DNA from: Patescibacteria group bacterium
GTDB taxonomy: Bacteria; Patescibacteriota; Microgenomatia; UBA1400; PJMF01
Assembly (NCBI GenBank): GCA_039934415.1
Contig: JBDTME010000003.1
Span: 11,821 to 75,820 of the forward strand
Direction: 5' to 3'
DNA length: 64,000 nucleotides
Part shown: positions 1 to 64,000 of the stretch, one piece after another
Layout: the number at the start of each line of letters is the position of its first letter
Numbering within the stretch: position 1 is the first letter of the stretch
Program-made: the position numbers and the translations under genes
Notes under the pieces: model-generated
The model's input: the letters and a program-made list of their open reading frames with translations, nothing else
The model's database searches: none
What the model was told of the DNA's origin: nothing

Positions 1-4
1 TGCG

Positions 5-1093
5 GTGATGAGAACGTATGGTAATGATAACCTCATTGAGGGAAACGAGATTCATGACACCCTCCAAGATGGAGTGTGGTTTTTTGGTAAAAGAAATACC
101 TTCCGGAAAAATCACATCTATAACATCAAACAACGCGCTGAAGATCCCCACATTGATTGTTTTCAGACTTGGGGACCAGCAGAAGATATCATTTTTGAGC
201 AAAACAACTGCCATAATCTTAATAAGCAAGGAAGTAATCAGTTGGTAATGGTAGAGAATCAGGGAACGGCAGCTATAAAAAACTTGACCTTTCGAAATAA
301 TATTTTCATCATGGATGATCCAGGATACTCTCCGATCAATATCGATCGTAAAGAAGGACAAAACACAATTTCAGGGATCTACGTCTACAATAACGTGTTC
401 TATAACACCGCGGGAGGGCAGAATGCCGTGCGTTTGACTGGTGTGGATACTGCTCGAATACAGAATAATCTGATCATCGGATACGGTTTGTTGCCGTCGT
501 CGTCGCCGTACTTCGGAGTAGTCGATGGCTCTCACGCCAGTACGGATATTGTCGTTTCTCATAATGCGATTGTTAAAAATCCAGGCACACAGTTGCGTAC
601 TACCTCATACCCTAATGACTTGTTGGACGTAGATCCTAAAATTGTGAGTTTAGCCAACTTGGATTTTCACTTACAGCCGACGTCGCCCTTGATTGACAAA
701 GGGGTTTCACTTGCCGGGAAAGTGACAAATGATTATGCAGGGAACGCTCGTCCAGTTGGAAGTGGTTATGATATTGGAGTGTATGAGGTTGCTGGTAGCG
801 TTGTGCCAACCGCTACTCAGACGATTGCACCAACCAAAGCTCCGACCAGTACACCAGTGAAAGTCCCTACGAGCACAGTTGGTCCGACCACAGTGCTCTC
901 AACTACACCAAGCTCAGATGTGTGTCGTGCAGATATCAATCGGAATGGTAAGGTCGATCTCGCTGATTATTCTTTTCTCGTCGCCGATTTTTTGAATCCA
1001 AACTTTCACCCAGAATCTGACATCAATCAAGATGGAGTAGTGGATCTTACCGATTACTCAATTCTCGTGGCCAACTTCCTCAAAGCGTGTTAA
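5..1093 (+). CDS. 5'-partial right-handed parallel beta-helix protein with a Pro/Thr linker and two C-terminal dockerin type-I-like repeats
   Basis: The ORF is open to the window edge. It has repeated NN(V/I)xxN beta-helix rungs and ends the helix with NDYAGNARPVGSGYDIGVYE, a typical beta-helix C-terminus. A PT-rich linker follows. The C-terminus carries DINRNGKVDLADYSFLVADFL and DINQDGVVDLTDYSILVANFL, which fit the Ca-binding dockerin repeat. Confidence 0.8.
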   Translation: MMRTYGNDNLIEGNEIHDTLQDGVWFFGKRNTFRKNHIYNIKQRAEDPHIDCFQTWGPAEDIIFEQNNCHNLNKQGSNQLVMVENQGTAAIKNLTFRNNIFIMDDPGYSPINIDRKEGQNTISGIYVYNNVFYNTAGGQNAVRLTGVDTARIQNNLIIGYGLLPSSSPYFGVVDGSHASTDIVVSHNAIVKNPGTQLRTTSYPNDLLDVDPKIVSLANLDFHLQPTSPLIDKGVSLAGKVTNDYAGNARPVGSGYDIGVYEVAGSVVPTATQTIAPTKAPTSTPVKVPTSTVGPTTVLSTTPSSDVCRADINRNGKVDLADYSFLVADFLNPNFHPESDINQDGVVDLTDYSILVANFLKAC

Positions 1094-1216
1094 CTCATTG
1101 TTCAGTGACATTTCTGTCTGTACGTTGTGCAATCGAAGTTGTGTTGAGTTGATAACTATTCAACCCTGCAGATCAAAGTCTGTCTAGATTTGCCGACTGA
1201 AGTTGTGGAGTTCACT

Positions 1217-3340
1217 CTATTGAGTAGCTGACGATGAAGCTTGAGGTTGGAGATCAGGACCTTTATTTAGGAGGTCTTCTTGGGTACCGAGCTCTACTGG
1301 AGGTTCGACTGCCTCTGGTTTATCCGGAAGTGGAGTCGGCGTCGGAGTTGGAGTCGGAGTCGGTGTTGGCTCAGCAGTGGTGGTTTTGACAGTCTTAGAG
1401 GATTCTTTTTGGGCTGCTGCTAACTTATCTTCAGCTGCGGTCAGGTTCTTCTTTAACTCCGTCAATTGATCTTGCTTGTTAGGAGTATCTGGACCAGCTT
1501 CAACGAGTCGTAGCGTTTGTTTGTATGCAGCGACAGCAGGCTCGTACTTGCCTTGTAGATCGAGAGACTTCGCCCAGTTGTAATACCCATTGGCATAATC
1601 CGGTTTTAATCGAATAGATTGCTCAAAGAAGACAGCGGCTTGTTCATAATTTTTGAGTTGCATGAAAATTGTACCGAGATCTACTCGCAACGTGGGATCA
1701 TTGGGAGAGCGTTGAATAGCTTGAACATATGTTGAAAAAGTAAACTGATCAGCATCTTTAACAGAACCGATAAGTGCTCGATAAATCTCAGCCATGACGC
1801 GCCAATTTTGAGAACGAATAGGATTGAGTTGAGCGGAAATGCGTGCTTCGCGAACGGCTTGCTGCATCAACTGCGCAACAGTATTGCGATCCTGATCAGT
1901 AATGTCTGTTTTCCCACTCAGTGAGTTTGCGAGTGCGAAATTAACTTGAGCATACCCTCGATGATAGGAATCTCGGTAAGGATTGAATCGAAGAGCTTGT
2001 TGTTGAGCCTGATAAATTGTATTTCCATTGTTTGTCTGTACAGCAGTGACAGCTTTTGCAGAGAAGTACTCACCAATGCCAATTTTCCCAAAAGAAAACA
2101 GAAAGAGGAGTGAGACGATGATCACGACACCACCAATGACGTAACTGATGATCGGCGAGAGTGACAGTTCTCGATCATTTTCTTGACGTAATTTGAGTGA
2201 TGCAAAATGAAATACCATCTCTCTAATTGAAGGGTGTTCGGCCATCTCCAGAGAGACGATCCAGACAATTAACGCTAGAGATTGCAACATTAATAGAACG
2301 AGATTGGGTGGGAGGAGGAGTTGAAAGACAAAGCTACTCAAGACCAATGCCGCGATGCCACGAGATTCTTTGGGTGTTGAGAGTGACAGTCGAACTGATT
2401 GCAAGACAAGAAATATCCAAGCAAAAACGCCGACAAGTCCGAGTGTCACGCTCAAAAAGAGTGGAGTGTTGCTGCCAACTTGAAACACTACGTTCCAATA
2501 GGGGGTGGCATTGATACTAACCGGTTTGTTGCTGGTAAATGCATCTGCAAATCCATTGGGACCGATACCAGTTACCAGCATGGGGAGCGATTTAAAATTC
2601 TCAACGGCAATGACCCAGTTGGTGTACATTGGTAATAAGACTGGAGCATTTGGTCTACCTGGGAACAACATGAATACGTGTAAACCTATACTCAAGGTGA
2701 TAATGACCGCTGCCGTAATTTCAAATATTTTATCTTGCCATTTTCTCGAATAGAAAATGTGGACGAGTGTGGCGATGAGTATAGGAATCAAAAATGACAG
2801 TGTGATCAACGGTGATCCTGAAGGAGAGAACTGGAATCCTTCGGGTAGTCTGAGTTGAAAGACTTGGTTGAGAATCAAGGTGGGACCGACGTTAAACATT
2901 TGAAGTGCACTGACGATACTGAGAATGATGCCCATCGACATTGCGATTTCCAAGAAAGTGGCGGCGCTCACTTTTTTGATCATCGTTGAAGCCATGATGA
3001 CCCAGATACTAAGCAGGAATAATGCACCCAACATCCCTGAGATATCTTCGAAGAAGTAGAGTGGCGAAAAGAATGACGAGATCAAAACCGAAACAATGAA
3101 CAACGACAGAGGGAGCAAGAAGCTGCTGCCTTTGAGGGAGAACTCTTTAGTTTTAAAAAGAGAGACGGCCCAACTTATCGCTGCAATGATCGTGAGTATT
3201 CCAATCACCAAAAATTTTGGTGTATCAAATACATTTTCGACAAACGGGAAAAATAGGAGTGGAACAGTAACAAGTCCTACATATACTAAAACTACATTTA
3301 GTTTGGAAAGAAATATACTAGTTGAATCATGTGCCTGCAT
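1217..3340 (-). CDS. Polytopic membrane protein of the O-antigen ligase/polymerase (Wzy_C-like) family with C-terminal TPR repeats and a (TP)n tail
   Basis: More than 10 predicted TM helices; a GIGPNGFADAF motif like the Wzy_C G-x-G-x-G-F; TPR-like repeats (NYEQAAVFFEQSIRLKPDYANGYYNWAKSLDLQGKYEPAVAAYKQTL); a TPTPTPTPTPTP tail. Confidence 0.7.
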   Translation of the reverse strand: MQAHDSTSIFLSKLNVVLVYVGLVTVPLLFFPFVENVFDTPKFLVIGILTIIAAISWAVSLFKTKEFSLKGSSFLLPLSLFIVSVLISSFFSPLYFFEDISGMLGALFLLSIWVIMASTMIKKVSAATFLEIAMSMGIILSIVSALQMFNVGPTLILNQVFQLRLPEGFQFSPSGSPLITLSFLIPILIATLVHIFYSRKWQDKIFEITAAVIITLSIGLHVFMLFPGRPNAPVLLPMYTNWVIAVENFKSLPMLVTGIGPNGFADAFTSNKPVSINATPYWNVVFQVGSNTPLFLSVTLGLVGVFAWIFLVLQSVRLSLSTPKESRGIAALVLSSFVFQLLLPPNLVLLMLQSLALIVWIVSLEMAEHPSIREMVFHFASLKLRQENDRELSLSPIISYVIGGVVIIVSLLFLFSFGKIGIGEYFSAKAVTAVQTNNGNTIYQAQQQALRFNPYRDSYHRGYAQVNFALANSLSGKTDITDQDRNTVAQLMQQAVREARISAQLNPIRSQNWRVMAEIYRALIGSVKDADQFTFSTYVQAIQRSPNDPTLRVDLGTIFMQLKNYEQAAVFFEQSIRLKPDYANGYYNWAKSLDLQGKYEPAVAAYKQTLRLVEAGPDTPNKQDQLTELKKNLTAAEDKLAAAQKESSKTVKTTTAEPTPTPTPTPTPTPLPDKPEAVEPPVELGTQEDLLNKGPDLQPQASSSATQ

Positions 3341-3416
3341 ATGTAGCCAGAGTATAAATTATAGTTTTCTGTAATGCTAGATTAACAAAATGTATCATAT
3401 ATTAAAAATGTTTTGG

Positions 3417-6400
3417 TTATGGTGCTCCTGTATCAGGTCCAAATCGAGCAGTGGATGCGTCGTTTTTCACGAGCTTGACTTGGATGGGAGTGAGTGCGTA
3501 CGGGTAAAGTCTGACGTCATCGACGAGTCCTGCAAAGTAATTAGTTGATGTATACGATCGGGTTCCAATCCGAATATTTGAAGTTGTTGCCATCGCGTCA
3601 GTTCCCATCGCTGTTGCCGTTCCGTTCGCTTGGCCGTCAATATAAACTTGACCATTTCCATCGCGATCGATGGTGCAGCCAATGTGGTGCCAGTTGGTAT
3701 CGGTGATAGCGGAAGTACTGGTGACGTCGGTATTATCCTCACTACATAAGACTAGATTGGAACTATTAAACATCATACGCCAGCCATCATTGTCGGCGTC
3801 TTCTTTACTGATGATGTACTCTGTGCCTGTAGTAGTTCGTTTGACCCAAGCAAAGATGGAGAAGTCCTGGGTGGATGGATTGAAGCGTAGATTGGTAGAG
3901 TCGCTGACTTGGACGTAGTCATCCGTGCCATCAAGGCCTATGGCATAGTTTCTTTTGCCTGTGGTGCCAGCGTTCCACGCCTCGGTACTGGTACCAGAGC
4001 CACAGGTGCCAGTTGAGGTATAGGTACTTGTGGCGCCGATAGTGACGGTTCCTGTATAGGTATTTCCTGATGAGTCATTGGCAGTGGTGGCTTGGCAATC
4101 ATCCATCTTCCATTGGGCGAGTGGAGCGCCTCGGTTATAGTCATACCAGATCTGTGAATTGGTACGTGCATAATTATAAAATTTAAACTCGTCAAGTTTG
4201 CCTTCATACATCTCACCATCATAGCAAGTACTCGTAGCGACAGAGGCACAGGCGAGGAAAGAGTAGTCAGTGTTCTCGTCGATGTCAGCAAAAAAACAGT
4301 TTGTCGATGAAGAACCAGATGTGTAGGTCACTGTGACTTGTATCCCGTCAATGTACATCTTGTTGCCACTGCCATTTGCCACCCAAGTGAAGTAATGCCA
4401 GGCAGTTTGTGTCCCAGGCAAGGCGGAATATCCTTCGATATTTGTGCCTCCGTCGCAGCCAGTTGTCCAGACATTTACTCGATCAGTAGAACGTTCGTAG
4501 GCAAACTCGATACCATTATTATTGCATGCGGTATCACACATTGAGAACATGTCCTGGAAATCATCTCCAGTATCATCTGGTTTGAACCAAAAGCCCATGG
4601 TGCCGACTGTGTAGCCATCAAAGATGTCTGTACCGAAGTAGCCGCTAGTATTCACGCTTGTTTCACTCCCATCAAAATGTATACCTGAGCCATAATAGCC
4701 AGGTTGCCAGGCATAAGTTTGTCGCAAAGCTGCATCGAGGCCGTTGCCAGAGTGATCGACAGCTGTTGCTCCCGTGTTTTCGTCCATGTTGAGATAGATA
4801 ATTGGAGAGGTACCAGTGCCATCAGTCGACTGTGCACTTTCGACGGTCCCGTTACTGAAGTTGGTGGTGGAGTTTGCGTTATAATCCACTTCAACTTCTT
4901 GGTCTGTCAGTAGTGCAGAATACATTTTCACTTCGTCAATCTTGCCGGTAAAGGCTGTATTGGTAGCGACTGCATCTGTTGTGTCATAATCACCAACCGC
5001 GAAGTCAGAACCCAGGTCTTCTATGCCAAGGAAAGAAGCATTGACAGTGTTTTGTTGGATGAGATGTCCGTTCACATAGAGCTTGAGATCACCTGCTGCT
5101 CCAGCGATACCTCCGTTAAATGTAAACATGACGTGATACCACGTGTTAGTTGAGACGAGGTCGTTCGATTGTGAGGCTGTCAGCGCTTGAGAGGCAGATT
5201 CGTCATATACTTGGACTGCGAAATTCCCGGTTGTGTCTCCGTCATCATTAGTGACGTAGAGTTTATACGCAGCTTGGTTACTCGTGTCGTCCCACTTCGT
5301 GATAATGGCATCTTGTTCGCCTGAACCTGGCATAGTGGTGACGTACACCCAGGCTGAGCCAGAGAAAGGTTCAGCAGCGTTAAAGTCCACTTCACTGTCA
5401 GATGCCGTGGCAAGACTGACTCGATCGTTGGTCCCATCAAAGAGGAGCCCACTACTGTACTTACCACTAGTGGTCCAACCAGAAGTAGTGGTAGCCGGGG
5501 ATGACATATTGGTGAGGGTGCCGTTGGAGGCATTTCCAGAGCCTGTGTCATTTGCGGTAGTGCTGTAGTTTTCATCAAATTTCCAATTAAGTACTTGCGA
5601 TCCGGCCAGTGAGGCAATCTCTTGAGTACTCAAAGCACGGTTATAGAGGCGAACATCATCGATGGTACCATCAAATGAGTTATTGAAACTATTATCGAGT
5701 GAGCCAATATGGAGTCTATCAGAGTTTGTCCAAGAGCCTGTGTAGGCTACGGTGGTAAGTAGTTGGCCGTTAGTATAAAAAATGACAGCAGTTGAGGTTT
5801 TAACGAGCACGACATGAATCCACTTGCCTGTGGTAATCGCGCCAACTGCACTACTGGCGGTGCCATTGACACCAGATTCGCCAGATAGAAATTGTAGCGT
5901 ACCTGCAGAGTTAAAAAAAAGTTCGTAATCTAGAGTGCCATTGGTGGAACGTTTAGAGAAGAGTGCTTTTGTGGCTGCCACAGTATTCGCTTTCATCCAC
6001 AGTGAGATCGTCATGTCGGTCGCTGAAGTATCAAGTGAAGTACTATTTAGAATCTGAACGTCGTCAGTGGTGCCATCAAACGCGACACCTGCACCATACA
6101 GTCCAGTCGTGAAGGTGGCACCATTTTGCCAGGCACCATCGTTGCCTTGTCCTGACTTATCACAAGTATCATTTGAACCACCCGAACATGTGTTTGCACC
6201 GGTTTCATCCATTGGCCAGTAGCCAATGAGTCCTTGGCTTAACAAGTCATTTTTCTGTTTGCCTAATACAGCTGAAGACCCTCGACTTGTTGCGCCTTTG
6301 ATCGTGTCTGTTTTTACCTCACTGGCACTACGCGCATAGCGATATATTTTCACCTCATCGAGGTACCCATCCCACCCAGAAGTTCCGGTACTGTCGTTTC

Positions 6401-7493
6401 CCACATACAAAGCATCCGCATTGGCCAGGGAACCCACTCCGGAAATGGAGGTGTTTTGGTTTACCTGTGAACCATCAATGTATAGGGTAAGTGATGAATT
6501 TCCATTTTTTACACAAGAGAAATAATGCCAAGTGCTGTCGTCATAATTGGCATTCGTGGTACCAGCAGAAGCATCGGGGTCAAATGTGTCATCGTCGTCA
6601 ATCCCACAGACTATATCACCGTCAGCATCCATATAGACTTTATACCCTCCATCGGATCCAGCGACACCGTGTTTGCCTACAATGTAGTCTATTGCAGAAA
6701 TTCCTGCGTGTTTAAACCAACCAGAGATTGTGAAACTATCTGATGCAGTGAAATCAAAATCTGAGTCATCAGCCCGTGTCAAATAGTCACCACTCCCATC
6801 GAAATTAAGACATGTTCCAGAAACGCACTGATCTTTTGAGGTCCAAGTGCCGTTTGTTTTAGCTAGATCTTTGCCATTACTCGTTTGATCACATGCATCA
6901 TTACTTCCTCCAGAGCAGGAATCATTAGCGCTTTCGTCGAACTTCCAAAATGCAGTAGGACCAGGAGATGCAACTTCGTTTGTTCGATCAGTGATCGATG
7001 CTGGATCGCCACCGGAAGGTGTAAGAGCAGTAGTTCCTGTCGAATCCACTTCCACATTCGTCGCTAAGGGGTTGCCATAATAGATGTAGCCCACATTTGT
7101 GCCATTGATGATATTAGGAAAAATAATTTCGTACGTGGTGGCAGCGTTATTACAGGTACCGGTCAGGTCAAAGTTGAGCAGCTTCCCGTTGATATCAGTA
7201 AAGCGAGTATCGTCACAGTCAGACTGCATGATGCCGGCCGCGATCATCTCAGCTGTATCAAACGTAAAGGTGATCTTGCGATCTGCTGAGACCGTTGCGT
7301 TGTGGGTGAAGGTGAACCTTTGACGATAATGGTAGCCATCATCAAACCAGGTTGCTCCAGCTTTACCAGGGTGGAGGATTAAGGTGTATGCAGCTGGCAA
7401 GAGCAACAAGACGAATACCAGCACCAACGTCAATACATAACGGGGATTCATCCTTCGCATTTTCGACTGGTGGTTTTTTCTTCTAAGGAACAT
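3417..7493 (-). CDS. Secreted or anchored 1358-aa protein with 5-6 LamG / concanavalin A-like lectin domains
   Basis: N-terminal signal/anchor (LTLVLVFVLLLLPAAYTLIL). The LamG hallmark recurs: DGYLDEVKIYRYARSASEV, DGTIDDVRLYNRALSTQEIASL, GKIDEVKMYSALLTDQEVE, GKLDEFKFYNYARTNSQI, LVDDVRLYPYALTPIQV. The start lies 6 nt after the stop of the giant gene on the same strand. Confidence 0.8.
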   Translation of the reverse strand: MFLRRKNHQSKMRRMNPRYVLTLVLVFVLLLLPAAYTLILHPGKAGATWFDDGYHYRQRFTFTHNATVSADRKITFTFDTAEMIAAGIMQSDCDDTRFTDINGKLLNFDLTGTCNNAATTYEIIFPNIINGTNVGYIYYGNPLATNVEVDSTGTTALTPSGGDPASITDRTNEVASPGPTAFWKFDESANDSCSGGSNDACDQTSNGKDLAKTNGTWTSKDQCVSGTCLNFDGSGDYLTRADDSDFDFTASDSFTISGWFKHAGISAIDYIVGKHGVAGSDGGYKVYMDADGDIVCGIDDDDTFDPDASAGTTNANYDDSTWHYFSCVKNGNSSLTLYIDGSQVNQNTSISGVGSLANADALYVGNDSTGTSGWDGYLDEVKIYRYARSASEVKTDTIKGATSRGSSAVLGKQKNDLLSQGLIGYWPMDETGANTCSGGSNDTCDKSGQGNDGAWQNGATFTTGLYGAGVAFDGTTDDVQILNSTSLDTSATDMTISLWMKANTVAATKALFSKRSTNGTLDYELFFNSAGTLQFLSGESGVNGTASSAVGAITTGKWIHVVLVKTSTAVIFYTNGQLLTTVAYTGSWTNSDRLHIGSLDNSFNNSFDGTIDDVRLYNRALSTQEIASLAGSQVLNWKFDENYSTTANDTGSGNASNGTLTNMSSPATTTSGWTTSGKYSSGLLFDGTNDRVSLATASDSEVDFNAAEPFSGSAWVYVTTMPGSGEQDAIITKWDDTSNQAAYKLYVTNDDGDTTGNFAVQVYDESASQALTASQSNDLVSTNTWYHVMFTFNGGIAGAAGDLKLYVNGHLIQQNTVNASFLGIEDLGSDFAVGDYDTTDAVATNTAFTGKIDEVKMYSALLTDQEVEVDYNANSTTNFSNGTVESAQSTDGTGTSPIIYLNMDENTGATAVDHSGNGLDAALRQTYAWQPGYYGSGIHFDGSETSVNTSGYFGTDIFDGYTVGTMGFWFKPDDTGDDFQDMFSMCDTACNNNGIEFAYERSTDRVNVWTTGCDGGTNIEGYSALPGTQTAWHYFTWVANGSGNKMYIDGIQVTVTYTSGSSSTNCFFADIDENTDYSFLACASVATSTCYDGEMYEGKLDEFKFYNYARTNSQIWYDYNRGAPLAQWKMDDCQATTANDSSGNTYTGTVTIGATSTYTSTGTCGSGTSTEAWNAGTTGKRNYAIGLDGTDDYVQVSDSTNLRFNPSTQDFSIFAWVKRTTTGTEYIISKEDADNDGWRMMFNSSNLVLCSEDNTDVTSTSAITDTNWHHIGCTIDRDGNGQVYIDGQANGTATAMGTDAMATTSNIRIGTRSYTSTNYFAGLVDDVRLYPYALTPIQVKLVKNDASTARFGPDTGAP

Positions 7494-7499
7494 TGGTTT

Positions 7500-10400
7500 T
7501 TACTCTACTTTCACAATCCAGAAATTAAAGTTGATATCCTGAGTGACGGCATTCTTTATGCCCACTGTGAATGATTTTTGGCAAGAGGCGAGTGCCAGTG
7601 GACCATTACATGTTTCCTTGGATTTTAGATAGAGTACTTGGTTGGCGGTATCCGAAGTCGGGGTGAGGTAGATGAGACCGTTTTCAGAAACATTGTTGTT
7701 CTCAATCGTAAGCTCCGTTGCTAGTGCTGGCAAGATCATACTACCGGCAGTTTTGTTTTTGGCAGCTTGTGAGATTGAGGCGGAGTCTGTTGCTTGAGAA
7801 ACAGGTTGTTTAATGACGATGCCTTGAGTAGCCAGGTCCTTGAATCGAGCGGATCCAGAGGCGTCAATCGAAGCGACTGCCGAGTTACTTGCATCAAGAA
7901 TGGAGAACTTAGACTGGGTTGATTCACCCAACACTGCAGATTCAGTTGCGAGTTTGAGAGTGAAGTCACTTGAGTAATCATTTAACTGCATCGCATTTGT
8001 GTTCAATTGTTGCTTCACAGCTAAGTTTCCATTGACGACCAAATCTCCGTTTATTTCCACGTTTCCGTCGGGATTGAGTACTAATAGTCCGGCAAGGATA
8101 TTTACCGTGGCAGTGTTGGTGGGTTGGATGAACAACGTTTGTCCAGCGACAGCAATAGTATCACCGGTAAAGAGCAAGTTGTTTCCAATTGTTAAGTTTG
8201 ATGAGACAGATGCAGAGTTGAGTTGAGTGTATCCCGCTACTGATAAGTACTCTTTAACGAATAGGGCACTTGGTGCCAAGACGAGGTCTTCACTGGTCAA
8301 CTGAATATTTTGTTGTTGAGCTATTGATTGAATCGCAGCTGAGACTGACGCATCGCTGGAGCCAGTAAGTTGAGACATAAATTGATCAAAGGCAGAAGAC
8401 TTGACTGTTTGTGGAGCCTGTTGGATTGCTTGAGTAATTTGTTCAGTTTGTGCAGATAATGAGGCGAGATAGCTATCATTGTCAGTGATGATATTTTGAA
8501 TACTGCGGCCATCAGACAAGAATAGTTCACCGGAGATTGTTGCTGATCCAACCTCGAGAGAAGCGAGCTGTGCTTGTTGGGCTTTGAGCTGTTCGAAGCG
8601 ACCAGTGCTGGCCTGGACTGAACCAGAAGCGATCAAGTCTTGTTGAGCCGAGATGGTGCCAACAATGTCTGTGTTACCTTGTTGATCTATAGTCAAGATG
8701 TCTTGATTGTTCTTATTTGTGATGTGCAGTTTATTCTGATCAGCGTCTCCAAGATTAAAGCTGAGTTGCTGCCCACTGATTGGAGAGATCAGCGAAGTCT
8801 GAACCTTTGGTGTAATGAGTTTATCTTTGATGGTGATGCGATCGGCGATCAACTCTTTCGTTGTGATCAGTCCTGCTTGGATTTCACCCACAATTAAGCG
8901 AGCGAAGACTCCAACTCTACTTACTACTTGAGAAGTGGCGTCTGCAATGACTGAAAAACGGCCGTTTGCAGATTGGCTTGGTGTTTGGATCGTGTAATTA
9001 CTGCTCAATGAGCCGTCAGTACTGAGTGTGAGACCCATTGCATTGTCTTTGACAAATGATTCATACAGGACTGAGATGAGTTTGTGTTTTTTGCCGCCTG
9101 CGGTGGTAGTAGTGACGGTTGACCAATCGACCGGTTCTGCGACACGGGCGAAGATGTAACTCTTGTCAAACTGGCCTGCCTCTTTCATAGCATGACCTTC
9201 AACATTGGAGGAGATCAAGTAATCACCAGCTTGCAGGTTTTCGCCTTGATCGACGACCCAGACCTCACCGTTTCCAGCTGCCATGATCAACTGAGGATTT
9301 TTGTTCGAAGCAGGTTGAGAGGATTCTTGGAGCGCTAGATATGAGCCAAGAATTTTAGGATCATTGGCTACTGTAGACTTGACTACTCCATATAAAATTT
9401 CGGACTCGACTCGATCTCCAAGTCGTCGGTTGTCATCAGTCAGTGTGACGATCTCACCTTTGTTGATGGATTGATCTGTCCAAGCATAGTGTGATCCTGT
9501 GAAGGCGTTGTAGGAAACTGTAGTGCCTGAGACTGAGATAGAACCTTCTTGCGTGCCATCTTGTTGAAGCGAGATGATCGTTCCGTCACTGGTGTTGCGA
9601 TTGAAACTGGCCACAGTAGTTCCAGAGACAGTGAACAATGAACCGCCCGGAGCATCGACGTTGAGGAGTCCAGTGCCATATGTTCGCAGAGTGAGATTAT
9701 TATTTTCAAAAGTTTCGCCTGAGGCAATCGTGAGTGGTCCATTCGATTTGATAAAGCTAGCGGTTTGATTGGTGAACTGAATATCATAAGCAATTGCGAC
9801 ATCACCGGCTGCAGTGAACTCGGCAGGTAAGGCATTACTAATCAGAGATTGCGACACGCCAAAGACTTCACTGCTATCATCTTGGACGCTGAAAATTTTA
9901 CTGATGTTCCCATACGTACCCACGTTTAAGGTCAACAAACTACTGCCCGCTGAGGCGAAGATCTCGGTAGAACCTGAAGGTGACCAGTCGAAGTTGGCAA
10001 AATCAGATGTCGTTAAAACGGTTGAAGTAGAGGAGACGTTGATCGCTCTTCCTGTGGTCAAGCCATTTTCAGTGATGTTGAGTGCGTTGGCAGTTGCGAT
10101 CGAGTTTGCCGTGATGTCGATCAGATTCTCAGTAGCGAGTGCGCCAGACCAGTCGATGTCAAAGAGGCCTCCTCGAGTACCAGCACCATTTAAATCGAAC
10201 GTTGCGACCGCACCAGTTGAGTTGTTATCGTTGACTTCAAACATACTGGCAGTTCTGACCGAGGCAGAGTTCCCAACAACTAAAGCTTGGGCGTTGACCG
10301 CGGTAGCGCCCAAATCAATATTAATGACGTCACCAGTTGCAGCTTGAGCGCCAATATTGACATCAATCAGATTTGAGGTGAAAGCACCTGATGTGGTGAG

Positions 10401-13400
10401 GTCGATGAAGTTTTCCGTTGATAGAGCACCGGTGATATTTGCATCAAGGAATCCACCGCGAGTTTCAGCTGAGTCCCATTGAATAGTTGGAGCTGAGCCG
10501 GAGGTATTGTTTTCATTGATATCAATCAAAGCTGTTGTTCTGATACCAGCGGTTGGACTGAGATCGATGGCTTCATTGCCAACTGCCGAAACGATGGCGA
10601 TGCCGGTATCAAAGCCGGAACCAATATTGATACCAGTCTCAGTGCCTCCAGTACCAGTGAGGGTGAGGTTGATACCATTTAAAATATCACCAGCACTTGT
10701 TCCACCAGAGGTTAGAGCAATATTTAAACCATTATTTGTGATACTAGCACCGTCGCCGGTAACAAAAGTTAGACCGATTCCACTTGCATTAGCGGTAGTT
10801 GTGCCTAAGCCAGCGTTACTAATTGCTACCATGTCACCAGTTGGAGCCGAGGTCACTTGAGACACCTGGAAGTTAGTACCGGCGATTGGCCTAATCACTA
10901 AACTTCCATCTGTAGCATTAAGTGTGATTAATGCATTACTGCCATCCGCGTCATTATCATAAGCGTTTTGAAGTGTGGTAGTAGTAGAACCTATCCAGCC
11001 ACAGTTCACTGAAGCAGCGGTACAGAGCAATCGGCTTCCCCAGTACAAGTCACCCGTTGGTTGACCTGCACCTGCTCCAAAGCTCAGTGTGTTGTTGGCA
11101 CTGGCATCATTATTGAGTCCAATACTATTGCCGTAAGCAGAGATAGTGTTGGTCAATACCAGGTCACCGGTTGTACCACCGTCAGTGAAAGTGGCGATGT
11201 CATTGCCCGAGGTGTCTTCGATTGTCCAGACGCTTGAAGAAGAGGAGAATTGTCGAATGCCATTGCCCAGAATAAAGTTATCACCTACATTGATTGCATT
11301 TACGATTTCAGCGTCAGAAACATCGAGTGCATCAGTGATGACGCCTGATGCATTTACTGCCCGGATTAAGAGTCCATCCGCAGTGGTGACTGCGCCAGTT
11401 GAGTCAAGTTGTGCCAAGACTCCAGTTGATGAGGACGTGAGTAAAATACCTTGTCCGGTGCCCGCATTGGTGATATCAATCACTGATCCAGAGGCGTTTG
11501 CATAATTTTGAGCGGCCGATATTATATTGGAAGTGTCAGTACACGTCCCTGATGTTTGGGTACACGTCGAAGTGAAAGAAGCGAGATCGCCACTAATTGT
11601 ATACGTTGTGCCACCGTTGACTGTATTTGATCGATTTAAATCGAGATAATTACCAGTATCGTCTATTGAACCACTTGTTAAAGTGCGGCCCGGGTTGACT
11701 TTAATATAGTCCCCAGTGAAGGCACTAATCGCCCCAGAAGTGTTGCCGGTCATGCTGATACCGATGCCTGAGGTAGCTGAAGAAATACTAGAGAAACCAA
11801 GCCAAGTGTTGGCAGCTGTTTGTGACAAGTCTAGAACAGAAGAGGTTGAACCTGTGTCGCTATTTGAAAAAGAGACGAGGGAACTAGCACTATTATTAGA
11901 GCCGTTACTCGCTTGAGTGACAGAGAGAGCTGAGGTTGTGCGGGCACCTTGGGCGAGATCAGAGGTAACGCTGACTGTTCCCAGACCATTGAGTGGGAGG
12001 AAGTTGATGTCTCCAGTGGTTGCTCCGCCAACTGTCAATTTCTGGTTGGCAGTGGTTTGCAGTGATCCGGCGGCAGTCAGGTAAGCACCTCCGGCATCAC
12101 CTGCAGATAGTGAAGCGGTCGGAGTGCCCGAGTTCACGTTGAGGACTGCAAATTTGGCAGAGGTTGTGGCCGTGTTTCCAATTAAGAGATCGAGTGTATC
12201 GTTAACTGGTGAGATAGCTCCGTTGGCAATTCTCCAGTAGTTGGCACTGGCACAAGCACTAAAGGTAGGCGCGCCACCAGCATTGGACTTCAGACATTCT
12301 CCGGCGCTCCCTTGTCCAGTTTGAGCGACGACTCCAGAACCATTGGTATATAGCAGTCCACCGTCGGTCGTAAAAGTTGAGAGTGTTAGAGAAGAGTCAA
12401 AGCGAACTGCGCCGTCAACTTCGAACTCATCTTGAACGTAGAGATCATTATCACCGTCAGCCGTATTATTGGTAGCTGTTGAGCTCGCGAAAAAGTTAAA
12501 CGCCGCGGCTGCTGCGCCACCGACATTCAAGGTATTGCCATCGGCAAAGATGACATTATTACCAGCAGCGCTGATCGTGAGGTCGCCGGTCGTCGTAATA
12601 TCACCACCGTTGACTGCAAGATCGCCAGCCGTTGTGATATTGCCAGAGGCTTGAGCAACGGAGAAGTTGGCACCACCCACTGTCAGATTGGCTCCGGTGA
12701 CATCTAACCCGTTTGTTGCATCGACATTTCCGTCGAATTGAGCTTGGCCATCCACTTCAAATGTACCCTCTATATACCCATCTTCACCGTTTTGAGTTAA
12801 GCCTGGAGTGCCATTGCCGACTTTGAGATTTCCATCAAGTATGTTGAAAAGGGTTGCTGCCCCTAGATCTGCGGTGATAGCACCTGCTCCATTGAGTGGA
12901 AGGAGCGTAATGTCACCAGTGGTTGCACCACCAATAGTTAAGGCTTGATTGTCAGTTGTTTGTAATGTGCCTGTGGCATTAAGGTACGCACCCCCGGCAG
13001 TTCCAGCTGACAAAGAAGCAGTCGGGTTTCCAGAGTTAACATTAATAATGGCAAATTTGGCAGAGGTTGTGGCCGTGTTTCCAATCAAGAGATCAAGTGT
13101 ATCGTTGACAGGTGAGATGGCGCCGTTGGCAATTCTCCAGAAGTTTGAACCCGCTGCACTACAACTCGTCCAGGTTGGGGCGCCACCAGCATTGGAAACT
13201 AAACACTCTCCTGATGAACCTGCTGTTGTTTGTGCGACCACGCCAGAGCCATTGGTGTACAACAGTCCGCCATTCGTCGTAAAGGTCGAGAGTGTAAGGG
13301 ATGAATCAAAACGAACCGCGCCATCTACTTCCAAAACATCTTGAATATAGAGATCGTTATCACTTGCAGCCGTAGAGTTGCCGGCCGTAGAGTCAGCGAA

Positions 13401-16400
13401 AAAGTTAAACGCCGCGGCTGCCGCGCCACCCACATTCAAGGTATTACCATCGGCAAAGATGACATTGTTTCCTGCCGCATTGATCGTGAGGTCGCCAGTT
13501 GTCGTGATATCTCCACCATTGACTGCCAAATCGCCAGCCGTTGTGATATTGCCCGAGGCTTGGGCAACGGAGAAGTTAGCACCGCCTACTGTCAGATTCG
13601 CACCCGTTACATCGAGCCCATTGGTTGCATCGACATTACCGTCAAACTGAGCTTGGCCATCAACCTCAAAGGTTCCTTCAATGTAAGCATCTTCACCATC
13701 TTGAGTTAAGTTTGGTGTGCCATTTCCAACTTTGAGATTTCCGTCAAGGATTGTGAATAGACTGGTTGTGCCTAAGTCAGCTGTAATGTTGCCAGCGCCG
13801 TTCAAAGGCAAGAAGGAAATATCACCTGTCGTTGTTCCACCTAGAGTCAGGGTTTGATCTGCGGTGGTTTGTAAAACACCGGTGGCGGTTAAATATGCAC
13901 CACCAGCGGCTCCGGCAGAGAGGGAAGCTGTGGGTGTGCCAGAGTCTACATTTATAATAGCGAATTTGGCTGAAGCAGTAGAAGTACCACCGATGAGGAG
14001 ATCAAGTGTTTCATTGACAGGGTAGTGAGCACCATTCGCAATGGTCCATGTGCCTGCATTGCCACCTGAGCCACATGTTCCCCAGGTCGGAGCGCCAGTG
14101 CCGCCAGATTTTAGACAATCACCACCTGAGCCTGCAGTCGAAGTAAGTAGTTGTCCAGAACCGTTGGTGTAAACGATGCCACCGGCAGTATTGAGCGTTG
14201 AAAAAGTGACCGTGCCATCAAAACGAGCCGCACCGTCAACTTCCAAAACATCTTGAATATAGAGATCGTTGTCAGTGGCAGCGGTAGAATTACCGGCCGT
14301 AGAATCCGCAAAAAAGTTGAAAGTAGTACCAGCCGCGCCACCTACTCCCAACGTATTTCCGTCAGCCAGTAAGACGTTATTACCTGAAGCATTAATTGTG
14401 AGATCACCAGCTGTTGTGATGTCTCCACCATTCACTGCCAGGTCGCCAGCCGTTGTGATGTTGCCAGAAGCAGGAGCAACGGAGAAGTTACCACCGCCCA
14501 CTGTCAGATTGGAGCCGGTGACATCAAGGCCGTTGGTGGCATCAACATTGCCATCAAATTGAGCTTGGCCATCAACCTCAAAGGTGCCTTCAATGTATGC
14601 GTCTTCACCATCCAAGGTTAATCCGGGAGTGCCGTTTCCGATTTTTAAATTACCATCTAAAACATTAAACAAACTGGTTGTGCCTAAGTCAGCTGTAATG
14701 TTGCCCGCGCCGTTCAAAGGCAAGAAAGAAATGTCTCCCGTTGTCGTTCCGCCTAATGTTAGAGTTTGGTCGGCGGTGGTTTGTAAAATACCGGTAGCGG
14801 TTAAATACGCACCACCAGCGGCTCCAGCAGAGAGAGAAGCGGTGGGTGTGCCAGAGTCGACATTAATGATGGCAAACTTTGCCGAAGCCGTAGAAGTGCC
14901 ACCGATCAGAAGATCGAGCGTTTCATTGATTGGGTAGTGTGCGCCATTGGCAATAGTCCACGTGCCAGCACTTCCACCACCTCCTGCACACGCACCCCAG
15001 GTCGGAGCACCGGTGCCACCCGATTTGAGACAGTCGCCACCAGAGCCAGAAGCTGAGGTCAAAAGTTGTCCAGAACCATTGGTGTAGACAATGCCACCGG
15101 CTGTATTGAGTGCAGAAACCGTGACGGTGCCATCAAAGCGAGCCGCGCCATCTACTTCTAAAACATCTTGAATATAGAGATCATTGTCAGTGGCAGCAGT
15201 TGAATTACCGGCTGTGGAATCCGCAAAGAAGTTATATGCCTGAGCGCCAGCCCCTCCAATATTGAGCACGGTATTATTGGAAAAGATGACGTTACCACCA
15301 GCAGGGTTAATCGTAAGATCACCTGTGGAAGTGATATCTCCGCCATTGACTGCCAAATCGCCGGCAGTGGTAATGTCACCAGCATTGTTGACAGTTAATA
15401 CTTGTCCGCCAGTTCCATTGATGACGAGTGGGGTACTACCAGCATAGGTTGCACTGATCGTTGCTCCGTGAGTGAAGATGTATCCATCGTTAATCACATT
15501 CCCATTGAGATTTATTGTGCCAGTCCCATCAGGGTCTATGATAATGTTTCCATTGCTGCCAGAGTTGGTGACTAAGTTCAAAGTAGCCCCAGAAATAGTG
15601 AAAGTGCCACCGACCGATCGTAGTTGTGGTGATTGCTCACCGAGTAACACTTCACCCCATTGATTCATTACCACCACAGTACTCTTCGATGCTCCAGCTG
15701 TTGCGTTGACAGGGAACCCTTGTAGGGTTTCCGCATTTAAGGCATATGGAACGGTTGCGATGCGCTGGCGAGGAGTCAGTACGTCTGAGACGACCGTAAT
15801 TTCTAGCCAGACTTGGCTATTCTCAGTAAACACCGTGGCATCAATCGCACTGCCACAAGTACTGCCCAAGATCGTCGAGAAGATCCCATCTTGATCTGGG
15901 TCAATACTACAAGTTCCCGAATTCCAGAGCAGGTTTCCTGCCGAAGAAGCATCCCAGAGTTTAAACGTGGTGTTCGTCGCTGTCGTAATAGGTGTCCCTG
16001 CAACATCGGTCAACCTCGCTTGAAAAGATAGGATTCTGTCGGCGGTGACTGGTGCTGCTGGAAAGGCAAATTTCTCTGGAACATTCACGAAGAATTGCCG
16101 ATACCACAAGATTGAAATGAATATAAAGAAAATGACGAGCGTCGCCAAATGAAAATATGGGCCGAGAATCCAGTCTTGGTACTTTTTGCGGTCAGCAGTT
16201 TTTTCGTCTGTGGTCTCTTTTGCACTCAGCTCATCTTGATTTTGAGATGGGGGGCGTTGAGTAAAAAATGCAGGCAGCTCTTGAATTGAGGTGGTTGATG
16301 CAGAAGGAGTAGGTGTCAGAGTAGGTGTGGGTGGGGTGACCACCTGAGGAGTCTCCGTGTGTTGTGACTCCGTGCTTAAGTAGTTTTTTTCAACCCAATT

Positions 16401-16754
16401 TGAAAATAATTTCAGACTCACAATTTTTCGTTGAATACTCGAACTTTTTAATCCTTTTTCTTGCTGATCAGCAAAGAAGCCTTTGAAGTTCTGTTCGCTC
16501 AAGACCGTCTGAATATTGTCGTCATTTGAAAAATCGAGGAATTGGAGAATGTCGCTGGAGTAGTTTCTCAGTGTTGATTTACTAACCGAAAGGGAACTCA
16601 GTTCTTTCAAAAACAGCTCCACGCAATGTTTGGCGGAAAGTGGTTGAGGTGAAGGCGCGTATTCTTGGTTTTCCACAACACCAGAAACACCCTCATCTTT
16701 TCGCTTGAATAGGCCTATGAAATTGCTGGAAAACTGTTTAATTTGGGCGAACAT
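7500..16754 (-). CDS. Giant (3084 aa) type-II-anchored surface protein with an N-terminal cytoplasmic XerD-N/SAM-like domain, a PT linker, one TM helix and a large Gly/Thr/Asn-rich beta-solenoid-like ectodomain containing four ~303-aa tandem repeats
   Basis: A single uninterrupted 9255-nt ORF. TM helix at aa 199-218 (YFHLATLVIFFIFISILWY) with positive residues before it. Repeat units share NITTAGDLAVNGGDIT...FNFFADSTAGNSTAATDNDLYIQDVLEVDGAARFDG...GGDCLKSGGTGAPTWG.C. The C-terminal region has coiled-coil / tail-fibre-like low-complexity segments. Confidence 0.85.
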   Translation of the reverse strand: MFAQIKQFSSNFIGLFKRKDEGVSGVVENQEYAPSPQPLSAKHCVELFLKELSSLSVSKSTLRNYSSDILQFLDFSNDDNIQTVLSEQNFKGFFADQQEKGLKSSSIQRKIVSLKLFSNWVEKNYLSTESQHTETPQVVTPPTPTLTPTPSASTTSIQELPAFFTQRPPSQNQDELSAKETTDEKTADRKKYQDWILGPYFHLATLVIFFIFISILWYRQFFVNVPEKFAFPAAPVTADRILSFQARLTDVAGTPITTATNTTFKLWDASSAGNLLWNSGTCSIDPDQDGIFSTILGSTCGSAIDATVFTENSQVWLEITVVSDVLTPRQRIATVPYALNAETLQGFPVNATAGASKSTVVVMNQWGEVLLGEQSPQLRSVGGTFTISGATLNLVTNSGSNGNIIIDPDGTGTINLNGNVINDGYIFTHGATISATYAGSTPLVINGTGGQVLTVNNAGDITTAGDLAVNGGDITSTGDLTINPAGGNVIFSNNTVLNIGGAGAQAYNFFADSTAGNSTAATDNDLYIQDVLEVDGAARFDGTVTVSALNTAGGIVYTNGSGQLLTSASGSGGDCLKSGGTGAPTWGACAGGGGSAGTWTIANGAHYPINETLDLLIGGTSTASAKFAIINVDSGTPTASLSAGAAGGAYLTATGILQTTADQTLTLGGTTTGDISFLPLNGAGNITADLGTTSLFNVLDGNLKIGNGTPGLTLDGEDAYIEGTFEVDGQAQFDGNVDATNGLDVTGSNLTVGGGNFSVAPASGNITTAGDLAVNGGDITTAGDLTINASGNNVLLADGNTLGVGGAAGTTFNFFADSTAGNSTAATDNDLYIQDVLEVDGAARFDGTVTFSTLNTAGGIVYTNGSGQLLTSTAGSGGDCLKSGGTGAPTWGTCGSGGNAGTWTIANGAHYPVNETLDLLIGGTSTASAKFAIINVDSGTPTASLSAGAAGGAYLTATGVLQTTADQTLTLGGTTTGDISFLPLNGAGNITADLGTTSLFTILDGNLKVGNGTPNLTQDGEDAYIEGTFEVDGQAQFDGNVDATNGLDVTGANLTVGGANFSVAQASGNITTAGDLAVNGGDITTTGDLTINAAGNNVIFADGNTLNVGGAAAAAFNFFADSTAGNSTAASDNDLYIQDVLEVDGAVRFDSSLTLSTFTTNGGLLYTNGSGVVAQTTAGSSGECLVSNAGGAPTWTSCSAAGSNFWRIANGAISPVNDTLDLLIGNTATTSAKFAIINVNSGNPTASLSAGTAGGAYLNATGTLQTTDNQALTIGGATTGDITLLPLNGAGAITADLGAATLFNILDGNLKVGNGTPGLTQNGEDGYIEGTFEVDGQAQFDGNVDATNGLDVTGANLTVGGANFSVAQASGNITTAGDLAVNGGDITTTGDLTISAAGNNVIFADGNTLNVGGAAAAAFNFFASSTATNNTADGDNDLYVQDEFEVDGAVRFDSSLTLSTFTTDGGLLYTNGSGVVAQTGQGSAGECLKSNAGGAPTFSACASANYWRIANGAISPVNDTLDLLIGNTATTSAKFAVLNVNSGTPTASLSAGDAGGAYLTAAGSLQTTANQKLTVGGATTGDINFLPLNGLGTVSVTSDLAQGARTTSALSVTQASNGSNNSASSLVSFSNSDTGSTSSVLDLSQTAANTWLGFSSISSATSGIGISMTGNTSGAISAFTGDYIKVNPGRTLTSGSIDDTGNYLDLNRSNTVNGGTTYTISGDLASFTSTCTQTSGTCTDTSNIISAAQNYANASGSVIDITNAGTGQGILLTSSSTGVLAQLDSTGAVTTADGLLIRAVNASGVITDALDVSDAEIVNAINVGDNFILGNGIRQFSSSSSVWTIEDTSGNDIATFTDGGTTGDLVLTNTISAYGNSIGLNNDASANNTLSFGAGAGQPTGDLYWGSRLLCTAASVNCGWIGSTTTTLQNAYDNDADGSNALITLNATDGSLVIRPIAGTNFQVSQVTSAPTGDMVAISNAGLGTTTANASGIGLTFVTGDGASITNNGLNIALTSGGTSAGDILNGINLTLTGTGGTETGINIGSGFDTGIAIVSAVGNEAIDLSPTAGIRTTALIDINENNTSGSAPTIQWDSAETRGGFLDANITGALSTENFIDLTTSGAFTSNLIDVNIGAQAATGDVINIDLGATAVNAQALVVGNSASVRTASMFEVNDNNSTGAVATFDLNGAGTRGGLFDIDWSGALATENLIDITANSIATANALNITENGLTTGRAINVSSTSTVLTTSDFANFDWSPSGSTEIFASAGSSLLTLNVGTYGNISKIFSVQDDSSEVFGVSQSLISNALPAEFTAAGDVAIAYDIQFTNQTASFIKSNGPLTIASGETFENNNLTLRTYGTGLLNVDAPGGSLFTVSGTTVASFNRNTSDGTIISLQQDGTQEGSISVSGTTVSYNAFTGSHYAWTDQSINKGEIVTLTDDNRRLGDRVESEILYGVVKSTVANDPKILGSYLALQESSQPASNKNPQLIMAAGNGEVWVVDQGENLQAGDYLISSNVEGHAMKEAGQFDKSYIFARVAEPVDWSTVTTTTAGGKKHKLISVLYESFVKDNAMGLTLSTDGSLSSNYTIQTPSQSANGRFSVIADATSQVVSRVGVFARLIVGEIQAGLITTKELIADRITIKDKLITPKVQTSLISPISGQQLSFNLGDADQNKLHITNKNNQDILTIDQQGNTDIVGTISAQQDLIASGSVQASTGRFEQLKAQQAQLASLEVGSATISGELFLSDGRSIQNIITDNDSYLASLSAQTEQITQAIQQAPQTVKSSAFDQFMSQLTGSSDASVSAAIQSIAQQQNIQLTSEDLVLAPSALFVKEYLSVAGYTQLNSASVSSNLTIGNNLLFTGDTIAVAGQTLFIQPTNTATVNILAGLLVLNPDGNVEINGDLVVNGNLAVKQQLNTNAMQLNDYSSDFTLKLATESAVLGESTQSKFSILDASNSAVASIDASGSARFKDLATQGIVIKQPVSQATDSASISQAAKNKTAGSMILPALATELTIENNNVSENGLIYLTPTSDTANQVLYLKSKETCNGPLALASCQKSFTVGIKNAVTQDINFNFWIVKVE
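11800..15450 (-). repeat. Four tandem in-frame repeats of about 910 nt (about 303 aa) inside the giant gene; copies 1-2 and copies 3-4 are nearly identical pairwise (A A' B B')
   Basis: Period measured from the recurring antisense-frame motif AKKLNAAAAAPPTFKVLPSAKMTL near 12.55, 13.46, 14.37 and 15.28 kb (spacings 909, 915, 912 nt). The nucleotide sequence at 12469 and at 13378 is about 90% identical. Confidence 0.8.
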
Positions 16755-16762
16755 TATTTTCT

Positions 16763-16927
16763 CGAGATTAGACGAATTAGATAGACGTTAGATGCCTGGA
16801 GGCCTGTTCGCTCTTGGTGCGATACAGGAAAAATTCCTCCCTTGAGAAGATTGAAAATGTTGACTGAGAAAATTTGAAGTAGGGCAAGCATTGATTTCTC
16901 GAGATTAGATGTCGTTAGATATCTGGA
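16763..16927. promoter_or_regulatory. Two direct repeats (TTTCTCGAGATTAGA-N3-6-CGTTAGAT-N2-CTGGA), 130 nt apart, immediately upstream of the giant gene and inside the divergent intergenic region
   Basis: Read directly from the sequence: 16763-16808 and 16893-16927 share tttctcgagattaga...cgttagat..ctgga. They sit between the giant gene start (16754, minus strand) and the divergent 259-aa gene (17276, plus strand). Confidence 0.3.
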
Positions 16928-17275
16928 ACTCATCAAGTGTATGGGGCGCTTGAGAACCAAGTCAAGAGAGCAATTCTCGTGCGTATATAGTATTTGGGGA
17001 GCTTTCTCCTCAGTCATTTTTGAGTCTAAAATCAGTATCAAATAAGGTCGAAAGACATCATTACTTTAAAAAAAGAAGGTCATAATGGGTAAAACTCACG
17101 AAGTGTTAATTGTTTAAATAGCGCGCATCATGTAATCTAATAATCAAACGAACTTTCTTACCAGATGGAAAGCGAAATTTATACACATACGATGTTTTTT
17201 TATACCGACTGTGAAGAGAGTTTTGCTGTCGGTGATCGTAAGTAGTGTAATGCCTATCAAAAATCGTGAAAGAAT

Positions 17276-18055
17276 ATGAAGAGAAAAACAGCAGAGCTAT
17301 TACTAAGCAGTTTTACTCCGCCTGGATTTCCTCAAGAGAAGGGACTGAGGAAATACCAGTTCTACTACGACTTATTTTCGGATATTACCGAGGGCGGCAT
17401 ACGTTCATCAATTTATCAATTGGTGGAGAAGCGATATTTAAAGAGGTTTACGTTGAATGGTCAATCTTTTTTCCGAATTACAGATGCTGGCATTGGAAAA
17501 CTGAGTCTGCTATACCCATCCTTACGGATAAAAGAACGAAAAAAAGGTGATATGCGAGGTCACTTGTTAATACTGCTCAAACCCATAGCTGATGATCCTC
17601 ATTTTTTAAAACTCCGAAAAATCCTAGCACTTCAAATGTTCTCTCAGGTGACCAGAGGGGTATATTTTTACTCATTTCCAGTTTTTCCAGCGCAACTCCA
17701 TAGCCTACTCCTGGATAAATACTCTTCTTCGGTTTCTGTGGCTGAGATAAAAGAGTTTTCACTGGCTATTCCAGATCAGACGGATTTGAGCTTTCAGAAA
17801 AAAAAACAACTCCAAGAAGCCCTGTCTAGTATTAGCAAATCAATGATGAAACTGATAGATATTGGAAGCCTGGAAAATAAATTGAATTATCAATCTAAAA
17901 TGATGATAGAGGATTTTCTAAAATTGTTGACTGAACTATTTCATTCCAGCCGGAGTGAGTTTTTTGAGGAAAAGGCCTACAGAGATCTTCTTTTTCAGGC
18001 TATCGAACACTGGAACATTTTAATCGAACTTCATTACTTTTCACAAAAACGTTAG
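17276..18055 (+). CDS. Hypothetical 259-aa protein, possibly a winged-helix regulator (PaaX-like layout is speculative)
   Basis: Clean ORF divergent from the giant operon. The N-terminal segment GGIRSSIYQLVEKRYLKRFTLNGQSFFRITDAG looks like a wHTH recognition helix plus wing. No other motif was recognised. Confidence 0.55.
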   Translation: MKRKTAELLLSSFTPPGFPQEKGLRKYQFYYDLFSDITEGGIRSSIYQLVEKRYLKRFTLNGQSFFRITDAGIGKLSLLYPSLRIKERKKGDMRGHLLILLKPIADDPHFLKLRKILALQMFSQVTRGVYFYSFPVFPAQLHSLLLDKYSSSVSVAEIKEFSLAIPDQTDLSFQKKKQLQEALSSISKSMMKLIDIGSLENKLNYQSKMMIEDFLKLLTELFHSSRSEFFEEKAYRDLLFQAIEHWNILIELHYFSQKR

Positions 18056-18798
18056 GTTTCGGGTTTGCTGTTTTGTTAATTTTTAGCTTTGCCTGTACTG
18101 TTTTTCGGTAATAATCACATGCACTGTGAAAACGTTTACTCTGTATTCTTCGGGAACTGTTCTGACTGCGTCATTTTTTGTATTTGATTAAAATTCTGAA
18201 TGATAGTTTGATCTGTTTAAAAACTATTATACTGGATTCACAAGAGGATGCAATAATAGTTATATTGGTGCGAACCGAGGAGAGCGTTATAAATGCAATA
18301 ATACAAAATCTTTATTGCCGCAAGTCTAGCAGGCAAAAATATAGCGAAGCATTAAAGCTTCATAAAATGCGTTAATAGATTTTTATCTCCTCCAGATTCA
18401 AATAACAGCCCCAGGCTAATTAGCAGCAACAGTATTATTGTGATAAGTGCAATTAATCATTAAATATCATGATGAATCAATCTAAATTAACTTTTGATTT
18501 ATTAATGAAACTGGTGCGGGATTTGGAACTGTTTTTGAGGGAAATCTTTTCTTTTTAGTGAGAGAATGAGGAAGGGAGTGACCCCAAAATGCGTACAGTA
18601 ATCATTCTGTTCCCAGAAGCTCTAGATCACTGAACTCAGTAGGACTAGCGCTGTGGCTCTATTGTTCGCAGTAAAAATGTAGTGACAGCAGATGAAGAAT
18701 AGTGAAGTTGCGCAATCATAATGCCTAAACACGGAACTTAATCAGAGGAGTAATGTTCAGCAGTGATGACAACGAGCTACTGCTTAAAGTCTTGCTTC

Positions 18799-20742
18799 TT
18801 AAGCGAAGAGATCTTTGTAGAGCTGTTGAGCGTCTTCCATGACAGCGAGTACGAGCACCTTTCCATTTCTGGCATCTGCGAGATAGAAGTTTTGTACTTT
18901 CCCATCTTCGACCCACACGTACTTTTGCTTACTCAGTGAAACTTGATACTCATTTGGAGGTAGGAATGCCTTAAACGAGCCTTTCTTATCAGTCACTAGC
19001 ACTGACATCAATTGATTAGATTCTTGTAGAAAAATACGCACAAAAACGTTCGCTAAAGGAGCTCCACTACTATCGACCACTTTACCGACGATGAGCGGTC
19101 TTTTTGTCCATCGGACGACCTTCAACACTAACATTGCGATGTAGATGACACAGACTCCCATGTTAATCATGGTAGGAGAGTAGAGAGTGATGAGTATCGA
19201 GATAAAGAACAACGGTAGAAATAAATACTGGGAAAGGCGCAGCAATCTTTCTTTTATCAAACTCCAGGAAATTTTTCGTTCACTCCCTTGCGCTTGGTTG
19301 ATGTGGTCGACAGGGATCAAGAACAGTTGTCTGGTTTTTTCATTTGAGACCTGGAACACTTCACCTTTATAGAACTCAAAGAGTGTTAAATATGTGGGGC
19401 GAGTTTTTACCGTAGGAAATACGAAATCTTGGTGCCGCACCTCGATTTGATACTTTCCCGGCGGTAGTTGAACACCTCCGTACACCCCCTCAGTATTCGT
19501 GACCACCGTTTCAGAGGTGCCTTGAGTATCCACTCTAGAAATATTGAGAATTGCGAAGGCAACTGGCTTTTCTGTCTCACTATCAAAAACCAAACCCTGA
19601 GGTGACGGTGGCGGAAGAATCCCAAGTGCCTGCAAAATTCTAAAGAAAATCTGAACAGACAAACTCCAGCCGAACTGTGTTGCCACCAGTGTAGTTGCAG
19701 CTATTGGAATAGCCACTGATAGCAACGCGGTGGCTATTGGAGCGGTTGCATTACTGAAATCTTTGACCACTTGTGGTATTTGACTGGGTACAAAATTACT
19801 GAGTATATTTTGTACTGTCTCAGTGATAGGTGTTGTAGGAATGCCAGGACCAGGGGTCGGGACGATTGCCGTCGCTCCGGGTTGAGGAGTAGGAACGGGT
19901 GTCGATAGCAAGAACGAGGTAGCAATCAAAAAGTAGACATTGTCTAATGTCGTGATGTGTCCCGCCAAGTCAGTTACGGTGAAGTTCATCGTAATTTTGA
20001 CGTCTCGAGTGAGCAACGGGAGAGTTTGAGACCAGTTGCCGCTGCTATCAACCGTGATGATATAAACCTGACTGGGTTCACTAGGGAGACTGACAGTCAA
20101 AACAATCGTTGCGCCAGCCTCGGAGTTGCCTTTGATGGTTGGTTGATTCGTATAAATGGTCAGGTAGGGGTCGGGACGTGTTGAGAGATCTTGAGATGAG
20201 ATTGAAGTTGTTGTCCCGTCAATCTGAGTGATGACTAGAGTTGGTGAGGTTGTGTCGATGGTGAAGGTCCAGGTGCTACTGTCAGCCGATTTACTATTGT
20301 TATCAACGGCAGTGATTTTCCAAGTGTGCAAGCCATCGGCAATGCTGGCAGAAGGCACCAAGGTATACTGCGTTCCCGACTTTGTGAGCGTGTAATCAAC
20401 ATTCGATGTGGCAGTTAATGGAATGTTGCTATAGAGCGTTGATCCGTCGAGGGTCAGCGTGTAATGATTCATTCCAGCAACAGCTGTGGATTCTTCCCAG
20501 ACAAAGGATGGGGTGTTGTCAGTCGTGATCGAACTATTACTGGGCGAGACCAGGGTTGGAGTCGTGGGTCCTGCGGTGTCTTCGACAGTCAAACTCATGT
20601 TAACTGGTCGATCTTTGGGATTGGTACTTCCAGTTTCACCGGTTAATAAACCACTCTCTTGGGCAAAAAGAGGACTGAATTGAACAGAGACGACGAAACA
20701 GAAAAACAGTATAAATAAAGCCCAGATTTTCTTGCTAAACAT
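18799..20742 (-). CDS. Signal-peptide protein with Big_6-like Ig domains, an internal multi-TM segment and two carboxypeptidase-regulatory-like (CarboxypepD_reg) beta-sandwich domains
   Basis: Signal peptide MFSKKIWALFILFFCFVVSVQFSPLFAQ. Ig-like repeats (PTLVSPSNSSITTDNTPSFVWEE..., TIYTNQPTIKGNSEAGATIVLTV...VDSSGNWSQT). CarboxypepD_reg-like segments GLVFDSETEKPVAFAILNI...GKYQIEV and IVGKVVDSSGAPLANVFVRIF...NEYQVSL. Confidence 0.7.
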   Translation of the reverse strand: MFSKKIWALFILFFCFVVSVQFSPLFAQESGLLTGETGSTNPKDRPVNMSLTVEDTAGPTTPTLVSPSNSSITTDNTPSFVWEESTAVAGMNHYTLTLDGSTLYSNIPLTATSNVDYTLTKSGTQYTLVPSASIADGLHTWKITAVDNNSKSADSSTWTFTIDTTSPTLVITQIDGTTTSISSQDLSTRPDPYLTIYTNQPTIKGNSEAGATIVLTVSLPSEPSQVYIITVDSSGNWSQTLPLLTRDVKITMNFTVTDLAGHITTLDNVYFLIATSFLLSTPVPTPQPGATAIVPTPGPGIPTTPITETVQNILSNFVPSQIPQVVKDFSNATAPIATALLSVAIPIAATTLVATQFGWSLSVQIFFRILQALGILPPPSPQGLVFDSETEKPVAFAILNISRVDTQGTSETVVTNTEGVYGGVQLPPGKYQIEVRHQDFVFPTVKTRPTYLTLFEFYKGEVFQVSNEKTRQLFLIPVDHINQAQGSERKISWSLIKERLLRLSQYLFLPLFFISILITLYSPTMINMGVCVIYIAMLVLKVVRWTKRPLIVGKVVDSSGAPLANVFVRIFLQESNQLMSVLVTDKKGSFKAFLPPNEYQVSLSKQKYVWVEDGKVQNFYLADARNGKVLVLAVMEDAQQLYKDLFA

Positions 20743-20761
20743 ATTTTCAGTCTACTACAAT

Positions 20762-21832
20762 TTAATTTTGTTCATCCTTGAACTGCTCCAACTTTGGTGA
20801 CCGGAGGTGTTTGATTTTTTCACTCAAAATTTCTTTTTCTTTTTTTCTCTCTTGAATAGTTGTGTCCACCTTCTTTTTGAAAAAACCTAGCGTGCTGAGG
20901 AACAAGACCAACACGAACAGCATCGCCAAGATTGCGCGAATGGGAACGAGCCAGAACGAGAAAGAAGCCAATGCGACTTTGCCAGCAGTTCCATAGTTGG
21001 CACTGATCGTGGCGGTATATTTCCCCAGGCCCCATCTTTTACTCCAGGTTTCAGTAAACAGACGTTGAGTAGTCGGGAACACATTCTGAGAAGAAACAGT
21101 GAGTACATCACTAGTGATGCCGAGCATGTTTTTAATCTCGACCTGAATATTAGGATGAATGTGAATATCGGACCGATTGTCGATCACAAATGAAAATGGA
21201 ACAGGTCCGTACTCAAAAAAATCTTTGACCTGGACATCTCTAATGTATGCTTCCTGATTGACCTCACCTTCGACCACGAAGTAGAGCAGTGTCCCGACTC
21301 GTTGAGAAATCCCAGTTCCAGACCCTGCCAAGGTTCCTTCTTCTGAAGGGCGGTGCATGATCATGGCATACCGTCCGCCTGGGAGTGCGTCATTCGGAAC
21401 TTGAATTAATAGATCTAGAGTAGCGAGCTCTCCTGGTTTGAGAGAGTGGGTGGAAGGAATGATGGTAATCCATTTTGCTAGACTCCACCGTGTGGATGTC
21501 GATTCACTCACTGGGATTGGTTGTTTGCCGTCTTCGCCGATTACAAAATCTTCAGCAACTGTGCTGATTTGTTGAGTCTTATTTGAACCATTTTTCACTT
21601 TGACGACAGCTTGAATAGTTTGACCTGGTTTGGCTTTGAGCGAGAAGTCCTCATCACCGAGTCGAGCTGGGATGGCAGTCAGTTGAGAGAGCGAGATGTC
21701 GTCACTAGTTTGAGCAAGTGCGGCAGAAGCAAATGTAAACAAAGTAAGAGGAAGTACTGCTGTTGCCAGAACCACAAAACAACTCAAGATCGTTGTTAGG
21801 CTTTGTTTCTGGTAAGTAAAAAAAACACTCAT
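20762..21832 (-). CDS. DUF916/DUF3324-like cell-surface protein with a C-terminal TM anchor and Lys-rich tail (CscA-like), paralog 1
   Basis: Signal peptide; WSLAKWITI...SLKPGELATLDLLIQVPNDALPGGRYAMIM matches my recollection of the DUF916 core; C-terminal TM helix (ILAMLFVLVLFLSTLGFF) followed by KKKVDTTIQERKKEKE. Confidence 0.65.
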   Translation of the reverse strand: MSVFFTYQKQSLTTILSCFVVLATAVLPLTLFTFASAALAQTSDDISLSQLTAIPARLGDEDFSLKAKPGQTIQAVVKVKNGSNKTQQISTVAEDFVIGEDGKQPIPVSESTSTRWSLAKWITIIPSTHSLKPGELATLDLLIQVPNDALPGGRYAMIMHRPSEEGTLAGSGTGISQRVGTLLYFVVEGEVNQEAYIRDVQVKDFFEYGPVPFSFVIDNRSDIHIHPNIQVEIKNMLGITSDVLTVSSQNVFPTTQRLFTETWSKRWGLGKYTATISANYGTAGKVALASFSFWLVPIRAILAMLFVLVLFLSTLGFFKKKVDTTIQERKKEKEILSEKIKHLRSPKLEQFKDEQN

Positions 21833-21979
21833 AGTTTTAGTTTGATTTTAAATATGCCCTTGGTCAGTCTTGTTGTTTGTTCGTTTCGGTCGAAGCATGC
21901 CCTTGTTCATTCTGGCTCATCAGATTCGCCAGAAATTCACGGGCAGACAAGACTGATTTAAAAACTGTATCAGTCTTGT

Positions 21980-23452
21980 CTAGAACGATGCCGTTGCTCG
22001 ATACGTCACCGTATTTTGATAACTTCCAGCCGTTGTACTACTCCCTACGATGACTTGATAGCAGACATACACGTTGTTATCTGTGGCAGGCGCGGTTGCC
22101 GAGAAAATGGTTTGGGCTGATTGTGAATTTTCACTGTCTGGTAATTGTTTAGCGGAAAATGTTCGCCCACTCTCGTTGTACGAAAACGCTTCAGTTGTCG
22201 TGCTACTAGGATCTTGGAGACTATAGCCAAGACCTTGATTACTTGTGCTCGTCCAATCTTGAGATGTTGTATGTGACATGCCACTGACGTTGGCGTCCGG
22301 CACGCAGCTATTTCCAGAAGGAGGATCACCAGCACAACTGCCACCATCTTTTCCCATCTGATCATTTGCTGAAATGGTGACAGTAAATCCGTTCGCTGCA
22401 TTTGTCGACACATTTAATTTTTGGGAGGCTCGCTTAAATGAAGAAGAGGAGACTGTTCCAAAAGGGACTGTTGTGGTGGTCGTAGTTGCGTCTGTGGTCT
22501 GTCCACACGTCGTTGTTCCTGAAGCTACAGCGAGTACACCAAAAGTAATTTGTGAAGGGACGCTTGCAGTGACTCTGACAGATTCAACATTCCCTACGGT
22601 GACGATGGTCGAATCAGTCGCCGTATCTGTGCTGTCCAAGTTTCTCACTAATATCTTGTATGGATCTGAGTACCCTTGAACGTGTCCGATCTTTGGGGAA
22701 GGGTTGATGACATTACTAATGACGATGGTGCCTTGTGTGGTGCCATCAAAAGCCGTGCTTGCCACACCACTCCCAGAGTACCGACATGAATACGCATGAT
22801 ATGTCACATTTGCCAAAGTTACCGCCGACGAACTTGCCGTTCCAGTGACGAAGTCATAGCTAGAGCCCACATCAGAAGGGCAAGTGACGGTGGGAGTCGA
22901 AGTTCCAAAATCAAAACCATCTTGATCAGGTATTCCATTGGCTCGACCAGCTGAGCCGGAAAGCGTTGTGGCTGGAACTAAAATTTGGAAAGCACCATTA
23001 CTGATCGCTGAGGCAGTCGTGAACCGTACTGTCATATTGCCTGATTGAGTTGCGATGACCGCATCACCACTGTCCGTATCATTCGTCTGGAGTGAAGCAA
23101 AACTCGGAGTTCGAATCAAGAAACTTCCAGGATTCGCACTCGCGCTTGCGACGGTATATGTATTTGCTGTGCTGGTATCACCGATCAAGACCGAGTCACC
23201 TTCCGCGAGTTCTGCCGAGGTAGTAGAGGAAGCACCACCGGCAGTAGTAACGATGTTGACTGTCGTGTCACCGACGCTATTACCAGTTGTTAACTTTCCA
23301 ACGAATGACAAACGAGGCGTTGCCAAGGTGACTGAGACACTACTCATGTTTGCAGATCGAGTTTTTTCGATCAAACCAAAACTAAAAAATACAGCCAAGC
23401 ACATTCCGGCGATACTCAATTTTTGTTTGGTTAAAAAACGTTGGTCTTTCAT
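21980..23452 (-). CDS. Secreted 490-aa Thr/Ser-rich beta protein with a conserved about 170-aa C-terminal domain (large paralog of the 24514-25254 gene; CscC/WxL-like position in the cluster)
   Basis: Signal peptide. The C-terminal domain aligns with the 246-aa paralog: GGSCAGDPPSGNSC...SQDWTSTSNQGLGYSLQ...AGSYQNTVTYRATASF versus TLCDSGSCDES..AGSWTNANNYGFGFNLS...AGNYETLVTYQLIATY. Confidence 0.75.
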   Translation of the reverse strand: MKDQRFLTKQKLSIAGMCLAVFFSFGLIEKTRSANMSSVSVTLATPRLSFVGKLTTGNSVGDTTVNIVTTAGGASSTTSAELAEGDSVLIGDTSTANTYTVASASANPGSFLIRTPSFASLQTNDTDSGDAVIATQSGNMTVRFTTASAISNGAFQILVPATTLSGSAGRANGIPDQDGFDFGTSTPTVTCPSDVGSSYDFVTGTASSSAVTLANVTYHAYSCRYSGSGVASTAFDGTTQGTIVISNVINPSPKIGHVQGYSDPYKILVRNLDSTDTATDSTIVTVGNVESVRVTASVPSQITFGVLAVASGTTTCGQTTDATTTTTTVPFGTVSSSSFKRASQKLNVSTNAANGFTVTISANDQMGKDGGSCAGDPPSGNSCVPDANVSGMSHTTSQDWTSTSNQGLGYSLQDPSSTTTEAFSYNESGRTFSAKQLPDSENSQSAQTIFSATAPATDNNVYVCYQVIVGSSTTAGSYQNTVTYRATASF

Positions 23453-23473
23453 CAGTTCTCAATTCAATGTCAT

Positions 23474-24496
23474 TTATGAGTCGAGCTTATGTTGTGTCCC
23501 ATTCTCTGGTTTGGCTTTACGACTACGACCTTGAAACAAGTTGCTCTTGGTGTAGAGCAAGTACACGATGTACACCAAGATGACGAAGATCAGCGCAGAG
23601 ATCGGTAATGCAAATACCGTGTGTTCAAATTTTTGTTCTTCTTGGCCTGGTGCATGATAGGTGAGGATCAACTTATACGGTCCAAGCAGAAATAAACCCT
23701 TGTATCGGATGGGTTGCTCGATTTTGTACTCTTCGCCATCTTTGTTGACGCTTTCTGAACCAAAGACCTGTCTTCCTGCTCCTGGTAAAATGTTCTCTGG
23801 CAAAAAATCATTTTCGTAAACGACATTTCCCAACACATTCACAATTCTCAAATTTCCCAAAGTGACCGTCGTGTTTTTGCCAGCATTATGCATAAAGACT
23901 TTGGCTGTAATAGCCGATAGACTGTCGAGAAAAAGAGGTGCCTCAAAAGATTGAAGTTCGATGATTCCTTGATCTTTGGCAGTTCGAGAAACGGTAATAA
24001 TGAAATTACTGACGATCTGACCACTCACCGCTGTTCCGCTTTGGTCGTGAAGACTGTTTTGAATTGGTTCGACATCCGTGACCAGTGAGAAGTGATACTC
24101 TTTCTCAACTGAATTTTCAGGGAGTGCCACTTCAAACACGAGTTGTTTAGTATTCCCAGTTTTCAGAAGGAAAGGAGTGTTGAGATGCACTTCAGCATCT
24201 TGCAATGACATGTAGGAAAAGGACATGTTGTCAGACAAAACGGGAATTCCAGTTTTATTATCACTCGTAAAGTCTACAAAGTTTGTTGTCAGGTTCACAT
24301 CAAAATTTCCTTGGTTTTCCAACGACACCGTGGTGAGTGCGCTTTTTCCTGGTTGGATAATGATGTGGGTCAATGGAGGACTGATGCCGATGTTGAGATC
24401 AGCTTTTTGTGCATGCACGGGTTGCATCCCAAACATCGTCAGGAAAACAAGTGTGAATGTGAGAGTAGCGGCTTTATTTTTTTGAACCATAGACAT
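23474..24496 (-). CDS. DUF916/DUF3324-like cell-surface protein with a C-terminal TM anchor and basic tail (CscA-like), paralog 2
   Basis: Signal peptide; LNIGISPPLTHIIIQPGKSALTTVSLENQGNFDV and QLVFEVALPENSVEKEYHFSLV resemble DUF916; C-terminal TM helix LPISALIFVILVYIVYLLY followed by TKSNLFQGRSRKAKPENG. Confidence 0.65.
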   Translation of the reverse strand: MSMVQKNKAATLTFTLVFLTMFGMQPVHAQKADLNIGISPPLTHIIIQPGKSALTTVSLENQGNFDVNLTTNFVDFTSDNKTGIPVLSDNMSFSYMSLQDAEVHLNTPFLLKTGNTKQLVFEVALPENSVEKEYHFSLVTDVEPIQNSLHDQSGTAVSGQIVSNFIITVSRTAKDQGIIELQSFEAPLFLDSLSAITAKVFMHNAGKNTTVTLGNLRIVNVLGNVVYENDFLPENILPGAGRQVFGSESVNKDGEEYKIEQPIRYKGLFLLGPYKLILTYHAPGQEEQKFEHTVFALPISALIFVILVYIVYLLYTKSNLFQGRSRKAKPENGTQHKLDS

Positions 24497-24513
24497 CCTG
24501 ATTTTTAAAAAAC

Positions 24514-25254
24514 TTAATACGTCGCAATTAGTTGATACGTGACCAGTGTTTCGTAATTCCCGGCAGCCTGAGTCGCTTGGGGAGAGGCTTTGTACGTTAC
24601 GGTCGCATTACGATTGACTGAAACTCCTGTACCTGACATGACCGTTTTCATAGTTTCCGCATTTGAAACATCGGCGAACTGTCGGAAGTAGTTAGTGCTG
24701 GCAAAATCAGTAGCCACATCGTTGCCCGAGAGGTTAAAGCCAAAACCGTAATTGTTGGCGTTCGTCCAGCTACCAGCAGTGCTTTCATCGCAGCTGCCGC
24801 TGTCGCAGAGCGTGTCTCGGATGTCAGTACTCGTATTTAGCAATCTCAACGGGTGATTTTCTGAGGCTTTAACGGCGTACCCGCCGGCTCCGTTAGTGTC
24901 GACGATGAGCGTATGGGTGTCGGTGTTAAATGAACCATAGGTGAGTTCACTCAAGTCGATCGTAATTTTTGAAATCTTGAGCGACAGCGTACGGAAAGGA
25001 TAGATGTACTGAAAGCCGGCTTTGACGACATAGCCACTTCCGTCGTACTCGCCAGGAGAGATTTGGCCAACGGTGTCAGTGACTTTATAGTTTGCACTGG
25101 TTTTCTCACCAGACGTAACGTTGAAGTTCCCGAACTCAATCACGTATTGTGACGACGTCATGCGCTCGGCGAGTGAGGTCGCATAATTTGAGAACAGACA
25201 GCCTACGCTCAAGGTGGCGATGACTAGTTTTTTGACTGTGGAGAATTTATTCAT
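24514..25254 (-). CDS. Secreted 246-aa beta protein, small paralog carrying the conserved C-terminal domain (CscB/WxL-like position)
   Basis: Signal peptide MNKFSTVKKLVIATLSVGCLFSNYATSLA. The C-terminal domain shares the Cys pair, the W-T-x3-N-x-G-x-G-[YF]-x-L motif and the terminal AG-x-Y-x-[TN]-[LT]-VTY motif with the 490-aa protein. Confidence 0.75.
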   Translation of the reverse strand: MNKFSTVKKLVIATLSVGCLFSNYATSLAERMTSSQYVIEFGNFNVTSGEKTSANYKVTDTVGQISPGEYDGSGYVVKAGFQYIYPFRTLSLKISKITIDLSELTYGSFNTDTHTLIVDTNGAGGYAVKASENHPLRLLNTSTDIRDTLCDSGSCDESTAGSWTNANNYGFGFNLSGNDVATDFASTNYFRQFADVSNAETMKTVMSGTGVSVNRNATVTYKASPQATQAAGNYETLVTYQLIATY

Positions 25255-25927
25255 TGGTGCCTTGTTTGTTGACCACTTCTAACAACTGCTCAACAGCGTC
25301 CTGCACGATCAAGATCTGACGAGCGATCACTTCTTTATTTTCTTCAGGATAATCAGACAAACGGAGCAGGTTTTCGAGTTTTGGTTTTAAAAATGTGGTG
25401 ACGAACAAGATAGCATTCGACTGTTGATCCGACAGCTCGACTTGCTGTTTTTCGACGATCAGTTCACCTTTGATGTGTGCTTCGTATTGCTTTTTAGTAA
25501 ACAGGAAGATGAACTGCATCAAAAACAGAGATAACAGTTGCGAGATATGTTGAGTACTTGATGTTGTGATCAAACTATAGTGAAAAAAGACGATCGCGAC
25601 GCTGACTACGATAGCTTGAAACGGTCGTAAACTCATCGTTAAAAAAAAGATATGCAGGTAGGCGAATGGGAAAAAGAAGGAGTCAATGTTTCCGGTATTG
25701 CCAATCAGGAGGACGATTGCAGCCGAGATCAAAGCGAACTCAGGATTCGATTGTTCGATGCTCAACGGTAAGTAATGTTTCCGCTTGGCGAACCGGATGC
25801 CAAAGTAGATCAATCCCAGCAGTCCAGCCAGCTGAGCAGAGTAGTAGCTCAAGCCCGGAATGTTCAACCACAAGTACGATCCGACCAAGACAAACAAGAT
25901 GGCCACCGTTTGGGCAGTTGAGTTCAT
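25247..25927 (-). CDS. Hypothetical integral membrane protein (4-5 TM helices plus a cytoplasmic C-terminal helical region)
   Basis: Hydrophobic helices (VAILFVLVGSYLWL, LAGLLGLIYFGI, ALISAAIVLLIG, FFFPFAYLHIFFLTM, IVVSVAIVFFHYSL). Its stop overlaps the start of the next gene by 8 nt, so it is the first gene of the minus-strand surface cluster. Confidence 0.55.
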   Translation of the reverse strand: MNSTAQTVAILFVLVGSYLWLNIPGLSYYSAQLAGLLGLIYFGIRFAKRKHYLPLSIEQSNPEFALISAAIVLLIGNTGNIDSFFFPFAYLHIFFLTMSLRPFQAIVVSVAIVFFHYSLITTSSTQHISQLLSLFLMQFIFLFTKKQYEAHIKGELIVEKQQVELSDQQSNAILFVTTFLKPKLENLLRLSDYPEENKEVIARQILIVQDAVEQLLEVVNKQGTNE

Positions 25928-26059
25928 AGAAATAGTATATAGCGATTCGAGGAGTTCGTCATTCCCGAGAGAGAACCTAAAAATTGCAGAGTTATCAATC
26001 CTGAATAAAGATTGATGATGTAGTATAATTCGGCAACCTTTCTAGTTATTAGATGTTTT

Positions 26060-27025
26060 ATGGTTGAAAAACAAAGATTATGTACTGAGTGTGAGTGGTT
26101 AGATTACTGTTCACTGTTAAGCTTTCTTGAATTAAATAGACAATTGTCGGAATCTGAGCTTCAAAGAACGATTGATGATAATCCTAAGTTGGGTAGCTGT
26201 TCACAAAGGCGTGAGCAAAACCTTAATCCTTCAGTACAGGACCGATGTGATGCGCTTCTAACATCACTCCGCCGAAAAAAAGTTGATTACTCTAGAGTGA
26301 ACAATGAAATTCAAGTAGATAACGAAGCAGCAAACTTTGGTGCATGGTTGGCGGGAGTTTTAGAGTCTGGGGGGAGTTTGCGCTTGAAATTAATAAATAG
26401 ATCTGGAAAACAGTATGGATCTCCTGAAATAAGATTCATAGAAAGTGATGAAAAAAAAAGAACACAGTTCATTCAATTGTTAAATGAACTGTGTTCTGCA
26501 CTGAAAGTGGGTACTCATTGGAAAGTGATAGATAAAAAAGTAGTACAAATCATTGGGTTACCAGCTGTAGAAGTAAGTTTATTGGCATTGCCTTTTGTGT
26601 TGTCAAGACAGTTGATCTTGGATTATTTTGAGAGTCATTCTATGTGGGCAAATAAAAAAGATCCTGAGTTAGAAAGTGAAGTGATAAAACAATATCTTGA
26701 ACATTCCAATCCTTCCCATTTAGAAGTTACAAAAGAACAATATCAGACTAGAATCAAAAACTCTCACTTTTTGGCCGGAGTGTTTGATTATTCTGGAACA
26801 TGTACTGATCGAGAGAGAAAAGATCGAGCGGGCGACTTTCGAAGAACGCTTCGATTACGAACCAAAAACCATATATTGTTGGAGACAATTGGCGAAAAGT
26901 TTGGCATTAAACTTTCTAAACCAAATGTCAAAGGAAGTAGAGAGTTGAGAGTAAGTGGAGATAACTGTGCTGCGATTCTCTCAGAGATGAAACCCTACCT
27001 GCGCGTACTTGGCAAATCAAAATAG
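26060..27025 (+). CDS. Free-standing protein with two LAGLIDADG-like motifs (single-chain homing-endonuclease-like) and an N-terminal Cys cluster
   Basis: Motif 1 NFGAWLAGVLESGGSLRLK; motif 2 HFLAGVFDYSGTCTDRER, with an acidic residue in the catalytic position. N-terminal CTECEWLDYC. The true start may be an internal Met. Confidence 0.65.
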   Translation: MVEKQRLCTECEWLDYCSLLSFLELNRQLSESELQRTIDDNPKLGSCSQRREQNLNPSVQDRCDALLTSLRRKKVDYSRVNNEIQVDNEAANFGAWLAGVLESGGSLRLKLINRSGKQYGSPEIRFIESDEKKRTQFIQLLNELCSALKVGTHWKVIDKKVVQIIGLPAVEVSLLALPFVLSRQLILDYFESHSMWANKKDPELESEVIKQYLEHSNPSHLEVTKEQYQTRIKNSHFLAGVFDYSGTCTDRERKDRAGDFRRTLRLRTKNHILLETIGEKFGIKLSKPNVKGSRELRVSGDNCAAILSEMKPYLRVLGKSK

Positions 27026-27225
27026 AATGGGTTTTGCTCGAATTACACATAAATAATTCAGTATTTATGAAAAAGTGGTATACTAGCTCCATGGAAATTC
27101 AACGTTCTCAGCTCCTTCTTCTTACCAAGTAAGTTGTTGGAGGGGAGAGTGTGTACAAACCCCTCGCGAGAGGGTTTTTTTGTACTAAATGTAAGTTGTA
27201 AGTGATAAGTAACTATTAAGAACCT

Positions 27226-29802
27226 ATGTCTACTCAAATCTACGATCACAAAACAATTGAAGAAAAATGGATGAAGTCTTGGGAGGAGCAGCAGTTGTTC
27301 CAGGATGAGGTTCATAAGAACCCGCAGCAGTCTGGCTCCTCAGGCTCCGCCAGAAGTGCGCGGGATGACTCAGCTGATTTGAAAACTGTATCAGCTGAGT
27401 CAAAGCCGACAAAAGAGAAGATGTATCTCTTGTTTGCGTTTGCTTATCCATCTGGAGCAGGCCTTCACGTTGGCCATGTCGAGTCGAAAACCGCCCTTGA
27501 TATTTTGGCTCGGTATCATCGCATGAATGGCAAACAAGTGTTCTTTCCAGTTGGTTGGGATGCATTTGGCTTGCCAGCCGAGAACTACGCTGTGAAGACT
27601 GGTGTCCATCCTGCTATCACGACCAAGAATGCCATTGATACGTTTCGCGGTCAGATAAAACGGATCGGTATTTCCTACGACTGGGCAAATGAGCTCGCCA
27701 CGAATCATCCTGAGTATTACAAATGGACGCAATGGATTTTCTTACAACTCCACAAAAAAGGTCTAGCTTACCGAGGAGATGGCATGGTCAACTGGTGTCC
27801 ATCGTGCCAAACCGTCCTGGCCAACGAGCAAGTCGTCAACGGTCACTGTGAACGTTGTGGGTCAGAAGTGATTCAGAAGCAGATGGAGCAGTGGTTCTTC
27901 AAGATTACTGAGTACAAAGATGAGTTGATTTCCGGACTCGATGAGGTTGACTGGCCGCATGCAACCAAGTTGCAACAACTCAACTGGATTGGCAAATCAA
28001 AAGGATTAGCCATCGATTTTATGATGCAAGGATCTGAGACCAAGTTAACAGTCTGGACGAAGTTTTGGGAAACAGTGTTTGGAACGACCTTTGTAGTAAT
28101 TGCTCCAGAGCAATTTCGCGACATGAATCTGATGGATCAAGTTGCAGAATCTCATAGACACACTGTCCAAACCTATATCGATCAGTCTTTCAAAAAAACA
28201 GAAGAAGAACGCAAGATAGGTGAAAAAGAAAAGACCGGTGTCGATACTGGTTTGAAAGTGATCAACCCCGTCAACGGTTCGGCTGTTCCGTTGTACATTG
28301 CTGACTATGTGCTGATGAACGTGGGAACCGGTGTGGTGATGGGGGTGCCAGCCCACGATGATCGAGACTTTGAGTTTGCCACAAAGTTTAAACTACCTAT
28401 TATCCAAGTCGTGAGTTATGAAGACAAAACAATTGACCGAAAAGTAGCCGAGGCAGAAATGTCTTTTGAAGGTCCTGGTAAATTAATGAATTCAGGAAAT
28501 TTTGATGGTTTGGATGCTTGGCACGATGGCAAACAGAAGATGGCTGAGTGGATGATCAAACAAGGATTTGCAAACTGGCAGACTACTTATAAACTCCGTG
28601 ACTGGTTGATTTCTCGCCAACGCTATTGGGGCGCACCGATTCCCATTGTCTACGATCCAAGTGGGGCGGCGCACCCAGTCAAAGAAGAACATCTTCCCTG
28701 GTTGTTGCCAACCGATGTTGAATTCAAACCAACAGGTGAATCACCACTAACATACTCCAAGGAATTTAAAGAACGAGTAGAGAAATTGTACGGCAAAGGC
28801 TGGCGTCCAGAGTATGACACGATGGATACCTTTGTTGACTCGAGTTGGTACTTTATGCGTTATCTAGATGCTCGAGATAAAAATGAGTTTGCGACACGAG
28901 AACAACTTGAGAAGTGGTTACCAACTGATCTGTACATGATTGGTCCTGAACACATCGTATTGCACTTGTTGTACGCCCGTTTCTTTACCAAGTTCTTGCG
29001 TGATGAAGGGTACTTGAGTATTAATGAACCGTTTAAGAAAATGCGTCATCAAGGAATGATCATGGGTCCAGATGGTAAAAAAATGAGTAAGAGCAAGGGC
29101 AACGTCATCAATCCAGATGAGGTAATCGAGAAGTACGGAGCCGATACTTTGCGCGTCTATGAGATGTTCATGGGTCCAATCGAAGCCGACAAACCGTGGA
29201 GCACGTCTTCAGTAGTAGGCATTTACCGATTCTTAATGAGAATTCATCAGCTCGTTACGACCAACATCGAGGCTTTGCAGAGTGGAGTGGCAACTTCACC
29301 AGCACCCGAGCTGATGAGGAAACTACATCTGACGATGAAGAAAATTAACGATGATATACCAGCTTTGAAATTTAACACCGCCATCGCAGCCATGATGGAG
29401 TTATTAAATGTGTGGGAACAAGCCGGGAAACACCAGAACACAGTTGCTCCGACACTAGATGTTGACTCATTGACGAGCTTCATCCAGGTATTGAGTCCAT
29501 TTGCACCTTTCCTGGCTGAAGAGCTGTATCAACAAGTCAAGAGTGGTCAACAATCGGTCCACTTATCCCAGTGGCCATCTTTTGACGAAAAAATGTTGGT
29601 AGCTGATCAGCTAGTAGTGGTCATTCAAGTCAATGGAAAACTCAGAGCAGAGGTGACCATCCCATTAAGTGATAAAGATGAGAAGCAAAAGGTCATCGAA
29701 CTCGCCAAATCTCAGGATAAAGTTAAACCTTGGCTTCAAGACAAAACAATCGTCAAAGAAATCTACATTCCAGGGAAGCTCGTGAATCTAGCAGTGAGTT
29801 GA
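27226..29802 (+). CDS. leuS: Leucyl-tRNA synthetase
   Basis: Class I HIGH motif (PSGAGLHVGHV), KMSKSKGN motif, LeuRS-specific editing/CP1 and C-terminal blocks, 858 aa. A low-complexity insertion of about 30 aa (NPQQSGSSGSARSARDDSADLKTVSAESKPT) precedes the HIGH region. Confidence 0.95.
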   Translation: MSTQIYDHKTIEEKWMKSWEEQQLFQDEVHKNPQQSGSSGSARSARDDSADLKTVSAESKPTKEKMYLLFAFAYPSGAGLHVGHVESKTALDILARYHRMNGKQVFFPVGWDAFGLPAENYAVKTGVHPAITTKNAIDTFRGQIKRIGISYDWANELATNHPEYYKWTQWIFLQLHKKGLAYRGDGMVNWCPSCQTVLANEQVVNGHCERCGSEVIQKQMEQWFFKITEYKDELISGLDEVDWPHATKLQQLNWIGKSKGLAIDFMMQGSETKLTVWTKFWETVFGTTFVVIAPEQFRDMNLMDQVAESHRHTVQTYIDQSFKKTEEERKIGEKEKTGVDTGLKVINPVNGSAVPLYIADYVLMNVGTGVVMGVPAHDDRDFEFATKFKLPIIQVVSYEDKTIDRKVAEAEMSFEGPGKLMNSGNFDGLDAWHDGKQKMAEWMIKQGFANWQTTYKLRDWLISRQRYWGAPIPIVYDPSGAAHPVKEEHLPWLLPTDVEFKPTGESPLTYSKEFKERVEKLYGKGWRPEYDTMDTFVDSSWYFMRYLDARDKNEFATREQLEKWLPTDLYMIGPEHIVLHLLYARFFTKFLRDEGYLSINEPFKKMRHQGMIMGPDGKKMSKSKGNVINPDEVIEKYGADTLRVYEMFMGPIEADKPWSTSSVVGIYRFLMRIHQLVTTNIEALQSGVATSPAPELMRKLHLTMKKINDDIPALKFNTAIAAMMELLNVWEQAGKHQNTVAPTLDVDSLTSFIQVLSPFAPFLAEELYQQVKSGQQSVHLSQWPSFDEKMLVADQLVVVIQVNGKLRAEVTIPLSDKDEKQKVIELAKSQDKVKPWLQDKTIVKEIYIPGKLVNLAVS

Positions 29803-29869
29803 GAAAAGAACACAAAATTGCAGACCCGCTTGTCATCTTCTTGTAAGAATCTCTCGTTACACTTCTGGC

Positions 29870-30529
29870 ATGTCACTACCAGAAGCCATTCAACCATATC
29901 TCGAGACGCTCTGCAAATACCAGAGTAAACTGTACCCCGTCGTAGCGGCAGCCCTGTTTTTGATGGGTACGGTTCTGATCTTGATGGGAATCTTCTTTTC
30001 CAGGCAAGCTCCAGTTCAAGCAAAAGTAGAACCGAGTGTTCATTCAAACTTTGAAAAAACAACCTCCCCTCAAGAACAACCAAGTGACAAAATCATGGTT
30101 GATATCTCTGGTGCAGTAGCCAAGCCAGGCCTGTACACGTTTAATAAAGGTGACCGACTATCTGCCGCACTCCAGGCAGCCGGTGGTTTTGATTCTAAAG
30201 TAAACAAAGAATTTGCTGCACACGCTTTCAACTTGTCGCAAAAACTGATCGATGAACAGAAGATTTATATTCCTTTCTTTAACGAAAAAGAGGATATCTC
30301 AATCATTGCTTCAAGAAATTCCACCAACACTACTACACATGCCGCTCAACCGCTAATTAATGTCAACACTGCTTCGCAGGCTGAACTTGAGACCTTGACC
30401 GGCATTGGCGCTGTTCGGGCTCAAAAAATAATTTCTGGTCGACAGTTCAAAACGCTCCAAGAACTCGTCAAAAAGGGGAGCATGACTCAGAAGATCTTTA
30501 ATGATAACAAAGATAAAATCACGCTTTAA
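29870..30529 (+). CDS. comEA: Competence protein ComEA (TM anchor, SLBB domain, tandem helix-hairpin-helix DNA-binding domain)
   Basis: N-terminal TM helix; SLBB-like KIMVDISGAVAKPGLYTFNKGDRLSAALQAAGG; C-terminal HhH INVNTASQAELETLTGIGAVRAQKIISGRQ. Confidence 0.85.
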   Translation: MSLPEAIQPYLETLCKYQSKLYPVVAAALFLMGTVLILMGIFFSRQAPVQAKVEPSVHSNFEKTTSPQEQPSDKIMVDISGAVAKPGLYTFNKGDRLSAALQAAGGFDSKVNKEFAAHAFNLSQKLIDEQKIYIPFFNEKEDISIIASRNSTNTTTHAAQPLINVNTASQAELETLTGIGAVRAQKIISGRQFKTLQELVKKGSMTQKIFNDNKDKITL

Positions 30530-30597
30530 ATTGAATCCTATATAAATAAACTATTAACAATGATGTTTCGCATCTAAAAACGAGTAAATATTTTTTC

Positions 30598-32061
30598 ATG
30601 GTCTATTCACGAAGGCGTTTTTATTTCCGCAAATATGCATTTTTATACTCTTTGATACTTTTAACAATGATAATATTGTTGCAAATATATCAATATAGCT
30701 GGAAATGCTCTAAATCAATAAATACGCTGAATTCGGGTGTAAAAAACGCAGTGGTGAGTATCCCAATAACAGTAAAGATGCTGTTTGATTGGAGTGTTGA
30801 GAGTTGGGTTGAGAAGGGTCGTGAGGCAATCTCGGTGTTTTTGATTGATCAATCAGATAAACTTCATCTCTTCGGCTTATTTTACCGATCTCTTCTGGTT
30901 TTGTTCTCCAGATCTGCCCGCCTGGAAAAAATGCAGGAAAAAGTGCAATCTGAACAAGGCTATTATAATAGTACAAATCGAAATTTTCTTATCAGTCGCA
31001 CCTCGAGATTGATGGATCAGTTCACATGCAATATTAGACTGATCAATACGTCTAAGTTGTTCAATTCAGGCTCGAGTGGTTCGGCATTTGCATTGATTGA
31101 TGAATTTGCTGACTTTCAAGCCGACACCAATGACTATTTACACCGAGTCTTCGATGAGTACCTTACTCACGACCAATCTGCTTTAGCGAGTGGTACATTG
31201 ATCGGAGCTCAGAGTACAATCTCAACTCAATTTAAAGATGATTTGATCTCGTCAGGTCTGATTCATGTTGTGGTTGCTTCGGGGTACAACCTCACAGTAG
31301 TAATGGGTTTTGTTCAGTCTTTTGCCCAAAAAGTCTTTTCGAAAAAAATTGCCCTGCTCCTCAGTTTGGCGAGTGTGTGGTGGTATGTCTATTTAGCATT
31401 ATCGAACCCTGCCATTTTGCGAGCAGGGTGGATGGCATCGTTGTCAGTTTTGGCTTCGTTATGTGGTCGGCCGAAATCAATTTGGTTCGTCTTACTTTTC
31501 AGCATTCTTTTTTTGGTGGCTTTCAACCCAACTTTGTTAGTGAACATCTCGTTTCAGTTATCAGTCTCTTCAACCATCGGTGTCCTTGCGATCAACCAAC
31601 GAATGGATGACGACGATCGAAGTAGCGGTCGTTCAAACTTGTTCTCAAAAATAACTGATACTCTCAAAGAAAACCTACAGACGACCATTGGTGCCAATCT
31701 GACTACCTTGCCGATCATTTTGTTTTGGTTTGGCAGAGTTTCGTTGATTGCTGTCGTCGCAAATACTTTCTTGTTGTGGGTGATCCCGTACATAATGTAC
31801 GCCTCTTCAATTTTTCTAGTGGCGTCACAGCTCAACCACTGGCTGGCAGTTTTGACGGCTTTTCCGATTAAAGGGCTCAGTACTATCTTTTTAAGAGGAG
31901 TGCATTTTTTTGCTAATTTTCCTTTCGCTGCCTTTGAGGTTCAAAAGATTACTTTTTTGCAGCTAGTTTTGAGTTACATCGGTCTTTTCCTACTGTTTAC
32001 CTACTGGCCTCGCATGAAGTTGTTGATTCGTAAAATCATAATGGCTATCAAGCTGAAATAA
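30598..32061 (+). CDS. comEC: ComEC/Rec2-like DNA-uptake channel, short form (Competence domain only, no C-terminal metallo-beta-lactamase domain)
   Basis: Polytopic membrane protein with LIHVVVASGYNLTVVMGF, matching the ComEC competence-domain motif (L-x-H-L-L-[VA]-I-S-G-x-[HN]). It lies directly downstream of comEA. The 487-aa length excludes an MBL domain. Confidence 0.75.
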   Translation: MVYSRRRFYFRKYAFLYSLILLTMIILLQIYQYSWKCSKSINTLNSGVKNAVVSIPITVKMLFDWSVESWVEKGREAISVFLIDQSDKLHLFGLFYRSLLVLFSRSARLEKMQEKVQSEQGYYNSTNRNFLISRTSRLMDQFTCNIRLINTSKLFNSGSSGSAFALIDEFADFQADTNDYLHRVFDEYLTHDQSALASGTLIGAQSTISTQFKDDLISSGLIHVVVASGYNLTVVMGFVQSFAQKVFSKKIALLLSLASVWWYVYLALSNPAILRAGWMASLSVLASLCGRPKSIWFVLLFSILFLVAFNPTLLVNISFQLSVSSTIGVLAINQRMDDDDRSSGRSNLFSKITDTLKENLQTTIGANLTTLPIILFWFGRVSLIAVVANTFLLWVIPYIMYASSIFLVASQLNHWLAVLTAFPIKGLSTIFLRGVHFFANFPFAAFEVQKITFLQLVLSYIGLFLLFTYWPRMKLLIRKIIMAIKLK

Positions 32062-33187
32062 AGAAAGTTCGTATCAGCTTCGTGTTCTTGGTTCGTCTTT
32101 AATCCTAGTTTTTTAAAAAAGAGGTTGTGAGTTTTTGCTTACTACTTCCAGATGTGGATGGGTTTGAAAAAGGTGATTTTTTCATCAATAACACGAAACA
32201 AATTATACCCGTACTGGTTTTAGCTATTTTTCCTGTAATGCATCTCAAAGTTGGTGAGTATCTCGAGTGTTTTTATTTTAAAAGGAGTTTTCGCCGATAG
32301 TCTTGTGCGAAAAATCACAACCAATACTATCAGAGGTTGGTGCTCGTGTGATGGCGGATGGTGACGTGAATAATAATTCATACATCAATCTAAAACGTAT
32401 AAATATAAAAGAATAACTATCACATGGTAACCGAAACTGTGTGAACGTCGTGGCGGGGGATTGTCAGCATTTACCTGAAACTCACTCGATGAAATGAGAT
32501 CTTTTGACCACTTAATATTATTAGCTGAGTCGCGAGCTGTTTGATAAGGCAGTCAGTGTTCTCGAGTCTTCCTCAAGGAGAAATGAAAATCCGCCCATCA
32601 AAAAACCGAGCTCTTTAAATGACAAATTTCGACTTCTTTTTTACTTCCTAGTCATATCTAGCATGGTCAAAGAGTTAGTCTACTTGGCTAAAGTCGATCC
32701 ACTGCTTTTTAAATCGAAAGAACTCTTGAGAAAAAATGATCCAGACTTCCTATAGTAACCTTGAGTCGAAGAGTCTTTGCAGATCTAGCCTTGAAGTTTT
32801 TTTTGCCAGATGAACAGTGCATTTTTAAAAAAAAAGAAAATCTTTTGCAGACAATACCTCCAGGACACCGACTGCACTCCACTTGATACTGAGGCGATAG
32901 TCAAACGACGATGAAGGTCATCACTATTTCCCTTCGCGCTCATTCGACGTTGCTGTAGTGAGTAACTCAAACACACCGACCAACACGAAGGCCTAAGATA
33001 AAATTGAACACATTTTGTTTTTCAATTGAATACCAAAAAACCAGATGTAGTGACTCTTGAAAAACCAAATTGTGCGAACTTTAATTGCTGTCACTAAGGT
33101 GAAGATGAAACAAGAAGGGATTGATGTTGGCAGCTAAACTCTATAAATAGAGGGTAAAATTAATTACCGCAAAATAAGCATTAAAAT

Positions 33188-34615
33188 TTAAAGGAACAAA
33201 AAGAACAAACCTAATGCAAAAATTGAGTGACCAACGGTGAGTGTATAAAAATAATGATCCAAGCAAATGATTGGCAAAATGACCCATACATGTTTCCCCA
33301 AAACAGAAAGAGATGAAGGAAAGGTTTTACAGAGTGACCGGTACAAAAGAAATAGGATTCCAATTCCTAATAAGCCATTTTCGGTTGGAAACAGTAAAGT
33401 AATATAATGAGCAGGTTGCACAAAAGAAACCGTTTCTTTTTGATTTTGTGGGCCCTTCGCGATGGCAACTGTAAACTGATTTAACCCGACGCCAAAGACT
33501 GGCTGTTTTATGAACAGTTTGACTGCTGCTTGATTGAGAAAATCTCGGCGAAACAACGATGGAGCATTGTGATGTGTGAGTGTGTTCAGACCATGCAAGC
33601 CAAATGGTGTCAAAATGAGGATGCCCAACAGAATCAACTTCGATTTTTTTTGCCAAACGTTTATAAACTGTTTATTTAGAGTGATGTTTTTTATTTTCAA
33701 AAATTTAAACTGAGAGTCGTAACCAATCATCAGTATTCCGATGAGCAAGGTCAACAAAGCGGACAGCGATAGAGTCAGTGCAAGTGTCATTGCACCTATC
33801 CCAATACCCAAACCGATCAATACTTTTTCCAAAGGGTTCATGGATATTTTCAGCATAAAACGTAGCAAGATTAGTATGCCAATTGCCAAGAAACCCGCGA
33901 GCACATTTGGATGAGGTGTCGTGCCATACGGCAGGATTCGTAAGCCGAGATGGCTTCCGGTCACTTGATCCATCGAAGCGAAGTTGCCTTTGCTTAGACC
34001 AAGATCTCTCGTTAATTGAGGCTCACCCCACAAGAGAAAGCCGACGAGTTGCCGTTGCTGCACAAACTGGTACATGCCCAGCGTGGCTTGAAATACGATC
34101 GTAAGTGTCAGAACGCTGATGAGCATTTTTTGAAAAAAGAGTGAACGATTTTGGTGAACCCAACTCATCACCACTAAAAGTGTCGTGCCGTGAAGTAATA
34201 GTGAAGCGAGAAACCAGAATGCAGTGATGGGGAGTGGAGTGAAAAACTGATAAACGATGAAGAGCGAGCAGCAAGTAGTAAATAATAAGTTGTAAGGGAT
34301 AAGTAGTAAAGATATTTTTGAGAGTACTGCTTTCGTGAGTTGAAAATTTTTAAACTTCCTACCTAAAACCTTTTCTTGCCAAACTTGCCAAAACCACGTG
34401 CCAACGATCGCTAAGCCGACAATATCGCTGAGATAGAGTTTTGGAATCAAATAGTCTATCTGTAAACCGCTTACGAAGCCAAAATTGGGCAGTATTTTCC
34501 AAAACAGATTCGTAGGTGCGGTGAAAATCCATACACAGACGAGCAACAGTTGCGTAATACGAAATGCTGTCCCGAAGTGAGTAGTGGTGGGGAATTTTTT
34601 AAAAAAGAAACTCAT
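33188..34615 (-). CDS. Polytopic membrane protein, O-antigen ligase (Wzy_C)-like
   Basis: About 12 TM helices; FGVGLNQF (the G-x-G-x-G-F motif), then PAHYITLL and ENGLLGIGILFLL, matching the Wzy_C/WaaL order G.G.G.F ... AH.Y..L ... G..G. Confidence 0.55.
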   Translation of the reverse strand: MSFFFKKFPTTTHFGTAFRITQLLLVCVWIFTAPTNLFWKILPNFGFVSGLQIDYLIPKLYLSDIVGLAIVGTWFWQVWQEKVLGRKFKNFQLTKAVLSKISLLLIPYNLLFTTCCSLFIVYQFFTPLPITAFWFLASLLLHGTTLLVVMSWVHQNRSLFFQKMLISVLTLTIVFQATLGMYQFVQQRQLVGFLLWGEPQLTRDLGLSKGNFASMDQVTGSHLGLRILPYGTTPHPNVLAGFLAIGILILLRFMLKISMNPLEKVLIGLGIGIGAMTLALTLSLSALLTLLIGILMIGYDSQFKFLKIKNITLNKQFINVWQKKSKLILLGILILTPFGLHGLNTLTHHNAPSLFRRDFLNQAAVKLFIKQPVFGVGLNQFTVAIAKGPQNQKETVSFVQPAHYITLLFPTENGLLGIGILFLLYRSLCKTFPSSLSVLGKHVWVILPIICLDHYFYTLTVGHSIFALGLFFLFL

Positions 34616-34839
34616 ATCTCACCCTCATTCTAACTCAGCATTTTTGATCACTTTATTTATATATTATTACACTAAAATACAATAAAGAATATTTTAGTCA
34701 TTTAAAATGTTTTAAATATCATTAATATATCTATTGATATATAATAAACTGTATCATAAGTTGAAACTGACGAGAAAGATGAGTCGTGGTACAACCTAAG
34801 CTAGAACTTAACAAAAAATAATTATCTTGCTCCTTACCT

Positions 34840-36129
34840 ATGAAATACACTAAAGATATTCTCAACAATGGATTGACTGTGGTTCGAGTCCCGATGGCTG
34901 GTGTGAAGAGTTTGACCGTTTTAGCCCTGGTTAAAGTCGGCTCCAGATATGAGGATGATAAAGTAAACGGCATTTCTCACTTTTTGGAGCACATGGTTTT
35001 TAAAGGCACGGAAAAATACCCGACAGCTCAAGATGTTGCTAGTAGTGTTGATGCGATTGGGGCTGAGTTCAATGCTTTTACTAGCAAGGAATACACTGGC
35101 TACTATGTTAAGTCGGCGAGCAAAGATGTCGATATTGCACTCGACGTGGTTTCTGATATGTTACTGACACCAAAACTGAGAGAAGAAGATCTCGAGCGAG
35201 AAAAGGGCGTCATTATTGAAGAGCTTAATATGTATGAAGATTCACCAATGCGCCACATTGGTGACGTATTTGAACGAATGTTCTTTGCTGGGACCAAACT
35301 TGGTCGAGATATCATCGGTACCAAAGAAACGATTAGAGGTATTTCTCAGAAAGATTTTCAAACTCATTTAAACACTTGGTATGGTCTTCACAATATGGTT
35401 CTGATGATTGTTGGAGATGCGGATGTGGTGGCCAAACCAGCTTTGCTCAAATCTGCAGAGCAGTATTTTTCCAAAGCAGGTCAAGATCGAGCAACTAAGA
35501 CTAATCACGTTTTTACAGGTAATCCAATTTCCAACGAACGCATCAAGATCGAGTATAAGAAAACTGAACAAGCGCACTTCATTTTGGCCTTTCCTGGAAT
35601 CAAACGAACAGATAAAGATCGCTATGCATTGAATGTACTGAGCACCTTACTTGGTGGCAACATGAGCTCGAGGTTATTCACAGAAGTTAGAGAAAAAAGA
35701 GGACTGTGTTACTACGTGCATTCTGACCAGGACTATTACCAAGAAACCGGGATGTTTGGGGCGTCAGCGGGAGTTGATCCAAAACGGGTCGAAGAGGCGA
35801 TTTCCGTCACCTTCAGTGAGTTCAACGCACTAATTAATGGCACGAAGCCTGTTACAAACGAAGAACTTAAAAAAGCCAAAGATTTTTCCATTGGCCATCT
35901 GATTTTGGGAATGGAAGATAGCGAAAGCGTTGCACAAGCGTACGGACTTAGACAACTTTTAGATGGTGAAATAGTAATGCTTGATGAAACGATCAAGCGT
36001 GTGAGTGCAGTGACCTTGGAAGATGTGAATCGAGTTGCCAAAAGCCTCATCAAACCCGCTGAAGTTCGATTTACTATGATCGGCCCGTTCAAAAACTCGG
36101 CCAAGTTTGAAAAGTTGTTGAAGATTTAA
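34840..36129 (+). CDS. M16-family (insulinase/pitrilysin-like) zinc peptidase
   Basis: Inverted zinc-binding motif HFLEHMVFKGT (HxxEH) near the N-terminus. Length (429 aa) and the downstream glutamate region fit the M16B architecture. Confidence 0.9.
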   Translation: MKYTKDILNNGLTVVRVPMAGVKSLTVLALVKVGSRYEDDKVNGISHFLEHMVFKGTEKYPTAQDVASSVDAIGAEFNAFTSKEYTGYYVKSASKDVDIALDVVSDMLLTPKLREEDLEREKGVIIEELNMYEDSPMRHIGDVFERMFFAGTKLGRDIIGTKETIRGISQKDFQTHLNTWYGLHNMVLMIVGDADVVAKPALLKSAEQYFSKAGQDRATKTNHVFTGNPISNERIKIEYKKTEQAHFILAFPGIKRTDKDRYALNVLSTLLGGNMSSRLFTEVREKRGLCYYVHSDQDYYQETGMFGASAGVDPKRVEEAISVTFSEFNALINGTKPVTNEELKKAKDFSIGHLILGMEDSESVAQAYGLRQLLDGEIVMLDETIKRVSAVTLEDVNRVAKSLIKPAEVRFTMIGPFKNSAKFEKLLKI

Positions 36130-36160
36130 CAAACGTGATGAGAAGTGTATAGTATTCCTT

Positions 36161-36424
36161 ATGCCAAATAACAACACAGATCCTACAGAGTCACAGTCTG
36201 CCGAACCAGCTCGAGAGGGACAAGATCATCCTACGGAAGATCTTCGTGACAGATTGAGAGATAATGAGGGTGATGGAGATGACAAAAAAAATCCTCTACA
36301 ATCAAATGGGCTTCCCCCTCGTGATGATCAAGCTGAACCTGAGGAGAATTTTGAAGAGTATCATAATAATCAAGCAACAGCTGAACCTGCAGACAAACTT
36401 TCTGAAGAGTCAGAAACCCATTAA
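36161..36424 (+). CDS. Small acidic, low-complexity (probably disordered) hypothetical protein
   Basis: 87-aa ORF rich in D/E/P with no hydrophobic core. It sits between the peptidase gene and ndk. Coding status is uncertain. Confidence 0.35.
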   Translation: MPNNNTDPTESQSAEPAREGQDHPTEDLRDRLRDNEGDGDDKKNPLQSNGLPPRDDQAEPEENFEEYHNNQATAEPADKLSEESETH

Positions 36425-36533
36425 CAGTTAACCGTTCTAAACTTAACAACTGTCCTTCAAATTCCATTTTTTTCCCAGAAGCGTAGTATAATCACTTTTT
36501 ATTGAGAAAAATTAATAATTTATTGGGAGCTTT

Positions 36534-37001
36534 ATGCAACGCACTGCAGTTCTGGTCAAACCAGATGGATTACAACGAGGCTTAATTGGAGAAATCGTTT
36601 CTCGATTTGAGCGTAAAGGATTAAAACTTGCTGGCATCAAGATGGTCAGTATGACTGATGAGATGTTATCTGATTGGTACGCTGAGCATAAAGACAAAAG
36701 TTTCTTTGGTGATTTGAAGTCATTCATGGGCTCAATGCCAATTGTCTGTATGGCATGGGAAGGGATTGATGCTGTTCCAGTCGTTCGTAAACTGGTTGGT
36801 ACAACCTTGGGAAGAGAAGCAGAAGCAGGTTCGATTCGAGGTGACTTCGGGATGAGTCAACAGTTCAACCTTATTCACGCTTCCGCCAATGCTGGTGATG
36901 CCGAGCGCGAACTGAAAATCGTGTTCACCTCAGATGAACTTTTTGAATATGACAATCCAGTTCAGACATTGGTGTATGCAGATTTCGAGATGAAGAAGTA
37001 A
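36534..37001 (+). CDS. ndk: Nucleoside diphosphate kinase
   Basis: MQRTAVLVKPDGLQRGLIGEIVSRFERKGLKL...NLIHASANAGDAEREL matches the NDK fold with the catalytic His. 155 aa. GGAG lies upstream. Confidence 0.9.
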   Translation: MQRTAVLVKPDGLQRGLIGEIVSRFERKGLKLAGIKMVSMTDEMLSDWYAEHKDKSFFGDLKSFMGSMPIVCMAWEGIDAVPVVRKLVGTTLGREAEAGSIRGDFGMSQQFNLIHASANAGDAERELKIVFTSDELFEYDNPVQTLVYADFEMKK

Positions 37002-37024
37002 GTTTTTTTAAAGAATAAAATTGG

Positions 37025-37060
37025 AAAGGGAGACTATGGTGGTCTCCCTTTTTATTTTTT
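37025..37060 (+). terminator. Rho-independent terminator after ndk
   Basis: GGGAGAC-tatggtg-GTCTCCC hairpin followed by TTTTTATTTTTT. Confidence 0.7.
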
Positions 37061-37261
37061 AAACCGGCATCCTGAAACAGACAACAAGATGGTAAAATCA
37101 TCGTTATCTGGAAGATTCGGAGTGTAGTTCATCGGTAGAACGCTCGGTTCGGGACTGAGAGGTAGAGAGTCCAATTCTCTCCACTCCGACATGTTTTTGT
37201 TATATACTCGCTTTACACTTTGAAATGTTTTTATTGTCAAACTGGTAGAGAAGGGGTTCTT

Positions 37262-37642
37262 ATGAATCTCGAAAAACCATATATTATTTTTGTAAATGAT
37301 GGCGAGACTGGTGAAGCTACTCGGGCGTCAGTTTGCTTTCCAGCTCTCATTTTTAGTGATCCTGAGGTTCTTCAAGAATATTTGATGAATAGAACTACAT
37401 CGAAAACAGAAACCAATCAGATACATGCTTTTATCGTTGATCTCGAAAGTGCCAATTTTTCTCCCCAGGCAATGATTTTTCTTATTAAACAGTACGCCAG
37501 AGGTATCCCGATCATCAAACACTCAGGGCAGATCGAGTTTACTGAAGAAACGCTTGCTTTAGCATTGCGTGAGGCAACTTTGGCGGCCAAGATTATTCAG
37601 TTTCCAGGTCCAGATACATATCATGGGCGAAATGCTTCATAG
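37262..37642 (+). CDS. Hypothetical protein (126 aa from the MNLEKP start; the ORF extends to 37220)
   Basis: ORF with a GAAGGGG Shine-Dalgarno-like sequence ahead of the ATG at 37262. No recognisable domain. Confidence 0.45.
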   Translation: MNLEKPYIIFVNDGETGEATRASVCFPALIFSDPEVLQEYLMNRTTSKTETNQIHAFIVDLESANFSPQAMIFLIKQYARGIPIIKHSGQIEFTEETLALALREATLAAKIIQFPGPDTYHGRNAS

Positions 37643-37686
37643 CCAAAGGCACCAAAAATCCAGAACCTTGCTATAATTCCGCTATT

Positions 37687-37759
37687 GCTCCTATAGTTCA
37701 ATGGATAGAACGAGGGTTTCCTAAACCCTAAATCCAGGTTCGACTCCCGGTGGGAGCAC
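37687..37759 (+). tRNA. tRNA-Arg (anticodon CCT)
   Basis: Cloverleaf read by hand. Acceptor GCTCCTA/TGGGAGC with one G-U pair. D arm GTTC..GAAC. Anticodon stem AGGGT/ACCCT with loop TTCCTAA. T arm CCAGG-TTCGACT-CCCGG with one A-C mismatch. No encoded CCA. Confidence 0.65.
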
Positions 37760-38001
37760 AACAATTTTATTTTTCTGAGTTTGAAATTGCTTGAAAATAC
37801 TTTGTTACACAAAATGTTACACATTTTCATTTAGCCCAATTTGAAGATAGGAAAAAAAGACTGTCTAGATTTTTAATCAGCAGAATTGTCAGAAAAACTC
37901 AATCTAATCTTTCGATAAATAATCCTTCGTACTCTTAAAATCTCAAAAGACCAAGTTTATCGGTAGTGTATTGAATTTCCTTTGTTATAATTTGGTGAAT
38001 T

Positions 38002-38418
38002 ATGCTCAAGGATCTCAGTATTACTAATATCATTACCGATTTGGAACGAGGCCAGTTTCTTCCGAGGGAATTAGAGCAACGGTTGATCGGATCGCAAGAT
38101 ACAGCGGATGCTTGGCAGATTGTGAATTTGATATATTTTATCTGTGATGCTCAGAGATTTTCGCCCCAAGATGATTCATTTGAAAAATGGAATGCTAATG
38201 ATTTAGCGAATATTGCAAAAGAGTTGTTGAGGAGACGATTAGAAGATTTGTTGAGAAACCCAAACGGAGCGGGTATAGAGCAGTCAACATTACTCCAGAC
38301 GGTGGACTCATCTCAATCGCAAGAAATAACTAACTTGCTACAAGGTGAAAAGCCTCTCGGTCTTCATGCTGATTTGAAAAAAATACTCGACTCAAGGGAA
38401 CAATCAAGACAGCTTTAA
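38002..38418 (+). CDS. Hypothetical protein
   Basis: 138-aa ORF convergent with the VirD4-like ATPase gene. No motif recognised. Confidence 0.45.
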   Translation: MLKDLSITNIITDLERGQFLPRELEQRLIGSQDTADAWQIVNLIYFICDAQRFSPQDDSFEKWNANDLANIAKELLRRRLEDLLRNPNGAGIEQSTLLQTVDSSQSQEITNLLQGEKPLGLHADLKKILDSREQSRQL

Positions 38419-38448
38419 TCACTTCATCATGAGCAGCTTCAGCAGACC

Positions 38449-40683
38449 TCAGACTGATTCTTCAGTTTGTTTCGGTGGTTCTACGTACTCTTCTTTTGGC
38501 ATAGCAGGTGGTTTGTCATAGGTTGCTTCGTTTTTCTTGGCATATCTTTCTCTGGAAACTTTCAATACTTTTTGTTTATTCATGTTACTGCTCTTGGCGA
38601 GGCCGAGCGTAATGGCAGGGAATGGTTGGCTCAATCGATTGTCGATGCTGAGTTTAATGATGATTTGATAGCGAGCGAGCGAGACGAGGTCTTCAGCGGT
38701 GTATTTGTTACCGAACTCTTTGGTCATCCAATCTGAGTCTGAAGCGCCCAAGATAAAACTGGCAATGCTTCCGACATTTCCAAAAATAGCGGACTTGATC
38801 TCGTCAGGGATTTGATCGATGTATTGATTAGCCAGTGTCAGACTCAATCGATATTTACGCGCCTCAGACAGAATTTTTATAAAACTTGTCGTGGCGAAGT
38901 TTTGGAACTCATCAATGTACAGGAAAAAGTCGCGACGTTTTTCTTCTTCAATATAGACTCGATTCATGGCAGCCAACTGGATTTTAGTAATCAACATGGC
39001 CCCGATCAGCGCAGTGTTATCTTCACCTAGTTTTCCTTGCGACAAATTGACTAACAAAATCTTGCCTTCATCCATAATCTCTTCAATACTAAACGAGCTT
39101 TTTTGCGTATTCACCACATTGCGGACGAGAGGAGAGGTCACGAACTGTCCCACTTTGTTCAGGATTGGCGAAATAGCTTCATTACGTTGTTTATCTTGCA
39201 TGGTGTTAAACTCTGCCACCCAGAAATTTTTCAATACCGGATCTTCAAGTTCATCGACAACGCGCTTGCGATACTTCACATCAGTCAGCATGCGTAAAAT
39301 GTCATCTAGCTTTGCGTTCTGAGACAACAGCGTTAGTAATGTATTACGCAAAATATATTCCAGTCTTGGCCCCCAAGAGTTGGCATACAACTTTTGAAAA
39401 ATAGCCACAATTCCTGACGCAATCAGTTCTCGATGGACGATATTTCCACCTTCAAATAAATTCAGTTTGACGACAGCTTCTGTATCGGTCGGATCAAACA
39501 CTATCACATCGTTAATCCGATGCTTTGGGACGTAGTTCAAAACCGTTTCGATCAGATCTCCGTGTGGATCGATCACGGCCACACCTTTATTGTGCTTCAA
39601 ATCATTGATGACCATGTTCGCGAGGAGTGTCGATTTACCGGTGCCACTTTTTCCAATCACGTACATGTGGCGGCGACGGTCAACATCCTTTATCCCGAAA
39701 ATGCGTTGTTGGTTTTTGTACTCAGCTTTAGCAAAAAGATTGACGTTGTCTCGCTCTTCTTCGGGAATATTTTCAAAAAAAGGCAAGTCTTCTGGTGGTT
39801 CACCGAGCAAGTTCTTGCCCCAAGCGATATTTTTAATCGTGGAGAGCTGTTTATTCGGCAAGTGAAACATGGTGGCGAGCTCTGACAACGAGAAGTATTG
39901 ATTGGGGAGTTTGGTAAATGAACGGGTCAGGATTTTTTTGATAAGAGAGTACTTAGCAATCAAAGGTTTTCTGAGCTCCATGCGAGTCAATGAAGAGTCG
40001 AAGGAGTGAAATGCTTGGCCAACAGATTGGAGCAACATCTCAGCACGAGTAGAATCCACACTCTGGACCAACACGCGAATATTAGTTTGAAATCCAGTTT
40101 CCAGTACTTTTTTCTCGATATCGCTTTTTTGGGGGTGGGGCTTATACGTTCCATCTGTTTGTTTGACTCCAAGTTGAACATATTTTTCTGCCTGGTTCTT
40201 CCAGTGATTTCTAGCTTTCCGAACAGTGAACTGAATCAATATCGTGTCACCAGGCATCGTTTTACTTAATGTCGATAATACAGTAGACAGTGGGTCGGTC
40301 TCGGAAAAATCCTGATATGTTTTGAGAGAAAAGTAATGACTGCCCGTTTGTTTGAGAGTGGCAGCTGATTGCGGTGGAGTGGGGTCTTGGCGAAACTCGA
40401 TAAAAGGGTCATGTTCGAGCTCTTTGATCAAAATTTCAGGGTAAGCTGCAGTCAACTGACCTTTTGCATACTCGACCATGGATTCAGGAACCGTTACGAA
40501 GAAAAAAGTCACTTGGCCTTGATTGAGGATTTCAAATGTGAGGACAGGTGCGTGTTTCCAAAAGTGGAAGAGCCCAGATGGAGGGTTGGGCAGGGTAGTG
40601 AAAAACTGAGCAGCAGCCGCAGGCGTATGTTCTGCATCACGAGCAGTCCTCAGCTCTAGAGTCACCCGGCGTTCAGTAGACAT
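38449..40683 (-). CDS. Soluble P-loop ATPase of the VirD4/TraG/TraD coupling-protein / HerA-DUF87 superfamily with an about 330-aa N-terminal domain
   Basis: Walker A VIGKSGTGKSTLL; DPHGDL shortly downstream, typical of TraD/VirD4/HerA; Walker B FFLYIDEFQNF; a LANQ-type motif as in the TraG-D C-terminal domain. No N-terminal TM helices, unlike canonical coupling proteins. Confidence 0.7.
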   Translation of the reverse strand: MSTERRVTLELRTARDAEHTPAAAAQFFTTLPNPPSGLFHFWKHAPVLTFEILNQGQVTFFFVTVPESMVEYAKGQLTAAYPEILIKELEHDPFIEFRQDPTPPQSAATLKQTGSHYFSLKTYQDFSETDPLSTVLSTLSKTMPGDTILIQFTVRKARNHWKNQAEKYVQLGVKQTDGTYKPHPQKSDIEKKVLETGFQTNIRVLVQSVDSTRAEMLLQSVGQAFHSFDSSLTRMELRKPLIAKYSLIKKILTRSFTKLPNQYFSLSELATMFHLPNKQLSTIKNIAWGKNLLGEPPEDLPFFENIPEEERDNVNLFAKAEYKNQQRIFGIKDVDRRRHMYVIGKSGTGKSTLLANMVINDLKHNKGVAVIDPHGDLIETVLNYVPKHRINDVIVFDPTDTEAVVKLNLFEGGNIVHRELIASGIVAIFQKLYANSWGPRLEYILRNTLLTLLSQNAKLDDILRMLTDVKYRKRVVDELEDPVLKNFWVAEFNTMQDKQRNEAISPILNKVGQFVTSPLVRNVVNTQKSSFSIEEIMDEGKILLVNLSQGKLGEDNTALIGAMLITKIQLAAMNRVYIEEEKRRDFFLYIDEFQNFATTSFIKILSEARKYRLSLTLANQYIDQIPDEIKSAIFGNVGSIASFILGASDSDWMTKEFGNKYTAEDLVSLARYQIIIKLSIDNRLSQPFPAITLGLAKSSNMNKQKVLKVSRERYAKKNEATYDKPPAMPKEEYVEPPKQTEESV

Positions 40684-40727
40684 AGTGCAAGTATAGCAGG
40701 ATCAACTGGGATCGAGCCAGAGGGTGA

Positions 40728-41084
40728 TCAAGCTTTATTTTCTAATTCTTTGACTACAGTTTGGATGTCATCATGAAGCTTGGGTATATCCTTATAAAGA
40801 GTATTCCAAATTCTTTCTAGATTAATACTATCGTAATCATGAGAAATCAGATGTCTTAAACCGGCAATTTGAGTCCAAGGTATATATGAATATTTCTTTT
40901 TCAGAGCTTGATCAAGTTTATTTGATGATTCTCCAATAATTTGTAATCTCATCAGAATTGCATCCTGGGTTTTTATATCGTCCACAAATTGTGTAAATGA
41001 CATATGAGCAATATGATTTTGAATTTTTTGTATTGACTCTAGAATGTCATCTAAATAGAGCAGGGGGTCACGCAATGAAAACAT
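40728..41084 (-). CDS. hepT: HepT-like (DUF86) HEPN RNase toxin
   Basis: R-x4-H-x-Y motif in GLRHLISHDYDSI. 118 aa. Immediately downstream of the MntA-like gene. Confidence 0.8.
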   Translation of the reverse strand: MFSLRDPLLYLDDILESIQKIQNHIAHMSFTQFVDDIKTQDAILMRLQIIGESSNKLDQALKKKYSYIPWTQIAGLRHLISHDYDSINLERIWNTLYKDIPKLHDDIQTVVKELENKA

Positions 41085-41088
41085 AAAA

Positions 41089-41637
41089 TTATAGAATTGG
41101 TTGTACTTGTTGTAAAACTCGATCTCGAATTCGAGGTTTTAAATATTTATATTCAACTAAATCAACAGGGCGTTTCAATTTTTCTTCGAGTTCATTCTTA
41201 AGCTGAAAATGATCAAAAAGGCTAGTACCTGGTGGTGGCTCATAAAGCAAATCAACATCACTTTCTGAGCTAAAGTCATTTGTAGTGGCAGAACCAAAAA
41301 TGCCTGCTTTTTTAACATTATGTTTTTTCAGAATTGGCAGAATTTTTTTTTGAAGTTTTCGTAGGAGAACTCTTACAGGATCATCATAAAGAATCTCGTC
41401 ATCTGTTAGCTCATCAAAATATGTTGGACCTGTATATACATTTTTCTCTCCTAGCTGAGAAAAATCGAAAGATTTTGGTTGTTTTCTTAACTCTTTCTTG
41501 AATATCTTTGCCTTTTTTTTGATTTTAGTCCCTAAATAATCTCTAATGACTTGAGCCATGGGCATGCCGTCTCGGACGGAAACTGCCTTGAGGTCGTCAT
41601 ACATTTCATCTGGGAGTTTGATTGGTAAGACTTTCAT
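41089..41637 (-). CDS. mntA: MntA-like minimal nucleotidyltransferase antitoxin with an N-terminal ribbon-helix-helix extension
   Basis: GIFGSATTNDFSSESDVDLLYE fits the GS-x9-D-x-D nucleotidyltransferase motif. The N-terminal MKVLPIKLPDEMYDDLKAVSVRDGMPMAQVIRDYL is RHH/CopG-like. It is separated by 4 nt from hepT. Confidence 0.8.
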   Translation of the reverse strand: MKVLPIKLPDEMYDDLKAVSVRDGMPMAQVIRDYLGTKIKKKAKIFKKELRKQPKSFDFSQLGEKNVYTGPTYFDELTDDEILYDDPVRVLLRKLQKKILPILKKHNVKKAGIFGSATTNDFSSESDVDLLYEPPPGTSLFDHFQLKNELEEKLKRPVDLVEYKYLKPRIRDRVLQQVQPIL

Positions 41638-41756
41638 ATGTGTATATACACTTTAACAAATTTCGTATATACGGTCAAGACTGACGTCTTGATTGATGTA
41701 GAAGAGTATATCTAACCTGGTAAAAACGTCAATTTTATCTTGATTTTTCGAGGAAA

Positions 41757-42737
41757 ATGTCCTATAATATGCGGACTATGGAATTATTGAAGGTGTTGGC
41801 CAATGTCTTGATTGTCCTGGGGGCCTTGATCTGGATCTCGTTACGAGCTATCTGGAATTTGGTCTATTTCGCCTGGGAAGTTATTCGGGACTACACACCA
41901 TTATTTGCCAAGAAAATCAATAAATTCCTCAAGAGAGGATCAACTTCCTCGATCATATTAAGCGAGGATGTATATCCTAATCCAGACAATAAAGTGGTGT
42001 TTGATAGTTCTTGGTTGAAAGAGGCTGCTTCGCAACCGGAATACCTTCTTCCAGACCGAGCCAGGATCAACGCTGAACCATCTTTGCCAGAAAAGCGTGC
42101 CGCTCAGCCGTTGATGTTAGAAATACTTTCTAAGCTGTCATTAGCCGGGATGGTCGTAAGTTTGGCCATTTTGCTCTATATTTTCTTTCCAGATCTCGTC
42201 TACGCCGTCATTCCGATGAAGACCGAACCGATTCAAACTGCAGTCGATCAGTCAGCACTGGGGGGAAAGTTCACTGACGGTAATCTGTACTCAAAAACGA
42301 GCCTCCCCGAGAAAAATGAGTATCTCCCAGAAGGCAATTGGTTAGTGATTCCCAAGATCGACGTGATCACGAACATCAATGAGTCAGCTATCGAGACACA
42401 CGAGTCAGCCTTGAAGAAAGGAGTCTGGAGAGTGCCAGATTTTGCCGACCCGACTCAACAAAAAAAATTCCCAACCATCTTAGTGGCGCATCGATATGGC
42501 TATATTGCCTGGTCTGACCAATTTCGTCGCCAGAACTCTTTCTACCACCTTGATCAACTTGGAGTTGGAGACACTTTTGAAATCATCTGGGACCACCGAC
42601 GATTTCAGTACGAGATCTACGCTGGCGAAGAAGGCCAACAAATCACCGACTACAACGCCGACATCGTCCTTTATACCTGCAAGTACCTAAACTCTCCCGT
42701 CCGGATCTTCCGGTACGCGAGACGAGTGGAGTACTAA
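41757..42737 (+). CDS. Sortase-family transpeptidase with an N-terminal TM anchor
   Basis: LVIPKIDVITNINES...LKKGVWRVPDFADP...TILVAHRYG (catalytic His region) and LYTCKY (the TLxTC catalytic Cys motif). Confidence 0.75.
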   Translation: MSYNMRTMELLKVLANVLIVLGALIWISLRAIWNLVYFAWEVIRDYTPLFAKKINKFLKRGSTSSIILSEDVYPNPDNKVVFDSSWLKEAASQPEYLLPDRARINAEPSLPEKRAAQPLMLEILSKLSLAGMVVSLAILLYIFFPDLVYAVIPMKTEPIQTAVDQSALGGKFTDGNLYSKTSLPEKNEYLPEGNWLVIPKIDVITNINESAIETHESALKKGVWRVPDFADPTQQKKFPTILVAHRYGYIAWSDQFRRQNSFYHLDQLGVGDTFEIIWDHRRFQYEIYAGEEGQQITDYNADIVLYTCKYLNSPVRIFRYARRVEY

Positions 42738-42781
42738 AGAGGGTTACCGCTGATTAGGTAGGATTACTATATAATGAATTC

Positions 42782-45700
42782 ATGATGAGTCGAGTTTTTA
42801 AAAAGCATTGGGGAATCTTCTGCCTATTGGTAATTTTGGGCCTCATCATTGTTCGGAATTTCAGTGTTTCAATCGATATTAATGGTTGGGATAATTTTGG
42901 TATCCATCTGGATTTACCACTCAATCTGTTTAGAACTATTTTTTCTTCATGGCGGGAGTATCGAGGATTGGGTGCTCCGAATGATTCAGAAGGGGTAGAC
43001 ATCTTCAGAGTAGTTTTCTTCATTTTCTTATCGCTATTTTTCAAATTAAAAGTCTTGAACATGGTGTACTATTTCTTGCTGTTGGGCACAGGGTGCTTGG
43101 GGATGTTTTTTTTGAGCATGGAGATAGCTAAAGAGAGTAAGCTGAAACTTTTTCAACGACATTTCTATTTGGAGTTAATGGGTTTTTTGGCAGGTTTAAT
43201 GTATTTATTTAGCCTGCACACTATTGGAACTTTCTATTTGCCGATCGTGATGTATGTGGCTCGGTATGCTTTTTTTCCAGTTGTCTTGTTGTTTTTTCTG
43301 AGACTCAGTAAAGGATTGTGGTCCAAGAGTAATGTCTTCTTCTTTTGTATCTTCACTTTGTTTTTAAGCACGAGTTATTTGACCGCTACCGTCTTTTTAA
43401 CTTTCTGTCTCATTTTGATGATGATTGGTGTGTCGCGGTTGCGGTTGTTCAAGTCTTTTTTTCTGACAGGTTTATTATTTATTTTCTTAAATAGTTTTTG
43501 GCTGTTTGGTTTCATCAACTATGCTACGCAAAAATCATCGATCTTGCCGTTGGCTTCGACGTTTATTGAAGTCAACGAAATCCAGCTCAACCAAGCTGAG
43601 AAGAATTTCTCATGGGAAAATATCGTTACTTACAAACCAAGTTTTTTCACCACGACATATCAAGCGCCTGATCGATTGCAGTCATACCTTCATCCATTGG
43701 TGGACCAATTAGCGCAAAGCAATTTTTTAAGAATCCTCATTCTCATCCCAAGTTTTTTGGGGCTGACTGGTCTATTTCTCATTCTTTTTGTGTCTATTTA
43801 TAAAAAGAACATGCAGCTGCTGTGGATAGTGTGCTTAGCTGTCCTCACGCTTATTCTGTTGAGAAGAGAGAACCCTCCCACAGGGTTTATATACGATTTC
43901 TTGGGAGCAAATATTCCTTTTTTCAAGATCATTTTCCGTTTTGGGGCTGAAAAATTTAGTCAGCTCTTGGTCATCAGTCTTTCAACGTCAGCTGCCTTAT
44001 TCATGGTGATGGTGATTTGGAGCATGCAGTTCTTCAAAAAGTATTTGATAAAGAGTGTAGGGAGATTTTTTCAACTCAGTACCATCCTGATTTTTAGTTT
44101 TATTGTCATCTATCCATATGCACCTTTTTGGATGAATTCTGGATTTTTTAGTCCAATAGTGCACGTCAACATTCCAACTCAATATCAACAAGTCTCAGAG
44201 TTACTTGCCAATGATTCAACCGGTAGGGTGTTGCAGTTACCATTTGATCGGTACTCATATTGGAAGTCCTATCAGTGGGGTTACGTTGGTTCCTCCTTTT
44301 TTCACTTTTTCCTTCCGTCTGCGTTGATCGATCGTACATTTGAGCCGGCGAGTGTCGAAAACGATGAGCTTGATCAAACCATTCTCACAACATTACAAAA
44401 TGGGCAGTATTTAGAGCAACCTTATCGCAAACAACGAGCGTTGCAGTTCTATAATTTGTTGGAAAAAACGGACACTCAATTCGTGATGGTTGATGAGTCA
44501 ATAGATAAACAAGTATTGGCTCGTAATTCACAGTACTGGGGTGATTTTAATCTTGAAGATTCCAAAGCAATTGTTCAGGAGGCGGAGCAAGCAGGATTAT
44601 TCATAAAGATTTTTGATGAGCCTTTGTCGGGCAATTTTTCAAATGCTCAGCCTCCACATTTGATTGTGTATAAAACAGTTACCAGTCCGAAAATGTTTCA
44701 AGCACATTCGCAAGTTGTCGAGATTGATCCTGCGTTAAAAAATAGCTTCGTCAACTTCATGATGGATAAGGGCCAGGATTATATTCAAGATACGGCTTCG
44801 AAAACTTTTCGAACGTATCCATTTTATCGATATGATAGTCAACTCACTGAAGGGGGACAACACCTCACACTACAAACAAAGTATCAACCCACAGATCCTA
44901 TTTCTCATGTGGGATTTGAGAAAGCAGAGTCAGAGAGCCAGCTTGTTGCTGTGTTCACTGAACGATCTAACGAAGGTCTTCGAGTCAGATTGAAAAGACT
45001 ATCCAACCCCTTAGATTTTCAAAACATTTCCGAGCAATCTCAGTTTAATTTTGACTTTCAGTTGCCTGAAAAAGGTCTGAATTCGGCGGCGACGCAATCG
45101 CTAGACGGAGTAGTTGGGAACTGGGCGATGATCTCTGACGATGTGTTAGCAAATTATCGCTTACAGATCGGCCCACAAGTATTACCCATCCCACAAACAG
45201 CTGGGTATTTGGGAACCGTGTTGCTATCAGATTCAACTTTTACAGTTAATCTTCTAAAGAAGAACGATACTGTTGATTTGAAAACCAACATGGTCGAGAA
45301 AACGGCTGATTTTAATTGTTTTAAAGATAAGACGAGTGGATATCAATCATCTCTGGACTATTTAACTGATCGTATACAGGTGATAACCAAAGAAGGTACG
45401 AGTTGCCTGACTTTCCCTGTAGTGAAGAGTGGAACTCAAGAAGTAAAACATGTGGAAGTCAAATTTACAGCGCAGGCTGAACTCGAAAAAAATATCAACG
45501 AGAAAGTGATTAATTCTGCTTTATTCCAAAGAAAGACATCCCGAGAGACAGATACGTATGTTAAAAGTTTGCCCGAGCGGATGAGTTTGGGGTTATGCTT
45601 TATTGATCCTGATACTGGTCAGTGTTTGAATACGACTCAAGGGATTGAGATTAACACACAGAGAGAAGTATGGGCACCACTGGAAAAATCAGTTCAGCGA

Positions 45701-46858
45701 GAAAGTGATGTCCAAGTTCTATTTACACTGCCATCTTTTAATAAGGATTTTTCTCATTTTGAGTTAAGCCAGATCCAAACAGATGTCTTTGGATCAGTGG
45801 GTACTTCAGGTGAGTTAACGTTGAATCAAACCAACGGTGGTGATTCTTTACCATTTGAAGCCATCGATCGTATTGATATTCCATACGTTTTTTCTGACTC
45901 TGCATTTTTCATGAATTCAGAGCGGCAGCAAATGGTTGAAAGTTTCACTCGGGGATGCGAAAAGGAAACGGGTTACCGGACGGTGAGAACTTTTGACGAG
46001 ACTCGTTCGATTGGGTATGTTTCAGATTGTCAGCAAGGGTTTTACACTTTTGTTCCATTTAATCCGCAGCATCTCTATGTGTGGACGGCGCAGTACATGG
46101 TTTACTCGGGTAAAGATCCGAAATTTTTATTGGAACAAAAAGGACGATATAAAGATGAATATTTGTCTCGATACTCACTCTTCCCAAACATTCCTGGTTT
46201 CAGAACACTTCAACGGTCAGATGCCTTTCTGGGTGGTGAGACTGAGGATGCTGTCAACTCGATCAAGCAACTTTTTACAATCACACCTACTCATGAAGTG
46301 TTTACGACGGTTCCGCCACAACTAGGTGTTGAAAATGAGAAGAATATTATTCCATTTCAAATCACCCAACATTCAGAGAATCAGGGTCTTTTGGAGATAG
46401 CAAAGATGAATGTGATGGCATTACCAGGATCTTGGGATAGTTTCTTTGTTGATTTTGGGAACGTTACTCATTCATATGTGCCGGTCCAAATTACTGCTAG
46501 TCAGAGGGTGTTGCCATCTTTATGGAAAATGGATTTCTTGTTTCCTCAGAGTGATGAGAAAACGCAGTCGTTAATAGAGTTTGGTCAGGCTTTTGATACT
46601 CAGTGGGGGATCTATCGAGGGAACTCATTTCTCAGTGCGTTGTTGTTTGGTCGTGTAGATGCAAGGCATGTCAAAGTGAATGGGTGGAGTAATGGCTGGG
46701 TTTTGAATCCTGACATAGAAACACATGGCGCTTCGCAGCATTTTTATGTGTTTTATTGGCCTGAATTACTGTCTTGGTTGGGGTGGAGTGTGACGAGTAG
46801 CGTCTTTGTTGGTGTCTTAATTTCTATGTTCAAGAAAAGAAAACATGTTCACAAATAA
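42782..46858 (+). CDS. Large (1358 aa) polytopic membrane protein: about 470-aa N-terminal multi-TM domain (GT-C / YfhO / AftD-like, putative glycosyltransferase) followed by a large extracytoplasmic domain
   Basis: At least 12 hydrophobic helices in the first 470 aa, then a soluble domain. Assignment to a GT-C-like family rests on architecture only. Confidence 0.6.
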   Translation: MMSRVFKKHWGIFCLLVILGLIIVRNFSVSIDINGWDNFGIHLDLPLNLFRTIFSSWREYRGLGAPNDSEGVDIFRVVFFIFLSLFFKLKVLNMVYYFLLLGTGCLGMFFLSMEIAKESKLKLFQRHFYLELMGFLAGLMYLFSLHTIGTFYLPIVMYVARYAFFPVVLLFFLRLSKGLWSKSNVFFFCIFTLFLSTSYLTATVFLTFCLILMMIGVSRLRLFKSFFLTGLLFIFLNSFWLFGFINYATQKSSILPLASTFIEVNEIQLNQAEKNFSWENIVTYKPSFFTTTYQAPDRLQSYLHPLVDQLAQSNFLRILILIPSFLGLTGLFLILFVSIYKKNMQLLWIVCLAVLTLILLRRENPPTGFIYDFLGANIPFFKIIFRFGAEKFSQLLVISLSTSAALFMVMVIWSMQFFKKYLIKSVGRFFQLSTILIFSFIVIYPYAPFWMNSGFFSPIVHVNIPTQYQQVSELLANDSTGRVLQLPFDRYSYWKSYQWGYVGSSFFHFFLPSALIDRTFEPASVENDELDQTILTTLQNGQYLEQPYRKQRALQFYNLLEKTDTQFVMVDESIDKQVLARNSQYWGDFNLEDSKAIVQEAEQAGLFIKIFDEPLSGNFSNAQPPHLIVYKTVTSPKMFQAHSQVVEIDPALKNSFVNFMMDKGQDYIQDTASKTFRTYPFYRYDSQLTEGGQHLTLQTKYQPTDPISHVGFEKAESESQLVAVFTERSNEGLRVRLKRLSNPLDFQNISEQSQFNFDFQLPEKGLNSAATQSLDGVVGNWAMISDDVLANYRLQIGPQVLPIPQTAGYLGTVLLSDSTFTVNLLKKNDTVDLKTNMVEKTADFNCFKDKTSGYQSSLDYLTDRIQVITKEGTSCLTFPVVKSGTQEVKHVEVKFTAQAELEKNINEKVINSALFQRKTSRETDTYVKSLPERMSLGLCFIDPDTGQCLNTTQGIEINTQREVWAPLEKSVQRESDVQVLFTLPSFNKDFSHFELSQIQTDVFGSVGTSGELTLNQTNGGDSLPFEAIDRIDIPYVFSDSAFFMNSERQQMVESFTRGCEKETGYRTVRTFDETRSIGYVSDCQQGFYTFVPFNPQHLYVWTAQYMVYSGKDPKFLLEQKGRYKDEYLSRYSLFPNIPGFRTLQRSDAFLGGETEDAVNSIKQLFTITPTHEVFTTVPPQLGVENEKNIIPFQITQHSENQGLLEIAKMNVMALPGSWDSFFVDFGNVTHSYVPVQITASQRVLPSLWKMDFLFPQSDEKTQSLIEFGQAFDTQWGIYRGNSFLSALLFGRVDARHVKVNGWSNGWVLNPDIETHGASQHFYVFYWPELLSWLGWSVTSSVFVGVLISMFKKRKHVHK

Positions 46859-46864
46859 GTGTGT

Positions 46865-47821
46865 TTACTTCTCGAAGGAAAAGACGGGGCGTTGAAACTG
46901 TGTCAGGCTGCTGATGAGCCGTTTCCAGTCATTTAACAAGCGTAGTAAAGGTGTTTGGACGTGACGAATCACTCGATAGACCCACCAGTTGAATTGTGCT
47001 GGAAAGAGGTACCCCGCTGTTAGCTCAGCAATCCAGAACACTCGATCACCGAAACTAGGTGCTTGAATGCACTCGGCAGCCCATTGATGGACGGCCCAGG
47101 TTTTTTTCATTTGTCTGGAGTGGCTTTTGATAGATCCACAATCACTATGCCATCGGACTTGAGTCAGTACGGTTTGTAAATTGGCCATTTTTCCAAGCAT
47201 TCCGAGTTGATACCACATGTGGACGTCATCAGCTGGCCAAAAATATTGACTGTAGCCATCGGTTTGAAGCCAAGCATCTTTTCGGTACATGACAGTAGGG
47301 TCGGAATAAGGACTGAGGATCATCCATTGGTCACGGATTTGAGAGTCAGTTTTAGGGAATTTAATGACGTCGTACTGAGGATTGTCTTGGGTGAATAACT
47401 TGATCGCGCCTCCCACAATGACGTACTCTTGGCGACTTTCTAGAAATTTCACTTGTTTTTCGAGTCGGTCTTTGACCATGATGTCATCTTGATTGAGACG
47501 AGCAATATACTTGCCGCGTGCTTTTTTGACACCAAAATTGAGACATCGGGTCATGCCTTTATTTTTGCGAAATCCATAAAAAGAAATGTGTTTATATTTC
47601 TTTGAATATCCGAGACATTTTTTGCGACTTTGATCGCTACTACCGTCATCGACCAAAATAATCTCCACTTTTTTGTAAGTAGAGTTGAGGACCGATTCGA
47701 TCGCCTGATCCAAGTACTCGGTTCCGTTGTAAACCGGAATCAGTACCGAAACGAGTGGAGATTTAATAAGAGAGTTACTCATAGCTGATGAGATTATTCT
47801 TGTGGGATAGTATTCAGACAA
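46865..47821 (-). CDS. Family 2 glycosyltransferase
   Basis: VSVLIPVYNGTEYLDQAIESVLNSTYKKVEIILVDDGSSD is the canonical GT2 N-terminal DxD-region signature. Convergent with the large membrane protein. Confidence 0.85.
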   Translation of the reverse strand: MSEYYPTRIISSAMSNSLIKSPLVSVLIPVYNGTEYLDQAIESVLNSTYKKVEIILVDDGSSDQSRKKCLGYSKKYKHISFYGFRKNKGMTRCLNFGVKKARGKYIARLNQDDIMVKDRLEKQVKFLESRQEYVIVGGAIKLFTQDNPQYDVIKFPKTDSQIRDQWMILSPYSDPTVMYRKDAWLQTDGYSQYFWPADDVHMWYQLGMLGKMANLQTVLTQVRWHSDCGSIKSHSRQMKKTWAVHQWAAECIQAPSFGDRVFWIAELTAGYLFPAQFNWWVYRVIRHVQTPLLRLLNDWKRLISSLTQFQRPVFSFEK

Positions 47822-48066
47822 GAGTTATAAAAACGATCATTTGGCTCTTCTGTCGTGCGCTCCCAGTTTGCAGATTTTTCTGTATAAGTCGACTTACTAA
47901 CCTGAGCACAACCGAACACTCTTTGTTGTTTTTGAGAGACTTGTTGCATTTTAAAGTATTGACCCAAATTAGTTTGGATCAAAAATAACACCGCCAGAAC
48001 AACCCCAGCCCACACCAAAGTGCTGATGAGCTGAACAATAGAAGCTAGTGTCGTGTTCTGTTTCAT
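47794..48066 (-). CDS. Small hypothetical membrane protein (start placed at the internal MKQNTT; overlaps the annotated GT2 start)
   Basis: ORF with one TM helix (LISTLVWAGVVLAVLFLI). Weak support. Confidence 0.3.
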   Translation of the reverse strand: MKQNTTLASIVQLISTLVWAGVVLAVLFLIQTNLGQYFKMQQVSQKQQRVFGCAQVSKSTYTEKSANWERTTEEPNDRFYNSCLNTIPQE

Positions 48067-48212
48067 AATGAATTCGTAATAAAAAGTGACGCTCTTCAAT
48101 CTTTGATCTATTAAAAGATCCAAAACTCAAGAGCGTGCCCGCTCCCGGTCCTTTTGAAGGACTGAGGGAGCGGACAGACAAGGTAATACAGGAAAAAAAT
48201 GGAGCAACGGGG

Positions 48213-49313
48213 TTAGCCGTTGCAAGAAAAAATTACGACACCGCCGTTATTCACGCCGTTCAGCGTCAACGGACCCATCGCCTGCCAAACGCCGTAACCG
48301 CCGGCGGTGCTGTCAATGGTCAACGGGCTAACACCTTGCGGTGCGCCCTTCGAACCCCAGTCGCGCCAGAAAACGGCGATCTGGGTGTCGGTGATGGTGA
48401 CAGTGCTGTCGTCGTTAGACAAGTAACGGCTGTCGTGCGTGGAATTTTCGCCCTTGAATGCGTCCATGAATTGGACCGCGTCTTCAGGGGAAAGACCAGC
48501 AATGTCGGTGACCAACACGTTGAATTCAGCACAGGCGGAACCGCCGCCCTGACCAAGCATTTCGGGTGTCTGGACGTAGGTCAACGCGACCCAACGCCCT
48601 CCGTCAACGGCGTCAAAGCTGATTGACAAGCCAGGAGCAACGGACCAGACGCCCCATTGTCCTGAAACTGCAACGCGCTCAGCGTTAGCCGGCACGTTAC
48701 TGCCTTTGTGAAAGTCGGTCCAAAAAATCGCAGGACCAACGATGGTGACGTTATCACCTTTATTCCAGCCGCCAACGGACCCTGGGAAATTCCCCTGACC
48801 GCTTTTTAGATCGAAACGAGTGTTCAACCACCCCAAGCTTTCGCCCACGGGGTCATTTGTTTCTGCTGTTGCCAACGCCTCAAAGTACGAGGCGAAATCG
48901 AACACCAGCACTTGTCCATCAACATCCAGTGTGGGCAGCGTGGTCGGTTGAGCATTCCACTCACGGCTTTCGCCGTCCCATAACTGAACGTACAAACCCG
49001 AGGCGCCTAGCCCCCAAACTTGCCCTTCAGGGACGACGACGATCTCGACCAGCTTGATAACATCACCGACGTTAAGATCGCCGGCGTCGTTTGATTCGGG
49101 GTCCGCAAAGTTGCGGATGTTCACGTTGTAGGTGATGACCCACTCTCCAGCCAATTCGGGCCACGTTTCCGTGGTAGATAAGGTTGTCCCATCCACAACT
49201 TTTGACCCATCGGGGGTCGGGGTTGAGTTTGCGCCGTCGCGCGCTGAAACAGTTGTAACCAGTGTCATCGCCACCATGGCGACCAAGACTAACAAACTGC
49301 GGAACTTGTACAT
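48213..49313 (-). CDS. Secreted hypothetical protein (366 aa) encoded in a GC-rich (about 52-55%) segment
   Basis: Signal peptide MYKFRSLLVLVAMVAMTLVTTVSA. W/G/D-rich beta-type sequence. Local GC clearly exceeds that of the flanking genes (read by eye). Confidence 0.7.
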   Translation of the reverse strand: MYKFRSLLVLVAMVAMTLVTTVSARDGANSTPTPDGSKVVDGTTLSTTETWPELAGEWVITYNVNIRNFADPESNDAGDLNVGDVIKLVEIVVVPEGQVWGLGASGLYVQLWDGESREWNAQPTTLPTLDVDGQVLVFDFASYFEALATAETNDPVGESLGWLNTRFDLKSGQGNFPGSVGGWNKGDNVTIVGPAIFWTDFHKGSNVPANAERVAVSGQWGVWSVAPGLSISFDAVDGGRWVALTYVQTPEMLGQGGGSACAEFNVLVTDIAGLSPEDAVQFMDAFKGENSTHDSRYLSNDDSTVTITDTQIAVFWRDWGSKGAPQGVSPLTIDSTAGGYGVWQAMGPLTLNGVNNGGVVIFSCNG

Positions 49314-49589
49314 GTGTACACCTCGATAGATAGAATTTACGATTCTGCCATTTCATTCCCTTTCGGGTGGGCGACAAACCGATCTAGGGTGCTGTTTCTC
49401 TTAAGCATCCCACATCGGTTTGTCGGTCCTGAAAATGGTATTCGTAACTATCTTGGAGGAACTTTTTTTTTCGTCGAGTCGAGGGAAAGGAGAATGAGAT
49501 TTTTGTTGACTTTTTCCCTCATTCTGAGTTATAATTTCTGTATTAAACTCTCGGCCCGTAGTTCATATACTACACTTGCGGAGAGTTTT

Positions 49590-50006
49590 TTATTTCCAGG
49601 GAAAAACTGACAAGAATTGCAGACTCTTACCTGTATCTTTTATCTGTAGAACAAAGACATTTTTCTTAGTTGTGAGTCCATAAAAGCGATACAATATTTC
49701 ACTAGATTTATTAGGATTTATTTTTTGACTAGGAACTAGAGTAGTATTTTTTATCAGTTCAATTGCGCAACTGACTAATTTCAGTCTTACCAACCTTTGT
49801 TTTTTTGGTTTTTGAAAAATATGATCCCAAAAGTAATCAAAAAAAACTTTTCTTTTCCTAAAGTATCTGGATCGGATACTCATCTTTCTTTTTGTTTTTC
49901 CTTTTAAGATTAAGAAAAACTGATCGACCTCTTTTTTTACTTCTTCATAACTACTACCACTTAATAATAAACTTTTTACTTTCCAATACTGTATTTCATC
50001 TCTCAT
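49590..50006 (-). CDS. Lys-rich hypothetical protein in an AT-rich spacer between the two GC-rich genes
   Basis: 138-aa ORF, very AT-rich, basic. No motif recognised. May be spurious. Confidence 0.3.
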   Translation of the reverse strand: MRDEIQYWKVKSLLLSGSSYEEVKKEVDQFFLILKGKTKRKMSIRSRYFRKRKVFFDYFWDHIFQKPKKQRLVRLKLVSCAIELIKNTTLVPSQKINPNKSSEILYRFYGLTTKKNVFVLQIKDTGKSLQFLSVFPWK

Positions 50007-50459
50007 GTAAGTATTCTAAAGGGGGCTTCTTACAAGAAGATGACATTCCAATTCTGCCTCTTCCTAGACTCGACGAATTATTCTCATTTTTTAAATGAGA
50101 TTTTTCCTGTATGCCTTGTTAAAGATCTCTCCTGCGTGAAGCGGCGGAGAGCAAGCTCTCTTATGCCTTACGCTGGAGTAATAAGTATCGAGTAAGACAA
50201 GAAACCACGCAAAGTGGCACATGCCTTACTTGATGCCGGTATTTTAGCATAAAAAGACACAAAATGCAATGCTATGGGACTAAATATGGTAGATTAGAGT
50301 AATTGAGTTGTTAGGAAAAAAGAGGAATGTGGAACTTATGTTAAGGTGGTTTTCCTTAAACCTTCGAGTATCAACTCCAAGGTTAAAGGAAAAGGGCGAC
50401 CTCGTGAGTCGCCCTTTGTGACAAAGTCATATGTTTTGGCCTTTCGGCCTATTAAATTT

Positions 50460-51368
50460 TTATCCACGCCTAAACGGCGTGGATGTTGTTGTTGCCGTCG
50501 GCACCTGTGAAGGCGCCATGACGGTTGGCACTACCAGTGTCCCGACCTCCCGGGTGGGAGTCGGGTCCTCTGGTGTTGATGTTGCCGTGGCGCGTTCTGG
50601 AACGTTTGTGAAGTCGCAGATATCTGAAGTAATCCACCACTGTCCGAATCCGCTAAGATTTTTACCAGCAACCAGGATTTTAATCCACCTCCCACTTTTC
50701 TCAACTGGGATGATCTGGCTGCCTGCCATAATTTTGATATCGGACGCTGGTGCATTTATTCCCAGATGAACCACCGCGTCTTTGTTCAAAGTGCACGCGG
50801 TTGATGGTACTTGCGTCGGCACCTGTGAAGGCGCGACTGTTGTGACGACAATTACCGGATTTGGCGTTTCTGTTGCAAAAACGCTTGTACCACCATTGAA
50901 CATCGCGGTCACTGTAGCATTTGCTTCGTCCATCACTTTAGTTGTTTCCGCTTGCGCGGTCCCAACTACACTGTTTGCCTGGGCATTGACCTCAGTTTGC
51001 TGCGCTGACTGTGTCGCAAAATCAACTGTCGCTTGGAGGGCGACAATTGTCGCATCCTCCGAATTGAAAGTTGCTGTAGCTGTCGGTTGCAGCGGGATGG
51101 CGGTCATTGTTGCGACCGCACCCTGTGCTGCCTGAGCCTGCTCTTCGGGAGTAAGGGGCTTAATCTGGCTGATTGCCAGAAAAAAACCACTACCTACCAA
51201 AGCTACAAACACAATCGCCAAAATCCTTTTCCAGTTCCAGTTTAGGCGACGTGGGCGGCTGCTAACCGCAACCGGTGTGCGGCGCGAGGGAGTGACATCG
51301 GCTTCACCTTCTTCGTGTTCGACAACATCTTTTTCGTACATTCTGTCGAGTTGCGGTAACTTGGACAT
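50460..51368 (-). CDS. Type-II membrane-anchored protein with an Ala/Thr/Gln-rich ectodomain and a bacterial SH3-like segment, also GC-rich
   Basis: Start placed at MSKLPQ, which has an AGGAGA Shine-Dalgarno sequence; the ORF extends to 51419. TM helix ILAIVFVALVGSGFFLAI. SH3b-like SGRWIKILVAGKNLSGFGQWWITSD. A hairpin (GGGCGAC...GTCGCCC) lies downstream at 50388-50420. Confidence 0.6.
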   Translation of the reverse strand: MSKLPQLDRMYEKDVVEHEEGEADVTPSRRTPVAVSSRPRRLNWNWKRILAIVFVALVGSGFFLAISQIKPLTPEEQAQAAQGAVATMTAIPLQPTATATFNSEDATIVALQATVDFATQSAQQTEVNAQANSVVGTAQAETTKVMDEANATVTAMFNGGTSVFATETPNPVIVVTTVAPSQVPTQVPSTACTLNKDAVVHLGINAPASDIKIMAGSQIIPVEKSGRWIKILVAGKNLSGFGQWWITSDICDFTNVPERATATSTPEDPTPTREVGTLVVPTVMAPSQVPTATTTSTPFRRG

Positions 51369-51894
51369 CTTGATACTCTCCTGAGTTTTTGGGAGCGGAA
51401 TGCTCCCATAAGCGAACAAATTGATTCGCAGCCGTTTCCCTTTTTCAGGGGGTCCGGCTGACCGAGCATCATACTATCTATATATAAATATGATCGTCGG
51501 TCAGTCGAACGTTGAAACGGTGCTTACTCATGTAGGAGAATCGCGATGCACAACAATAGAACACAAAACTAGTTTGTTATAAACATATGACTTGTTAATG
51601 TTCGTCTACGCTTTTGCCTTGGCTTTCGTAATGAAAGAAAGGGTGAAACGCGGACAATATTTTCTGCAAGAGTGTCGCTGTTTGAGGACAAGTCCTCATG
51701 AGCGACAGGTTTCAAGCAGAGAAGTGGGTCGAAGTCTTCGGCCAATTTCTCTACTGGCATGCGTTTACAGATTAACTTTTTAAGGGGTTTATTATACCAC
51801 AAAAAGCCGCCAATTTCAAGTTATAGGATAGTTACCTGGCCTTTTGGTCTGTCTCTATTTCTGGTTTTATTAGGCATTAAGCGCTTCAGAACCA

Positions 51895-51925
51895 AAAACC
51901 CCTCCAATTTGGAGGGGTCTATAAA
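51895..51925 (-). terminator. Rho-independent terminator after the 51964-52254 gene (minus strand)
   Basis: Minus-strand read: CCCCTCCAAATTGGAGGGG followed by GTTTTTGG. Confidence 0.5.
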
Positions 51926-51963
51926 TCGATGTAAAAATGCTCAAACGAGCACTTTTTGAACTC

Positions 51964-52254
51964 TTAGGCGTTGACCTTTGAATAGGTGTATCCAGCGGCT
52001 GAGAGAACGAACAAGGCTGCGACTGCAAACACGATGTTGTCACCTAAACCAGCGGCAATTGGAGGATGAACCTTCTCAACTGGGACATTTTTACAGGTTT
52101 GTTGTCCATACGCACCAGTTGTACACTCTTCTCGAGTGACTGGGGTAGGAGTAGGTGTTGCTGAAGCTCCATCTGCAAAAGCAGTGGTAGCACTCAGGAA
52201 CAAGGCAACTAAACTGATCCCTGTAGCAATGACTGTTTTATAGGTTGTATTCAT
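51964..52254 (-). CDS. Small secreted protein with a C-terminal hydrophobic anchor (possible sorting signal)
   Basis: Start placed at MNTTYK; the ORF extends to 52353. Signal peptide, PTPTP linker, then C-terminal GLGDNIVFAVAALFVLSAAGYTYSKVNA. Confidence 0.45.
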   Translation of the reverse strand: MNTTYKTVIATGISLVALFLSATTAFADGASATPTPTPVTREECTTGAYGQQTCKNVPVEKVHPPIAAGLGDNIVFAVAALFVLSAAGYTYSKVNA

Positions 52255-52398
52255 ACTTTTCCCTTCGCCGTTAGCGAGGCATGCTTTGCTGCGACTGATT
52301 CGTGTAATACCGTTTGTTTGGCAGCTAAAGTGATGGGAGGATTGTAACACCAAAAAAACATTCTGTCAACAGTTATGGGATAGTCTGAGGTGAGCGGG

Positions 52399-53742
52399 TT
52401 ATTTGAGCTGGATGCCGTAAATGTTGACTGGGCTGGCAGCGGGCTGATTAAAAGAGGTCATAATCAGCAGCTTGTTTCCATTTGACCAAGGGTAGACGAA
52501 CGAAGGGACAAATGGGCCGGAATACACAGTGATCTCATTGGTTGCGTCGTACTCCAAAATCGAGATGTTATTCGGTTGGATGCGGATGAGGTGTTTAGAG
52601 TCGGGATACCACTGGAAACTCCCTGAGAAAAGGCCAGAGTGATACACGCGGAAGTTCTGAGCGAGTTGGGCACTATCACTTGCCTGAAGATGCTTGAATG
52701 CATTTGGATTATCTTCGAGTGCTATCGGGTCTCGATACAAGTCTGTCGCCAAGAGCTGTTTGCTGACAGAGGGGATGACCCCTGGTGCAGCAATCAAGAA
52801 GTTTCGGTCTTCTTTTCGATCATACACATACGCATTTCCAGGCTTGAGCAAGCGTTCCTCGGGTTGAGAACTCGCGGCGGGTTGTGGGGGCAACAAGCCA
52901 GCACTGATCTGGGCTGAAGCGGTTGCAATATAGAGCATTTTCTCTTGATCTGGTGAGAAATAAACGTTCGTAGCACTTGAGGTGGCAATCTGAACTATCT
53001 CTGGTGGGAATTTTGTCAAAATCTGTCGTTCTTTGAGATACATTTCCTCTTCCCAGCTCGAGTATGTGCTTTTTGCCCTCAAACTGACGTCGCTCATAGT
53101 ATCGAGGTTATTGAGCTTAGTGATATCAAGGAGCAAGTGTGTGCTGCCATTTGTCACCATCAGCTCATAACTATCTGGTGACCAGATTAGGCTTGCTTTG
53201 CTCAGGTCAATATATTTACTATTGGTTGAAATTTGGTGGGAACCGCGTTGCAGAGAGAGTGGACTGGTATCACTTAAATCGACCAGATAAAGACCATTTT
53301 TGGCTTCAGCAGAGGCGGACGCCGTGAAATATACCAGTTTTTGACCATCTGGAGCCGGAACAACATTTTGAACACCCGTGAAGGTAATCGGGCTCAAAGA
53401 GGGAACGGATGGGAAAAGTAGTGCATCTGTCTGGGTGACGAGCTCTTTTTCGATTCTCAGATTTTTCTGCCAAGTGCTGTATCCGTCTTTACGAATTTCT
53501 ATTTGGTAATCTCCAGGATCGAGGTTAAGTTTGTCATCAGTGGCTGTTGTGAGTTTGCCATTAATAAAGACTTGTGCGGCAGTAGGAAAGGAGTTGGCGT
53601 CGAGTAAACCTGTCTCGCGGAGAGTGCCACCAGAAGTGGGGCGTTGACCTTTAGCATATCGAATCGCAAATAGAGTCCCAACGATGATCACAGCCGCGGA
53701 AAAAAAGGTAAAAGCAACTCGTGTATTAACGCGTTTGGGCAT
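52399..53742 (-). CDS. Membrane-anchored PEGA-domain protein with a TolB-like (PD40) beta-propeller region
   Basis: N-terminal TM helix. PEGA-like AQVFINGKLTTATDDKLNLDPGDYQIEIRKDGYSTWQKNLRIEKE. Repeated PD40-like blades (GQKLVYFTASA.., SPDSYELMV.., YFSPDQEKMLYIATA..). Confidence 0.6.
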   Translation of the reverse strand: MPKRVNTRVAFTFFSAAVIIVGTLFAIRYAKGQRPTSGGTLRETGLLDANSFPTAAQVFINGKLTTATDDKLNLDPGDYQIEIRKDGYSTWQKNLRIEKELVTQTDALLFPSVPSLSPITFTGVQNVVPAPDGQKLVYFTASASAEAKNGLYLVDLSDTSPLSLQRGSHQISTNSKYIDLSKASLIWSPDSYELMVTNGSTHLLLDITKLNNLDTMSDVSLRAKSTYSSWEEEMYLKERQILTKFPPEIVQIATSSATNVYFSPDQEKMLYIATASAQISAGLLPPQPAASSQPEERLLKPGNAYVYDRKEDRNFLIAAPGVIPSVSKQLLATDLYRDPIALEDNPNAFKHLQASDSAQLAQNFRVYHSGLFSGSFQWYPDSKHLIRIQPNNISILEYDATNEITVYSGPFVPSFVYPWSNGNKLLIMTSFNQPAASPVNIYGIQLK

Positions 53743-53807
53743 GCACGAATTATACCTTTTTTCTGAGTGACAATCGACTAGTATTTAAAATATTTCAGAA
53801 TCAGATA

Positions 53808-54875
53808 TTGTATACTCCAAGTATGATTCGATATATTGTCCCCAAGATAAAACAAGTTCAGCGGTTATTTGATACATCTCTTGGTCTGGATTTGGGCACG
53901 AGTTTTCTGCGAGTCTGGCAAAGCAGTGGCGTCATCCAAAGTTTTCCGCACATCTTGGCCGTTGATCGCAATCAGCAGAAAGTGATCGCTTTTGGTCAAG
54001 AGGCCAAAGAGATGGTGGGAAAAGTTCCTGAGCACATCGCTATTTTGCAACCATTTCAGCGTGGGGTTATCTCACTGTTTACCGTTAGCAAAAGTTTGTA
54101 TCAATATTTATTTCACCGTTTTTTGGGCAAGTTTTTTTTGTTCAAACCGTTGATCATGGCCAGTGTCGCTTCAGATGCCACGCCGATCGAGCGGCAGGCA
54201 GTATCAGAAGCACTATTTGCTGCGGGTGCTCGCCAAGTGTATCTCATTGATTCACCACTCGCTGCAGCGATTGGTGCTGGTATTCCAGTTGCGCAATCGA
54301 ATGGCAATATTGTCGTCCACATCGGGGCTGGCATGACTGAAATTGCAGTGATTTCATTGGGAAGTATTGTGATGATGAAAAGCATCCGTATGGGAGGGAA
54401 TGATTTTGATCGGGTAATTGCTCATCAAATCCGTAAAAATTACGGGGTCTCGATTAGTTTAGATACTGCTCAGTACATTAAAGAGAACTTGCTCGACTTG
54501 CGACGATCACAACTCAAAAAAACGATTCAGATTAAAGCAAAAGATTTGGTAACCGGTCATCCTAAGGAACTACTTGTTGAAGCGGATAAAGTCCTGTCAT
54601 CACTAGAAAAACCACTCAAGTCCATCACCCAAGCCCTCCAAGAATTTTTAGAAGAAATTCCAGCGGAACTCGCCAGTGACGTAATCGACAAAGGTGTCAT
54701 TTTGACAGGTGGAGGAGCAAAGTTACTAGGTTTCGATTTTTGTTTGACCCAAGTGATTGGCGTGCCCGTATCTCTGAGTGAGCATGCTGAACTCTGCGTC
54801 ATTCATGGCATCGAGTTGGCACTTCAACACTTAGATCTGTATAAACAATCATTGGCGTTTGAAAGCATGGGGTAG
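53808..54875 (+). CDS. mreB: Rod-shape-determining actin homolog MreB (divergent)
   Basis: LGLDLGTSFLRV (phosphate-1), QPFQRGVISLF, ASDATPIERQAVSEALFAAGARQVYLIDSPLAAAIGAGIPV, VVHIGAGMTEIAVISLGSIVMMKSIRMGGNDFDRVIAHQIRKNYG. These are collinear with E. coli MreB. Confidence 0.85.
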   Translation: MYTPSMIRYIVPKIKQVQRLFDTSLGLDLGTSFLRVWQSSGVIQSFPHILAVDRNQQKVIAFGQEAKEMVGKVPEHIAILQPFQRGVISLFTVSKSLYQYLFHRFLGKFFLFKPLIMASVASDATPIERQAVSEALFAAGARQVYLIDSPLAAAIGAGIPVAQSNGNIVVHIGAGMTEIAVISLGSIVMMKSIRMGGNDFDRVIAHQIRKNYGVSISLDTAQYIKENLLDLRRSQLKKTIQIKAKDLVTGHPKELLVEADKVLSSLEKPLKSITQALQEFLEEIPAELASDVIDKGVILTGGGAKLLGFDFCLTQVIGVPVSLSEHAELCVIHGIELALQHLDLYKQSLAFESMG

Positions 54876-54940
54876 GAGAGGGAGTAGTTTTCTCGTTGCA
54901 GATTTCGTGTGCTTTCAGGTTCGCTGTATAATCTCCACAG

Positions 54941-55720
54941 ATGAAAAAATTCGAACCTATTTCCTATTTCCATCAAACACTTTTTGAGTTGCCATTTTTC
55001 GCGACGACTAAACAAGACGCGGTTTTATTCATTCAGAAATCAATAGGTGATGGTGATTTCTTAGCAATTGCGACTCCAAATCCTGAGCAGATTGTTCAGG
55101 CTTCCCAAGATCCTGAATTTAAAACAGCACTCACCAAGTTTGATCTATTTCTACCGGATGGTCAGGGGATTGTGTGGGCGTCAAAAATATTACGTCGGCC
55201 TTTATCAGAAAGAATTGCCGGTGTAGATGTCGTAGAAGAGTTGGTAAAAGAGATGGAGCAAAAAAAACAAACTGGGCTTATTGTGGGAGGGAGAGGATAT
55301 CAAGAAAGTATTTCAGCTGGTCAACCTTTAAAAGAAAAATGTGTTGAGATTACGGTTGGAGACACCAAACTTACTTGGTTCCGAGATTTTAACCGTGACG
55401 AAGTTGCCGATTCCCAGGATGTTTTGACTTGCGTTCAGAAAAATAAACCGACGTTTGTGTTTGTAGCGCTTGGTGCACCGTACCAAGAAGAGTGGGTATC
55501 TCAACATCGTGAGGCTTTGCAGAAAGCCGGTGTAAAGTGCGTAATGGTCGTAGGCGGAGCGTTTGATGTATTGACCGGTAAAGTTCAGCGAGCACCTGAT
55601 TTGATCCAACACATTGGCTTTGAGTGGGGCTGGCGACTGCTTCAACAACCTTGGCGATGGAGAAGACAACTGCGACTCATTGAATTTGTGAAATTAGTAC
55701 TTCAGCAAGTGGATAAATAA
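54941..55720 (+). CDS. WecB/TagA/CpsF-family glycosyltransferase
   Basis: DLFLPDGQGIVWASKIL...PTFVFVALGAPYQEEWV...VVGGAFDVLTGKVQRAPDLIQHIGFEWGWRLLQQPWRW matches the family's conserved C-terminal blocks. Confidence 0.85.
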   Translation: MKKFEPISYFHQTLFELPFFATTKQDAVLFIQKSIGDGDFLAIATPNPEQIVQASQDPEFKTALTKFDLFLPDGQGIVWASKILRRPLSERIAGVDVVEELVKEMEQKKQTGLIVGGRGYQESISAGQPLKEKCVEITVGDTKLTWFRDFNRDEVADSQDVLTCVQKNKPTFVFVALGAPYQEEWVSQHREALQKAGVKCVMVVGGAFDVLTGKVQRAPDLIQHIGFEWGWRLLQQPWRWRRQLRLIEFVKLVLQQVDK

Positions 55721-55728
55721 GCCTAATC

Positions 55729-55977
55729 TTACTCGTTATCTTCTTCTGTGATTCCTAGAAGCCAGAGGACGGCTTCTTTTTTGTAGCGGCGATCACCGCG
55801 TGAGTTGATGCGAATGGCTTGGAGTTTGCCTCGTTTGCCCCAGCGTTTGATGGTGAGAGGAGAGACGCGCAATAGTTCAGCAACTTCTCGGACAGTGAGT
55901 AAATCTGGCAAGTTTTTAATGTCGAGATTCATCGATGGTTTTTTGGCTTTAGGAGTGTCTGAGATAACTGAGGTCAT
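55729..55977 (-). CDS. Excisionase/AlpA-family helix-turn-helix DNA-binding protein
   Basis: LLTVREVAELLRVSPLTIKRWGKRGKLQAIRINSRGDRRYKKEAV fits the Xis/MerR-like HTH_17 pattern. Convergent with the TagA-like gene. Confidence 0.6.
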   Translation of the reverse strand: MTSVISDTPKAKKPSMNLDIKNLPDLLTVREVAELLRVSPLTIKRWGKRGKLQAIRINSRGDRRYKKEAVLWLLGITEEDNE

Positions 55978-56096
55978 GATGTCCTTCTTCGGTTTATTTC
56001 TGTTGCTATGTGATTCTAATTCGTCCTAAGAGTAGCAGAGTGAGCGAAAGTATGTCAATGGTCTGTTCGGCACAATTTTCACAGTTGTTTCTATTA

Positions 56097-56178
56097 CACT
56101 GTAAAAATAGCCTAAATTTAGCCAATAAATTAGGCTAATTCTAGTCCAATCCTAGTACACTTTTATAAGTGAGCGAGG
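56097..56178. repeat. Copy A of a structured noncoding element of about 80 nt (terminal CACTGTAAAA...AGTGAGCG arms, internal TAGCCTAA / TTAGGCTA palindromes)
   Basis: Sequence-level similarity to 63250-63328, read directly. Followed by the bidirectional terminator at 56213-56245. Confidence 0.5.
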
Positions 56179-56212
56179 AATTAGTGACTAAAAAAGTAAT
56201 GCCAAGACTGAA

Positions 56213-56245
56213 CCAAAAACTCCCACTTTCGTGGGAGTTTTTATA
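56213..56245. terminator. Bidirectional rho-independent terminator; ends rplL transcription on the minus strand and would end a plus-strand transcript containing repeat copy A
   Basis: AAAAACTCCCAC-tttc-GTGGGAGTTTTT, with A-rich and T-rich flanks on both sides of the stem. Confidence 0.6.
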
Positions 56246-56262
56246 TTCGAATTAAAAAAGAA

Positions 56263-56664
56263 TTACTTTAATTCAACGGTTGCACCTGCTTCTTCGAGGA
56301 CTTTCTTTGCTTTCTCAGCGTCTTCTTTCTTAGCGTTTTCTAAGACAGTTTGAGGAGCTTTCTCGACGAATGCTTTGGCTTCAGCGAGTCCGAGTTCTGG
56401 TTTCAGGGTTCGAACTGCTTTGATGGCACCAATTTTGTTGGATCCACCGGAAGTCATAACGACGTTGAACTCAGTTTTCTCTTCTACTGGGGCTGCAGCA
56501 CCTGCGGCTGGCATAGCACCCATCATCATTGGAGCAGCTGCGCTGACACCAAATTCATCTTCAAGAGCTTTAACGAGCTCTGAGACTTCGAGTAACGAGA
56601 GTTCTTTGACGCCGTCCACTAATTTTTGAACTTTAGCGGACAAAGTTTTTGCATCATCTGCCAT
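56263..56664 (-). CDS. rplL: 50S ribosomal protein L7/L12
   Basis: MADDAKTLSAKVQKLVDGVKELSLLEVSELVKALEDEFGV...GAIKAVRTLKPELGLAEAKAFVE, 133 aa. Confidence 0.95.
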   Translation of the reverse strand: MADDAKTLSAKVQKLVDGVKELSLLEVSELVKALEDEFGVSAAAPMMMGAMPAAGAAAPVEEKTEFNVVMTSGGSNKIGAIKAVRTLKPELGLAEAKAFVEKAPQTVLENAKKEDAEKAKKVLEEAGATVELK

Positions 56665-56781
56665 ATTGTCTCCTTTTTAGTTTCTAAATTTTAGATACTA
56701 AATAATTTATTAATTGATAATCCTTTTAAATTTACTTTGTTGAACAGTTCATCTCTCGATCTGAATGTTCAACTTAACTAA

Positions 56782-57306
56782 TTACTCAGTCTTTTTTGCA
56801 ATCGCACTTAAGGCATACACCAAGTTGCGTGGACCAGCTTGCAAGACGTTGACGAGGCCGTATGAAGGTCCTTGCAACCGATTGATCAACATACTGATCA
56901 ATTCTTGCTTACTTGGTAGCTTACTCAAGGTTTCTACTTCTGACTCGGTCAGCACTTTACCGTCCATGAATCCTTTTTTGACGGTCAGTTTGTCACTCGT
57001 TTTGTGAAACTCCATCAAGGCTTTGAGTGGAGTAATGGCATCCTCAAAAGCGAGGAGCAGTCCATTCATACCTGAAAAAGAGTCTTTGAGTTCTTCTTTC
57101 TTTCCAAAAGCGATGTGCATCAAGCTGTTTTTAGCGACGAAAAATTGGCCACCGGCAGTTTTCACTGTATCGAGTAAGGTAGTCTTTTCTTTAACGGTCA
57201 ATTTCGAGTAATCAACGATAATCGCTGATTTAGCTCTCTCGAGCTTCTCTTTGAGATCTTTGACGTCTACTTGTTTCTTTTTGGCTGGTTGAACGGCACC
57301 TGACAT
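56782..57306 (-). CDS. rplJ: 50S ribosomal protein L10
   Basis: Directly upstream of rplL in the canonical order. Length 174 aa. L10-like N-terminal domain and C-terminal L12-binding helix (...LKALMEFHKTSDKLTVKKGFMDGKVL...). Confidence 0.85.
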   Translation of the reverse strand: MSGAVQPAKKKQVDVKDLKEKLERAKSAIIVDYSKLTVKEKTTLLDTVKTAGGQFFVAKNSLMHIAFGKKEELKDSFSGMNGLLLAFEDAITPLKALMEFHKTSDKLTVKKGFMDGKVLTESEVETLSKLPSKQELISMLINRLQGPSYGLVNVLQAGPRNLVYALSAIAKKTE

Positions 57307-57574
57307 AAATAGTTATGAGTTATTAGGTTTTATCCTAGACCTTACAACACATACTCCCTTTAAATTAATTTTTTTAGTCTTTTGAAATCCAAATTCTTGA
57401 GGGAAAAATGAAGAAGAGGGTAGTTACAAGTTCTTATGACTTATAACTTATCACTTACAACTTAAGTTTCCTCGGGGTGACCTCTGTTTTGTCTTACAAA
57501 ACCGCACCCTGTCTTTGGATAAGCTGAAATTATAACAGGGATCTGTGCTGTTGCAAGTCCAGATGTGCAATTAT
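57307..57574 (-). promoter_or_regulatory. Putative rplJ leader (L10-L12 autoregulatory leader region)
   Basis: A 268-nt untranslated spacer between rplA and rplJ, the position where the L10 leader occurs in other bacteria. Structure not verified. Confidence 0.3.
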
Positions 57575-58345
57575 TTAAGCTTGTTTCTTTGGCACCATGA
57601 CTCTGACACTTGGACTCATACTTGCACAGATGTACAGTTTGACGGCTTTGGTATCAAAAGCGGTGAGTAAAGCTTGGATATTCTCAGCGAGCTCTTTTTC
57701 GGTCATGGACAGTTTTCCCACAACGGTATGAACCAATGGAGCTTTTTTCTCGGTTTTAAGTGTGACTGCACCTGCTTCGAGTTCTTTTTTGCGTTTTTCA
57801 GGGTTCGGTGTAATGGTGCCACTTTTAGGATTTGGCATCAGGCCTTTTGGTCCGAGAACGCGAGCGTACTTGGTCAAGTTCTTCATGTCTTCTGGTCGTG
57901 AGATCAAGATATCAAAATCTAAAATGCCTTTGGCAATCTTTTCTAACAGTTCTTCAGTCACGATTTCCGCTCTGACTGATTTTCCAGTGGAGTGAGGAAA
58001 AGTGAGAGTAGCGTTGACGCCTGCTTCTTTGAGCTCAAGATGTGCTTCCACGGTTCCGACGAACTTGGACAGTGACATTTTCTTGAGGAGTTCCACGGCT
58101 TCCGTCACTGAGTACTCTTTGGTCTTATCGACTAATGAACGTTTTTCTTGGTATTTCTTACCTCGAACGCGTGATTTTTTCTTGGCTTTTTTAGCTTCAG
58201 CTGGCGCTGAGCCATCTTCAGTAGAGATTTCTTCTTTTGAGTCACCTTTGGCTGCTTTTTGATCAGCTGCTCTCAAAGCATCGAGCTCTTTGAACATGTC
58301 ATCTGGATTTATTCGTGGTTTTCGTTCGGTTGTTTTTTTTGCCAT
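57575..58345 (-). CDS. rplA: 50S ribosomal protein L1 with an about 60-aa Lys-rich N-terminal extension
   Basis: Core: ...YSVTEAVELLKKMSLSKFVGTVEAHLELK...VLGPKGLMPNPKSGTITPN...VHTVVGKLSMTEKELAENIQALL, collinear with L1. The extension is MAKKTTERKPRINPDD...KKAKKKSRVRGKK. Confidence 0.9.
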   Translation of the reverse strand: MAKKTTERKPRINPDDMFKELDALRAADQKAAKGDSKEEISTEDGSAPAEAKKAKKKSRVRGKKYQEKRSLVDKTKEYSVTEAVELLKKMSLSKFVGTVEAHLELKEAGVNATLTFPHSTGKSVRAEIVTEELLEKIAKGILDFDILISRPEDMKNLTKYARVLGPKGLMPNPKSGTITPNPEKRKKELEAGAVTLKTEKKAPLVHTVVGKLSMTEKELAENIQALLTAFDTKAVKLYICASMSPSVRVMVPKKQA

Positions 58346-58380
58346 ATGTTTTTCGAAGTATTATTCAATTATTGAACATT

Positions 58381-58803
58381 TCATGCGATCTCGACTCCCA
58401 TACTTCGAGCTGAGCCCATGACTGAGCGCTTGGCAGCTTCGAAATCTTTAGTATTTAAATCAGGGAGTTTTTGGGTAGCAATTTCTTCAACTTGTTGCAT
58501 CGTCAATTTTCCGACGACCTTTTTGCCAGCTTCGGCGGAACCTTCCTTGAGTTTCAAGGCCTGTTTGATCATGGCAGAAACTGGAGGCAGTTTTAAAATG
58601 AAAACGTATGAACGATCTTCGTAAATGGTGATCTCAGCAGGGATAATTTGTCCACGCTGATCTTTAGTTTTGTCGTTGTACTCCTTGATAAACTGCATCA
58701 TGTTGATACCAGTTTGACCGAGGATAGGACCGACTGGAGGTGCAGGAGTAGCGGTTCCAGCAGGCAGATTTAACTTGAGAATTGTTTTGACTTTTTTTGC
58801 CAT
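58381..58803 (-). CDS. rplK: 50S ribosomal protein L11
   Basis: MAKKVKTILKLNLPAGTATPAPPVGPILGQTGINMMQFIKEYN..., 140 aa. Confidence 0.95.
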   Translation of the reverse strand: MAKKVKTILKLNLPAGTATPAPPVGPILGQTGINMMQFIKEYNDKTKDQRGQIIPAEITIYEDRSYVFILKLPPVSAMIKQALKLKEGSAEAGKKVVGKLTMQQVEEIATQKLPDLNTKDFEAAKRSVMGSARSMGVEIA

Positions 58804-59014
58804 ACATTGAGCTGAACTGAATCAGTGTTGATAGTTGAAAACAACTTGTGGCGAAAAAGACTTGAGGAAAACTACTTTCAGAAGTAAAGTAGTTAAGATA
58901 AAGAAGTCAGGTTTCGCAACGAATTGCTCCCTCTTTTTTTAGACTCTTGAGGTGAAGAGAAGCGTTAGTATACAAAAGAAAAGGCACAAAAGCAAGTAAT
59001 TGTAGCTACGGCCT

Positions 59015-59239
59015 TCATTTAGGAGTCTGGGTTGTGGCCAAAATGAGTTGGTATCCCACATAAAGTAGTGCGCACAGACTTAGATAGAAAAAAGCAAAGG
59101 ACACTCCATTTGAGTTGTCATTGAAATTGTCTGAGAAAAACCAAAGTCCCACGAAAAATGTGATGACACCTATAATGACCGCTGTTTGTAAAGCGGTCAG
59201 GTTTTGGAAAAAGACTTGAATTAAGATAAAAGTGTCCAT
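59015..59239 (-). CDS. Small two-TM hypothetical membrane protein inserted between nusG and rplK
   Basis: 74-aa ORF with two hydrophobic helices, inside an unusually long (627 nt) nusG-rplK spacer. Coding status is unproven. Confidence 0.3.
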   Translation of the reverse strand: MDTFILIQVFFQNLTALQTAVIIGVITFFVGLWFFSDNFNDNSNGVSFAFFYLSLCALLYVGYQLILATTQTPK

Positions 59240-59430
59240 AGAATAATCCTACCGTTGCTGTAATCGAAAAACAAGAACTATATTTCCTCTAAATTCTATT
59301 TAAACGAGAAGTGGGGGTGAAGAAAATTTTTGATTGAAGAGTCTAAGGAGTTGTTCGACTCGGTCAGGCTCCTGACAATCGCTTGATCGTCGCGAACTAA
59401 AAATTTCGATTTAAGAGTCTATCGAAATTT

Positions 59431-60060
59431 TTATACTTTTTCGACTTGTAAGAAATCGAGTTCGACTGGGGTTTCTCGACCAAAGATCGAAACCAACACA
59501 GTGACTTTACCTTTTTCTTCATCAATACCATTGACTGTACCCAAGAAGTCGGTGAATGGACCATCCACGATCTTGACTGCTTGATCGATGCTAAAGTCAG
59601 CTTTGTACTGAGGTGCACCTTGAGTCATGTATTTTTGAATCGATTTCACTTCATGTTGAGGGAGAGGAGTTGGTTTACTACCAATTCCAACGAAACCCGT
59701 GACGCCTTGAGTTGTACGAACGGCTAACCAAGATGAGTCAGTCAAAATGATTTTAACGAGCATGTAGCCTGGAAAGATCTTTTCCTTGATTGTTTTGCGT
59801 TGACCACGTTTAATTTGAATTTTTTCTTGAGTAGGAACTAAAATTTCTAAAATCTGATCAGTCAGATGGAGTGTTTGAGCACGTTGCTTGAGCGTTTCAG
59901 CCACTTTGTTCTCATGACCTGAGTAGGTGTGAACGATGTACCAGCGAGCTTTTGAGTTCTCGGATTGAGCGATCACGATGTGATTCGCAGTCGATGAGAT
60001 AACCTCTTGGTTCTCTGGAGGTGTTATCTGGTCTGTTGTATCTGGCTGAATATCATTCAT
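59431..60060 (-). CDS. nusG: Transcription termination/antitermination factor NusG with an about 38-aa N-terminal extension
   Basis: NGN domain RWYIVHTYSGHENKVAETLKQR; KOW motif VKIVDGPFTDFLGTVNGIDEEKGKVTVLVSIFGRETPVELDFLQVEKV. A palindrome AAATTTCGAT..ATCGAAATTT lies immediately after the stop. Confidence 0.9.
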   Translation of the reverse strand: MNDIQPDTTDQITPPENQEVISSTANHIVIAQSENSKARWYIVHTYSGHENKVAETLKQRAQTLHLTDQILEILVPTQEKIQIKRGQRKTIKEKIFPGYMLVKIILTDSSWLAVRTTQGVTGFVGIGSKPTPLPQHEVKSIQKYMTQGAPQYKADFSIDQAVKIVDGPFTDFLGTVNGIDEEKGKVTVLVSIFGRETPVELDFLQVEKV

Positions 60061-60069
60061 AGCATCCTT

Positions 60070-60258
60070 CTACTTGATGATCAATTGACTGAGTTTAGTA
60101 AAGACGAAATCGAGCGCTCCGATATAAAGACCGACTGCAACGCTTGATGCAATGACCAATCCTGTTTTTTGGAGGGTCTGCTTCTGAGTTGGCCAGGTTA
60201 CTTTGGCGAGCTCTTCCCGAACTTCTTTGGTGTATTTGATTGGATTAAACATGACCAC
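60070..60258 (-). CDS. secE: Preprotein translocase subunit SecE
   Basis: 62 aa, single C-terminal TM helix; KEVREELAKVTWPTQKQTLQKTGLVIASSVAVGLYIGALDFVF matches the SecE signature. Canonical position upstream of nusG. Confidence 0.85.
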   Translation of the reverse strand: MVMFNPIKYTKEVREELAKVTWPTQKQTLQKTGLVIASSVAVGLYIGALDFVFTKLSQLIIK

Positions 60259-60385
60259 GATTTCAATTTCTAATTTCTTTATTTTAAAAAATGTACAAGC
60301 CGTCCAATTATCACAAAATCAACTCAGGTTCGATAGTATAACATATCGAGGAGACTTGAAGGAAGAGCGAGAAAGTCTCTGAACT

Positions 60386-61921
60386 CTACCCATTTCCGCC
60401 GGAAGTTTTTTCTCGCAAACCATCAGAGTATGGGGAAGTGGTTGTGCCGCCAGTGCCAGTCATTGGGGTAGGAGGTAAGTCGTCATCATCGTGTTTCTTC
60501 CTGAGGAACAATGGTAAAAGCCAGAGTAAGAAGAAGACGACGCTGATTGCAACAGCAACGAGCAGGAGCCCTTTGAGCCAACTTTGAATTGTTTGTATCA
60601 TCGTAAACTCATCAGACTGTGGCTCTGGAGTCACTTCTGGGATTGGCTGAAAAGTCGGGGAAGGAGTATGCGTTGGTAATGGGTTTGGGTCAACGAAGAC
60701 TTGACTAAACGCTGTATTATCACCACCTTTAGGCAATTCAGTAGGCAGTGGTGTTGATGTGACGATTACTGTGTTTGTTTTGGTGACGACGGTTGTATTA
60801 TTCGCGACCGCGACGGGCGCAGCACAGTATTGATCAGTAGCATTGCGTGGGTTGCGGCAGCGATTGTAGTAGCAAGTGAGTCCGGTTTGACATTCACGGT
60901 TGTCGGCACAATAGTCATTGCAGACTCTGTGGATGCCATTATCTGGAGGATTGTTACAAGAAGTATCAGTTGGGTTATTTGCTAGCCGACAGACTCCTGA
61001 GTAGCAGAGCAAGTTCACAGCACAGTCTGAATGATTCGTACAAGATTCGCCACAGTACTTCGCAGTAACACCACCCACGCCAGCGTCATAGGGTGTGCTG
61101 GTGGCAAGTGGAGTATTGGTTGGGGTAAGAGTTGGTGTAGCAGTTGACGTTGTATTCGCAACGCAACTACATTGTTGGCAAATCGCAGTACCTGTTTGAT
61201 TCACACAATTGATATGTTCGTTTGCTTGACATAAGGGAGCAGTGGGCATGGCGCAGATTGTTGGAGCAGGAGTCAAAGTGTTGGTTGGTGTGCCACTTTC
61301 CGCGAGGATAGCGTTAAAGGTTTGACTTCCAATGGTAGTGAGACTGTCCAAATTCAAAGTGTCTTCTGGAGGAACTGTGTTTGTGATATTAGACAGGGAA
61401 CTTGTAGTATCAAAAGCAAGTTTAATCAGAGCAGAGTCAACAACCGTGAACTTGACGCGTGCGAAGTCGACCGGAGTGTTAGAAGAAAAAGGTGTACTAA
61501 TGGAAGGACCGGTTGCTGCAAACGAAACGGTCGTGCTCCCATCGTTATTTGTCGTAATATTAGGAGTGCCAAAGATGATAACTCCAGAGTTTGGTACCGC
61601 TTCGACTGACACAAACGTAACTGGTTGAATATTTGCGTCACCGAATATATTGAAAGTCAGTTGGATCCCGTCAACGTTTACTCCGTTTGTATTTGCACTG
61701 AGAATAATTTGGCCACTGCTTCCGTTTGCAACGAATGGACTGGGAGATTGTCGAGCGGTGATCGCAACTTGACCGTTAGAAACTGAAGCTTTTTGTCTAT
61801 TTTCTTGTTCGATCTGGCTAAGTTGAACTGCAACAAAGGTTCCGACTAACAATAGTACAAGCACAGCGCCAATCAAAAGGAGTTGTACATTATCACGTAT
61901 AGGCTTGGGAAGTTTTTGCAC
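60386..61921 (-). CDS. Membrane-anchored (N- and C-terminal TM) secreted protein with a beta-rich domain and two Cys-rich knottin-like repeats
   Basis: N-terminal TM helix LLLIGAVLVLLLVGTFVAV; Cys-rich repeats YCGESCTNHSDCAVNLLCYSGVCRLANNP and VCNDYCADNRECQTGLTCYYNRCRNPRN; PT linker; C-terminal TM helix followed by KKHDDDD. Confidence 0.7.
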   Translation of the reverse strand: MQKLPKPIRDNVQLLLIGAVLVLLLVGTFVAVQLSQIEQENRQKASVSNGQVAITARQSPSPFVANGSSGQIILSANTNGVNVDGIQLTFNIFGDANIQPVTFVSVEAVPNSGVIIFGTPNITTNNDGSTTVSFAATGPSISTPFSSNTPVDFARVKFTVVDSALIKLAFDTTSSLSNITNTVPPEDTLNLDSLTTIGSQTFNAILAESGTPTNTLTPAPTICAMPTAPLCQANEHINCVNQTGTAICQQCSCVANTTSTATPTLTPTNTPLATSTPYDAGVGGVTAKYCGESCTNHSDCAVNLLCYSGVCRLANNPTDTSCNNPPDNGIHRVCNDYCADNRECQTGLTCYYNRCRNPRNATDQYCAAPVAVANNTTVVTKTNTVIVTSTPLPTELPKGGDNTAFSQVFVDPNPLPTHTPSPTFQPIPEVTPEPQSDEFTMIQTIQSWLKGLLLVAVAISVVFFLLWLLPLFLRKKHDDDDLPPTPMTGTGGTTTSPYSDGLREKTSGGNG

Positions 61922-62033
61922 AGTTTAGCCATTATGAGCAATAAAGAAAGGGCATGCAAGAGCTAGGCGCAATTTGTTAAAATGCAAAGGGTCTAGTATA
62001 GTAACGTCGTTAGATTCAATTGAGGAGTTAACC

Positions 62034-62921
62034 ATGTCTACAGACATCGCTGCTAAAAAAGTACGAAAAGCCATAATTACTGACGCTGGTTTTGCTAGTC
62101 GCTATCTGCCAATTACCAAAACTGTCCCCAAAGCGATGCTGCCACTCGGCAACCGCCCGATCATGCAGTTCATTGTGGAAGAGTGTGCCGAAGCTGGTAT
62201 TGAAGAGATCATTATTGTGTGTACTCCAGAAGGCAAACCGATTTACGAAGATTACTTTAATAATAGTGTCAATCGCATTCGTAAACAGCTTCAAGTTCAG
62301 GGAAAAGAGGACCGTTATGAACCAGTTCAGCATGTTTTAGATTTTCCTAAAATTGTCGTGATTACTCAAGATCCTAGTTTGCCATATGGCAATGGTTCTC
62401 CAGTCGCGTCTGCTCGAGATTATGTAGAAGGTGAAGAAGCATTTTTGGTGCTCTACAGTGATGATGTCGTATTTGGTAAACCAGGCGATGCCAAGACAAT
62501 GATTGAAGTCTATGAAAAAGATCCAAGAGTGGAAGGTATCATCATGGCCCAAGAGGTAGATCCAGGAGTCGTGGATAAATACGGTATCATTAGTTTTGTG
62601 CCTGGTACCGAAAACAGACTAGATAACATTGTCGAGAAACCAGAAATTGGTAAAGCACCTTCTCATTTAGCGTCGTATGGTCGCTATTTACTCAAACCAT
62701 CAATTTTCGAATTTCTGACGCCCACGAATTTAGGGAAGGATGCCGAGTTATGGACCGTTGATGCCATCACTCAAATCGCTCGAACCAAGCCAGTCTTAGT
62801 AGAAAAAACCAAAGCCATGTGGATGACCACCGGTGATCCAGAAAACTACTTCATGGCACATCTCAAGTTTGTACTCGAGAATGAAAAATACGGCAAAAAA
62901 ATCAAAGAGCTGATGAAATAG
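62034..62921 (+). CDS. galU: UTP--glucose-1-phosphate uridylyltransferase
   Basis: KKVRKAIITDAGFASRYLPITKTVPKAMLPLGNRPIMQFIVEECAEAGIEEIII is collinear with the GalU N-terminus. Start placed at the ATG at 62034, which has a GGAG Shine-Dalgarno sequence. The ORF-track start at 61974 is a TTG. Confidence 0.85.
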   Translation: MSTDIAAKKVRKAIITDAGFASRYLPITKTVPKAMLPLGNRPIMQFIVEECAEAGIEEIIIVCTPEGKPIYEDYFNNSVNRIRKQLQVQGKEDRYEPVQHVLDFPKIVVITQDPSLPYGNGSPVASARDYVEGEEAFLVLYSDDVVFGKPGDAKTMIEVYEKDPRVEGIIMAQEVDPGVVDKYGIISFVPGTENRLDNIVEKPEIGKAPSHLASYGRYLLKPSIFEFLTPTNLGKDAELWTVDAITQIARTKPVLVEKTKAMWMTTGDPENYFMAHLKFVLENEKYGKKIKELMK

Positions 62922-63146
62922 TTGGTTTTTTTCTGACGCTTGTCTTCAGTTTTCTTTCAGAAATCTTGTGTTAAACTTATTCTTATCTGACAGACATTGA
63001 GAAAAGTGATCAGGGGATTTTTCCTCGATACATTTTCTCTCAGGGAGGATTTTGTTCTAAGCGCCTGCGGGTGTTTAGACATGCCACCCACCTGAATTTC
63101 AGGGGGAGATGCCTGGTTAACGACTCGTGTCTGTTGGATGTCAAAG

Positions 63147-63172
63147 TACCCCGCCGTTGGCGGGGTTTTTTG
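63147..63172 (+). terminator. Rho-independent terminator, 225 nt downstream of galU
   Basis: CCCCGCC-gtt-GGCGGGG followed by TTTTTTG. Confidence 0.7.
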
Positions 63173-63249
63173 TTAATATTAGGATAGTGTTTGATACTTG
63201 AGAAGCAATTGCTTAAACGACAACAGATCTGACATACATTTTTAAATCT

Positions 63250-63328
63250 CACTGTAAAACTGGCCTAATTTTAGCCTAAATCTTAGTCCTAACTTAGGCT
63301 ATTCTTAGTACTTTTTAACAGTGAGCGT
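63250..63328. repeat. Copy B of the about 80-nt structured noncoding element (CTCACTGT...ACAGTGAG outer stem, internal TAGCCTAA / TTAGGCTA pairs)
   Basis: Shares both terminal arms and internal palindromic words with 56097-56178, at roughly 70% identity by hand alignment. Confidence 0.5.
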
Positions 63329-63447
63329 GAAGTAGAGAGGTGATTTTTATGTTTATTTGGCAATGAGAGGGGAGGATGGTAGAATTCAAGCTTGGTGGAG
63401 CGGTGGATCAGTAGCCGAAAGCTTAACCAATAGAAATTTGATTTTTT

Positions 63448-63520
63448 TGCCCTTGTAGCTCACTTGGTAGAGCGCATTCTTGGTAAGAATGAGGTATCGG
63501 GTTCGAATCCCGACGAGGGC
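63448..63520 (+). tRNA. tRNA-Thr (anticodon GGT)
   Basis: Acceptor GCCCTTG/CGAGGGC with one G-U pair; D arm GCTC-ACTTGGTA-GAGC; anticodon stem CATTC/GAATG with loop TTGGTAA; T arm TCGGG-TTCGAAT-CCCGA; 73 nt; no encoded CCA. Confidence 0.85.
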
Positions 63521-63843
63521 TCAGTTATTTTAATCTTTTCCTCAAACCATTTTTTGATTAAGTTCAGTGTATTTCGATTGAGAGTCAGAAAATTAGTTCG
63601 GCTTATTTTCTGACGACTAATAATCTTACTTTCTTCTAGAATTTTTACGTGTTTGTGTAAGGCTGGTAAGGAAAGTTCGAGTAGTTCAGCAAGTCCAGTT
63701 ATAGAGTAGGCTTGGAAGCTCAATAAGTAGATGATATCTTGTCGATGCTGACTGGCGAGCGCCGCAAACACTTTTTCCAACTTTGAGTCGACTATTTTTT
63801 CTTTTTTTGGGATAAAACGTTTTTTTGTATACCTTTTCTTCAT
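63460..63843 (-). CDS. ArsR/SmtB-family winged-HTH transcriptional regulator
   Basis: FAALASQHRQDIIYLLSFQAYSITGLAELLELSLPALHKHVKILEESKIISRQKISRTNFLTLN is an ArsR-type HTH. The last about 20 codons overlap tRNA-Thr on the opposite strand, so the real C-terminus or the frame may differ. Confidence 0.65.
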   Translation of the reverse strand: MKKRYTKKRFIPKKEKIVDSKLEKVFAALASQHRQDIIYLLSFQAYSITGLAELLELSLPALHKHVKILEESKIISRQKISRTNFLTLNRNTLNLIKKWFEEKIKITEPSSGFEPDTSFLPRMRSTK

Positions 63844-63847
63844 CGAG

Positions 63848-63871
63848 ATACTTAACTTATAAGTTAAGTAT
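63848..63871. promoter_or_regulatory. Perfect 24-bp palindrome (ATACTTAACTTA|TAAGTTAAGTAT) 5 nt upstream of the ArsR-family gene; putative autoregulatory operator
   Basis: Read directly from the sequence. ArsR/SmtB repressors typically bind 12-2-12-like inverted repeats overlapping their own promoter. A second inverted repeat, TAGTTAACT-aaaa-AGTTAACTA, sharing the AGTTAA core, lies at 63973-63994. Confidence 0.5.
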
Positions 63872-64000
63872 TAATTTATACCTAAACCCATCAATTTAAC
63901 AGCTTATTTATAGAGTAGATCTGGAAATTTAACTCATAATTCAACAAAAATCAATCACAATCCATCCAAAATAGTTAACTAAAAAGTTAACTATTTTAAA

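Follow-up and report, generated by a model that had tools for sequence, protein, structure and literature searches.

A tandem array of old, duplicated modules in a giant and probably fibre-forming protein of a Patescibacteria group bacterium

Described fibres and giant surface proteins

The mosaic adhesive trimer (MAT) fibres of Bdellovibrio bacteriovorus, among them Bd2133 and Bd3182, are trimers by experiment (PMC10769870). The bacterium lives on other bacteria, and its MATs are long surface fibres, repetitive and beta-helical, which consist of phage tail-fibre-like modules, show a loop motif of the type V/I-G-x-G-T..P/A..K-L/F and optionally end in a phage intramolecular-chaperone domain. 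In all these features they resemble the product of a giant gene that we analyzed in a window of 64,000 nucleotides, the whole stretch of DNA under study, from a Patescibacteria group bacterium. MATs, however, come from Bdellovibrio and not from Patescibacteria, and they have about 1,000 aa in comparison to 3,084 aa for the giant protein. They are secreted, with a signal peptide and a conserved N-terminal beta domain of roughly 130 aa, where the giant protein has a SAM-like domain and a transmembrane anchor, and their S74 domain is terminal, whereas the G2-like domain of the giant protein is internal. A Cys-pair core of roughly 150 aa is undescribed for MATs.

Phage spikes and fibres are a second point of reference. 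Phi29 gp12 (Peptidase_G2; 3gqh, 3suc, 6qz9) as well as K1F endosialidase and T5 pb1 (Peptidase_S74) contain G2 or S74 domains homologous to those in the family of the giant protein; the chaperone-type domain modelled here falls into the same trimer-associated fold class, and the shaft is likewise a repetitive one with a high content of Gly, Asn and Thr. The giant gene, however, is cellular and chromosomal, no homologue of its repeat unit was found in phage genomes or IMG/VR, and its product is predicted to be membrane-anchored.

For CPR bacteria, giant surface proteins have been proposed as mediators of host recognition and attachment (PMC8080830, PMC13059738). The examples from Vampirococcus lugosii (PMC8080830) and Absconditicoccaceae (PMC13059738) are similar in that they exceed 1,500 aa, have a transmembrane helix or signal peptide and belong to ultrasmall episymbionts. 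The parts of these two papers on which we draw report WD40, PKD, FN3, integrin and concanavalin-type domains, however, and within those parts neither the SAM-like, transmembrane, fibre and chaperone-type architecture nor a Cys-pair core is described. Acinetobacter Bap (PMC4647330) is a giant surface protein with in-frame tandem domain repeats whose number differs between lineages, but Bap-type repeats are many Ig-like modules of 80-110 aa, reported to be highly polymorphic between strains, whereas the giant protein has only about 4 long units whose DNA is 22-40% diverged. In MYRF, a membrane-bound transcription factor of eukaryotes that contains a phage S74 ICA domain (PMC3742443, PMC8326128), a single chain likewise joins a domain of DNA-binding type to a transmembrane helix and a phage tail-spike chaperone domain. 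Its domain order is different, however, and in the giant protein the chaperone-type domain is located about 2,200 residues past the helix, presumably outside the cell, and is unable to release the N-terminal domain.

Anatomy of the giant gene

The gene and its immediate neighbour comprise the following features.

7500..16754, minus strand: giant open reading frame, 3,084 aa, identical to NCBI MEO8581627.1
16395..16622, minus strand: N-terminal integrase SAM-like (core-binding type) domain, aa 45-120 (Pfam PF02899, E 1e-6 to 1e-7)
16080..16169, minus strand: single predicted transmembrane helix, about aa 196-225, with RKK just before it (Kyte-Doolittle scan)
11949..15443, minus strand: entire tandem array, aa 438-1602, with a partial leading linker, three full units and a truncated one
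9096..9536, minus strand: divergent phi29-gp12 / Peptidase_G2-like intramolecular-chaperone-type domain, aa 2407-2553 (family profile, structure model)
7503..8933, minus strand: family-conserved C-terminal region, aa 2608-3084 (similarity to P0010, colinearity with P0022)
3417..7493, minus strand: downstream gene, 1,358 aa, with five LamG (Laminin_G_3) domains, 6 nt past the giant ORF stop codon

At NCBI the protein is annotated as 'MAG: site-specific integrase [Patescibacteria group bacterium]'. The NCBIfam XerC/XerD matches span only model positions 3-95 of about 295, and no recombinase catalytic domain follows the SAM-like domain. We infer an N-in topology for the transmembrane helix, with a cytoplasmic SAM-like domain and an extracellular ectodomain that would include the repeats. 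Beyond the helix there are 16 Cys residues, all in 8 sequence-local pairs. The terminal pair, 3049/3058, is found in the C-terminal region together with a coiled-coil-like stretch; this region is 33% identical to the homologue P0010 over 507 aa (E 1e-61) and colinear with P0022. The locus is part of a cellular CPR chromosome with further surface-protein genes nearby, and the LamG gene probably shares one operon with the giant ORF.

Residues 2407-2553 match a family profile of the chaperone-type domain with an E value of 2e-28. At the equivalent position homologues contain Peptidase_S74 (P0010) or Peptidase_G2 (P0022 and P0081), and PF11962 is matched by 12 of 26 aligned homologue segments, while Pfam yields neither an S74 nor a G2 match in the giant protein itself. 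The profile matches the phi29 gp12 structures 6qz9 and 3gqh (E 2e-8). An AF2 model of the domain (pLDDT 79, pTM 0.72) matches capsid-associated chains in phage capsid reconstructions (E 1.6e-4, prob 1.0), which we take to be trimeric cement or decoration proteins, and also 3gqh_A (prob 0.80). Unlike in phage spikes, the domain is not C-terminal but is followed by about 530 residues, and the cleavage motif S|D-x-x-E is absent from aa 2407-2553, so that autoprocessing may be lost.

The repeat array and its history

The array is made up of four units (U1-U4), each with a core domain (W1-W4).

14454..15368, minus strand: unit U1 (A), aa 463-767, 305 aa, Cys 575/589
13542..14453, minus strand: unit U2 (A'), aa 768-1071, 304 aa, Cys 880/894
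12633..13541, minus strand: unit U3 (B), aa 1072-1374, 303 aa, Cys 1184/1198
11949..12632, minus strand: unit U4 (B'), truncated, aa 1375-1602, HMM positions 1-230 of 305, Cys 1487/1501
14676..15134, minus strand: Cys-pair core domain W1, about 150 aa, aa 541-693
13764..14219, minus strand: core domain W2, aa 846-997
12855..13307, minus strand: core domain W3, aa 1150-1300
11952..12398, minus strand: core domain W4, aa 1453-1601

A repeat search of the window returned four in-register copies with start-to-start spacings of 915, 912 and 909 nt, and when scored with an HMM of the units these reach 599, 598, 581 and 355 bits, so that the repeat is far beyond chance. The sequence-only reading had thus correctly placed a tandem direct repeat with one Cys pair per unit inside the giant gene. 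The paired residues are 14 apart in every copy; the motif quoted at the time, GGDCLKSGGTGAPTWG.C, occurs unchanged in U1 and U2 and as GECLVSNAGGAPTWTSC in U3 and GECLKSNAGGAPTFSAC in U4. Its count of four needs correction to about 3.75, as U4 is truncated. Every unit combines the roughly 150-aa Cys-pair core with a Gly/Asn/Thr-rich linker of roughly 150 aa.

The units had been described as near-identical, with about 90% nucleotide identity within pairs, but codon-aligned identity is 78% for U1-U2, 74% for U3-U4 and 60-68% across pairs. The best 300-nt windows between units reach 84%, and 90% is attained only in isolated 60-nt windows. Roughly 90% is the amino-acid figure: U1 and U2 are 87% identical overall and 93-94% in their cores. 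Within pairs dS is about 0.8-1.5, with synonymous sites near saturation, and pS is 0.50-0.65 versus 0.76 (saturated) for the flanking ectodomain of the orthologue introduced below. With dN/dS of 0.07-0.13 among the units, these are well conserved as protein and under strong purifying selection. The proposed A A' B B' arrangement is valid for the cores, which group 1 with 2 and 3 with 4, but not for the linkers, where 2 and 3 are closest (83% nucleotide identity, dS 0.83, in comparison to 71% for cores 3 and 4).

A syntenic orthologue, L001, has colinear upstream genes with about 65% amino-acid identity. A bootstrapped NJ tree of the window cores and those of L001 (La, Lb, Lc) resolves into (La,(W1,W2)) and ((W3,W4),(Lb,Lc)). 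La, W1 and W2 form the A clade with bootstrap support of 98-100; the B clade is supported at 100 and W3+W4 at 96. This topology points to an ancestor with one A and one B core that were duplicated independently in each lineage. In the L001 array the period differs, with cores spaced 288, 193 and 196 aa apart, and its later linkers lack a beta-helix-like insert of roughly 110 aa. The duplications behind the array are old (dS about 1) and lineage-specific. A to A A' and B to B B' would be two separate single-unit tandem duplications, both later than the split from the nearest sampled relative, and purifying selection would have retained every copy since.

The tree topology could also be obtained by gene conversion between neighbouring copies, so that A A' B B' would reflect concerted evolution in an ancestral array of at least four units. 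The topology is compatible with either process, and the mosaic of linkers and cores is not predicted by a simple history of two duplications. The period difference and the missing insert in L001 nevertheless argue for structural remodelling rather than conversion alone, and with exact runs of at most 35 nt there is no recent tract; we consider this origin improbable. More improbable still, and by a clear step, is the suggestion of the sequence-only reading that the array is an active substrate for RecA-mediated unequal exchange within populations, with a copy number that may be collapsed or under-called in the assembly. The repeats are indeed long, direct and in frame, with a period divisible by 3, lineages differ in copy number, the L001 contig ends within its array, many database matches to the core are fragments of 100-260 aa on contigs of 0.5-1.2 kb, and the relative L003 contains a 431-nt internal repeat that is 97% identical, with an exact run of 381 nt. 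In the window, however, divergence is 22-26% even within pairs, the longest exact run common to any two units is 33-35 nt, adjacent units have only 2-5 31-mers in common, and region 11800-15450 contains zero repeated k-mers of at least 36 nt. RecA requires a perfectly identical stretch of about 25-30 bp, and recombination drops by orders of magnitude once divergence exceeds 10-20%, so that exchange in the array would be rare; a dS of about 1 likewise implies that there was no recent homogenisation. De Bruijn assembly with k of at least 41, or reads of at least 100 nt (100-150 nt), would resolve every copy, and the 96-kb contig runs unbroken through the array. Assembly collapse and efficient RecA exchange are thus unlikely. 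Change in copy number does hold over evolution, as evidenced by the core tree, the orthologue period, duplications in the family and L003, and the best reading is that it varies across evolutionary time, not currently. No strain-level relative was present in the collections searched.

The core domain in Patescibacteria and the fibre model

No Pfam, NCBIfam or PHROG model matches the core domain, but a search of 1.84 billion representatives of 50% identity clusters returned 1,433 matching clusters, 395 of them at E<1e-30. Giant Patescibacteria proteins contain 3-18 copies of the core each. Among 120 homologues, 81 hold a total of 456 copies (median 5, maximum 18); copies from one protein are more similar to each other (0.49) than copies from different proteins (0.37), and in 14 of 62 proteins the best core pair reaches 80% identity or more. 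Modules have been duplicated repeatedly within the family, and the core is, as judged by these comparisons, a genuine and widespread domain. Its two Cys residues are kept or lost jointly (both in 139 copies, neither in 167, one only in 20), which suggests that they form a 14-residue disulfide loop. The giant Patescibacteria proteins share a single architecture, in which a presumably cytoplasmic domain of the integrase-SAM-like or MerR type is combined with one transmembrane helix, a giant ectodomain and an intramolecular-chaperone domain of phage type, either S74 or phi29-gp12/G2-like. No relatives of the core were found in phage genomes or IMG/VR.

We favour, with a probability of about 0.6, the reading that the array consists of old, lineage-duplicated shaft modules of a probably homotrimeric, tail-fibre-like, membrane-anchored host-contact fibre. 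A profile of the unit and its homologues matches the MAT fibre Bd2133 (PDB 8ond) at E 1.8e-5; note that this match stems mainly from a GNVGIGT..P..KL motif in the linkers of the homologues, not from the giant protein's own linker. Together with the phage-type chaperone-type domain it makes the fibre suggested by the sequence-only reading a reasonable proposal. The AF2 monomer of one unit is of moderate quality (pLDDT 74, pTM 0.44) and has no significant structural neighbours in PDB or BFVD.

The repeats might instead bind ligands, as lectin- or adhesin-like domains arranged in tandem within a monomeric beta-solenoid adhesin or an S-layer-like surface coat, their multiplicity serving avidity or coverage and not length. 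The core in the AF2 monomer is compact and beta-rich (pLDDT around 80), two homologues bear the names 'S-layer family protein' and 'fibronectin-binding autotransporter adhesin' in their source records, the adjoining gene encodes five lectin-type LamG domains, and the cores are under strong purifying selection (dN/dS about 0.05-0.1), which would suit a binding surface as well as a structural role. The trimer-forming phage chaperone-type domains of the family and the profile similarity to a trimeric MAT fibre argue against it, however, as does the linker half of the unit model, an extended coil as expected of a chain needing partners, and neither SLH nor another S-layer anchoring domain was found in the giant protein with Pfam and NCBIfam. 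We regard this possibility as unlikely, although less so than either of the alternatives on the origin and present state of the array.

In the trimeric shaft model, about 3.75 super-modules of roughly 304 aa each would form part of the extracellular shaft of an N-terminally membrane-anchored protein, each with a beta-rich core with a disulfide loop followed by a linker resembling a beta-helix. Sequence similarity and structure models suggest that the chain most likely assembles into a homotrimeric fibre in the style of phage tail fibres, with the phi29-gp12-like chaperone-type domain near its distal end. By analogy to the systems discussed above, this fibre may project from the cell and contact a host or partner cell. 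The copies would then be functional shaft or display modules, each adding 12-18 nm if the published dimensions of MAT fibres are used for a rough scaling, and their number would set the length and reach of the fibre.

The repeat array and its unit

The array lies in a minus-strand open reading frame of 3,084 residues, where a repeat search of the window found four direct, in-register copies between about 11,990 and 15,430, with start-to-start distances of 909, 912 and 915 nt. They run head to tail and in frame, with a similarity far above chance, and thus constitute a long tandem direct coding repeat. Tandem Repeats Finder, limited to periods of up to 500, missed the array for that reason alone. 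Along the protein, anchor motifs are spaced by 305, 304 and 303 residues, similarity at the repeat offset begins at residue 438, and a hidden Markov model (HMM) built from the first three units gives the four copies scores of 599, 598, 581 and 355 bits. Together these measures delimit the array, in agreement with the coordinates of an earlier, sequence-only reading. The Cys-pair motif described there is exact in units 1 and 2 but takes a variant form in units 3 and 4, while the pair itself, with a spacing of 14 residues, is present in every unit.

Features of the giant gene and its protein (window positions; aa, protein residues)
7500-16754, minus strand: giant open reading frame, 3,084 aa
16395-16622 (aa 45-120): integrase SAM-like domain
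aa 196-225: single hydrophobic, predicted transmembrane (TM) helix, with RKK just before it and a low-complexity linker between it and the SAM-like domain
11949-15443: whole array, about 3.75 units
aa 463-767: unit 1 (A)
aa 768-1071: unit 2 (A')
aa 1072-1374: unit 3 (B)
aa 1375-1602: unit 4 (B'), incomplete, unit-HMM positions 1-230 of 305
aa 541-693, 846-997, 1150-1300 and 1453-1601: conserved cores of about 150 aa
aa 282/300, 575/589, 880/894, 1184/1198, 1487/1501, 1731/1738, 1911/1918 and 3049/3058: Cys pairs past the TM helix
9096-9536 (aa 2407-2553): divergent phi29-gp12/Peptidase_G2-like chaperone-type domain, followed by about 530 residues

In homologues, the unit HMM matches mostly at unit positions 79-230, and the unit is therefore a super-module of two halves, the conserved core and a linker of about 150 residues rich in Gly, Asn and Thr. 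The core carries the signature G-x-C-L-x-S-x-G-x-G-x-P-x-W-G-x-C ... W-x(4)-G-A-I-x-P-x-N-x-T-L-D-L-L-I-G-G-T-x-T-x-S-A-K-F-A-V-L-N-V-N-S-G-T-P-T-A-S, and 456 copies of it occur in 81 of the best 120 homologues. Within this set both cysteines are found in 139 copies, neither in 167 and one only in 20, the co-occurrence that a putative disulfide predicts. All 16 cysteines beyond the TM helix of the giant protein fall into eight sequence-local pairs, and the sole remaining one, C44, belongs to the N-terminal domain.

No model of Pfam, NCBIfam or PHROGs matched residues 438-1620, and a phmmer search of the PDB with the repeat unit returned noise only (plastocyanin, E 0.006). The AF2 model of the unit monomer is moderate (pLDDT 74, pTM 0.44); its core is beta-rich and its linker extended, and it has no significant structural neighbours. 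As evidenced by an exhaustive profile search, the core extends to 1,433 clusters at 50% identity, of which 395 have E<1e-30, and many of these proteins measure 2,000-7,400 aa and carry as many as 18 copies; the core profile search of a word-indexed database yielded mostly fragments of 100-260 aa and contributed little more. A phage origin of the unit was rejected, as tblastn gave no match among 50,697 phage genomes and a pattern scan of IMG/VR found no relatives. A further internal duplication, smaller and offset by 95 aa, is located at about 10110-10520 (aa ~2079-2215), with up to 48% identity per 40-aa window (IDINENNTSG... / FEVNDNNSTG...).

Divergence and history of the array

Codon-aligned nucleotide identity is 78% between units 1 and 2, 74% between units 3 and 4 and 60-68% across the pairs, with amino acid identities of 87% and 78% within the pairs. 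The top 300-nt windows reach 84%, and 90% is attained by single 60-nt windows only, so that the initial description of near-identical copies with about 90% nucleotide identity was overstated; a value near 90% suits the protein level. By the Nei-Gojobori method, pS within pairs is 0.57-0.58, dS about 1.1 and dN/dS 0.07-0.13, while synonymous sites are saturated between pairs. The longest exact run common to any two units is 33-35 nt, adjacent units share only 2-5 31-mers per pair, and 11800-15450 contains no repeated k-mer of 36 nt or longer.

These values bear on the proposal that the array is actively variable or was collapsed in assembly. RecA-dependent exchange requires about 25-30 bp of perfect identity and falls by orders of magnitude at 10-20% divergence, and a de Bruijn assembly ending at k>=41, like reads of 100-150 nt, sees no repeat in this array. 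Arrays of the contingency or collapse-prone type are marked by about 95% identity or more and by exact runs well above both the RecA minimum and the assembler k, a near-identity from which the window array is far removed. Given the short exact runs, the high divergence and these requirements, efficient unequal crossing-over and assembly collapse are unlikely. The giant-fibre family does contain an array of the recombination-prone kind: in the related locus L003, a 431-nt repeat (2063-2493 and 5246-5676, 3,183 nt apart) is 97% identical with an exact run of 381 nt, inside one reading frame of at least 4,985 aa that is open over the whole locus, a sign of recent duplication or conversion. Other related loci have internal DNA repeats that are mostly 60-88% identical, and the window array does not resemble that of L003. 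A search of 5.8 billion proteins for strain variants returned only the identical NCBI protein, with the next match at 41% identity; at 90% identity the giant protein is a singleton. A scan of JGI metagenomes found no close relatives, the contig index held no record of the exact protein, and the GTDB genome scan gave no close relative but one orthologue, about 60% identical and cut by a contig end. We consider a variable or collapsed array very improbable; the earlier alarm about instability and under-called copies is not borne out by pairs this divergent and lacking any repeated 36-mer, and in practical terms the array should pose no assembly-artefact risk.

The GTDB orthologue (L001; contig CAZOWX010000016.1, gene 3001-6810) is syntenic, its upstream genes being colinear with the window at about 65% amino acid identity. 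Its gene runs off the contig end within the fourth core, so its assembly broke within the array. The cores are spaced by 288, 193 and 196 aa, and the later period of about 195 aa, compared with 304 aa in the window, is explained by later linkers that do not contain a segment of about 110 aa present in the window. In a neighbour-joining tree (200 bootstraps) of the window cores (W1-W4) and those of L001 (La, Lb, Lc), the A clade is (La,(W1,W2)), with bootstraps of 98 and 100, and the B clade, with a bootstrap of 100, is ((W3,W4) 96, (Lb,Lc) 67). The common ancestor therefore carried a single core of type A and a single core of type B. On this topology A would have been duplicated in the window lineage and B separately in both lineages.

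From the sequences, the A A' B B' order is read as the outcome either of two tandem duplications, each of one unit, or of gene conversion between adjacent units. The pS within pairs, also estimated at 0.50-0.65, lies below the saturated orthologue value of 0.76, in agreement with a duplication history. The pattern is a mosaic, linkers 2 and 3 being the closest linker pair, and for this reason some later exchange between units is likely. That concerted evolution, and not duplication, made the whole pattern is an alternative to which this mosaic lends some weight; we regard it as improbable. Modules have also been duplicated repeatedly across the giant-fibre family: the median similarity of cores is 0.49 within a protein versus 0.37 between proteins, and a pair of cores at least 80% identical is found in 14 of 62 proteins.

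The giant protein, its relatives and its neighbourhood

The protein is identical to MEO8581627.1, 'MAG: site-specific integrase [Patescibacteria group bacterium]', a name backed only by the N-terminal SAM-like domain. Alignments to the XerC/XerD models span only positions 3-95 of about 295 and score 24-36 bits, where the cut-offs are 220-335, and neither Pfam nor NCBIfam finds the Phage_integrase catalytic domain (R-H-R-Y). A tyrosine recombinase identity was consequently rejected, and the name is a misannotation because the catalytic domain is absent. The best 120 homologues are likewise giant (~1,700-5,300 aa), and those with source-named organisms come from Patescibacteria lineages (Patescibacteria group, Woesebacteria, Pacebacteria). 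About 98 of the 120 carry a SAM-like N-terminus and six have MerR/HTH in its place. This swap of domains suggests that a DNA-binding module may itself be the conserved feature. An N-terminal domain swap was noted in the homologues P0008, P0043, P0056, P0058, P0071 and P0118. Several MAGs with this Patescibacteria-type gene (the related loci L001, L002, L006, L009 and L011) bear the record title 'uncultured Pseudomonadales' or 'uncultured Gammaproteobacteria bacterium', probably through taxonomic mislabelling or through contaminant contigs within their bins.

Homologues contain a phage intramolecular-chaperone domain, S74 or G2, several hundred residues before the C-terminus: P0010 has Peptidase_S74 (PF13884, aa 2502-2556, E 1.9e-16), and P0022 and P0081 have Peptidase_G2. 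The C-terminal 710 aa of the giant protein are colinear with P0022 and its final 477 aa are 33% identical to P0010; membership in S74 was rejected, PF13884 with its S-D-x-x-x-K motif being absent. Residues 2407-2553 match an iterated family profile of the G2-type domain with E 2e-28. No Pfam family matches this segment even at E<=5, while PF11962 matches 12 of 26 aligned homologue segments (top E 4.9e-10). The family profile finds the phi29 gp12 structures 6qz9 and 3gqh (E 2e-8), and its match begins exactly at residue 1 of the cleaved fragment 3gqh. An AF2 model of the domain (pLDDT 79, pTM 0.72) matches chain 3gqh_A (probability 0.80, E 0.049) as well as, with E 1.6e-4, capsid-associated chains in phage capsid reconstructions (Borrelia phage BB1, cyanophage Pam3, HFTV1 and the TW1 capsid-stabilising protein), which we take to be of the cement/decoration type. 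Proteins of that type are trimeric. By both profile and fold, the domain is homologous to the gp12 C-terminal domain.

The G2 autocleavage motif, (S/G/A)|D-[FLY]-A-E, stands at the start of the domain, and chain 3gqh_A begins at its Asp. In the 26-sequence alignment, D-x-A/G-E is found at this site in 23 sequences, whereas T-G-S-H-Y-A-W stands there in the window protein and in P0007 and P0264, the two relatives closest to it, so that an S|D-x-x-E-type cleavage motif is missing from the window domain. The D-x-x-E-type motif is presumably catalytic in gp12. As GSHYAW replaces D-x-A/G-E, autocleavage may have been lost.

The genomic surroundings are cellular, with LeuRS, ComEA, ComEC, MreB, glycosyltransferases and three tRNAs. 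A surface-type gene cluster flanks the giant gene (1217-7493 and 18799-21832). On its upstream side are genes for a Big_13/CarboxypepD_reg protein and for a weak WxL-interacting-like protein; on its downstream side are those for a five-LamG protein of 1,358 aa, which begins 6 nt after the giant gene, and for a 707-aa TPR protein. The products of 3417-7493 and 42782-46858, each of 1,358 aa, were considered as paralogues; BLASTP detected no similarity, and their equal length is therefore a coincidence. The competence genes ComEA/ComEC and a TrwB/VirD4-like coupling ATPase lie at 29870-32061 and 38449-40683; DNA-uptake or DNA-transfer machinery of this type is common in CPR genomes.

A surface-fibre reading

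We read the array, with a probability of roughly 0.6, as conserved extracellular shaft modules of a tail-fibre-like surface fibre that is anchored at its N-terminus and probably homotrimeric, and in which the number of modules would set length and reach. A profile of the unit and homologous segments matched the mosaic adhesive trimer (MAT) fibre Bd2133 (8ond) in the PDB in three stretches with E 1.8e-5. Compared with the MAT capping-loop motif, V-G-G/N-pi-x-x-P-x-x-x-L, this match is driven by the GNVGIGT..P..KL of the homologues, and the window units carry looser variants only (LLIGGTSTASAKF, KVGNGTPNLT). [quoted passage not shown] The window protein differs in this respect, beginning with the SAM-like domain, the low-complexity linker and the TM helix. 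The Bd2133 tip measures about 150 Angstrom for 370 aa and Bd3182 about 550 Angstrom, or ~0.4-0.6 Angstrom per residue (PMC10769870); scaled from these dimensions, each unit would very roughly add 12-18 nm.

A monomeric adhesin, or a coat with tandem binding domains, is the competing reading, and we judge it unlikely; the MAT similarity and the gp12-type domain would point to a trimeric fibre, and Pfam and NCBIfam find no S-layer signature (SLH or other anchoring or lattice domain) in the giant protein. The fibre reading is also distinct from the arrangement in MYRF, where a DNA-binding domain, an ICA domain and a TM helix follow in this order and trimerisation-driven cleavage frees the DNA-binding domain: in the window protein the order is SAM-like domain, TM helix, ectodomain and chaperone-type domain. 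A role of the fibre in host contact may be envisaged, since MAT fibres offer one analogy and giant surface proteins of CPR bacteria, for which a part in host attachment has been proposed (PMC8080830, PMC13059738), offer another.

Tandem duplication of modules is familiar from giant surface fibres. More unusual is the family, whose Cys-loop module is widespread and unnamed and whose members join a presumably cytoplasmic domain of DNA-binding type and one TM helix to a phage-fibre ectodomain and an internal S74 or G2 domain. Our literature search found no paper describing a giant-fibre family with this module, and a preprint on giant genes of Omnitrophota makes no mention of it. It is a doubtful proposition, offered tentatively, that these proteins form a class of giant 'inside-out' fibres which spans the Patescibacteria and appears to be undescribed, each having a DNA-binding-type domain in the cytoplasm, a single TM helix and a trimeric phage-tail-fibre-like ectodomain. 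The cytoplasmic part would be integrase SAM-like in most members and MerR/HTH in others, and the ectodomain would combine the new Cys-loop module, for which there is no Pfam model, with the internal S74 or G2 domain. On this doubtful reading, if the cytoplasmic domain binds DNA, host contact at the tip would be coupled, physically or regulatorily, to the symbiont chromosome or to incoming DNA, and module copy number would then tune the distance from the cell at which contact is sensed.

CPR/Patescibacteria, which account for much of bacterial diversity, lead an attached life on other cells; beyond type IV pili, few of the means by which hosts are recognised and held have been described. The locus reveals a widespread, unnamed, probably extracellular module and a recurrent giant-fibre architecture in which phage tail-fibre parts are mounted on a membrane anchor with a DNA-binding-type domain. 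Judging from the array, fibre length would change by occasional lineage-specific module duplication followed by long purifying selection, and not by rapid phase-variable slippage.

Follow-up and report, generated by a model that had tools for sequence, protein, structure and literature searches.

A conserved six-gene operon of Microgenomatia-type bacteria that probably encodes a Pam-type pilus with WxLIP-related anchored chaperones

The locus described here lies in a 64-kb window from an ultrasmall CPR (Patescibacteria) bacterium, by which we mean the whole stretch of DNA that was analysed, and consists of six co-directional open reading frames (ORFs) on the minus strand at positions 18799-25927. 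The first-pass annotation had treated these six genes as one locus; all ORFs were confirmed, with coordinates exactly as given there. From gene 1 to gene 6, the intergenic gaps are -8, 17, 21, 147 and 19 nt. Two systems lend their names to the products. In the Pam system of Candidatus Mycosynbacter amalyticus, PamA, PamB and PamE are pilins, PamT is the tip, PamC and PamD are anchored chaperones and PamR is the anchor (bioRxiv preprint of 2026, 10.64898/2026.03.03.709456). The WxL/Csc clusters of Lactobacillales, Listeria and Bacillus encode a small WxL protein, a large WxL protein and WxLIP, which has a DUF916-DUF3324-TM architecture (Siezen 2006; Hassan et al. 2023, PMC10599100; PDB 9i1y, 9i25). 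The genes and the shorter features within them are as follows.

25247..25927, minus strand: gene 1, a polytopic membrane protein of 226 aa whose C-terminal tail is helical and cytoplasmic
24514..25254, minus strand: gene 2, a secreted PamT-like subunit of 246 aa whose only domain is the Pam-type C-terminal one; putative tip
23474..24496, minus strand: gene 3, a 340-aa membrane-anchored protein with two beta domains, putative chaperone A; WxLIP/PamC-D-like
21980..23452, minus strand: gene 4, a 490-aa two-domain putative pilin
22556..22585, minus strand: inter-domain linker of the pilin, ESVRVTASVP (residues 290-299), candidate donor strand
20762..21832, minus strand: gene 5, a 356-aa membrane-anchored protein with two Ig domains, putative chaperone B; WxLIP/DUF916 homologue
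21293..21352, minus strand: flexible hairpin loop of chaperone B (residues 161-180), candidate complementing strand
18799..20742, minus strand: gene 6, a 647-aa protein, putative membrane anchor/terminator with a PamR-like role
20578..20604, minus strand: N-terminal strand of the mature gene 6 product, VNMSLTVED (residues 47-55), a degenerate copy of the family's VTAxVPD strand

The identical six genes occur in the identical order in 30/30 related CPR loci (loci of at least 12 kb), and the genomes of the relatives are named Woesebacteria, Pacebacteria, Cerribacteria or Microgenomates. The operon is neighboured by leuS, comEA and comEC, and leuS always adjoins it in the related loci examined; no ATP synthase genes were found among the window's large ORFs. 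Since gene content and order are fixed across Microgenomatia-type genomes, the operon probably specifies a core surface organelle of this lineage. The first-pass annotation had described the two secreted/anchored gene pairs as a tandem duplication. The paralogy is real, but the duplication is ancient and not recent, because both copies of each duplicated pair are kept as separate orthologous groups in 30/30 loci.

The secreted proteins encoded by genes 2 and 4 are paralogs through their C-terminal domain, as had been proposed. The two sequences match directly over this domain (BLASTP, E 2e-9, 24% identity, 174 columns), and the comparison of family profiles is far stronger (hhalign, 99.7%, E 1.4e-26, 152 columns). 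Each protein carries a single Trp (W163 in the 246-aa protein, W400 in the 490-aa protein) within the motif W-T-x3-N-x-G-x-G-[FY]-x-L. The Cys pair is likewise present in each, but its spacing differs (C150/C155 in CDSGSC versus C373/C383 in CAGDPPSGNSC), and the AG-x-Y-x-[TN]-[LT]-VTY motif, previously placed at the extreme C-terminus, sits 6 residues before it in both proteins, which end in VTYQLIATY and VTYRATASF. Neither protein contains a W-x-L motif, in agreement with the first reading, and no C-terminal TM segment was predicted in either of them.

We compared the shared domain with 59 small and 10 large Firmicutes WxL domains. The hhalign probability was 0.2-2%, equal to that of the negative controls, while the positive control reached 98.7%. 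PF13731 was not matched by the window proteins or by 62 relatives. With hhalign values of at most 2%, no PF13731 match and no W-x-L motif, the domain has no detectable relation to WxL. The suggestion that it might be a novel or divergent wall-binding family was given up, on account of weak but consistent matches to the PamT and Pam pilin C-domain models of NCBIfam. All NCBIfam matches of window proteins lie far below the curated cutoffs. The 246-aa protein matches PamT (NF058579) over residues 9-178 with E 6.4e-8 and 32.3 bits (cutoff 240), and Pam_pilin_C (NF058581) with E 2.7e-5 and 24.3 bits (cutoff 55). Across its family, PamT is matched by 46/62 members (best E 5.9e-16) and Pam_pilin_C by 45/62 (best E 7.8e-12). 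Residues 325-490 of the 490-aa protein match NF058581 with E 1e-5 and 25.6 bits (cutoff 55), as do 16/31 of its relatives (best E 3.9e-9). No family rivalling the Pam pilin models appeared among the matches of the subunit families. By sequence, then, the 246-aa protein is a distant relative of PamT and not an equivalog, since it scores 32.3 bits against a cutoff of 240. It has 807 relatives among 50%-identity representatives, and in some relatives LamG lectin domains are fused to the same C-terminal domain, an arrangement comparable to that of adhesin-bearing pilus subunits.

The AlphaFold2 model of the 490-aa protein (pLDDT 87.7) is all-beta, with an N-terminal beta-sandwich at about residues 38-289 and the C-terminal domain at about 325-490. 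Its Foldseek matches include the CfaE/CfaB pilin fusion, FimH, PapG and the FimA rod, with low TM-scores; PamA and PamB had no sequence match in the PDB copy used and are absent from the displayed Foldseek matches. Between the two domains lies a linker (about residues 290-301) that is unstructured in the monomer model and has the lowest local pLDDT (71). Its family consensus, EAV[KR]VTAxVxPQITF, has alternating hydrophobic residues and is nearly invariant in the pilin family, and its position is that of the donated linker in PamA and PamB (10.64898/2026.03.03.709456). By analogy, we regard this linker as a candidate donor strand. The motif was found in 0/41 members of the 246-aa family, whose window member is a putative tip subunit: a strand acceptor with no donor linker.

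The anchored proteins encoded by genes 3 and 5 show marginal pairwise similarity (E 0.029), and their families align over 255 columns, through both beta domains into the TM helix (hhalign, 98%, E 3.1e-13), which bears out their proposed paralogy. Each ends, as previously described, in one hydrophobic helix (residues 289-321 in the 340-aa protein, 286-320 in the 356-aa protein) and a basic tail. The 340-aa family is narrow, with 13 proteins in a word-index search, yet an orthologue is present in 30/30 loci.

Both anchored proteins had been called DUF916/DUF3324-like, and the DUF916 part of this claim holds. The 356-aa protein scores 20.7 bits against PF06030 (DUF916), under the gathering score of 27.3; the model is matched by 22/31 of its relatives (best E 4e-8). 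Against a profile of 57 Firmicutes WxLIPs extracted for this analysis, hhalign gave the 356-aa family 97.6% (E 2.7e-12) and the 340-aa family 93.1% (E 3.2e-7, 283 columns). The AlphaFold2 model of the 356-aa protein (pLDDT 86.5) consists of two beta-sandwiches and a long C-terminal helix, and its top Foldseek matches are the E. faecium WxLIP 9i1y_A (E 4.4e-12) and 9i25_C, followed by the chaperone-usher chaperones CfaA, CsuC, FimC and Caf1M (E 2e-10 to 2e-7); the Foldseek probability is 1.0 for both groups. Because PF06030 is found in 22/31 relatives, the profile comparisons reach 97.6% and 93%, and WxLIP is the top structural match, we conclude that both anchored proteins are homologous to WxLIP/CscA (DUF916) of Firmicutes. 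The DUF3324 part did not hold at the level of Pfam: PF11797, the second WxLIP domain, was not matched by the window proteins or by 31 + 13 relatives. The second Ig-like domain is structurally present in the 356-aa model and lies inside the 270-column Foldseek alignment to 9i1y. The first-pass annotation had also named in advance what would speak against it, namely a match of the shared domain to a well-characterised family such as pilins and no DUF916/DUF3324 similarity in the anchored proteins; pilin models were matched, below threshold, and DUF916 similarity was found, so that this objection applies in part.

PapD_N was not matched by any of the 31 relatives of the 356-aa protein. The operon nevertheless carries two PapD/FimC-like genes with a C-terminal TM helix, the fold being assigned by AlphaFold2 and Foldseek for the 356-aa protein and extended by hhalign paralogy. 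In chaperone B, the loop at residues 161-180 has pLDDT 68-69, flanked by values above 90. The strand after it (QRVGTLLYFVV) is the last of domain 1, and Q177, G180, L182 and Y184 are invariant or nearly so among the 31 relatives. In an AlphaFold2 prediction, a WxLIP hairpin fills the WxL sandwich (PMC10599100); by analogy, the 161-180 hairpin is a candidate complementing strand.

The remaining two genes encode membrane proteins. Gene 1 stands first in 30/30 loci and has predicted hydrophobic segments, and its 22-member family alignment gave no informative Pfam or PDB match. Gene 6 closes the operon in 30/30 loci. Its product, previously described as a Big_6/CarboxypepD_reg protein, matches Big_13 (E 1e-14) instead of Big_6; the CarboxypepD_reg assignment was correct (E 1.6e-16). 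Besides a signal peptide and a short N-terminal strand, the protein has two Big_13 Ig-like domains, a Pro-rich linker and two CarboxypepD_reg domains, with TM segments near residues 332-357 and 500-546. The N-terminal strand of the family, VTAxVPD, resembles the pilin linker, and a PSSM of the linker core finds its best match within the first 110 residues in 43/53 members. The window's own, degenerate strand does not score with this PSSM. Motifs of the linker type are also seen where ordinary Ig-domain strands end, as near residue 220 in the 647-aa family. We regard the 647-aa protein as a putative membrane anchor/terminator with a PamR-like role.

Putting together the gene content, the paralogies, the six-gene order, the WxLIP homology, the chaperone-like fold and the family-wide similarity to Pam pilins, all computed here, we consider that the locus is probably a Microgenomatia-type Pam pilus operon, that is, a Sec-dependent system with no usher, in which anchored chaperones would act by donor-strand exchange. 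In our best reading, it encodes a tip subunit, a pilin of two domains with a conserved linker strand, two anchored chaperones, a putative anchor and one further membrane protein. Pam homologues are reported mainly from Saccharimonadia and Microgenomatia; the components described are PamT with its single domain, pilins of two domains that donate their linker, a pair of PapD/FimC-like chaperones with C-terminal TM helices and a terminator that is TM-anchored and carries an N-terminal strand, and cryo-EM shows that Pam pilins polymerise (10.64898/2026.03.03.709456). From the genes we infer that the most likely product of the operon is a thin, adhesive surface filament of the Pam type. We infer from them, too, that chaperones complement subunits and that strands are exchanged, as well as the assembly order and the anchor's role.

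Our model is as follows. All subunits would be exported via Sec, and each fresh subunit would present an incomplete C-terminal Ig-like domain to be captured by the chaperone from the adjoining gene, the 340-aa chaperone pairing with the 246-aa subunit and the 356-aa chaperone with the 490-aa pilin. Held in the membrane by its C-terminal helix, the chaperone would complete the subunit fold with the hairpin strand of its first domain. The 246-aa protein would start the filament as its tip, because it has the acceptor domain and lacks the linker strand. The 490-aa pilins would then be added successively, each displacing the chaperone as its linker EAV[KR]VTAxVP enters the groove of the subunit before it. 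The 647-aa membrane protein may stop growth and tether the fibre by donating a similar N-terminal strand.

The likeness to the Pam system extends to several features. Both are CPR-restricted and have neither usher nor sortase. In each, one subunit is PamT-like and has a single domain, the pilin type has two domains with a conserved linker between them, and two chaperone-like proteins combine a pair of Ig domains with a TM helix at the C-terminus. The last component is TM-anchored and has an N-terminal strand, which in the present locus resembles a donor strand at the family level. They also differ. The proteins of this locus match the curated models only below threshold, a single gene codes for a two-domain pilin where the Pam system has three (PamA, PamB, PamE), and the putative anchor is a 647-aa multi-TM protein with Big_13 and CarboxypepD_reg domains, whereas PamR is RbmA-like with two FnIII domains. 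The conserved 226-aa membrane protein is extra, the neighbours are leuS, comEA and comEC instead of the ATP synthase genes reported near pam operons, and the lineage is Microgenomatia instead of Saccharimonadia.

The strongest competitor, which we judge unlikely, is a static WxL-like surface complex in which each secreted protein stays on its own WxLIP-like partner by strand complementation and displays adhesive domains, with no filament. Such complexes are currently proposed for Enterococcus and Lactobacillus, with WxLIP as a static anchor and not an assembly chaperone (PMC10599100). The anchored proteins are true homologues of WxLIP, the closest solved relative of the chaperone, and share with it the size (340-370 aa), two Ig-like domains and a C-terminal TM helix; an anchored gene directly follows each secreted gene; and crystallisation (9i25) attests to the stability of the WxL-WxLIP complex. 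In both systems a partner strand would complete an incomplete beta-sandwich, as AlphaFold2 predicts for WxLIP-WxL. The CscB/CscC plus CscA-type layout recognised at first pass also stands, one small and one large secreted protein with a common C-terminal domain beside a TM-anchored partner of two Ig domains being the cluster definition of PMC10599100. However, the secreted proteins have no WxL domain, motif or detectable profile similarity and match Pam pilin models instead, Pam pilins polymerise, and the nearly invariant amphipathic linker would have no role in a 1:1 complex. The locus further departs from WxL/Csc clusters in having no DUF3324 Pfam match, two anchored genes where a single WxLIP is most common, and a CPR instead of a Firmicutes host; WxL proteins, moreover, are described as peptidoglycan-associated and not as filament subunits.

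A classical pilus, either Gram-negative chaperone-usher or Gram-positive sortase-linked, is very improbable, even though chaperone-usher chaperones and pilins are among the fold-search matches. Chaperone-usher pili (Pap, Fim, CFA/I, Csu, Caf1) share with the locus the two-domain Ig-like chaperone fold, incomplete Ig-like subunits and, as the likely assembly principle, donor-strand complementation and exchange. The six genes, in contrast, have no usher-family or sortase-family Pfam match, the chaperones are tethered to the cytoplasmic membrane and lack PapD_N, and the candidate donor strand is an internal linker and not an N-terminal extension. It is established that CPR bacteria have no outer membrane. 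With no predicted C-terminal TM segment and their VTY-containing ends, the secreted subunits also lack the hydrophobic-plus-basic tail of sortase substrates. A conserved envelope cluster unrelated to adhesion or filaments, for example one for envelope maintenance with merely generic Ig-like folds, seems improbable to us as well, if less so than a classical pilus. The constant adjacency to the housekeeping gene leuS and the 226-aa and 647-aa proteins, which carry no assigned function, would fit it, but the specific profile matches to Pam pilin models and WxLIP, and the pairing of subunit and chaperone-like genes kept in 30/30 loci, argue against it.

A life attached to host cells is assumed for CPR bacteria, whose ways of making contact are little understood. 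With its six genes, the locus would be a compact form of the Pam pilus, itself a recent discovery, to which the WxLIP/DUF916 homology of the anchored chaperones adds a connection between two literatures that do not cite each other. As a tentative possibility, Pam pili and Firmicutes WxL/Csc systems may be branches of one ancient monoderm system of anchored chaperones and incomplete Ig-like subunits. The chaperone half of this idea is supported by sequence and structure; for the subunit half, homology between the Pam C-terminal domain and WxL is undetectable by sequence. If the idea is true, WxLIP would by descent be a pilus-type chaperone, and WxL proteins may be assembled or oligomerised by strand complementation and exchange instead of simply sticking to peptidoglycan. 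The WxLIP link offers a lead on the evolutionary origin of the Pam pilus, which its description leaves open (10.64898/2026.03.03.709456), and on what WxLIP really does in enterococci, listeriae and lactobacilli.

The six minus-strand open reading frames at 18799-25927 lay at exactly the positions claimed by the first-pass annotation, separated by gaps of -8, 17, 21, 147 and 19 nt. They encode, in order, a 226-aa membrane protein, a 246-aa secreted protein, a 340-aa anchored protein, a 490-aa secreted protein, a 356-aa anchored protein and a 647-aa protein. Exact database matches to the window proteins carried the locus tags ABI425_03535 to ABI425_03545 and were filed at NCBI under a metagenome-assembled "Patescibacteria group bacterium". 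The named relatives belonged to Woesebacteria, Pacebacteria, Cerribacteria and Microgenomates, so that within the CPR the window falls among the Microgenomatia. The same gene order, with adjoining leuS, occurred in three relatives retrieved via the 490-aa protein. A metagenome scan seeded with the family of the anchored proteins yielded 80 loci, and gene order was compared in the 30 of at least 12 kb. All 30 carried the identical six genes on one strand (226-type membrane protein, 246-type, 340-type, 490-type, 356-type and 647-type). Thus, the module duplication is an ancient one, and the make-up of the operon is fixed. No additional copy of the C-terminal domain of the secreted proteins or of the anchored proteins was present elsewhere within the 64 kb, promoter and terminator scans gave results at or under shuffled expectation, and the 226-aa membrane protein family had no informative match in Pfam or the PDB.

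It had been proposed from the sequence that a two-gene module occurs here twice. This was correct because both paralogies hold at the level of family profiles, at 99.7% for the C-terminal domains and 98% for the anchored families (hhalign). The 246-aa and 490-aa proteins have in common a C-terminal domain of ~150-170 residues (BLASTP E 2e-9; family profiles E 1.4e-26), while the 340-aa and 356-aa proteins reached only E 0.029 in pairwise comparison and E 3.1e-13 with family profiles, in an alignment of 255 columns running from the first beta domain through to the TM helix. The motifs described for the C-terminal domain were also found, namely the single Trp in W-T-x3-N-x-G-x-G-[FY]-x-L, the Cys pair and, close to the C-terminus, AG-x-Y-x-x-x-VTY; W-x-L was indeed absent from both proteins.

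We then asked what this domain is. Neither the 246-aa nor the 490-aa protein matched Pfam WxL, and 62 relatives of the former gave no match either. Against 59 small and 10 large Firmicutes WxL domains, hhalign returned 0.2-2%, the same as the negative controls, whereas small versus large WxL, the positive control, gave 98.7% (profile-profile). The matches were instead to the NCBIfam models NF058579 (CPR-type pilus protein PamT) and NF058581 (Pam pilus system pilin subunit), with scores far under the curated cutoffs but across the families: 46/62 relatives of the 246-aa protein matched NF058579 (best E 5.9e-16) and 45/62 matched NF058581, which was also matched by 16 of the 31 pilin relatives (best E 3.9e-9). 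Searches of the PDB sequences with either secreted protein, or with the family profiles A1 and A2, retrieved nothing at E up to 10, PamA and PamB included, and the 490-aa model drew only generic fold matches or ones of low TM. The suggestion of a novel wall-binding domain was therefore wrong, since the domain reads as a Pam-type pilin domain.

Among the relatives, this domain also ends some much larger proteins (P0387, 933 aa; P0376, 474 aa; P0374, 425 aa). Of the relatives with the domain that were scanned in Pfam, three carried LamG and two DUF2341, which suggests that some subunits bear a lectin tip, in parallel with "large WxL" proteins and FimH-type adhesins. In alignment A4, one relative of the 246-aa protein matched the TafC family fimbrial protein model of NCBIfam, NF052521 (E 8e-6), which points to a possible connection with a further fimbrial family.

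The Pam filaments of Ca. Mycosynbacter amalyticus have been solved by cryo-EM. On polymerization, the pilins give their linker strand to the subunit that follows; the tip subunit, PamT, consists of a single domain; the chaperones PamC and PamD resemble PapD/FimC and carry a TM helix at the C-terminus; and PamR is a TM-anchored terminator with a strand at its N-terminus (10.64898/2026.03.03.709456). Homologues were reported in CPR only, chiefly Saccharimonadia and Microgenomatia, the latter detected solely by a language-model search at ~21% similarity (10.64898/2026.03.03.709456). The window operon matches this system component by component. Compared with Pam of M. amalyticus, its subunit set is simpler, its putative anchor differs and one membrane protein is additional. 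We conclude that the operon most likely represents a Microgenomatia-type form of this recently described kind of pilus; that it forms filaments we infer from distant homology and anatomy.

Several features bear on the mechanism. In the 490-aa pilin model (pLDDT 87.7), the local confidence minimum (71), which has no secondary structure, falls at residues 291-300, where the linker ESVRVTASVP lies. Across the family the linker has the consensus EAV[KR]VTAxVxPQITF, which is nearly invariant and in which hydrophobic and polar residues alternate as expected of a donor strand, making the linker, by sequence, a candidate donor. The motif occurred in 0/41 members of the 246-aa family, in agreement with a tip subunit acting solely as a strand acceptor. 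In the 647-aa family, an orphan strand, VTAxVPD, opens the mature chain just ahead of the first Ig domain, and a PSSM built from the pilin linker core alone had its top-scoring hit in the first 110 residues for 43/53 members. Scores in this family were far above those of other ORFs, with Mann-Whitney p-values inflated by the relatedness of the sequences. Strand-plus-Pro motifs of this type also close ordinary Ig domains, and the window copy (VNMSLTVED) is degenerate and does not score with the PSSM. The linker-like strand is thus no more than suggestive of a PamR-like terminating and anchoring strand.

The long gap after the pilin gene contains a hairpin:

21945-21981, minus strand: perfect 13-bp stem closed by an 11-nt loop, in the 147-nt gap at 21833-21979 and beginning inside the pilin stop codon.

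The 161-nt hairpin region had an MFE of -40.3 kcal/mol (z -3.2), and the hairpin had no U-tract. It was absent from 35 related loci, where the median gap is 14 nt and folding is weaker than after other genes; because of this lack of conservation, we rejected it as a differential-expression element of the system. In relatives (start regions of L001-L131 compared), the gene of the 356-aa type begins ATG-(6-9 nt)-CTGCCC. The window has CTGCCC at about 21938-21946 (minus strand), which is intergenic, just past the hairpin and not in frame with the current start at 21832. Insertion of the hairpin may have displaced the ancestral 5' end of this gene.

Immediately upstream of the operon, and divergent from it, are leuS, comEA (SLBB plus HHH_3) and comEC (Competence) at 27226-32061 (plus strand). 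Of the relatives checked, loci L001, L002 and L003 have leuS beside the operon, L001 and L002 also a comEA-like gene, and L002 also comEC. Saccharimonadia pam operons, in contrast, are reported to neighbour ATP synthase genes, none of which was found among the large ORFs of the window. On the minus strand, a giant 3084-aa protein (7500-16754) combines a Phage_int_SAM_1 domain at its N-terminus (E 1e-6) with a TM segment and long internal repeats of ~300 aa that are near-identical; in L001, the operon is followed by a 4918-aa counterpart sharing this N-terminal domain. The 1358-aa protein at 3417-7493 (minus strand) contains five Laminin_G_3 (LamG) domains (E 2.7e-105) as well as a domain like the receptor-binding one of clostridial neurotoxins, and probably acts as a lectin or adhesin at the cell surface; the Pam C-terminal domain was not found in it, and the two 1358-aa ORFs of the window proved unrelated on comparison. 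A 744-aa protein at 38449-40683 (minus strand), with TrwB/VirD4-type coupling-protein and HerA-like ATPase domains, is likely a type IV secretion or conjugation component.

Finally, we analyzed the anchored proteins, which the first-pass annotation had likened to DUF916/DUF3324 proteins of the CscA type. The DUF916/CscA part of this claim held; the DUF3324 part was not supported by Pfam. The 356-aa protein itself had a sub-threshold Pfam match to PF06030 (DUF916, now WxLIP_PGBD), which 22/31 of its relatives matched (best E 4e-8); DUF3324 and PapD_N matched 0/31 in Pfam. Its AF2 model (pLDDT 86.5) shows a pair of beta-sandwich domains and, at the C-terminus, a long helix, and its best solved-structure matches were the E. 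faecium WxLIP 9i1y_A (E 4.4e-12) and 9i25_C, followed by the chaperone-usher chaperones CfaA, CsuC, FimC and Caf1M, and also RbmA. As a reference set, we scanned one genome per species for the WxLIP motif NQIDKxxxYFDLK, obtaining 68 Firmicutes loci with textbook WxL clusters, from which 57 WxLIPs were used. In hhalign against these, the 356-aa family reached 97.6% (E 2.7e-12) and the 340-aa family 93.1% (E 3.2e-7, 283 columns). The 356-aa chaperone also has a low-confidence hairpin at residues 161-180, followed by the invariant strand QRVGTLLY; by analogy, it would parallel the WxLIP hairpin, which AlphaFold2 predicts to complete the WxL sandwich (PMC10599100).

We conclude that the Pam-type anchored chaperones and the Firmicutes WxLIPs are homologous. 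The Pam preprint (10.64898/2026.03.03.709456) does not mention WxL or DUF916, and this homology, a link made neither there nor in PMC10599100, is what is new here. It raises the possibility of a common origin for WxL clusters and Pam pili.

Follow-up and report, generated by a model that had tools for sequence, protein, structure and literature searches.

The window analysed here, the whole 64,000-nt stretch of DNA, has a GC content of 43.4%, and two genes on its minus strand stand well above this value. Gene A (ABI425_03655; 48213-49313, minus strand) encodes a secreted protein of 366 aa and has a GC content of 55.8% with a GC3 of 0.638 (GC1 and GC2 are 0.567 and 0.469), and gene B (ABI425_03665; 50460-51368, minus strand) encodes a 302-aa type-II membrane-anchored protein rich in Ala, Thr, Val, and Pro, with a GC content of 52.6% and a GC3 of 0.498. 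They are separated by an AT-rich ORF for a basic protein of 138 aa (ABI425_03660; 49590-50006, minus strand), which has a GC content of 28.8%, a GC3 of 0.245 (z=-4.4), and 16% Lys. In 200-bp windows, the GC fraction is 0.51-0.60 over gene A, 0.26-0.34 over the middle ORF, and 0.47-0.56 over gene B. A first-pass annotation had described two GC-rich genes split by an AT-rich, Lys-rich ORF, and this description is borne out, as is the GC-rich run that it cited, which we located at 48298-48328. The contrast that it drew with a background of about 40% also holds, but the figure itself was too low, as the window is closer to 43%.

As compositional outliers, the two genes are different in kind. When GC3 was compared with the value expected for a gene's amino acids under the synonymous usage of the window, gene A (0.638 vs 0.450 expected, z=+7.7) came out at the top of 45 window ORFs, with the runner-up at +4.7, while gene B (0.498 vs 0.428, z=+2.6) fell within the normal spread of the window. 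In the window, gene A also ranks highest for GC and for dinucleotide distance (0.168), and gene B is atypical by GC only among these three measures. On the basis of amino acids alone, gene A would have a GC fraction of 0.499 and gene B one of 0.501, against a background of 0.44. The amino-acid-driven bias offered as one reading by the earlier annotation covers approximately 49% of the excess GC of gene A and 70% of that of gene B, but not the GC3 of gene A. Codon usage that matches the genome, which would have spoken for such a bias, is essentially what we found for gene B and not what we found for gene A.

The synonymous bias of gene A is mainly C-ending and A-avoiding, unlike the usage of GC-rich genomes. 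The fraction of C in two-fold NNY boxes is 0.71 vs 0.41, and A3 is 0.14 vs 0.26. Arg is encoded by CGY only, ATA, AGA, and AGG are shunned, and none of GAG, AAG, or CAG is dominant; GAA is preferred to GAG, which is not elevated and has a fraction of 0.31 (0.09 in the closest relative, L003). The bias is also asymmetric between strands, with C3 well above G3, A3 halved, and T3 scarcely lower.

The protein encoded by gene A is rich in Gly, Val, Trp, and Asp and poor in Lys and Ile. Its translation begins with a signal peptide at residues 1-24 (...TTVSA/RDG; 49242-49313, minus strand), which reads MYKFRSLLVLVAMVAMTLVTTVSA and is followed by RDG, in agreement with the earlier assignment of a signal peptide to one of the two genes; residues 2-25 were modelled as an N-terminal helix by AF2, and the homologues have equivalent N-termini. 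In this model, which was built on alignment A1 (pLDDT 71.9), residues ~56-123 (48945-49148, minus strand) form an SH3b-like beta domain. In Foldseek searches it matched wall-binding SH3b domains from lysostaphin, from ALE-1, and from endolysins of phages (4lxc, 1r77, 7aqh, 5udn, 9kz1, and BFVD endolysins) with probabilities of 0.92-1.0, but with E-values of only 5e-3 to 0.1. The best profile E-value was that of a weak match to the SH3b domain of PlySb (E=0.055), and neither gene A nor gene B matched the Pfam or NCBIfam SH3 profiles (SH3_3/SH3_5/SH3b) at E<=0.1. The domain probably functions in wall binding. It is followed by two copies of an undescribed beta domain, recognized in alignment A1, the first with the motif GPAxFWTD...P.GV.RV.TqGnWGV...GGRW (48573-48776, minus strand) and the second with VFWRDWG...GGYGVW...NGG (48216-48434, minus strand; model strands 294-363). 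A Pfam scan gave no match for this domain, and the surface glycan-binding protein 6e57 was a weak profile match (E=0.021); ten copies are carried by a giant adhesin (P0005). The gene A family as a whole had 17 matches among 1.8 billion representative proteins.

In the gene B protein, the N-terminus is basic and cytoplasmic (RPRRLNWNWKR) and precedes a single transmembrane helix, which we read off the translation at residues 49-66 (51171-51224, minus strand); the protein is therefore a type-II anchor, as had been proposed. The SH3b-like domain attributed to it in the same proposal has no sequence or profile support: Pfam, NCBIfam, and PDB sequence searches were empty, and hhalign against the gene A family gave a probability of 0.2%. 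None of the sequence searches used recovered a homologue of gene B. The gene holds a 39-nt internal repeat, the only repeat pair involving either gene, and no reverse transcriptase domain of a diversity-generating retroelement was found in the window ORFs scanned. Directly downstream of gene B, a terminator-like hairpin, GGGCGAC-N7-GTCGCCC followed by TTTTCCTTT, can be read off the sequence at 50385-50414 (minus strand); it is missing from the list produced by a simple terminator scan.

Gene A lies next to a module that recurs in related genomes. A small single-TM protein of ~90 aa (47794-48066, minus strand) comes after the GC-rich gene in most related loci, and the module's conserved anchor is a GT2 family glycosyltransferase (46865-47821, minus strand; Pfam PF00535, 1.5e-31), with 62-77% identity among relatives (alignment A3). 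Convergent with these genes is a polytopic membrane protein of 1,358 aa with a large extracytoplasmic part (42782-46858, plus strand); its family has an invariant GWDNF motif (alignment A2), and Pfam, NCBIfam, and PDB searches gave no match for it. MreB, a PEGA protein, sortase-substrate-like proteins, and WecG belong to the wider envelope cluster around gene A, and the competence genes ComEA and ComEC are also encoded inside the window. Using the GT2 glycosyltransferase, we fetched 19 syntenic loci. The order of gene A homologue, ~90-aa TM protein, GT2, and ~1,350-aa membrane protein was found in L003, L004, L007, L008, L032, and L033, and in 19 GTDB genomes from Roizman-, Woese-, Gottesmanbacteria and other Microgenomates; L003 also retains MreB, PEGA, and the small secreted proteins in the order of the window.

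The compositional anomaly is conserved along with this position. All full-length homologues of gene A with readable context (P0003, P0004, P0006, P0007, P0008, and P0020) are syntenic and belong to Microgenomates, and each ranks first or second in GC within its own locus. The gene at the A position is GC-rich in 22/23 evaluable loci (54-66% vs backgrounds of 30-51%), the exception being L023, where a related protein has no GC excess. For the 25 genes that occupy or adjoin this position in a set of 22 genomes, mean GC is 0.577 vs 0.411 for background CDS, with 0.494 predicted from amino acids alone, and mean GC3 is 0.639 vs 0.416 expected (median z +8.2), the GC3 excess at the A position ranging from +0.15 to +0.46. 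The anomaly is limited to the CDS: mean GC rises from 0.44-0.47 in the upstream DNA to 0.55-0.57 within the gene and is down to 0.36 at 100-200 nt past its end. Nor is it a property of the protein domain, since two proteins that carry the domain at other positions (P0005 and P0018) do not have raised GC3. The genes at the A position evolve fast and represent at least two families by sequence, the second of 190-280 aa. Their pairwise identities do not track those of the GT2 glycosyltransferase (rho=0.09), and strictly vertical descent of gene A is therefore demonstrated no further than the pair of the window and L003. Between these two, gene A, GT2, and the large membrane protein all have saturated synonymous sites (pS 0.76-0.81).

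Both GC-rich genes are also extreme in their predicted mRNA folding. When 39 window genes were compared with synonymous shuffles (median z -0.5), the most extreme values were those of gene A (z=-4.6) and gene B (z=-5.0), and dinucleotide shuffles gave predicted values of -4.2 and -6.4, respectively, compared to -1.5 for GT2. The remaining high-GC3 genes of the window show no excess folding. In other genomes, 21 genes at the A position had a median folding z of -2.7 vs -0.44 for 131 controls (p=7e-7), with ~6% of control genes having z<-3. Four genes at this position lack the excess, among them the closest orthologue, that of L003, which is GC3-rich yet has a folding z of -0.3. The excess is greater on the sense strand (p=0.015; -5.3 vs -1.2 for gene A). 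Upstream of gene A, an inverted repeat with 86% complementarity is predicted to form a leader hairpin with a 22-bp stem 59 nt from the ATG (49372-49425, minus strand); at ~-30 kcal/mol per 60 nt, it is the peak of the upstream profile. Hairpins upstream of the A position in other genomes are likewise strong (median best 70-nt MFE -31.9 vs -19.5 for 65 controls, p=4e-6). A Shine-Dalgarno sequence, GAGGTG, can be read 5 nt ahead of the ATG (49319-49324, minus strand), with AAGGAGG-type sequences at the same place in the orthologues, and the terminator scan placed two intrinsic-terminator-like hairpins with T runs at the end of the gene, one overlapping its stop codon (48204-48223, minus strand) and the other after it (48128-48147, minus strand). 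A promoter scan of the minus strand at 49314-49590 returned no site, and there was no Rfam match for the GC-rich gene region.

That at least 22 related genomes have, at the A position, a GC-rich gene whose mRNA is predicted to fold unusually strongly suggests that the transcript of an envelope protein is still under selection. We give about an even chance to the explanation that both genes are native, encode envelope proteins, and are selected throughout the lineage for transcripts that are GC-rich and structured, with a mechanism that we can only infer. Under this explanation, the gene A protein would be exported via its Sec signal peptide and act in the envelope of a Microgenomates (Patescibacteria) bacterium, and the GC-richness of its gene would be actively maintained and gene-specific rather than a historical trace, half of it coming from protein composition and half from the C-ending, A-avoiding synonymous choice. 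The selected trait would most likely be the transcript itself, in which the GC-rich coding region is extensively base-paired while the ribosome-binding site stays open, with a strong stem-loop upstream and a tight terminator at the end, an architecture that would be that of the long-lived, high-yield mRNAs of S-layer and major outer-membrane proteins. Gene B would have the hyper-folded mRNA in common with gene A, its GC coming mostly from amino acids. High expression and mRNA stability may then be what is selected, with an abundant protein as the product, and gene A may be functionally linked to the glycosyltransferases.

Several other explanations bear on the same data. Recent acquisition of both genes from a GC-rich host or partner organism, as suggested in the first-pass annotation, would fit with gene A being the window's strongest outlier in GC, GC3, and dinucleotide signature, with word-indexed protein searches in which both genes retrieve only themselves, and with the presence of ComEA and ComEC. 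Gene A would indeed be flagged by the methods used to detect "alien" genes and genomic islands. However, unlike a genomic island, it shares its position and its anomaly with a class-level lineage, recurring in over 20 independent assemblies of Microgenomates, and the flanks of both genes are free of integrases, transposases, tRNAs, and direct repeats, the nearest tRNA being more than 10 kb away. As orthologues that both retain high GC3 have reached synonymous saturation, the signature of a historical donor could not have survived. Donor-like codon usage is missing, judging by the GAG fractions given above, and the search for a donor lineage found neither homologues nor a donor pool among the 1.8 billion representatives. 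This explanation is already contradicted, and we assign it almost no probability. It is also very improbable that the contrast reflects amino-acid composition alone, with synonymous sites under no force. The elevated GC predicted from amino acids for both genes and the unexceptional GC3 of gene B are in its favor, but the GC3 z of gene A and of its counterparts across genomes is not, and the synonymous codons of both genes are non-randomly arranged. This reading is refuted for gene A; for gene B, composition is the main cause of the GC level, with the folding excess left unexplained.

Somewhat less improbable, though still doubtful, is that the position is a cassette-like hot spot at which homologous recombination in the conserved flanks repeatedly moves fast-evolving surface-protein genes from one Microgenomates genome to another, with GC-biased gene conversion lifting their GC. 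The fast evolution and multiple families at the A position beside a GT2 with 62-87% identity, identities that do not follow those of GT2, and the competence genes are consistent with this. Gene conversion is strand-neutral and should lift G and C alike, however, whereas C3 far exceeds G3 here; in addition, the GC excess ends with the CDS next to AT-rich spacers, and more of the excess folding is seen on the sense strand. To our knowledge, a GC3 excess of the size seen at the A position is also far beyond reported effects of biased gene conversion in bacteria. Classical translational selection, in which gene A is very highly expressed and uses the optimal codons of the organism, these codons happen to end in C, and folding is a by-product, is unlikely as well. 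In its favor, gene A and the ribosomal-protein genes share a preference for TAC, AAC, ATC, ACC, and GAA, Arg is restricted to CGY with ATA, AGA, and AGG shunned, and the Shine-Dalgarno sites are strong. Over all codons, the synonymous deviations of gene A are nevertheless uncorrelated with those of the window's four ribosomal-protein genes (r=0.02), which means that any expression-driven bias bypasses the usual optimal-codon set. The ribosomal-protein genes favor CCA, TCA, and GGA (A3 0.34), which gene A avoids, using CCC/CCG, GCG, and GGC instead. Furthermore, because the folding excess was measured against shuffles with codon usage fixed, codon preference alone cannot yield it.

Returning to selection on a structured transcript, it is tempting to consider, more tentatively, that the principal envelope protein of Microgenomates, which may be S-layer-like or serve in host or wall attachment, is made from an expression cassette dedicated to it. 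Such a cassette would have a long leader, in which a stem-loop provides stability, and a coding region that is held at 12-30 GC points more than the genome and folded well beyond what codon usage explains. If true, whole-transcript structure selection would override genomic mutational bias at one gene throughout the history of a class-level lineage, and a GC-rich, hyper-folded gene beside the module of GT2 and large membrane protein would provide a sequence-only finder of the major surface proteins of CPR bacteria. We know of no description of such a GC rise together with hyper-folding of the whole coding region for surface-protein genes of this kind.

Several features of gene A resemble known systems. 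S-layer genes combine strong promoters with mRNAs whose stability is 6-10 times the average, and mRNA is stabilized by 5' stem-loops (PMC8056022). Like the S-layer genes sap and eag of Bacillus anthracis, gene A encodes a secreted, fast-evolving protein with a wall-binding-type domain, in this case at the fold level only, and like them and ompA of E. coli, it is apparently monocistronic, with a long leader containing a strong stem-loop, a good Shine-Dalgarno sequence, and a tight terminator; its predicted hairpin with a 22-bp stem is the counterpart of the stem-loop in the ompA type of leader. It differs from S-layer proteins in its small size, as does the second family, and in the absence of SLH, CWB2, SLAP, or other known S-layer domains in Pfam searches; SlpX domain III was a weak, low-ranked Foldseek match. 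The resemblance to lysostaphin, ALE-1, and endolysin SH3b domains is again one of fold (model pLDDT 72), and unlike lysostaphin-type proteins, gene A has no catalytic domain and no sequence-level membership in the SH3b families. Klein, Misulovin and Eddy reportedly found in 2002 that GC-rich islands mark structured RNA genes in AT-rich genomes. Gene A shares the local GC rise and strong predicted structure with the islands sought in such screens for rRNA, tRNA, and ncRNA, but it is a protein-coding gene with conserved protein motifs and has no Rfam match.

The AT-rich ORF between the two genes, ABI425_03660, has 14 homologues with 41-55% identity, in which no known domains were found, and those in L009 and L011 occur in other contexts and are AT-rich every time. 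As the spacer between genes A and B has no homologue of this ORF in any of the other loci, it is probably a later insertion.

The compositional contrast at this locus is real. Gene A (48213-49313, minus strand), which encodes a secreted protein of 366 aa, has a GC content of 55.8% and a GC3 of 0.638, and gene B (50460-51368 with the NCBI start, minus strand), which encodes a type-II anchored protein of 302 aa, has 52.6% and 0.498; the ORF between them (49590-50006, minus strand) has 28.8% GC, a GC3 of 0.245 and 16% Lys, and the GC of the whole window is 43.4%. In 200-bp windows, GC steps sharply at the gene borders, which confirms the picture of two GC-rich genes around an AT-rich, Lys-rich ORF given in the first-pass annotation. 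For each gene, we calculated the composition expected if its own amino acids were encoded with the synonymous codon frequencies of the remaining window genes. The two proteins are Gly/Val/Trp/Asp- or Ala/Thr/Pro-rich and poor in Lys/Ile, and the values expected from their amino acids are 49.9% GC and a GC3 of 0.450 for A and 50.1% and 0.428 for B; amino acids therefore account for about half of the GC excess of A and about 70% of that of B. The GC3 of A (z=+7.7) has the largest deviation among 45 window ORFs, with +4.7 for the runner-up, and that of B (z=+2.6) is ordinary for the window. The earlier suggestion of an amino-acid-driven bias was thus half right: the codon usage of B essentially matches the background, and that of A does not.

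NCBI lists A, the middle ORF, and B as ABI425_03655, 03660, and 03665 in a MAG named “Patescibacteria group bacterium”; all three are annotated as hypothetical, and none has a match in Pfam, NCBIfam, or PHROG. Read from the translations, both A and B carry export signals as previously proposed, A with a canonical signal peptide (…TTVSA|RDG) and B with a type-II anchor consisting of a basic cytoplasmic N-terminus and a single TM helix (residues 49-66), followed by an ectodomain rich in Ala/Thr/Val/Pro. When 1.84 billion representative proteins were searched in full with HMMER, 17 relatives of A were recovered, the closest of which (P0003) has 42% identity over its full length. Single-sequence AF2 prediction of A was unusable (pLDDT 35), and we used a model built from the family alignment instead (pLDDT 71.9). 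In a Foldseek search with this model, residues ~56-123 resembled the SH3b wall-binding domains of lysostaphin, ALE-1, and many phage endolysins with probabilities of 0.92-1.0, but with E-values of only 5e-3 to 0.1, and the SH3b match in a profile-to-PDB search had E=0.055. The C-terminal half of A consists of two copies of an undescribed beta domain (motif GPAxFWTD…GnWGV…GGRW), which is repeated ten times in a giant Bacteroidota-type adhesin (P0005). For B, no homologs were found by word-indexed search, jackhmmer over all fetched loci, or PDB phmmer, and comparison with the positionally equivalent protein of L003, a locus from another genome, indicated no homology (BLASTP E=0.25). The SH3b-like domain previously placed in B found no supporting match in sequence searches or by hhalign against the A family. 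A diversity-generating retroelement target was also considered and rejected, as the scanned window ORFs include no reverse transcriptase and there is no template repeat.

The gene order around A is shared with other genomes. Every full-length A homolog on a readable contig (L003, L004, L007, L008, L032, and L033) is followed by a small TM protein of ~90 aa, a GT2 glycosyltransferase (46865-47821, minus strand, in the window), and a convergent membrane protein of ~1,350 aa, and L003 further matches the window in its MreB, PEGA protein, small secreted proteins, and type-II-anchored protein. In the readable loci the A homolog is the most or second most GC-rich gene, with 55.0% GC and a GC3 of 0.60 in L003 (locus GC 41.5%), 61.3% and 0.73 in L004 (adjacent small-TM and GT2 genes 36-40%), and 60.2% and 0.73 in L033 (neighboring genes 40%). 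The alignment of A had no stretch conserved enough for fetching related loci, a scan with A gave no relatives in metagenome contigs, no contigs encoding A itself are on record, and those with the neighboring PEGA gene are only 1.8 kb long. Using GT2 as bait (62-77% identity), we recovered 19 further loci from GTDB species genomes of Roizman-, Woese-, and Gottesmanbacteria and other Microgenomates, and nearly every locus with sufficient upstream sequence had a GC-rich gene at the same position. The GC-richness extends to a second protein family that cannot be aligned with A (L012, L016, L019, L021, and L025-L028), and is most extreme in L027, with 65.6% GC and a GC3 of 0.84 against a coding background of 35%. 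Across 25 genes at or beside this position in 22 genomes, mean GC was 0.577, compared to 0.411 in the background and 0.494 expected from amino acids, and mean GC3 was 0.639 compared to an expected 0.416 (median z +8.2); the exception is L023, which has a related protein at this position without GC excess. Proteins that carry the domain elsewhere are not GC3-rich (0.41 in the adhesin P0005 and 0.29 in a trypsin fusion, P0018); it is therefore the Microgenomates position gene, rather than the domain, that has the anomaly. The second family, found upstream of GT2 in Roizmanbacteria-like genomes, consists of small secreted or anchored proteins with the motifs LKYDETGCD, FPAIFVRRIQSG, VWCP, and a C-terminal …WAVxV[HKQ]. 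Among the records for L012-L015, L018, L022, L024-L027, and L030, the titles of several read Gammaproteobacteria, Pseudomonadales, Vitreimonas, or Bacteriovorax, and such titles on a typically Microgenomates cluster are probably mislabeled taxonomy in the deposited records.

The first-pass annotation had suggested recent horizontal acquisition of A and B, possibly from a host or partner organism. This is not supported, as the same synteny and the same GC anomaly recur in independent Microgenomates assemblies. When the window is compared with L003, synonymous sites prove saturated in all three of A, GT2, and the large membrane protein (pS 0.76-0.81), and L016 and L028, the least diverged pair, still have a pS of 0.57 in their position genes. 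A donor signature would have been erased by so much change, and the high GC3 must therefore be maintained by a force that is still acting on this gene. A GC-rich donor should also lift G- and C-ending codons together, and GAG is not favored (fraction 0.31 in A and 0.09 in L003). A chimeric contig, also raised as a cause of the contrast, is ruled out because many independent assemblies carry the locus. In a test of vertical descent, pairwise identities of A did not track those of GT2 (rho=0.09; rho=0.33 against the large membrane protein), a pattern compatible with exchange among Microgenomates, between which the position genes may be passed. We found no conserved sequence shared by the spacers of the window and of the other loci. 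If the region has any recent insertion, it is the middle ORF rather than the GC-rich genes. This ORF is one of 15 aligned members of a small family of basic, ~135-aa proteins that lack known domains. The family's proteins occur in different contexts in different Patescibacteria (in addition to the window, L009 6001-6405 and L011 6001-6423), are AT-rich wherever found, at ~10 GC points under their locus, and are missing from the A-B spacer of every other locus. The window ORF is flanked by imperfect inverted repeats of 21 nt (49470-49490 and 50057-50077), but a mobile element bounded by such repeats was rejected; the repeat is not reproduced around the L009 and L011 homologs, so it is probably due to chance.

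The form of the codon bias in A bears on two other explanations. It is chiefly a preference for C-ending codons and an avoidance of A at third positions, with C3 of 0.386 (background 0.247), A3 of 0.14 (0.256), and G3 of 0.252 (0.182), and in two-fold NNY boxes C makes up 0.71 of the third positions in A, 0.41 in the background, and 0.43-0.80 in other position genes. Strand-neutral biased gene conversion could raise the GC of A and its counterparts, but it should raise G- and C-ending codons together and spill into the spacers, whereas the observed rise is mostly in C and the excess ends with the CDS (mean GC is 0.55-0.57 within it, 0.44-0.47 in the upstream sequence, and 0.36 in the stretch 100-200 nt downstream). 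Ordinary optimal-codon selection would fit the NNC preference that A has in common with the window's four ribosomal-protein genes; however, those genes favor A-ending four-fold codons and their deviations are uncorrelated with those of A (r=0.02), and this kind of selection can thus account for no more than part of the bias.

A further signal was found in predicted mRNA folding, for which we compared each native sequence with within-gene permutations of its synonymous codons, keeping protein sequence and codon usage fixed. Among 39 window genes (median -0.5), over-folding is strongest in B (z=-5.0) and A (z=-4.6), and the remaining high-GC3 genes of the window have no excess folding. Dinucleotide-preserving shuffles of whole transcripts gave -4.2 for A, -6.4 for B, and -1.5 for the GT2 control. 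In other genomes, 21 position genes had a median z of -2.7, compared to -0.44 in 131 neighboring genes (Mann-Whitney p=7e-7), and the strongest reached -8 to -12; L003 has the GC3 excess without the folding excess, and L023 has neither. The excess is greater on the sense than on the antisense strand (p=0.015; -5.3 and -1.2 in A), which fits selection on RNA. Third in the window behind B and A is the ribosomal protein L11 gene (58381-58803, minus strand; z=-3.2).

The predicted profile of the A transcript has a weakly folded ribosome-binding region and a uniformly strongly folded body. It includes a leader hairpin with a 22-bp stem (49372-49425, minus strand) 59 nt upstream of the ATG, a Shine-Dalgarno sequence (GAGGTG), and a terminator-like element that overlaps the stop codon. 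Hairpins of comparable strength are also found upstream of position genes in other genomes, with a median best 70-nt MFE of -31.9 compared to -19.5 kcal/mol in 65 control upstream regions (p=4e-6). The leaders in L015 (~60-259) and L032 (~7800-8000) share conserved sequence, in the order CTTTAAAAGAAGTTCTTTGACAA(A)GCAGA with a -35-like TTGACA, TTCCTCC (complementary to the SD), a long hairpin GGCATTGCCTGCGC…GCAGGCAATGCC, and AAGGAGGGA, and the window leader likewise carries GTTCCTCCAAG ~150 nt upstream of the ATG. Judging from sequence, this shared leader may be a conserved regulatory or stabilizing leader RNA. No Rfam family was found in the region, and a MicX match on the terminator of B was sub-threshold (27.6 bits compared to a gathering score of 75).

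The best-supported reading is that A and B are native envelope-protein genes, that the encoded proteins themselves account for part of the GC level, and that in A and its counterparts it also comes from lineage-wide selection on synonymous sites. The transcript produced by such selection would be rich in GC and extensively base-paired, with a leader that protects it, presumably resulting in high expression and mRNA stability. The same transcript layout, here read from sequence and folding predictions, is known from major surface-protein genes with long-lived, high-yield mRNAs, and S-layer mRNAs are reportedly 6-10 times more stable than average (PMC8056022). A itself may bind the wall and be functionally linked to the adjacent glycosyltransferases. 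The locus is a conserved slot for fast-evolving Microgenomates envelope proteins, in which GC-richness and hyper-folding are actively maintained, and it provides a clear counter-example to the view that a sharp GC/GC3 island must mean horizontal transfer, as the “alien” composition is itself inherited and conserved. Tiny, AT-leaning genomes are usually assumed to be governed by drift and mutation bias, and our results suggest that within them the synonymous sites and mRNA folding of particular genes can be under unusually strong selection. We found nothing relevant in the literature on GC-rich or codon-biased genes in CPR bacteria, and no account of such a gene position. The analysis also defines an uncharacterized secreted family with a predicted SH3b-like domain and two new beta domains; both this family and the second one at this position are tied to the module of glycosyltransferase and giant membrane protein. 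Ultra-small bacteria have been seen to bear an abundant surface layer, for which we know of no identified protein; the position proteins are candidates for it, a prediction that existing metatranscriptomes and metaproteomes could test directly.

Several other genes of the window deserve mention. The large membrane protein (42782-46858, plus strand) and its aligned orthologs are polytopic, conserved across Microgenomates, and always convergent with GT2; they have an invariant GWDNF motif, no Pfam, NCBIfam, or PDB relative, and no family assignment. Beside it, 41757-42737 (plus strand) appears sortase-like by eye (…VAHR…LYTC…) without a Pfam match, and 51964-52353 (minus strand) encodes a small secreted protein whose hydrophobic C-terminal tail resembles a sorting signal; the equivalent place in L032 has a Pfam-recognized sortase and a CLIPPER protein. 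A HepT-like RNase and MNT nucleotidyltransferase pair (HEPN/MNT toxin-antitoxin; 40728-41084 and 41089-41637, minus strand) has strongly AT-biased third positions in both genes (GC3 ~0.24). The 321-aa ORF at 26060-27025 (plus strand) also has a low GC3 (0.30, z=-4.7). Inspection by eye suggests two LAGLIDADG-like motifs, PHROG gives a weak match to an HNH endonuclease, and the ORF looks like a free-standing homing endonuclease. Two giant surface proteins are encoded at 3417-16754 (minus strand): a 1,358-aa protein containing five Laminin_G_3 domains, and a 3,084-aa protein for which a weak N-terminal match to Phage_int_SAM_1 is the sole hit. The region 12000-16000 reaches ~50% GC, mostly via GC2, and is thus amino-acid-driven.
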